IMG/VR virus record: IMGVR_UViG_3300029743_000281
DNA length: 15,168 nucleotides
Direction: 5' to 3' (one strand)
From: a virus
Lineage: Duplodnaviria; Heunggongvirae; Uroviricota; Caudoviricetes
Below the pieces are notes generated by a model. That model searched no databases. It was given only the letters and a program-made list of their open reading frames with translations, and was not told where the DNA came from. Shown here one piece after another: positions 1 to 15,168 of this stretch. Position numbers and translations under genes: made by a program. Every line of letters starts with the position of its first letter. Within the stretch, counting starts at the first letter, position 1.

Positions 1-1245
1 CTGCCGCCAGAGGCGGGCATTGGTCTGCTGGTAGAGTTCGAGACTCCATGTCAGACCGAACCAAATCAGGATGTGTCCGCCCTGCTGGATGTTCAGGCCA
101 TGTCCAGCCGATGCCGGGTGGATCAGGGCAACCGGGATCTTGCCGGCATTCCAATCCTTGATGTCATCGCTGGTCTTGATGTCACGCACCGGGATCTTGA
201 GCTTCGTCAGATGGTTGATGATGCGCTCCCGGTCATGCTTGAACCAGTAGGCCACCAGCACCGACTGTCCATTGGCAGCTTCGATGAGGTCTTCCAGTGC
301 CTCCAGCTTGTGGTCATGCAGGATTCGCGCTTTGCCGTTCTCGTCATAGATCGCGCCATTGCTCATCTGCAACAATTTTCCAGTCAGCGATGCAGCGTTG
401 GCAGCATCTATGTCCCCGTCCTTCAAGGGGATCAGGAGGTCTTGCTTGAGCATATCGTAGAGCTTGCGCTCGTCTGCGTTCATCTCCACCTCATACCGGG
501 TAGGGATACAGTCCGGCATATTCAGGTAGTCCAGAGCCTTCATGGAGATGGTGATATCCGATATACGCTGGTAGATCAGCTCCTCGGCTCCCTCTTTTGG
601 CTTGTACTGGAAGACCACGCCACTGGACGGATTCATGGACGCTGCCTTGAAATAGGCTTCACGGTAGCGGCCGATGAACTTGCCCAAACGCTCTCCTCCA
701 TCCAGAATTCCGATTTCACTCCAAAGATCCATGAGGCCATTGGAGGACGGTGTGCCGGTCAGTCCGACCCAGCGTTTCACATACGGGCGGACTTTGCGCA
801 AGAATTTGAAACGCTGGGACTGATAGTTCTTGAAGGATGACAACTCATCGATCACGACCATGCTGAAGTCCCAGCGCATTCCGTTCTTCTCGTAGTACTC
901 CACCAACCACTTGACGTTTTCCCGGTTGACCACATAGATCATAGCTGGGTGATGGACGGCGGCGATGCGTGTCTTCACATCGCCCACGACGATTGAAATG
1001 TCCAGATTTTTCAGGTGATCCCACTTCTCGATCTCAGCCGGCCATGTGTCTCTTGCGACACGCAGCGGCGCAATGATGAGAACCTTGTTGACCTCAAATG
1101 TGTTCAGCATGAGGTCTTGGATTGCGGAAAGGGTGATGACGGTTTTTCCTCAGCCCAAGCCCATATCCAGGAAAAGAGCTGCAATGGGATGGGTCTTGAT
1201 ATACTCCGTGCAGTATCTCTGATAATCATGCGGAATGAACTTCAT
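1..1245 (-). CDS. SNF2-family (SF2) helicase, running off the window at its 3' end; contains an in-frame TGA at codon 32 (1150-1152)
   Basis: Not in the ORF track; translated by hand. ATG at 1245 overlaps the VRR-NUC stop (ATGA) and has a GAGGTG RBS. Reads MKFIPHDYQRYCTEYIKTHPIAALFLDMGLG*GKTVITL...VLIIAPLRVARDTW...VVIDELSSFK...GLTGTP...HPASAGHGLNIQQGG...WSLELYQQTNARLWRQ, covering SNF2 motifs I, Ia, II, III, V and VI. The frame is otherwise open to position 1. Confidence 0.9.
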
Positions 1246-1613
1246 TTGGGCATCACCTCGCTTTCCGGCAGAGTTACCTGTGGCATATCAGGAATCCTCG
1301 CCCCGATGCCCTGTGGAATGGGTTCACCGGGATTCCAATGGACAAGTGCATCAATGGCAGGCTGGATCTGCTCCGGGCGGTCTACGCAGAACACCGGAAA
1401 GCCCAGTGCTTCAAGCTGCTGCCGGCGCTTGCGCTGCAACAGCCGCATCTGCTTACCGGGGGCTTTCAGCTCCACAAAGGCACACTTACCGCCCAGCAGC
1501 AGGACCAGTCTGTCCGGCACACCGTTCATGCTCTGACTGGTAAATTTAAGAGCCTGCCCTCCGGCGGCTCTCACGGCTTCCACGAACTGGTGCTCGACCT
1601 CACTCTCCCTCAC
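1242..1613 (-). CDS. VRR-NUC domain nuclease (phage Holliday-junction-resolvase-like)
   Basis: RESEVEHQF...GGQALKFTS...GVPDRLVLL...FVELKAPG...LQ is the PD-(D/E)XK VRR-NUC signature. Start moved from the track's 1763 to GTG 1613 (GAGGGG RBS). Confidence 0.9.
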   Translation of the reverse strand: MRESEVEHQFVEAVRAAGGQALKFTSQSMNGVPDRLVLLLGGKCAFVELKAPGKQMRLLQRKRRQQLEALGFPVFCVDRPEQIQPAIDALVHWNPGEPIPQGIGARIPDMPQVTLPESEVMPK

Positions 1614-1806
1614 TCTGCTTCCCCTCCTCTGCCCGCCACACGCCAGTGCGCGGACGTTTCTTCTTTTTCTTTCTGCGTTCCTCCAACAGCACATGACCGA
1701 TGGCGGCATCTGCCGTGGGGTCTGGATAGCTGCGGTTGTGCCGCCTTTCGGGCGGACTTTCATCCTTGTGTTCGACCCAACGAACAGCCAGTGTTTCTTT
1801 TTCCAC
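1600..1806 (-). CDS. Small basic phage hypothetical protein (~68 aa) with a YPDPTA motif
   Basis: 3' part of track ORF 1600..2118. GTG at 1806 lies 6 nt after GAGGTG and fills the gap between DUF932 and VRR-NUC. YxDPTA-type motifs are common in small Firmicutes phage proteins. Confidence 0.65.
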   Translation of the reverse strand: MEKETLAVRWVEHKDESPPERRHNRSYPDPTADAAIGHVLLEERRKKKKKRPRTGVWRAEEGKQSEGE

Positions 1807-1816
1807 CCTACTCACC

Positions 1817-2884
1817 TCACCGGTTGATTTCTTTCCACTGAGCCGGCTCCATGGTGGCGACCTGCCAGCCGATGCCCTCCAATGCCGTAGCCCGGTCATA
1901 CGAGGCAACGTCCTGTGACGCTCTAGTGACTGCATTGGACAAGCCGTACAGGGACAAGTCGCCGCCGACGATGAGGTATTTGAGGATACCCTCCTGCTCA
2001 TCTGCGTTGATGCCGTAACTCTGAGAAGTGAGTTGCACCACATCCTGCACCTTGCCGGTGATGGGGACTGCCATAGACTCCTGCAAACGTCCCACCACCT
2101 GTGCGAACCGTGCCTCATCGATTGCAGCCATTGTGGTATCTCGGAGTTTCAAGAGGAACGCCTTGTCCTCGGCTTCCATCGTTTCGTCCGAATACAGCGT
2201 GAAACTGTCCTCCACCGCCTTTGCCTGACGTCCCACATGATGGCGGCGTTCGCCCATGTCACACACGGTCATGCCGTTCAAGCAGACCAGTCTGTAGATA
2301 AGCGGCTGGATTGACACAGCACCCAGACCCACCTCAGAGTTGGAGATCATCACGCCAGCCTGTACGATGTCGCCCTTGCGGACTTCCATTTCCAGACGAT
2401 GGTTTACCACCTTGAGGTACAGCCGATTTTCCGTCACCTCGCAGGACATAACCTCGTACTGGTCATTGCCTGCAAACAATGGCAGCACCGATGTGGCGAT
2501 TTCCATGTTGTCGATACGGCGGTATCGCTCAGACAACAGCGCACGGGCGACCTGCCCGGAGCCGTAGTCCATAGACCGCACCATGTAGGAGCTGGTCCTG
2601 TCCGCAAACCAAGCGTTCACGTTCTCCGCCAGCAGTTCCGGTTTCTGGCTCTGCATCAGGTCGTAGTACTTGGCCGGGATGCCCAGCGCCGATGCCACCT
2701 GACGGTGGAACAGCGAGGTGGTGCCGAAGGTCATTTGCCGGTCTGTGGTCAGATGGTTCAGCTCGAAGGTGTGCCCATCTTCCCGGAGGCGCATTCCCTG
2801 CGCCGGGCTGATGAAGTCCTGCTTTGCCTTGTTCTGGCGATCCAGTTCTACAAGGACTTCCTGCAAATTTCTGCCTGTTTTCAT
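1817..2884 (-). CDS. DUF932-family phage/plasmid protein
   Basis: 355 aa with an AAAGGA RBS. Motifs ALLSERYRRIDN and GVMISNSEVG...IYRLVCLNGM match the DUF932 pattern. Confidence 0.8.
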   Translation of the reverse strand: MKTGRNLQEVLVELDRQNKAKQDFISPAQGMRLREDGHTFELNHLTTDRQMTFGTTSLFHRQVASALGIPAKYYDLMQSQKPELLAENVNAWFADRTSSYMVRSMDYGSGQVARALLSERYRRIDNMEIATSVLPLFAGNDQYEVMSCEVTENRLYLKVVNHRLEMEVRKGDIVQAGVMISNSEVGLGAVSIQPLIYRLVCLNGMTVCDMGERRHHVGRQAKAVEDSFTLYSDETMEAEDKAFLLKLRDTTMAAIDEARFAQVVGRLQESMAVPITGKVQDVVQLTSQSYGINADEQEGILKYLIVGGDLSLYGLSNAVTRASQDVASYDRATALEGIGWQVATMEPAQWKEINR

Positions 2885-2900
2885 ATGCTTTCCTTTCTAT

Positions 2901-2951
2901 GGCGCATATTTATGCGCCGGCTTATACGCCCGTGTCCTTATGACAAGGGCG
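2901..2951 (-). other. Tandem GC-rich stem-loops immediately upstream of the DUF932 RBS
   Basis: ggcgcata-tt-tatgcgcc (2901-2918) and cgccc-g-tgtc-cttat-gaca-a-gggcg (2927-2951). No U-tract on the minus strand. Confidence 0.55.
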
Positions 2952-2976
2952 CCGTGTTTTGTAGTTCTCAGCTCTC

Positions 2977-3315
2977 TTACAGCTCTCGATGGATCATCTG
3001 GCGGATGATCTTGACCGCTCCCTGCATCCGGGTACGGTTCAGCCGAGTGTCGTGCAGGAGTGTGTCCAAAGCATCCACCTCTTCCCGGATGTCGTTCAGG
3101 ACACCCCGGTAGTGATCTGCCAGTCTCTCGTTCTCCTGTTCCAGACGGTCAAACTCTTTTTCGTAGTCATCGATATCCGCTACATTCGTGTCGATGTACT
3201 CCTCGATCTCACGGGCCAGTTCCTCGCCGGCATAGTCGGACACGGCTTCCAGCAGATCCCTGATGCCAAAAGGTGTCAGGAGCTTTCCGTCCTTCATTTC
3301 AATGGCGTGCGGCAT
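2977..3315 (-). CDS. Hypothetical coiled-coil protein (112 aa)
   Basis: Starts 10 nt after the polymerase stop with a GAGGTG RBS. Acidic heptad-like segment (YEKEFDRLEQENERLADHY). Confidence 0.8.
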   Translation of the reverse strand: MPHAIEMKDGKLLTPFGIRDLLEAVSDYAGEELAREIEEYIDTNVADIDDYEKEFDRLEQENERLADHYRGVLNDIREEVDALDTLLHDTRLNRTRMQGAVKIIRQMIHREL

Positions 3316-3324
3316 CTGGTCACC

Positions 3325-5322
3325 TCAATCTTTAAAGTAGTAGTCGCCCTTATACCCGGCGGCTGCCAGCGGAAGGCCATCGCACCAGTCAGGGTTAGCT
3401 GCCATGAGTCGGCAGATTTCCTCAACTGTGTACTTGCCCTTGGGGGCCTCAATGATGACCTCGTCATGGACGTGCGCCACGATGTTCAAGCCCTCATCCT
3501 CGATCCGAGCCATGGCTTCAGCCAGAATGTCACGGGCGATTGCCTGCGTCGCATTCTCGACCAGCCGACCAGAATAAGTCTCCTGCCGTGCCCACTTGTG
3601 GTTCTGACCCACACCTTCGTAGGTCAGGCTCATGCGTCCGAAGCGATTCGGCTGCTGTTTGGGCACGAGGTAAGCCAGCTTTCGACCGGAAGGCAGCACC
3701 ATCCAGAGAGTTCCAGAAGAAAAGGCAAAACTGATCCTGCCGATATCCTGTCGTCCCCCGGTCTTGAAGGCTTGCATCGCAGCTTTCTCCACGTCCCACC
3801 AGTACTGCACGATCTTGGGGTTGGCTTCACGCCATGAGTCGATGATCTCCGGGAGCTCTTCTTCCTTCAGTCCCATCTGCAAGGCACCCATGCTGATGAG
3901 CGCACCGGAAGAACCGCCGTAGCCACAGGCCAGTGTTGCAATCTTCCCTTTCTGGCGCAGGTCACCGTTGATGCCGTGCTTGACCACCGGGACATGGAAC
4001 ATCTGGGAAGCTGTGGCGCAGTAAAGATCCTCGCCGTTTTTGAAGGCATCCAGCACCCACTGTTCCCCTGCTTCCCACGCAAGCACCCGGGCTTCGATGG
4101 CGGAGAAGTCCGCCACGATGAACTCGCATCCATTCCTCGGAATGAGCATGGTGCGGATGAGCTGGGAAAGGACATCCGGTGTGTTGCCGTAGATGCTCTC
4201 CACCATGTCAAAGCAGCCCATCTTCACAAGCGTTCTTGCCTCATCCAGCGTAGAGATGTGATTCTGCGGCAGATTCTGCAACTGGATGTTCCGGCCGGAG
4301 TAGCGTCCGGTACGGCTTGCGCCGTAGAACTGGAACAGTCCTCTGGCTCTGCCGTCCGGGCAGACACAGCGTTCCGCTGCCTGGTATTTCTTGACGGAGC
4401 TCTTTGCCATTTGAAGCCGGAGCTTCAGCATATCCATTGCCTCGACATCCACGCCGTTCTTGTCCAACTCGCCAATCATCTCAGTGACATTCTTTTTGCC
4501 CAGCGTGTCCATCGAGATACCGCGCTCATCCAGCCAGGTCTTGAGCTGGGACACGGAATTCGGGTTCTCCAGCCCGGTCAACTCATACGCTTTCGTAGTC
4601 ATGGCATCCGACAGGAGCAAATCGCAGGTGATGGCCTGCCGGACCAGCTTCGTGTCGATCCTTACGCCACGGTCGTTGATACGCTCATTCACCCTGTAGT
4701 GATGCCACTCCCGGTCAGGCATCGGGAAGCGTTTCAGACGCTTGTAGATGTCCACCTCTGTGTTAACGTCCTGAATGCAGTAGTACTTGAACTTCGCCCA
4801 ATCTTCCGGCAGATGATGCGGAAGGTTTCGTGTGCGGCCACCGTTGCTTTTGGTCGGCTTGCAGGGCGCAGAAAACAGCTTGATGAGCCGTTTGCCCTCC
4901 TCGTCCTTTTGCTGCGTGGTTCTCAAGACTTCGCCGACGTCTTTCAGTGCCATGGGCAGGGTCAGCGATGCCGCCATGACCATGGTGCAGATCCAGTTGT
5001 TCGGCGACAGGAATGTGCCGAGTTTCAGATACTGGCCGGGATAGTGCTGCTGGAGATAGCGGGAGAAGCTCACACGCTCGAAAGCCGCATTGTGAGCGAT
5101 CAGGGTCACATTGCTGTCCTTGAAATCATCCAGAAGCTCCTGCGGAAAGGAATCACCAGATGCGAGGTCTGCCAGCTTCGTTTCGCCAAAGCCGCTGCCC
5201 TCGTCCGTTGCCCAGGCAATCAGAAGGATCTCGAAGCTGGGGTCGGAAACATAGCGGTACAGACCGCATTTCTTGATGTCTGCCTCACAGTAGGTTTCAA
5301 TGTCGATCAATGTCTCTTTCAA
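3325..5322 (-). CDS. Phage family A DNA polymerase (3'-5' exonuclease plus polymerase, no 5'-3' exonuclease)
   Basis: Exo I IDIETY, Exo II AHNAAFER, Exo III YCIQDV, TGRYSG, motif A ADFSAIEAR, motif B RQKGKIATLACGYG, motif C HVHDE. TTG start with a GAGGTG RBS. Confidence 0.95.
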   Translation of the reverse strand: MKETLIDIETYCEADIKKCGLYRYVSDPSFEILLIAWATDEGSGFGETKLADLASGDSFPQELLDDFKDSNVTLIAHNAAFERVSFSRYLQQHYPGQYLKLGTFLSPNNWICTMVMAASLTLPMALKDVGEVLRTTQQKDEEGKRLIKLFSAPCKPTKSNGGRTRNLPHHLPEDWAKFKYYCIQDVNTEVDIYKRLKRFPMPDREWHHYRVNERINDRGVRIDTKLVRQAITCDLLLSDAMTTKAYELTGLENPNSVSQLKTWLDERGISMDTLGKKNVTEMIGELDKNGVDVEAMDMLKLRLQMAKSSVKKYQAAERCVCPDGRARGLFQFYGASRTGRYSGRNIQLQNLPQNHISTLDEARTLVKMGCFDMVESIYGNTPDVLSQLIRTMLIPRNGCEFIVADFSAIEARVLAWEAGEQWVLDAFKNGEDLYCATASQMFHVPVVKHGINGDLRQKGKIATLACGYGGSSGALISMGALQMGLKEEELPEIIDSWREANPKIVQYWWDVEKAAMQAFKTGGRQDIGRISFAFSSGTLWMVLPSGRKLAYLVPKQQPNRFGRMSLTYEGVGQNHKWARQETYSGRLVENATQAIARDILAEAMARIEDEGLNIVAHVHDEVIIEAPKGKYTVEEICRLMAANPDWCDGLPLAAAGYKGDYYFKD

Positions 5323-5349
5323 AGTTCATCACCTCGTTTTTTTCCATGT

Positions 5350-5377
5350 AAAAAGGAGGGAGCCGAAGCTCCCTCCC
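5350..5377 (-). terminator. Intrinsic terminator between the SSB and polymerase genes
   Basis: Minus strand GGAGGGAGC-UUCG-GCUCCCUCC-UUUUU: a perfect 9-bp stem, a C(UUCG)G tetraloop and a U-tract. Confidence 0.85.
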
Positions 5378-5390
5378 GGTCGATGTGTAC

Positions 5391-6002
5391 TTAGCGCAGG
5401 TAGTCGGGCAGTTCTTCACCGGAGTCGTCGCCGAGGACTTCCTCGTCATCCTCCAGTGCATCGAAGTCTGCATCCGCAGAGGCACGACCAGACAGGCGGT
5501 CGCCATCCTTGACGAACTGGATGTTGCCCAGACCAGCCGCCACGCCACGATTGCCGTTGGCGTTGAAGGCGTAGAAGTTGACGCTGACATTGCAGTAGCA
5601 GCCGGAGTAGACCATCATGGGGTCGGTCACAGGCTGCACATGGCGGTCAACCACCTGCGGTGCGTCCTTGCTGGTCGCGTTCAGGAAGAAATGCTCCTGA
5701 TAGTTTTCATCGTCCGGACGGTCGATGTCACCATCACGCAGGGGCATCTTGAGGTTAGGCGGAATCTTACCGCCCCACTTACGGGTCTTGCCATCCTCCT
5801 TGGCGGCCTCCACAGCTTTGTGGATCGCCAGCAGGGTTTTCTTGTCCGCCTTGGGGATCAGGCAGGAAACGGAATATTTCGCATCACCGCCGTTGATGCT
5901 CTTGGGCTCGAAGATGTTGGCAAAGGAAATGCGGCAAGGGATGACGACCTTGGTCGCGCTCATAGTCTTGTTTGCAGTAGCCATAGATTTGTATTCCTCC
6001 AT
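5391..6002 (-). CDS. DUF2815-family phage single-stranded DNA-binding protein (T7 gp2.5-like)
   Basis: RISFANIFEPKS..KYSVSCLIPK, PLRDGD, YSGCYCNVSVNFYAFN.NGNRGVAAGLGNIQ..KDG, and an acidic C-terminal tail. Canonical position between DUF2800 and the polymerase. Confidence 0.9.
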   Translation of the reverse strand: MEEYKSMATANKTMSATKVVIPCRISFANIFEPKSINGGDAKYSVSCLIPKADKKTLLAIHKAVEAAKEDGKTRKWGGKIPPNLKMPLRDGDIDRPDDENYQEHFFLNATSKDAPQVVDRHVQPVTDPMMVYSGCYCNVSVNFYAFNANGNRGVAAGLGNIQFVKDGDRLSGRASADADFDALEDDEEVLGDDSGEELPDYLR

Positions 6003-6008
6003 TATGTT

Positions 6009-7232
6009 TTATTCGAGTAGTGTAAATTCGTCTGCGGCAGTATCGAGATCAACTGCCGGTCTGGGGTCTGAGTCTGGAACAAGTGCCAGCTTACCGGGCG
6101 GTTTCACGACATATTCACCCAGGACCTCCTGAAATTTCTTCTTTCCCATGAGCTTTTCAAACTCGGTCAAGGAGATCATCTCGGTCTTGTAGATGTCGTT
6201 GTAGCCTGCCTGTGTGGCTGCGGTTGCCACCGCCTTCAGGTCAAGGAACTGCCGCTTGCTGCGGCCCTCCACCACCTTGTAGCCATCCCAGCAGACACCG
6301 TGGTTGATAGCCTCGGAGCTGACATAGGCGAAGATGGCTTCGATCCAGGATTCAATGCGGTTCAACGTGGGAAGCATCTTCTCGATATCCGCCTTGGACA
6401 GAAGTGCCGGGGACTTAAAGGTCGGTGCTGTGGTGTCCGGGTCGTAGGATGCAGTGGCATCCGTTTCTTCCTGCTCATCTGCCAGCACACCGGCATCCAG
6501 ATCAAGGAACTCGGTCTTGACCAGTGCCATTGCTTCAGCAGCACAGGCTTTGCAGGAAGTACGGGCACGACAGAACCGACACCAGTCGCCGGGAACCTGC
6601 TTACCTTTGCCTTCAAAGGCGAGCTTTGCTCTGGGGCGGACATAGGTTTCTGCCCAGTCCAGCAGCTCCTCCACACTGCATTCAAACGTCGAGATGTTTT
6701 CCAGCCGGGGCTGGATGATGGTCATGGACACCTTGGTGATGCTGTACAGATACCCATAGGCGTGGTAAGCACCGAGGGCGTAGAGCATCATCTGTGGGTT
6801 GTGGTCACAGCTGACAAACACGCCTTTTCCGTTTTTGTAGTCCATGACGTATAGGGTTCCGTCTGCGATGATGACACAGTCGCCTGTACCGAATCCCTGC
6901 GGAACCAGATAGCTGTAGTCCAGTCGTTCCTCTACCATGACCAGCGGATGTGGGCAAGTCTCCTTGATCTTCTCCACGGTCGTGATGATGAACTCTGCAT
7001 AGATGTCGGTGTTCGCATCCATCTCCTCGTTATCGAACTCGGAGGTCGGCCGCCTGACTCGCTCATGCAGATACTTGCGGAGCTTGTACTCGCCCAGTGC
7101 ATGGGCGGCGGTTCCCTCCTCGGCATACACCGAGGATTCATTGGGGAAGTTCTGCTCCAGCCGAGCCGATGGCGTACAGTTGAGCCATCTCTTGGAGCTG
7201 GACGCAGAGAGGATCGCGTGAACTTCGGGCAT
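6009..7232 (-). CDS. DUF2800-family Cas4-like PD-(D/E)XK nuclease
   Basis: HAILSASSSKRWLNC, EEGTAAH, GFGTGD..VMDYKNG, QMMLYALG and C-terminal WCRFCRARTSC (1+3 Cys, Fe-S-staple-like). Also KVVEGRSKR and KPPGK. Confidence 0.9.
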   Translation of the reverse strand: MPEVHAILSASSSKRWLNCTPSARLEQNFPNESSVYAEEGTAAHALGEYKLRKYLHERVRRPTSEFDNEEMDANTDIYAEFIITTVEKIKETCPHPLVMVEERLDYSYLVPQGFGTGDCVIIADGTLYVMDYKNGKGVFVSCDHNPQMMLYALGAYHAYGYLYSITKVSMTIIQPRLENISTFECSVEELLDWAETYVRPRAKLAFEGKGKQVPGDWCRFCRARTSCKACAAEAMALVKTEFLDLDAGVLADEQEETDATASYDPDTTAPTFKSPALLSKADIEKMLPTLNRIESWIEAIFAYVSSEAINHGVCWDGYKVVEGRSKRQFLDLKAVATAATQAGYNDIYKTEMISLTEFEKLMGKKKFQEVLGEYVVKPPGKLALVPDSDPRPAVDLDTAADEFTLLE

Positions 7233-7244
7233 GAGACACCTCCG

Positions 7245-7838
7245 TTACAGCTGGGAGATGTCTGCGAGGAATGCCTCGTACTTGGATGCCGGAAGTTCAG
7301 AAAGCTGGCCCACACCGTAAGTCTTCAGCAACTGACCGATTTTCTCGTTGTTGCTGCGCTTCTGCTTGATCTTTGCCACGATGACCGCCGTGATCTCATC
7401 CTTGGAGATAGTCACGGCAGGCTGTTCGGGTTCAGCTTTTTGGCCGGTATCCACATCAAAGGGCAGGTCATCCGCCGGATCAACCGGGAAGTCGGCCAGC
7501 TTCTCCTTTGCCTCATCTGCGGCAGAGTTTTCCTCTGCAGGAGCTTCTTCGGCAGGTTCCTTGGGCTGTTCCTCCACCGCAGGCGGAGTGTCCTCCTGCT
7601 TACGAGGACGTTTTACCGGCTTCTTGCGAGGATGCGGAACGTCCTGCACCTTTGGTGCTGTGTCCACGGGCGGGAGCTTGGCCGGAGGGAGCAGCTTATC
7701 CTCGTCCTCCGCATCCTCAGAAGTGAACTCCAGGAGTTCGATTTGCTCTGCCATCCCCTCGCACATCTGGGTCAGGCCACGGAACACCTCCGTCAGCCCA
7801 TCAACGATCTTCTTGGGACCGGTCAGCATCTCACTCAT
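7245..7838 (-). CDS. Phage protein with an acidic/Pro-rich linker and a conserved C-terminal helical domain, of the type usually found just upstream of DUF2800
   Basis: Start moved to ATG 7838, overlapping the upstream stop; ATG 7829 is an alternative. C-terminus IGQLLKTYGVGQLSELPASKYEAFL is typical of this module. Confidence 0.8.
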   Translation of the reverse strand: MSEMLTGPKKIVDGLTEVFRGLTQMCEGMAEQIELLEFTSEDAEDEDKLLPPAKLPPVDTAPKVQDVPHPRKKPVKRPRKQEDTPPAVEEQPKEPAEEAPAEENSAADEAKEKLADFPVDPADDLPFDVDTGQKAEPEQPAVTISKDEITAVIVAKIKQKRSNNEKIGQLLKTYGVGQLSELPASKYEAFLADISQL

Positions 7839-8136
7839 CCTCGTCCACCTCATCCTCACCGCAGACAGCATCCAGATACTCAGCCTGAGCATCCAGAACC
7901 ATCATGACAGACTGCTTGCACAGGCCGGTCTTTGCGCAGATGGCGGCGATCATGGCCTCGATGTCGATATCCGACTCCTCGTCCTGATCCTCGACACCAT
8001 TGATATAGGTGTTGCTGGTGCTGCGCTCATCCAGATGGATGTGGAGATTCTCGACCTTCAGCATCACCGGGAGAATACGACGCACTTCCGGGGCACTGGT
8101 ATTCTGGCTCTTATCGTTCATCATTGTGTTGCTCAC
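7831..8136 (-). CDS. Hypothetical acidic protein (~100 aa)
   Basis: Overlaps both neighbours, consistent with translational coupling. Start is GTG 8136 or ATG 8124. Confidence 0.7.
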   Translation of the reverse strand: MSNTMMNDKSQNTSAPEVRRILPVMLKVENLHIHLDERSTSNTYINGVEDQDEESDIDIEAMIAAICAKTGLCKQSVMMVLDAQAEYLDAVCGEDEVDEDE

Positions 8137-8644
8137 TTTCCGCAGCCTTGGGCTGCTTGTCCTGCTGACCGTCTGCGGTCATGTTGTACTTTTGCGAAAT
8201 GCTCTGGATGAGCAGCTCCGCCACTCGTCCGGGTTCAGGAAGGGTATGCACCGGCTTGCCCAGTTCTTTCGCCTTGGCGATTTCCTGTGCCATACCATCC
8301 GACACACGCTCACCGAACACCCAGAGTTCGTCTGCCTGCTCCAGCCACGAGAGCGCAAACCGTATCCCGGTGTCCCGCTCCGCTGCCACATCATCCTTGA
8401 GGAAACGTGTGAAATACAGATGTGGTGCCAGCGGCTGGATGCCCATCATGGCGAGGATTCGACAGGCCTTGAGTGCCCTTTCGATATTGGAACGCTGCTC
8501 CTCTGCCTTGTCTGCCACCGATGCCGCCATAGGACGGAACGGAGAGCAGACATAGACTTTCTTAGGAGCGGTGTCACCACCGGGCGGCCGCACCGGAGCC
8601 GAACACTTTAAGGGATTGCTCTGGGAATTCTTGATGTTACTCAT
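8111..8644 (-). CDS. DUF4406/DUF7768-like protein (nucleoside 2-deoxyribosyltransferase-like fold)
   Basis: KVYVCSPF...NIERA...PLAPHLYF..FL.D....ER..G......L...DELWVFG..VSDGM..EI..AKELGKPV. AAGGAGG RBS. Confidence 0.85.
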   Translation of the reverse strand: MSNIKNSQSNPLKCSAPVRPPGGDTAPKKVYVCSPFRPMAASVADKAEEQRSNIERALKACRILAMMGIQPLAPHLYFTRFLKDDVAAERDTGIRFALSWLEQADELWVFGERVSDGMAQEIAKAKELGKPVHTLPEPGRVAELLIQSISQKYNMTADGQQDKQPKAAESEQHNDER

Positions 8645-8726
8645 GGGGTGTAACCTCCTTGGATGTATTCGTGAGAGGAAGTTCTCTCATAATGCTTACT
8701 GAAATTCGGGAAAAGGTACCCTATTT

Positions 8727-9473
8727 TCAAAAACTTTTCTTGAGCTTCTTAATCGCTGCAGTCATGGTTTTGCTTACCACGGGTCTTGCAATCCCCAATT
8801 CTTCTGCAATCTCATACTGGGTCAGCCCTTTATAGAAGTAGAGCTGGATGATTTTCTGCTGACGTTCCGTGAGCTTACCCATAGCGGCATACAGCTTGCG
8901 CAGTTCCTCTTCTGCCAACATTTCAGCATTTTCTTCATCCAAGAAGTCCACCATAACGGCATCCGACCAGTCAGAGCCATCGCAATCCAAACTGGCGGCC
9001 TCATTGATGGCAACCGTCTTGCTGCGGTTGCTCTCCATCCGGCGTTCACCTTCCATGACCAGACGCACTGACCACTCGGCATCCTCGAACACTGCCGCCG
9101 GAACGACCTCGTATGTACCGTCATTGAAGTCGTAGCGGTAGTCGCCGCAGCGATTGATTGCCATGACCGTGTGTGCGCCATCCTCCTCATAGACGGCGTA
9201 ACCATTTTCATAGGCCGTGAGCGTTGCACCACCCACTACGGTTCTAGCGGCAATCACAGGATGCATCTCCATGAGCTGTGCGTACTTCGGCAGCTTCTTT
9301 TCGATAACCGCAGCAACCGTGTTCTTCAACTCACGCAGAGAAATGTGTGCGTTTACTGCCAAGTCCTCGACAGCCTGTGCCACGCTCTCCACTGCCTGCG
9401 TTAACGGCTGGCGGATCTCCATTGCGCCATAGCCACCGTAGATTGCAACTGCTCCGTTCATCATGTTAGTCAT
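8727..9473 (-). CDS. Sigma-70 region-4 HTH protein (phage/ICE sigma-like regulator)
   Basis: C-terminus LTERQQKIIQLYFYKGLTQYEIAEELGIARPVVSK is a sigma70_r4 HTH. Start moved from 9638 to ATG 9473 (GGGGAAAGGA RBS, 7-nt spacer). Confidence 0.85.
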   Translation of the reverse strand: MTNMMNGAVAIYGGYGAMEIRQPLTQAVESVAQAVEDLAVNAHISLRELKNTVAAVIEKKLPKYAQLMEMHPVIAARTVVGGATLTAYENGYAVYEEDGAHTVMAINRCGDYRYDFNDGTYEVVPAAVFEDAEWSVRLVMEGERRMESNRSKTVAINEAASLDCDGSDWSDAVMVDFLDEENAEMLAEEELRKLYAAMGKLTERQQKIIQLYFYKGLTQYEIAEELGIARPVVSKTMTAAIKKLKKSF

Positions 9474-9695
9474 TTTCTTGTCCTTTCCCCTGGACTCTGG
9501 GAGGGAGAAGGATACCGATGACGGAAGCGGAACAGGGCTCACATTCTGAGCTGGGACTGCCTGCAAATGCAAAAAGCCCGATTCCAGAGATGGGAGGTAC
9601 ACCCATAGACCGGCTGTTTCACCTCCAGCAGATGACATCTGCCGGTTTGTAAAACTCCGTTATGGTATCCTTCGCCTTCTCTAGAATCGGGCTTA
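9474..9695 (-). ncRNA. Candidate structured cis-regulatory leader of the sigma-like gene
   Basis: 17-bp stem 9678-9694/9574-9590 with a U-G pair only on the minus strand, followed by UUUUU. Inner hairpin at 9625-9645. Alternative pairing 9664-9673 with 9507-9516. RBS-sequestering hairpin 9503-9512/9481-9490. Confidence 0.65.
9537..9551. promoter_or_regulatory. Operator-like palindrome, copy 1 (GCTCA-cattc-TGAGC)
   Basis: One of three GCTCA-N5-TGAGC sites within 400 bp. Confidence 0.55.
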
Positions 9696-9782
9696 CGATA
9701 TTATTTTTTGTTCTTGGGGCTTGTCCTTTTGGGTTCGTCCCTTGAACTGACTACATGATAGCTGAAGACTAATCAAATCACC

Positions 9783-9799
9783 AGCTCACTAAGTGAGCT
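9783..9799. promoter_or_regulatory. Operator-like palindrome, copy 2 (AGCTCACT-A-AGTGAGCT, perfect)
   Basis: Perfect 8-1-8 dyad just upstream of a minus-strand TATCAT -10-like hexamer. Confidence 0.7.
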
Positions 9800-9905
9800 C
9801 TAAAAAATAGCATGCAAACCATCAATATTCCGTTCTTTTGCACAGTTCAAGGTCATATTTGATAGCTTTACGCCACTGTTTTTCGCTCTTTTTCTACCAT
9901 TTAGA

Positions 9906-9920
9906 GCTCACTTTCTGAGC
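9906..9920. promoter_or_regulatory. Operator-like palindrome, copy 3 (GCTCA-ctttc-TGAGC)
   Basis: Positions 9900-9912 (tttagagctcact) are the exact reverse complement of 9792-9804. Confidence 0.65.
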
Positions 9921-9941
9921 CCTAACCTCAGAAAAAATTTC

Positions 9942-9983
9942 AAAAAAAGAGGCGACCAGACCGTTTTGTGGTCCAATCGCCTC
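9942..9983 (-). terminator. Intrinsic terminator after the XRE gene
   Basis: GAGGCGAUUGGACC-ACAAAAC-GGUCUGGUCGCCUC-UUUUUUU: a 14-bp stem with G-U pairs and a U7 tract, 23 nt after the stop. Confidence 0.85.
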
Positions 9984-10006
9984 ATGGGTATTCTGTTGTA
10001 GGTACT

Positions 10007-10504
10007 TTAGCAGGCAGTTTTGAGTGGGGCGCATCCACAAGCTGCAAGATAGACGTTGACTTGCTCGATACCGTCTTTGTAATGGCCCGTCAGAATCATC
10101 TGATAGACCGTATTCCTTTGATTGTTAAAGTCCAGTGTGATTCCACACATTCTCAATAAATCACTGCTGACCATCGGCGGAAGCCGCAATGCCACCGAAA
10201 TGGCAACGACTTGTTCTGCGCTTGCCTCCTGACCCGCACGAAGCCGCTTCACTGTGGACACAGAGAGTCCGGACTCAGACTCCATCTTCTCTACAGACAT
10301 ATCCCGGTCGTTCATCAGCAGCTTTAGAGCGTCTCCGAACTCAAGTTTTGCAATCATCTTCCGTATTGCCATGGACCACTGAACCTCTGCCATAAACTCA
10401 TCTGGCGCAGCCATCCCCTGCTCAGCAGTATTCTGGCGGCAAACCGAGTTGACATTGACGGATGCCGCTTTGGTCTCGGTATTCTTATGTACAGCGGATG
10501 CCAC
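10007..10504 (-). CDS. XRE-type helix-turn-helix protein (paralog A)
   Basis: FGDALKLLM..RDMSVEKMESESGLSVSTVKRLRAG...VVAISVALRLPP. GTG start with an AAGGAGGTG RBS. Confidence 0.8.
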   Translation of the reverse strand: MASAVHKNTETKAASVNVNSVCRQNTAEQGMAAPDEFMAEVQWSMAIRKMIAKLEFGDALKLLMNDRDMSVEKMESESGLSVSTVKRLRAGQEASAEQVVAISVALRLPPMVSSDLLRMCGITLDFNNQRNTVYQMILTGHYKDGIEQVNVYLAACGCAPLKTAC

Positions 10505-10536
10505 CTCGGTTCACCTCCTTCGCTGAAAATTTTAAT

Positions 10537-10609
10537 AAAAAAAGACCGGAGCAAATTCAGATTTCAAGTTGCTTACGCATTACTTGTTTCTAAATTTACT
10601 CCGGTCTTA
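10537..10609 (-). terminator. Long rod-like hairpin with a GUAA tetraloop and U-tract upstream of XRE paralog A (attenuator or processing site)
   Basis: AAGACCGGAG-U-AAAUU-U-AGA..CAAGU..UGC-GUAA-GCA-ACUUG..UCU-G-AAUUU-G-CUCCGGUCUU-UUUUU. Two U-G pairs exist only on the minus strand. Confidence 0.7.
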
Positions 10610-10936
10610 TGTATTTCCGTTTCCGTACTCATTGACCGGATGTGTATTAGCCAGACATTTTATAGTCTTATCAGCAAGTAGACGCACTTCAACCTTACAG
10701 TAGTGTTTTAGTATTGAATTAAGGACCGTTTAGTTATAACTCCTCAATAATTGTGCGCTGACTGCCTCCAACAATCGCGGCACTCTACTAAAAACCTATG
10801 TAATGTCTCTTGCTGAGACGTCATTCAGAAGGATTCTTTTAACTGAACAACATGACTATCTTTGTCTGGTAATACACCTCCACGTTACAAATTATTATCT
10901 TTTCAATAGAGCCTTTCAGGCTATTATCACATCTAT

Positions 10937-10965
10937 AATATAGCAGCCAAAACTCTATTTGTAAA
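10937..10965 (-). promoter_or_regulatory. Putative sigma-A promoter TTTACA-17-TATATT
   Basis: -35 at 10960-10965, -10 at 10937-10942, 17-nt spacer ending TGC (extended -10). Confidence 0.55.
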
Positions 10966-11046
10966 TAGGAGCAGCCACTTTTCATCGAAGCGACCAGAAA
11001 CAAGCTGGAAAACTGTGTATTCTGCCAATTCCGGTCCTATAAACGC

Positions 11047-11114
11047 AAATAAGCCGGAATAGACTCCTAAAATCCGAAAAATTTTCAGATTTCTTTGAAG
11101 TCTACCCCGGCTTA
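11047..11114 (-). other. Long rod-like RNA hairpin
   Basis: UAAGCCGG-GG-UAGACU-UC..AAUC-U-GAAAA..UUUUC-G-GAUU..GG-AGUCUA-UU-CCGGCUUA-UUU. Four positions pair as G-U only on the minus strand. Confidence 0.65.
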
Positions 11115-11198
11115 CTACGCATTCGAGCAGCACCAAACAGGCAGCAGTTTAGTTTTTGACTGGCTCACACGGTTCTCCGATGAGCCAAGTGTGCTAAT

Positions 11199-11402
11199 TC
11201 ACATCCGCTTCTTCTCATTCTCGTCCTCAAACTTGAGGCAGGGTCCAACGCAGCACTGGGCTGCCAAATCATCTAAGTACTCATAGGCTTGTACCTTTCC
11301 ATTTTTCACATACGCCACCGCTTTACGGCCATTGACCATTGCCCGGATTGCAAGTAGCATCCGTTTACCTTTGGTCGTATAAATGCCATAATCCACACCC
11401 AT
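11199..11402 (-). CDS. Small hypothetical protein (67 aa; may start at the internal MLLAIR)
   Basis: AGGAGG RBS upstream of ATG 11402. Followed by a hairpin at 11161-11187 (tggctca...tgagcca). Confidence 0.55.
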   Translation of the reverse strand: MGVDYGIYTTKGKRMLLAIRAMVNGRKAVAYVKNGKVQAYEYLDDLAAQCCVGPCLKFEDENEKKRM

Positions 11403-11468
11403 GTTTCCCTGCCTCCTATCCCAATTTAGTCTCTTTTAAAGATTGATGCCTCTGTTCCATCAACTCTT

Positions 11469-11600
11469 GAGGCAGAGTCGCTGCCTGACCGCTGCCCTGA
11501 TTGCAGCAAAACGGTCTATCAGAACAGACCCGCCGTCCGGTCGGCAAGCGAGAAAGAGGTGCTAGATCTTCTGCGGGCTAGGGATGAGAAATGGGAATAA
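11469..11600 (+). pseudogene. 5'-truncated remnant of a small zinc-ribbon (rubredoxin-like) protein
   Basis: Hand translation EAESLPDRCPDCSKTVYQNRPAVRSASEKEVLDLLRARDEKWE*. The frame is open only from 11430, with no ATG and no first CxxC pair. A hairpin and T-run follow on the plus strand. Confidence 0.5.
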
Positions 11601-11613
11601 ACCGCAAGTGCAA

Positions 11614-11660
11614 ATGAGCCGTGTGTTCACCTCCTTACCGGAGAAGGACACACGGCTCAT
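11614..11660. repeat. Palindromic element, copy 1 (probable bidirectional terminator)
   Basis: atgagccgtgtgttc...ggacacacggctcat between convergent genes. Shares 14 bp (gagccgtgtgttca) with 12673-12686. Confidence 0.65.
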
Positions 11661-11696
11661 CATTTTTGACTTAGAAGCTCAGGATGCTCGACAATC

Positions 11697-12167
11697 CTAT
11701 GCCGCCACTTGGGACAGTAAATCAGACCCTCTTTTTCTCAAATAGTCGTTCACCTCATCAACCGACCTCATATACATACAGCTAAGAACCATTAAATATG
11801 CTTGCTGCTCTTTGGTCGCAGCCAAGCTAAAACCCGCTTTTGCTATGAGCGCAAACGAAAGCCATGGAGGAAGATGCATAGCAACGCATAGTGCAACCAC
11901 GTTTTTCTCAGAAAAACTTTTAACCTTTCCATTTCTGTAGCGACCGATCGTTGACTCCGACACCTTTGATTCAAAGGCCAGAGCCTCTTGCGTAAATCCG
12001 AAGCGTGTCATCACATATCGTAGTGCTGCCGGGAAGCAAGCAGGCATATTCGCTAACACCTTGCGTTCTTCTTCAGCCTTCTCATTCTCAGACAGCCTTC
12101 CCTCCGGGTCTATAATATGATAGTAGTTTTTGATCTCTGTTTGATTTTTTTCAGCATGCGAGGGCAT
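11697..12167 (-). CDS. XRE-type helix-turn-helix protein (paralog B)
   Basis: FPAALRYVM..FGFTQEALAFESKVSESTIGRYRNG...VVALCVAMHLPP. Start moved to ATG 12167 (GGAGGG RBS). Confidence 0.85.
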   Translation of the reverse strand: MPSHAEKNQTEIKNYYHIIDPEGRLSENEKAEEERKVLANMPACFPAALRYVMTRFGFTQEALAFESKVSESTIGRYRNGKVKSFSEKNVVALCVAMHLPPWLSFALIAKAGFSLAATKEQQAYLMVLSCMYMRSVDEVNDYLRKRGSDLLSQVAA

Positions 12168-12585
12168 CCAAATCCCTCCCACGTCCAAAACTACTCAAGG
12201 TAGCCTCAAACGTGGGAGGAATGGGCATAGCGATGCTCATTGGGTCAAGTGATGTGCTCGCCAGTGTCCGACTGCTGTTTTTTATCCTGGAAAGCCAAAG
12301 TGCGCGCAACTTCGCTGGAATTCTATTGCTTTTCGCCTTTTTCAAGAGCTTAATGTGCTTCCGCATCCGTTCCAACTCTGCAATTCTTTCATAGAGCCAC
12401 TGGGAATGCGAAAAGTCCTCAAGTGCTCTATCACCAGAATCCAACAATTGCTGAATTTCCTTGGTGATTCTGCTATTCATCCGATTCAATGTTGCTTTTG
12501 AAGCCTTCGTGATGGCTTCAACAATCTTATCAAGATTGAACTCGAATTTCTCGCTATGACAAATGATGTACACTTGTACACTCAC
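12151..12585 (-). CDS. Hypothetical basic protein (144 aa), coupled to XRE paralog B
   Basis: GTG start with an AAAGGG RBS-like sequence. Overlaps the next gene by 17 nt and has an upstream extended -10. Confidence 0.6.
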   Translation of the reverse strand: MSVQVYIICHSEKFEFNLDKIVEAITKASKATLNRMNSRITKEIQQLLDSGDRALEDFSHSQWLYERIAELERMRKHIKLLKKAKSNRIPAKLRALWLSRIKNSSRTLASTSLDPMSIAMPIPPTFEATLSSFGRGRDLDALAC

Positions 12586-12622
12586 CTGCCCTTTTCATGT
12601 AGTACGGTAAACCGCCGTTTCT

Positions 12623-12631
12623 ATTATATCA
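12623..12631 (-). promoter_or_regulatory. Extended -10 promoter element TGaTATAAT
   Basis: Perfect TGnTATAAT 38 nt upstream of GTG 12585; no clear -35. Confidence 0.55.
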
Positions 12632-12672
12632 CATTCAGTCTTAAATCCATATAGGATTTCCAATAATAGTAA

Positions 12673-12716
12673 GAGCCGTGTGTTCAAACTCCAACGTAAG
12701 GGTAAGAACACACGGC
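12673..12716. repeat. Palindromic element, copy 2
   Basis: gccgtgtgttc-N20-gaacacacggc with perfect 11-bp arms, 8 nt downstream of the 12725 stop. Confidence 0.65.
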
Positions 12717-12724
12717 ATATTACT

Positions 12725-13072
12725 TTATTTCAACTTTGCAAGGATCTCATCTGCGCTCACACCGCTTGCAAGTAGCTTCTTAACCACACTCTCGGCTTCC
12801 GCCTTCTTAGCAGCTTCAGCAGCCTTCGCATCAGCGGCAGCCTTCTTGGCCTCCAGCTTTGCGATTTCTTTCTCGGTCTGCTTGATCTCTGCCTTCTTCG
12901 GCTTTAGACCTTCACGCAGGGACTTGATGTCGGTTTTCAGTTCTTCGATTTGGGCGACAGTCTTGGAAAGACCTTCTTCGAGCATCACCTTGTCTTTCTG
13001 CAACTTTACAATCTGTGCATCAAGGTCGGTAGATGCGGTAATGCGGTTCTTGCTTCCTTTGGTTCTGGGCAT
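12725..13072 (-). CDS. Lys/Ala-rich coiled-coil protein with an N-terminal AT-hook-like motif (MPRTKGSKN)
   Basis: GGAGGT RBS, its own promoter, a long heptad repeat and a short C-terminal helical hairpin (LLASGVSADEILAKLK). Confidence 0.85.
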   Translation of the reverse strand: MPRTKGSKNRITASTDLDAQIVKLQKDKVMLEEGLSKTVAQIEELKTDIKSLREGLKPKKAEIKQTEKEIAKLEAKKAAADAKAAEAAKKAEAESVVKKLLASGVSADEILAKLK

Positions 13073-13112
13073 AGGATTATACCTCCGATAAGATTATGTA
13101 AGATTTAGGGTT

Positions 13113-13141
13113 AGTATAGCACTGCGGAAATAGGATGACAA
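13113..13141 (-). promoter_or_regulatory. Near-consensus sigma-A promoter TTGTCA-17-(TGc)TATACT
   Basis: -35 at 13136-13141, -10 at 13113-13118, extended -10. Confidence 0.75.
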
Positions 13142-13146
13142 TACAC

Positions 13147-13653
13147 TCATGAAGCAAATGGTATTGTTTTTCCAATATGTCGATAAAGTTCCTCTTCGTG
13201 TACGACCTCTGCCTTTTCATCGAGATTAATTAGTTTAACCCACTGTAAAAGCCCTTTGTCAGTCAGCTTAAATCGAATAATTCCATACCTTTTCTGTGAG
13301 CCACATTGGTTATATAAGGCACACTTACTTCTTACTTCATTTGTCTTTAATTCCTTGCCAGCGGAGTCATTGTATAGTTGAATTACTGCGGTATCACTTG
13401 AAATCTCTGGTTGCCACTTTTGGACACCATAGCTGACCTTTTTTATCACCATGCCTGGAATCAAAGTATCCTCTTGAAATCCAGCATACACTTTAGCAGT
13501 ATTCGAATGATGACGACCAGACATATATTGGGCATCATACAAGTTAGGAAACATATATCGTTCCAGCGCATTGGCTTTCTGAATACACCGGCATTGTTCC
13601 TTCAGGATGTCAATGATTGCATTCTTCTGGTCATCGTTTAAAAGGCTCATCAT
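13147..13653 (-). CDS. Hypothetical protein (168 aa), AT-rich
   Basis: GGAG RBS, 14 nt after the upstream gene's stop. No recognised motif. Confidence 0.75.
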   Translation of the reverse strand: MMSLLNDDQKNAIIDILKEQCRCIQKANALERYMFPNLYDAQYMSGRHHSNTAKVYAGFQEDTLIPGMVIKKVSYGVQKWQPEISSDTAVIQLYNDSAGKELKTNEVRSKCALYNQCGSQKRYGIIRFKLTDKGLLQWVKLINLDEKAEVVHEEELYRHIGKTIPFAS

Positions 13654-13667
13654 CCTACTCCAAAGTT

Positions 13668-14105
13668 TTAATCTTCTTTGGTATCTAATTTAGCACTATA
13701 TATACCTTCATTATGCAGGATCATCGGAACGTCATAAAACGTCAATTCACCCGTGCCCGCTCCATCTGGAATATAGTCTTCAATTCTCTCCAGCGCAAAT
13801 TCACCAATTTTCACTTCACAAGGATAAAAGTAACTTTCATTTACTTTAGAAGCCACACCGTTCAGTTTAGCAGAAAAGAAATTGCTCCCCATCAATTTTT
13901 CGTAATCATCTTGAAGGATAGTGAATTTCCTTATGTAAACGCGCTGCGCACTCCGAGTCAAGCAGTGGTCATCAATAATCTGCTTTAATGCATGTTCCAG
14001 TGCATTATTATCAACTTCAACATCCTCAACTTTAATTACCGCACCAGACTGCAGTGCATCAAATTCACAGGTAAAACAATTAAATTGTTTAATGGATACA
14101 TCCAT
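13668..14105 (-). CDS. Hypothetical acidic protein (~145 aa), AT-rich, directly downstream of the ribozyme
   Basis: Track ORF starts at GTG 14114, but ATG 14105 has AGGTG at 6-nt spacing. No recognised motif. Confidence 0.75.
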   Translation of the reverse strand: MDVSIKQFNCFTCEFDALQSGAVIKVEDVEVDNNALEHALKQIIDDHCLTRSAQRVYIRKFTILQDDYEKLMGSNFFSAKLNGVASKVNESYFYPCEVKIGEFALERIEDYIPDGAGTGELTFYDVPMILHNEGIYSAKLDTKED

Positions 14106-14133
14106 GTTATTCACCTATTTATAAAGTGCCAGC

Positions 14134-14206
14134 CTTTGCATCTTAGCCACATTCCCATGTGTTGCCTACCGCCCACCGCGTAGAGGTGTGCAAAGTTTCG
14201 AGCGGC
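14134..14206 (-). ncRNA. HDV-like self-cleaving ribozyme (Faecalibacterium drz-Fpra type)
   Basis: GCCGCUC(P1)-GAAA-CUUUGCAC(P2)-ACC(P3)-UCUACGC(L3)-GGU(P3)-GGGCGGU(P1)-AG-GCAA-CACAU-GGGA-AUGUG(P4)-GCUAA(J4/2)-GAUGCAAAG(P2). It has the G1-U wobble, a CU/AG P1.1 and the candidate catalytic C at 14146. Confidence 0.9.
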
Positions 14207-14246
14207 AAAGCTGTGAGCATCCGTGGAGGATAACTCTCACAGCCCA

Positions 14247-14275
14247 AATATACACTATATAGGATCTGTTTTCAA
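14247..14275 (-). promoter_or_regulatory. Putative sigma-A promoter TTGAAA-17-TATATT driving the ribozyme-containing leader
   Basis: -35 at 14270-14275, -10 at 14247-14252. Predicted start ~14240-14243, at the base of hairpin 14210-14243. Confidence 0.65.
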
Positions 14276-14349
14276 GGATGACGGAAAAAATTGGACATAT
14301 ATACATCCAAGTGTCCGTGTTAATCATCTATGCTTTAAGGTGATTATAA

Positions 14350-14562
14350 ATGAAGCTTACTTTCAAAAGATTCCGCCATCAAAATTCCGATGATGTCTGG
14401 GAGGACATCCCGGAGAAGCGTTCTCTTGCCCACACAATCCTTGATTTGCTGTTCTTCCCTACATACCGCTTGCCGCGAACCGTGAACACAGTCCGAATCT
14501 ACAATGACCGGAACTGCTTCTCAGTTTGCCCATGTTGAAGGAAAGTCATCGAGTACGTATAC
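14350..14562 (+). pseudogene. Disrupted small zinc-ribbon protein gene
   Basis: AAGGTG RBS and ATG 14350. Reads ...YRLPRTVNTVRIY...SVCPC*RKVIEYVY, which looks like a CPxC knuckle with a Cys-to-TGA change (14536-14538). The second CxxC is absent. Confidence 0.5.
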
Positions 14563-14595
14563 GATTTCTATAACCCCCTAAATATGAGTTTCCGC

Positions 14596-15168
14596 TTAGA
14601 GTCTAAATTTCACATTCAGTAACCCATCTAATCCCTGAAATGCTGCTGTAATTTCATTTGAAAACTCAGTATCTTGCACTATCTCATCATCACATAAGCT
14701 TTCTCTGTGCCCCATATATTTCCGCGCCGCATCATGTATAGCGTCAGTTTTTCTATATTTCTCATTATATACAAATGAACACTCAACTTTTTTAACCTTG
14801 TATTTACGCTTCGTCCTATTCACATAAACCTTTACCGCATCATATAATGTTTTATCTAACTGTGAGGACAAATTTTTTGAAGTGTCTATGTTAGAGTAAA
14901 GTACTTTTCCCTCATCGGTTCTTGCAAGAAATTCAAATCTCTTCCAATCAATGTCGAAGATTATTTGCCCACAAACATGTTTTGGCGCGTCATAAAAGCT
15001 CACAATAATCTGCTGTATAACATCTCGATCAACAATACCTTTCCTCAAATCACTTTCTATTGAAATGCCACATGCTTTTGTAAGTTCATCTAATACTCCG
15101 GCCAGAATATTTAATCGGATTTTGACATTTACTTTGACATCCATCTTAGGCGGTAACAAATCTATCAT
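14596..15168 (-). CDS. Hypothetical protein (at least 190 aa), AT-rich; true start may lie beyond the window or at the internal MDVKV
   Basis: Long open frame in AT-rich DNA; the ATG is at the window edge. Confidence 0.75.
   Translation of the reverse strand: MIDLLPPKMDVKVNVKIRLNILAGVLDELTKACGISIESDLRKGIVDRDVIQQIIVSFYDAPKHVCGQIIFDIDWKRFEFLARTDEGKVLYSNIDTSKNLSSQLDKTLYDAVKVYVNRTKRKYKVKKVECSFVYNEKYRKTDAIHDAARKYMGHRESLCDDEIVQDTEFSNEITAAFQGLDGLLNVKFRL

Follow-up and report, generated by a model that had tools for sequence, protein, structure and literature searches.

The window, by which we mean the whole stretch of 15,168 nt analyzed here, holds an HDV-like self-cleaving ribozyme on its minus strand. 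It is followed, in order, by two orphan genes (145 and 168 aa), a gene whose product starts with MPRTKG, HTH and sigma-region-4 genes, and a phage-type replication module. The features that enter the argument are given below.

14596 to 15168, minus strand: co-oriented upstream ORF of 190 aa, no family (ORF list, profile searches)
14316 to 14562, minus strand: intergenic segment, 79 to 85% identical to loci with different upstream and cargo genes
14247 to 14275, minus strand: sigma-70/sigma-A-type promoter-like site, TTGAAA-17-TATATT (motif scan and recurrence in relatives)
14208 to 14245, minus strand: predicted leader hairpin ending at the cut site (folding and conservation in relatives)
14134 to 14206, minus strand: HDV-like ribozyme, RF02682, drz-Fpra-2 subtype, long P2 with bulge (Rfam and pairing)
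14146, minus strand: predicted catalytic C in J4/2 (C kept in 102 of 103 resolved contexts listed)
14141, minus strand: bulged A in P2, a subtype feature (purine bulge of 1 to 2 nt in 100 of 103 resolved copies listed)
14111 to 14116, minus strand: Shine-Dalgarno-like AGGTGA, 5 nt before the ATG at 14105 (sequence)
13668 to 14105, minus strand: cargo gene 1, 145 aa, no family (19 relatives at 72 to 98% identity)
13147 to 13653, minus strand: cargo gene 2, 168 aa, no family (structure model weakly resembling type II restriction endonucleases)
13113 to 13141, minus strand: promoter-like site TTGTCA-17-TATACT before the MPRTKG flank gene (motif scan)
12725 to 13072, minus strand: conserved 115-aa coiled-coil gene (the MPRTKG gene), which closes the variable slot (downstream in relatives)
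1242 to 9638, minus strand: phage-type replication module (profile matches, named below)

Numbered from G1 (14206) in the minus-strand reading, the ribozyme contains P1, P2, P3, P1.1, and P4, all in order, as a nested double pseudoknot. P1 pairs nt 1 to 7 with 33 to 39 (7 bp) and closes on a G1-U39 wobble (G14206-U14168); J1/2 is GAAA; P2 pairs nt 12 to 19 with 65 and 67 to 73, leaving A66 (14141) bulged; P3 pairs nt 20 to 22 with 30 to 32; L3 spans nt 23 to 29, of which 24 and 25 form P1.1 with 40 and 41; and P4 pairs nt 46 to 50 with 55 to 59 (5 bp) beneath a GGGA loop. J4/2 (nt 60 to 64) holds C61 (14146), the predicted catalytic residue, which we take to be the equivalent of C75 of HDV. 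The original prediction had placed every one of these helices correctly, with one omission in P2, where all pairs listed were right but C19-G65 had been left out; the predicted cut between 14207 and 14206 agrees with G1 at 14206. Searching Rfam with Infernal returned RF02682 (HDV-F-prausnitzii) at 77.3 bits, above the gathering score of 44 (E = 3.5e-13), over model positions 1 to 74 of 74, and this was the sole gathering-level Rfam match within the window. MFE folding of the region was undistinguished (z = -0.62), a method that cannot model the pseudoknot.

The assignment to the F. prausnitzii type was borne out both by this score and by comparison with drz-Fpra-2, which self-cleaves co-transcriptionally in vitro (PMC7668259). 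Compared by eye, the window copy departs from drz-Fpra-2 at only 4 of the first 71 nt (positions 36, 39, 52, and 63; ~94% identity; PMC7668259 supplement). The fold and the bulged A are common to both, and the drz-Fpra-2 construct has a leader hairpin of the same type as that of the window; however, the window copy has the G1-U wobble where drz-Fpra-2 has G-C. Because it lies within 4 of 71 nt of a self-cleaving RNA and scores well as RF02682, the ribozyme is genuine and of a known kind, and it is very likely active. The same closeness means that the ribozyme had been rightly recognized but overstated as a novelty. In addition, the bulged A had been suggested as a possible tuner of the rate, but it is no local tuning feature, since the bulge is subtype-wide and present in drz-Fpra-2 as well.

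Five pattern scans returned at least 158 matches in at least 120 distinct contexts. Because these loci are related to one another, the counts describe the pattern and not independent events. In an alignment of the 43 distinct related sequences listed, the five helices pair in 95.4% of cells, compared to 26.6 to 49.1% when the partners are slid by 1 to 3 columns. Two-sided changes occur at 15 of 25 pairs, in P1, P2, P3, and P4, although the P2 counts are blurred by misalignment of the short subtype described below. P4 pairs at 97.7% while its sequence diverges freely, and the first P1 pair is GC in 37 sequences, GU in 5, and other in 1. J4/2 is absent from every search pattern, so the retention of the catalytic C is free of pattern choice; 17 of the 120 contexts could not be resolved there. 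The two positions after this C vary (92 and 80 of the 103 resolved contexts listed). A few copies look degenerate or broken (L014, L026, L012, and L199 position 7669), having lost the catalytic C, J4/2, or a P2 strand, and still head cargo.

Related loci occur in Faecalibacterium, Gemmiger, Lachnospiraceae, and other gut Firmicutes. Just downstream of the ribozyme lies a same-strand ORF in 104 of the 120 contexts listed, drawn from 55 families and starting mostly 97 to 120 nt from G1. glmM was found in 45 of the 120 contexts listed, upstream in all 45, and the MPRTKG gene is downstream in 43 of the 79 contexts listed with at least 1.4 kb of sequence. Past the end of P2, conservation reaches background level in ~5 nt (116 contexts listed); at the far side, it is mostly <60% upstream of the MPRTKG gene until the RBS of that gene at about -14 (60 regions listed). 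Among cargo clusters seen repeatedly in the contexts listed, 8 of 14 stand behind at least two upstream types, and the upstream type of the window precedes six different cargos in six contexts listed. DNA run X9 includes a contig in which 3115 other letters, in place of 1053, separate 13087 from 14141, and a second contig that matches the cargo of the window, indicating two cargos for the same slot in one sample. The order of the head is fixed in the contexts listed, usually promoter, cut-site hairpin, ribozyme, and RBS. We conclude that the slot consists of fixed flanks around hypervariable cargo. No long repeats marking the slot were found inside the window.

The sharp cassette borders at the ribozyme, the mosaicism, and the small number of broken copies could also be explained by a DNA repeat that anchors recombination or carries a promoter, with cleavage as a neutral relic. 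However, the catalytic C is kept in all but one of the resolved contexts listed while its neighbors vary, and the two-sided changes in four helices, together with P4 pairing that persists despite divergence, speak against a neutral repeat. We consider this explanation very unlikely.

The head begins with the promoter-like site. A scan of the window found 7 such sites where 8.1 were expected, and so it carries no weight by itself; a site with this -35, a 17-nt spacer, and TAnnnT is nonetheless present upstream in 82 of the 134 long-subtype contexts listed. From spacing, the predicted +1 falls near G14240. At the other end of the head, the ATG at 14105 comes 29 nt after the end of P2, and all 13 of the aligned cargo gene 1 proteins, that of the window included, begin at the Met of this ATG. 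The ribozyme had been assigned to a 5′ UTR in a mobile element, which is in keeping with its predicted position in the 5′ leader of a gene in a prophage-like element (see below); the promoter, the leader hairpin, and the hypervariable slot that holds the downstream gene had been overlooked. Contigs from four RNA runs match both sides of the ribozyme, although such contigs show neither ends nor strand and may include DNA; a DNA run searched at the level of raw reads gave 1 read.

Between promoter and cut site lies a hairpin of -18.8 kcal/mol, or -10.3 kcal/mol for the portion downstream of the predicted +1. Its recurrence was assessed in 162 contexts with enough upstream DNA (the scan contexts listed plus loci from genome searches, 24 of 91 and 9 of 151 genomes). 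In 160 of these 162, a stem of 6 bp or longer closes 0 to 4 nt from the cut; such a stem was seen in 18 of 162 at a control site 100 nt upstream and in 270 of 3240 shuffles. The arms fall into several unrelated sequence types. Outside the short subtype, the promoter adjoins the hairpin in 99 of the 143 contexts listed and the promoter test is negative in 44, whereas none of 19 short-subtype copies has a promoter beside it. The -10 ends 0 to 1 nt before the hairpin in 72 of the 80 contexts listed with such a site, so the predicted +1 falls inside the 5′ arm. Compensatory changes after the -10 (n = 82 listed) include the pairs at +4 (GC in 57, AT in 13) and +6 (TA in 54, CG in 17). Both precede the predicted +1, as would be expected of a read-through transcript. 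Most simply, the entire hairpin would matter in RNA that reads through from upstream, and the local promoter would make a second transcript with a short leader, both giving the same cleaved product. Two other roles for the hairpin were considered. It was not called as an intrinsic terminator, having only three U after it and, in the short subtype, no U run; a DNA operator is disfavored because the distance from -10 to cut ranges from 26 to 58 nt through loop length.

A possible source of read-through RNA is the 190-aa upstream ORF, for which no relatives were found in viral contigs. Beyond 15168, 525 nt of the related locus L068 can be compared, and there another co-oriented ORF (L068:1-510) precedes the homologue of the 190-aa ORF. 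It has no Pfam or PADLOC match at 1e-4 but presumably resembles the C-terminal part of an AAA-type ATPase, and its position suggests another cargo unit upstream of the window edge. In the intergenic segment, a short antisense frame (14350 to 14538, plus strand), a gene or a remnant, recurs in L068, L199, and L017, and run X9 has a 13-nt insertion behind 14350.

These observations raise the question of which side of the cut the ribozyme serves. Cleavage could stand in for a terminator, so that the upstream mRNA (of surface-polysaccharide genes, glmM, or a preceding cargo) ends in a protective 3′ hairpin; the effect on the downstream cargo would then be secondary. The hairpin in nearly every context listed, including the 19 promoterless short-subtype copies, the covarying outer pairs upstream of the predicted +1, the position of glmM upstream in 45 of 120 contexts listed, and the finding of no minus-strand terminator-like site in 12000 to 15168 are consistent with such a job. 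It sits poorly, however, with the promoter adjoining most hairpins outside the short subtype, which would leave local transcripts a leader of just ~20 to 35 nt ahead of the cut, and with an RBS and start at a nearly fixed distance downstream. On this evidence, an upstream role as the main function is unlikely, though it deserves consideration.

Faecalibacterium-genus loci often carry 2 to 4 co-oriented copies, and the copies fall into two subtypes. The short subtype lies directly after the stop of the preceding gene and ~105 to 111 nt before glmM (12 loci), often 1.6 to 3 kb upstream of a long-subtype copy. Its P2 bulge is mostly absent, and it agrees with the published RF02682-type ribozyme upstream of glmM (review PMC6765202). 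The long subtype, that of the window, stands at the head of the variable slot, behind a glmM, VanZ-like, or nucleotidyl-transferase-like gene. The ribozyme upstream of glmM, which we take to be drz-Fpra-1, belongs to the same Rfam family, is found at the same loci, and has a cut-site hairpin too; it differs in its shorter J1/2-P2, mostly bulge-free, and in the mostly fixed biosynthetic gene downstream. Where drz-Fpra-1 stands ~106 nt before glmM, the window copy instead precedes the 145-aa orphan gene. In L220, L227, and L229 (genomes G109 and G176), the short subtype is followed by sortase, phosphodiester glycosidase, and other genes instead of glmM, and it may therefore punctuate cell-surface operons more widely. 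In the 77-kb viral-classed IMG/VR record G246 (L242-L243), a long polysaccharide biosynthesis cluster lies directly upstream of two ribozymes.

The link of RF02682 to glmM and polysaccharide loci raises the idea that cleavage is a metabolite-tuned switch of hexosamine and cell-surface metabolism. A metabolite switch is proposed for the glmM-upstream ribozyme in the accessible text of a review, which cites a title on allosteric modulation by glucosamine 6-phosphate (PMC6765202). Yet the glmM-leader arrangement is that of the short subtype, while the subtype of the window precedes 55 unrelated families and has glmM upstream in all 45 contexts listed that carry it. For the window copy, we regard a metabolite switch as the least probable of the explanations considered.

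Both cargo genes of the window are orphans. Cargo gene 1 has no Pfam, PHROGs, or PADLOC match, no true relatives in species genomes or viral contigs (two weak unrelated rows), none in the atlas (0), and no viral fold match at E <= 0.001. Its model is mostly beta (pLDDT 67.7) and weakly resembles tail-tube proteins of phages and split-barrel proteins (best Z 6.7, rmsd 4.7; Foldseek E 0.067). The model of cargo gene 2 (pLDDT 84.8) is closest to R.SwaI (Z 6.1, rmsd 3.7, 125 aligned), followed by an unrelated protein (5.4), NaeI (5.3), and BcnI (5.3); Foldseek returned 0 matches at E <= 0.001, the atlas matches are <0.9, and there is no credible Pfam match. Both top scores (Z 6.7 and 6.1) are no higher than common folds can reach by chance, and a tail-tube or split-barrel-like fold for cargo gene 1 is a lead only. 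A homologue of cargo gene 2 (46%) stands behind another ribozyme copy in L019/L247. Sites like the TTGTCA-17-TATACT before the MPRTKG gene are visible by eye in part of the 60 related upstream regions listed. The MPRTKG gene itself has no specific family and occurs in several copies per Faecalibacterium-genus genome (G019, G024, and G026), and it may point to other variable slots that lack a ribozyme.

For the cargo of relatives, representatives of 53 of the 55 families were searched (L002 and L113 were omitted for doubtful or cut frames). A Pfam match was found in 23 of 53 and none in 30 of 53 of the families listed. Among the matched types are ApeA-HEPN, YaaC, two TIR types, PIN, Panacea, two HNH, Mrr, FRG, RES, PRTase-CE, and four ABC-type ATPases; just one of the matches is to a metabolic family. 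PADLOC matches at E <= 1e-3 were found for 13/53 cargo representatives and 13/90 control ORFs (P = 0.18). Below 1e-7, they were more frequent in cargo (11/53 versus 7/90; P = 0.035), and P fell to 0.004 once generic HTH control matches were dropped. The control set comprises 90 of 246 ORF families and may hold spurious or neighboring variable-region ORFs; the two largest cargo families (67 to 68 aa) are possibly spurious frames. Thus, the defense enrichment of the cargo is modest and threshold-dependent. The provirus G247 carries three ribozyme copies in ~4.5 kb, which head an SpbK-like TIR gene, a 307-aa and 170-aa pair that includes the homologue of the 168-aa gene of the window, and KwaA-KwaB plus a 380-aa gene (copies and genes together, L247:3928-11580). 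KwaA-KwaB is a complete Kiwa pair directly behind one of these copies.

Downstream of the slot, the replication module encodes a sigma-70 region-4 protein, DUF7768, a DUF2800 exonuclease, SSB, family A DNA polymerase, DUF932, and a VRR-NUC-like nuclease. The IMG/VR records G246 and G250 are 89 to 90% identical in DNA to this module, and G248, which covers most of 7788 to 13142 at 85 to 90%, encodes terminase, portal, tape measure, holin, endolysin, and integrases. Given these relatives of the replication module and the phage genes of G248, the window reads as the accessory end of a prophage-like element. A search of annotated phages returned one record, itself unannotated, and a search of plasmids returned none. 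Two similar HTH genes (11697 to 12188 and 10007 to 10504, minus strand) match only the C-terminal ~130 of 626 positions of phrog_4031 and may be fragments or a duplicated repressor pair. Inverted repeats of 20 to 21 nt (86 to 90% complementary; 11614 to 11660, 10542 to 10608, 9784 to 9920, and 9574 to 9694) sit between the HTH genes and the sigma-region-4 gene and could be operators or terminators; 11616 and 12673 share an exact repeat of 14 nt.

Together, these data place a drz-Fpra-2-subtype ribozyme as the constant first element of an exchangeable gene slot in a prophage-like element, and they make it probable, on balance, that this ribozyme cuts itself at 14207/14206, keeping the 5′ end of the cargo mRNA constant whatever lies upstream. 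RNA from the local promoter or from upstream read-through would fold and cleave during transcription. The downstream product would bear a 5′-OH and the 73-nt pseudoknot, 29 nt before the start codon; such a uniform end would uncouple cargo translation and decay from the upstream operon, as RiboJ does. The upstream product would end in the conserved hairpin with a cyclic phosphate, protecting that 3′ end, and the hairpin may also prevent leader and ribozyme from mispairing. Cassette exchange probably uses the MPRTKG gene and the conserved DNA of the ribozyme as homologous crossover points. We favor a stabilizing, constitutive role for cleavage, the up or down direction of the effect on cargo mRNA being the inferred side of the proposal.

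A 5′-OH end need not stabilize, since cleavage of the glmS ribozyme leads to mRNA degradation in Firmicutes (review PMC6765202). With this Gram-positive precedent, the ribozyme could be a brake, its 5′-OH product degraded by a 5′ exonuclease so that toxic defense cargo is kept low, until slower cleavage or a phage-borne signal raises expression. Many cargos are of nuclease, TIR, or ATPase types, as a brake would suggest, and pseudoknot-free folding of the short predicted transcript gives 3.0 expected cross-pairs between leader and ribozyme, compared to 0.2 with the whole hairpin. This mispairing, however, vanishes in just one folded construct, and the probability of P1 is low even for the cleaved product. 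Moreover, the short subtype precedes glmM, a biosynthetic gene, in its 12 loci, and a G1 paired within a compact pseudoknot should hinder an exonuclease. A brake is accordingly doubtful, and we retain the constitutive, stabilizing 5′-end function as the preferred reading.

More tentatively, and with less than even confidence, ribozymes of the drz-Fpra-2 type may be natural insulator modules (promoter, cut-site hairpin, and HDV-like ribozyme) that head a large, mostly uncharacterized pool of exchangeable anti-phage cassettes in the temperate elements and surface-polysaccharide loci of gut Firmicutes, fixing the 5′ end of incoming genes and supplying crossover homology. If so, RF02682 would be a search handle for new defense genes, and the pair of tail-tube-like and nuclease-like genes in the window would be one candidate defense unit. 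Since the slot holds dozens of unrelated genes, over half without Pfam matches and some in known defense systems, it supplies candidate anti-phage genes, ready for follow-up, from little-studied gut Clostridia. The ribozyme itself is not new. Most small self-cleaving ribozymes of bacteria have no assigned job (review PMC6765202), and drz-Fpra-2 is treated as an in vitro model, with no genomic role stated in the accessible text (PMC7668259). The context gives this known, in vitro-active kind a testable job, apart from the glmM-leader subtype. We could not find in print that this ribozyme has been described at the constant start of a variable, often defense-like slot; the primary drz-Fpra papers lay outside the literature search and may mention the arrangement, so this absence carries little weight.

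By every feature checked, the window copy is a member of RF02682 and is neither a theta ribozyme, a retroelement leader, nor a copy in the glmM-leader arrangement. The 5′ ribozymes of retroelements (R2/RTE type) precede a reverse transcriptase ORF, whereas the window copy has none downstream. No reverse transcriptase match was found among the 17 window ORFs or the 53 cargo representatives, and there are 0 tRNA genes in the window, upholding the original prediction that the ribozyme is tied to neither a tRNA nor a retroelement. Theta ribozymes share the HDV-like fold and occur in gut phages; as described in the accessible text, they lack P4 and follow tRNAs (PMC10879173), while the window copy has a 5-bp P4 and no tRNA. 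A close architectural parallel is with the clustered hammerheads that flank single variable genes or short blocks in prophages and are proposed to divide long transcripts into mRNAs the size of a gene (Perreault et al. 2011, PMC3088659). There, several co-oriented self-cleaving RNAs stand beside changing genes, and relatives of the window do likewise; the window itself holds one copy, with its edge 962 nt upstream of it. Unlike those hammerheads, as far as the accessible text describes them, the present ribozymes are of the HDV-like class, have a cut-site hairpin and usually a promoter for each unit, and head a slot with a fixed far border and defense-leaning cargo. The P2/P4-like prophage defense hotspots (PMC9122126, 10.1101/2021.01.21.427644) likewise place variable, defense-rich cargo at a fixed site in a temperate element, but are described as bordered by protein genes, whereas one border here is a ribozyme; the literature search returned no paper that combines ribozymes with such hotspots. 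As a working analogy only, RiboJ is a self-cleaving RNA between promoter and RBS that standardizes the 5′ end and raises mRNA about twofold in E. coli (PMC6206723); RiboJ is synthetic and was tested in E. coli, and insulation and stabilization at the present locus are proposed by analogy with it.
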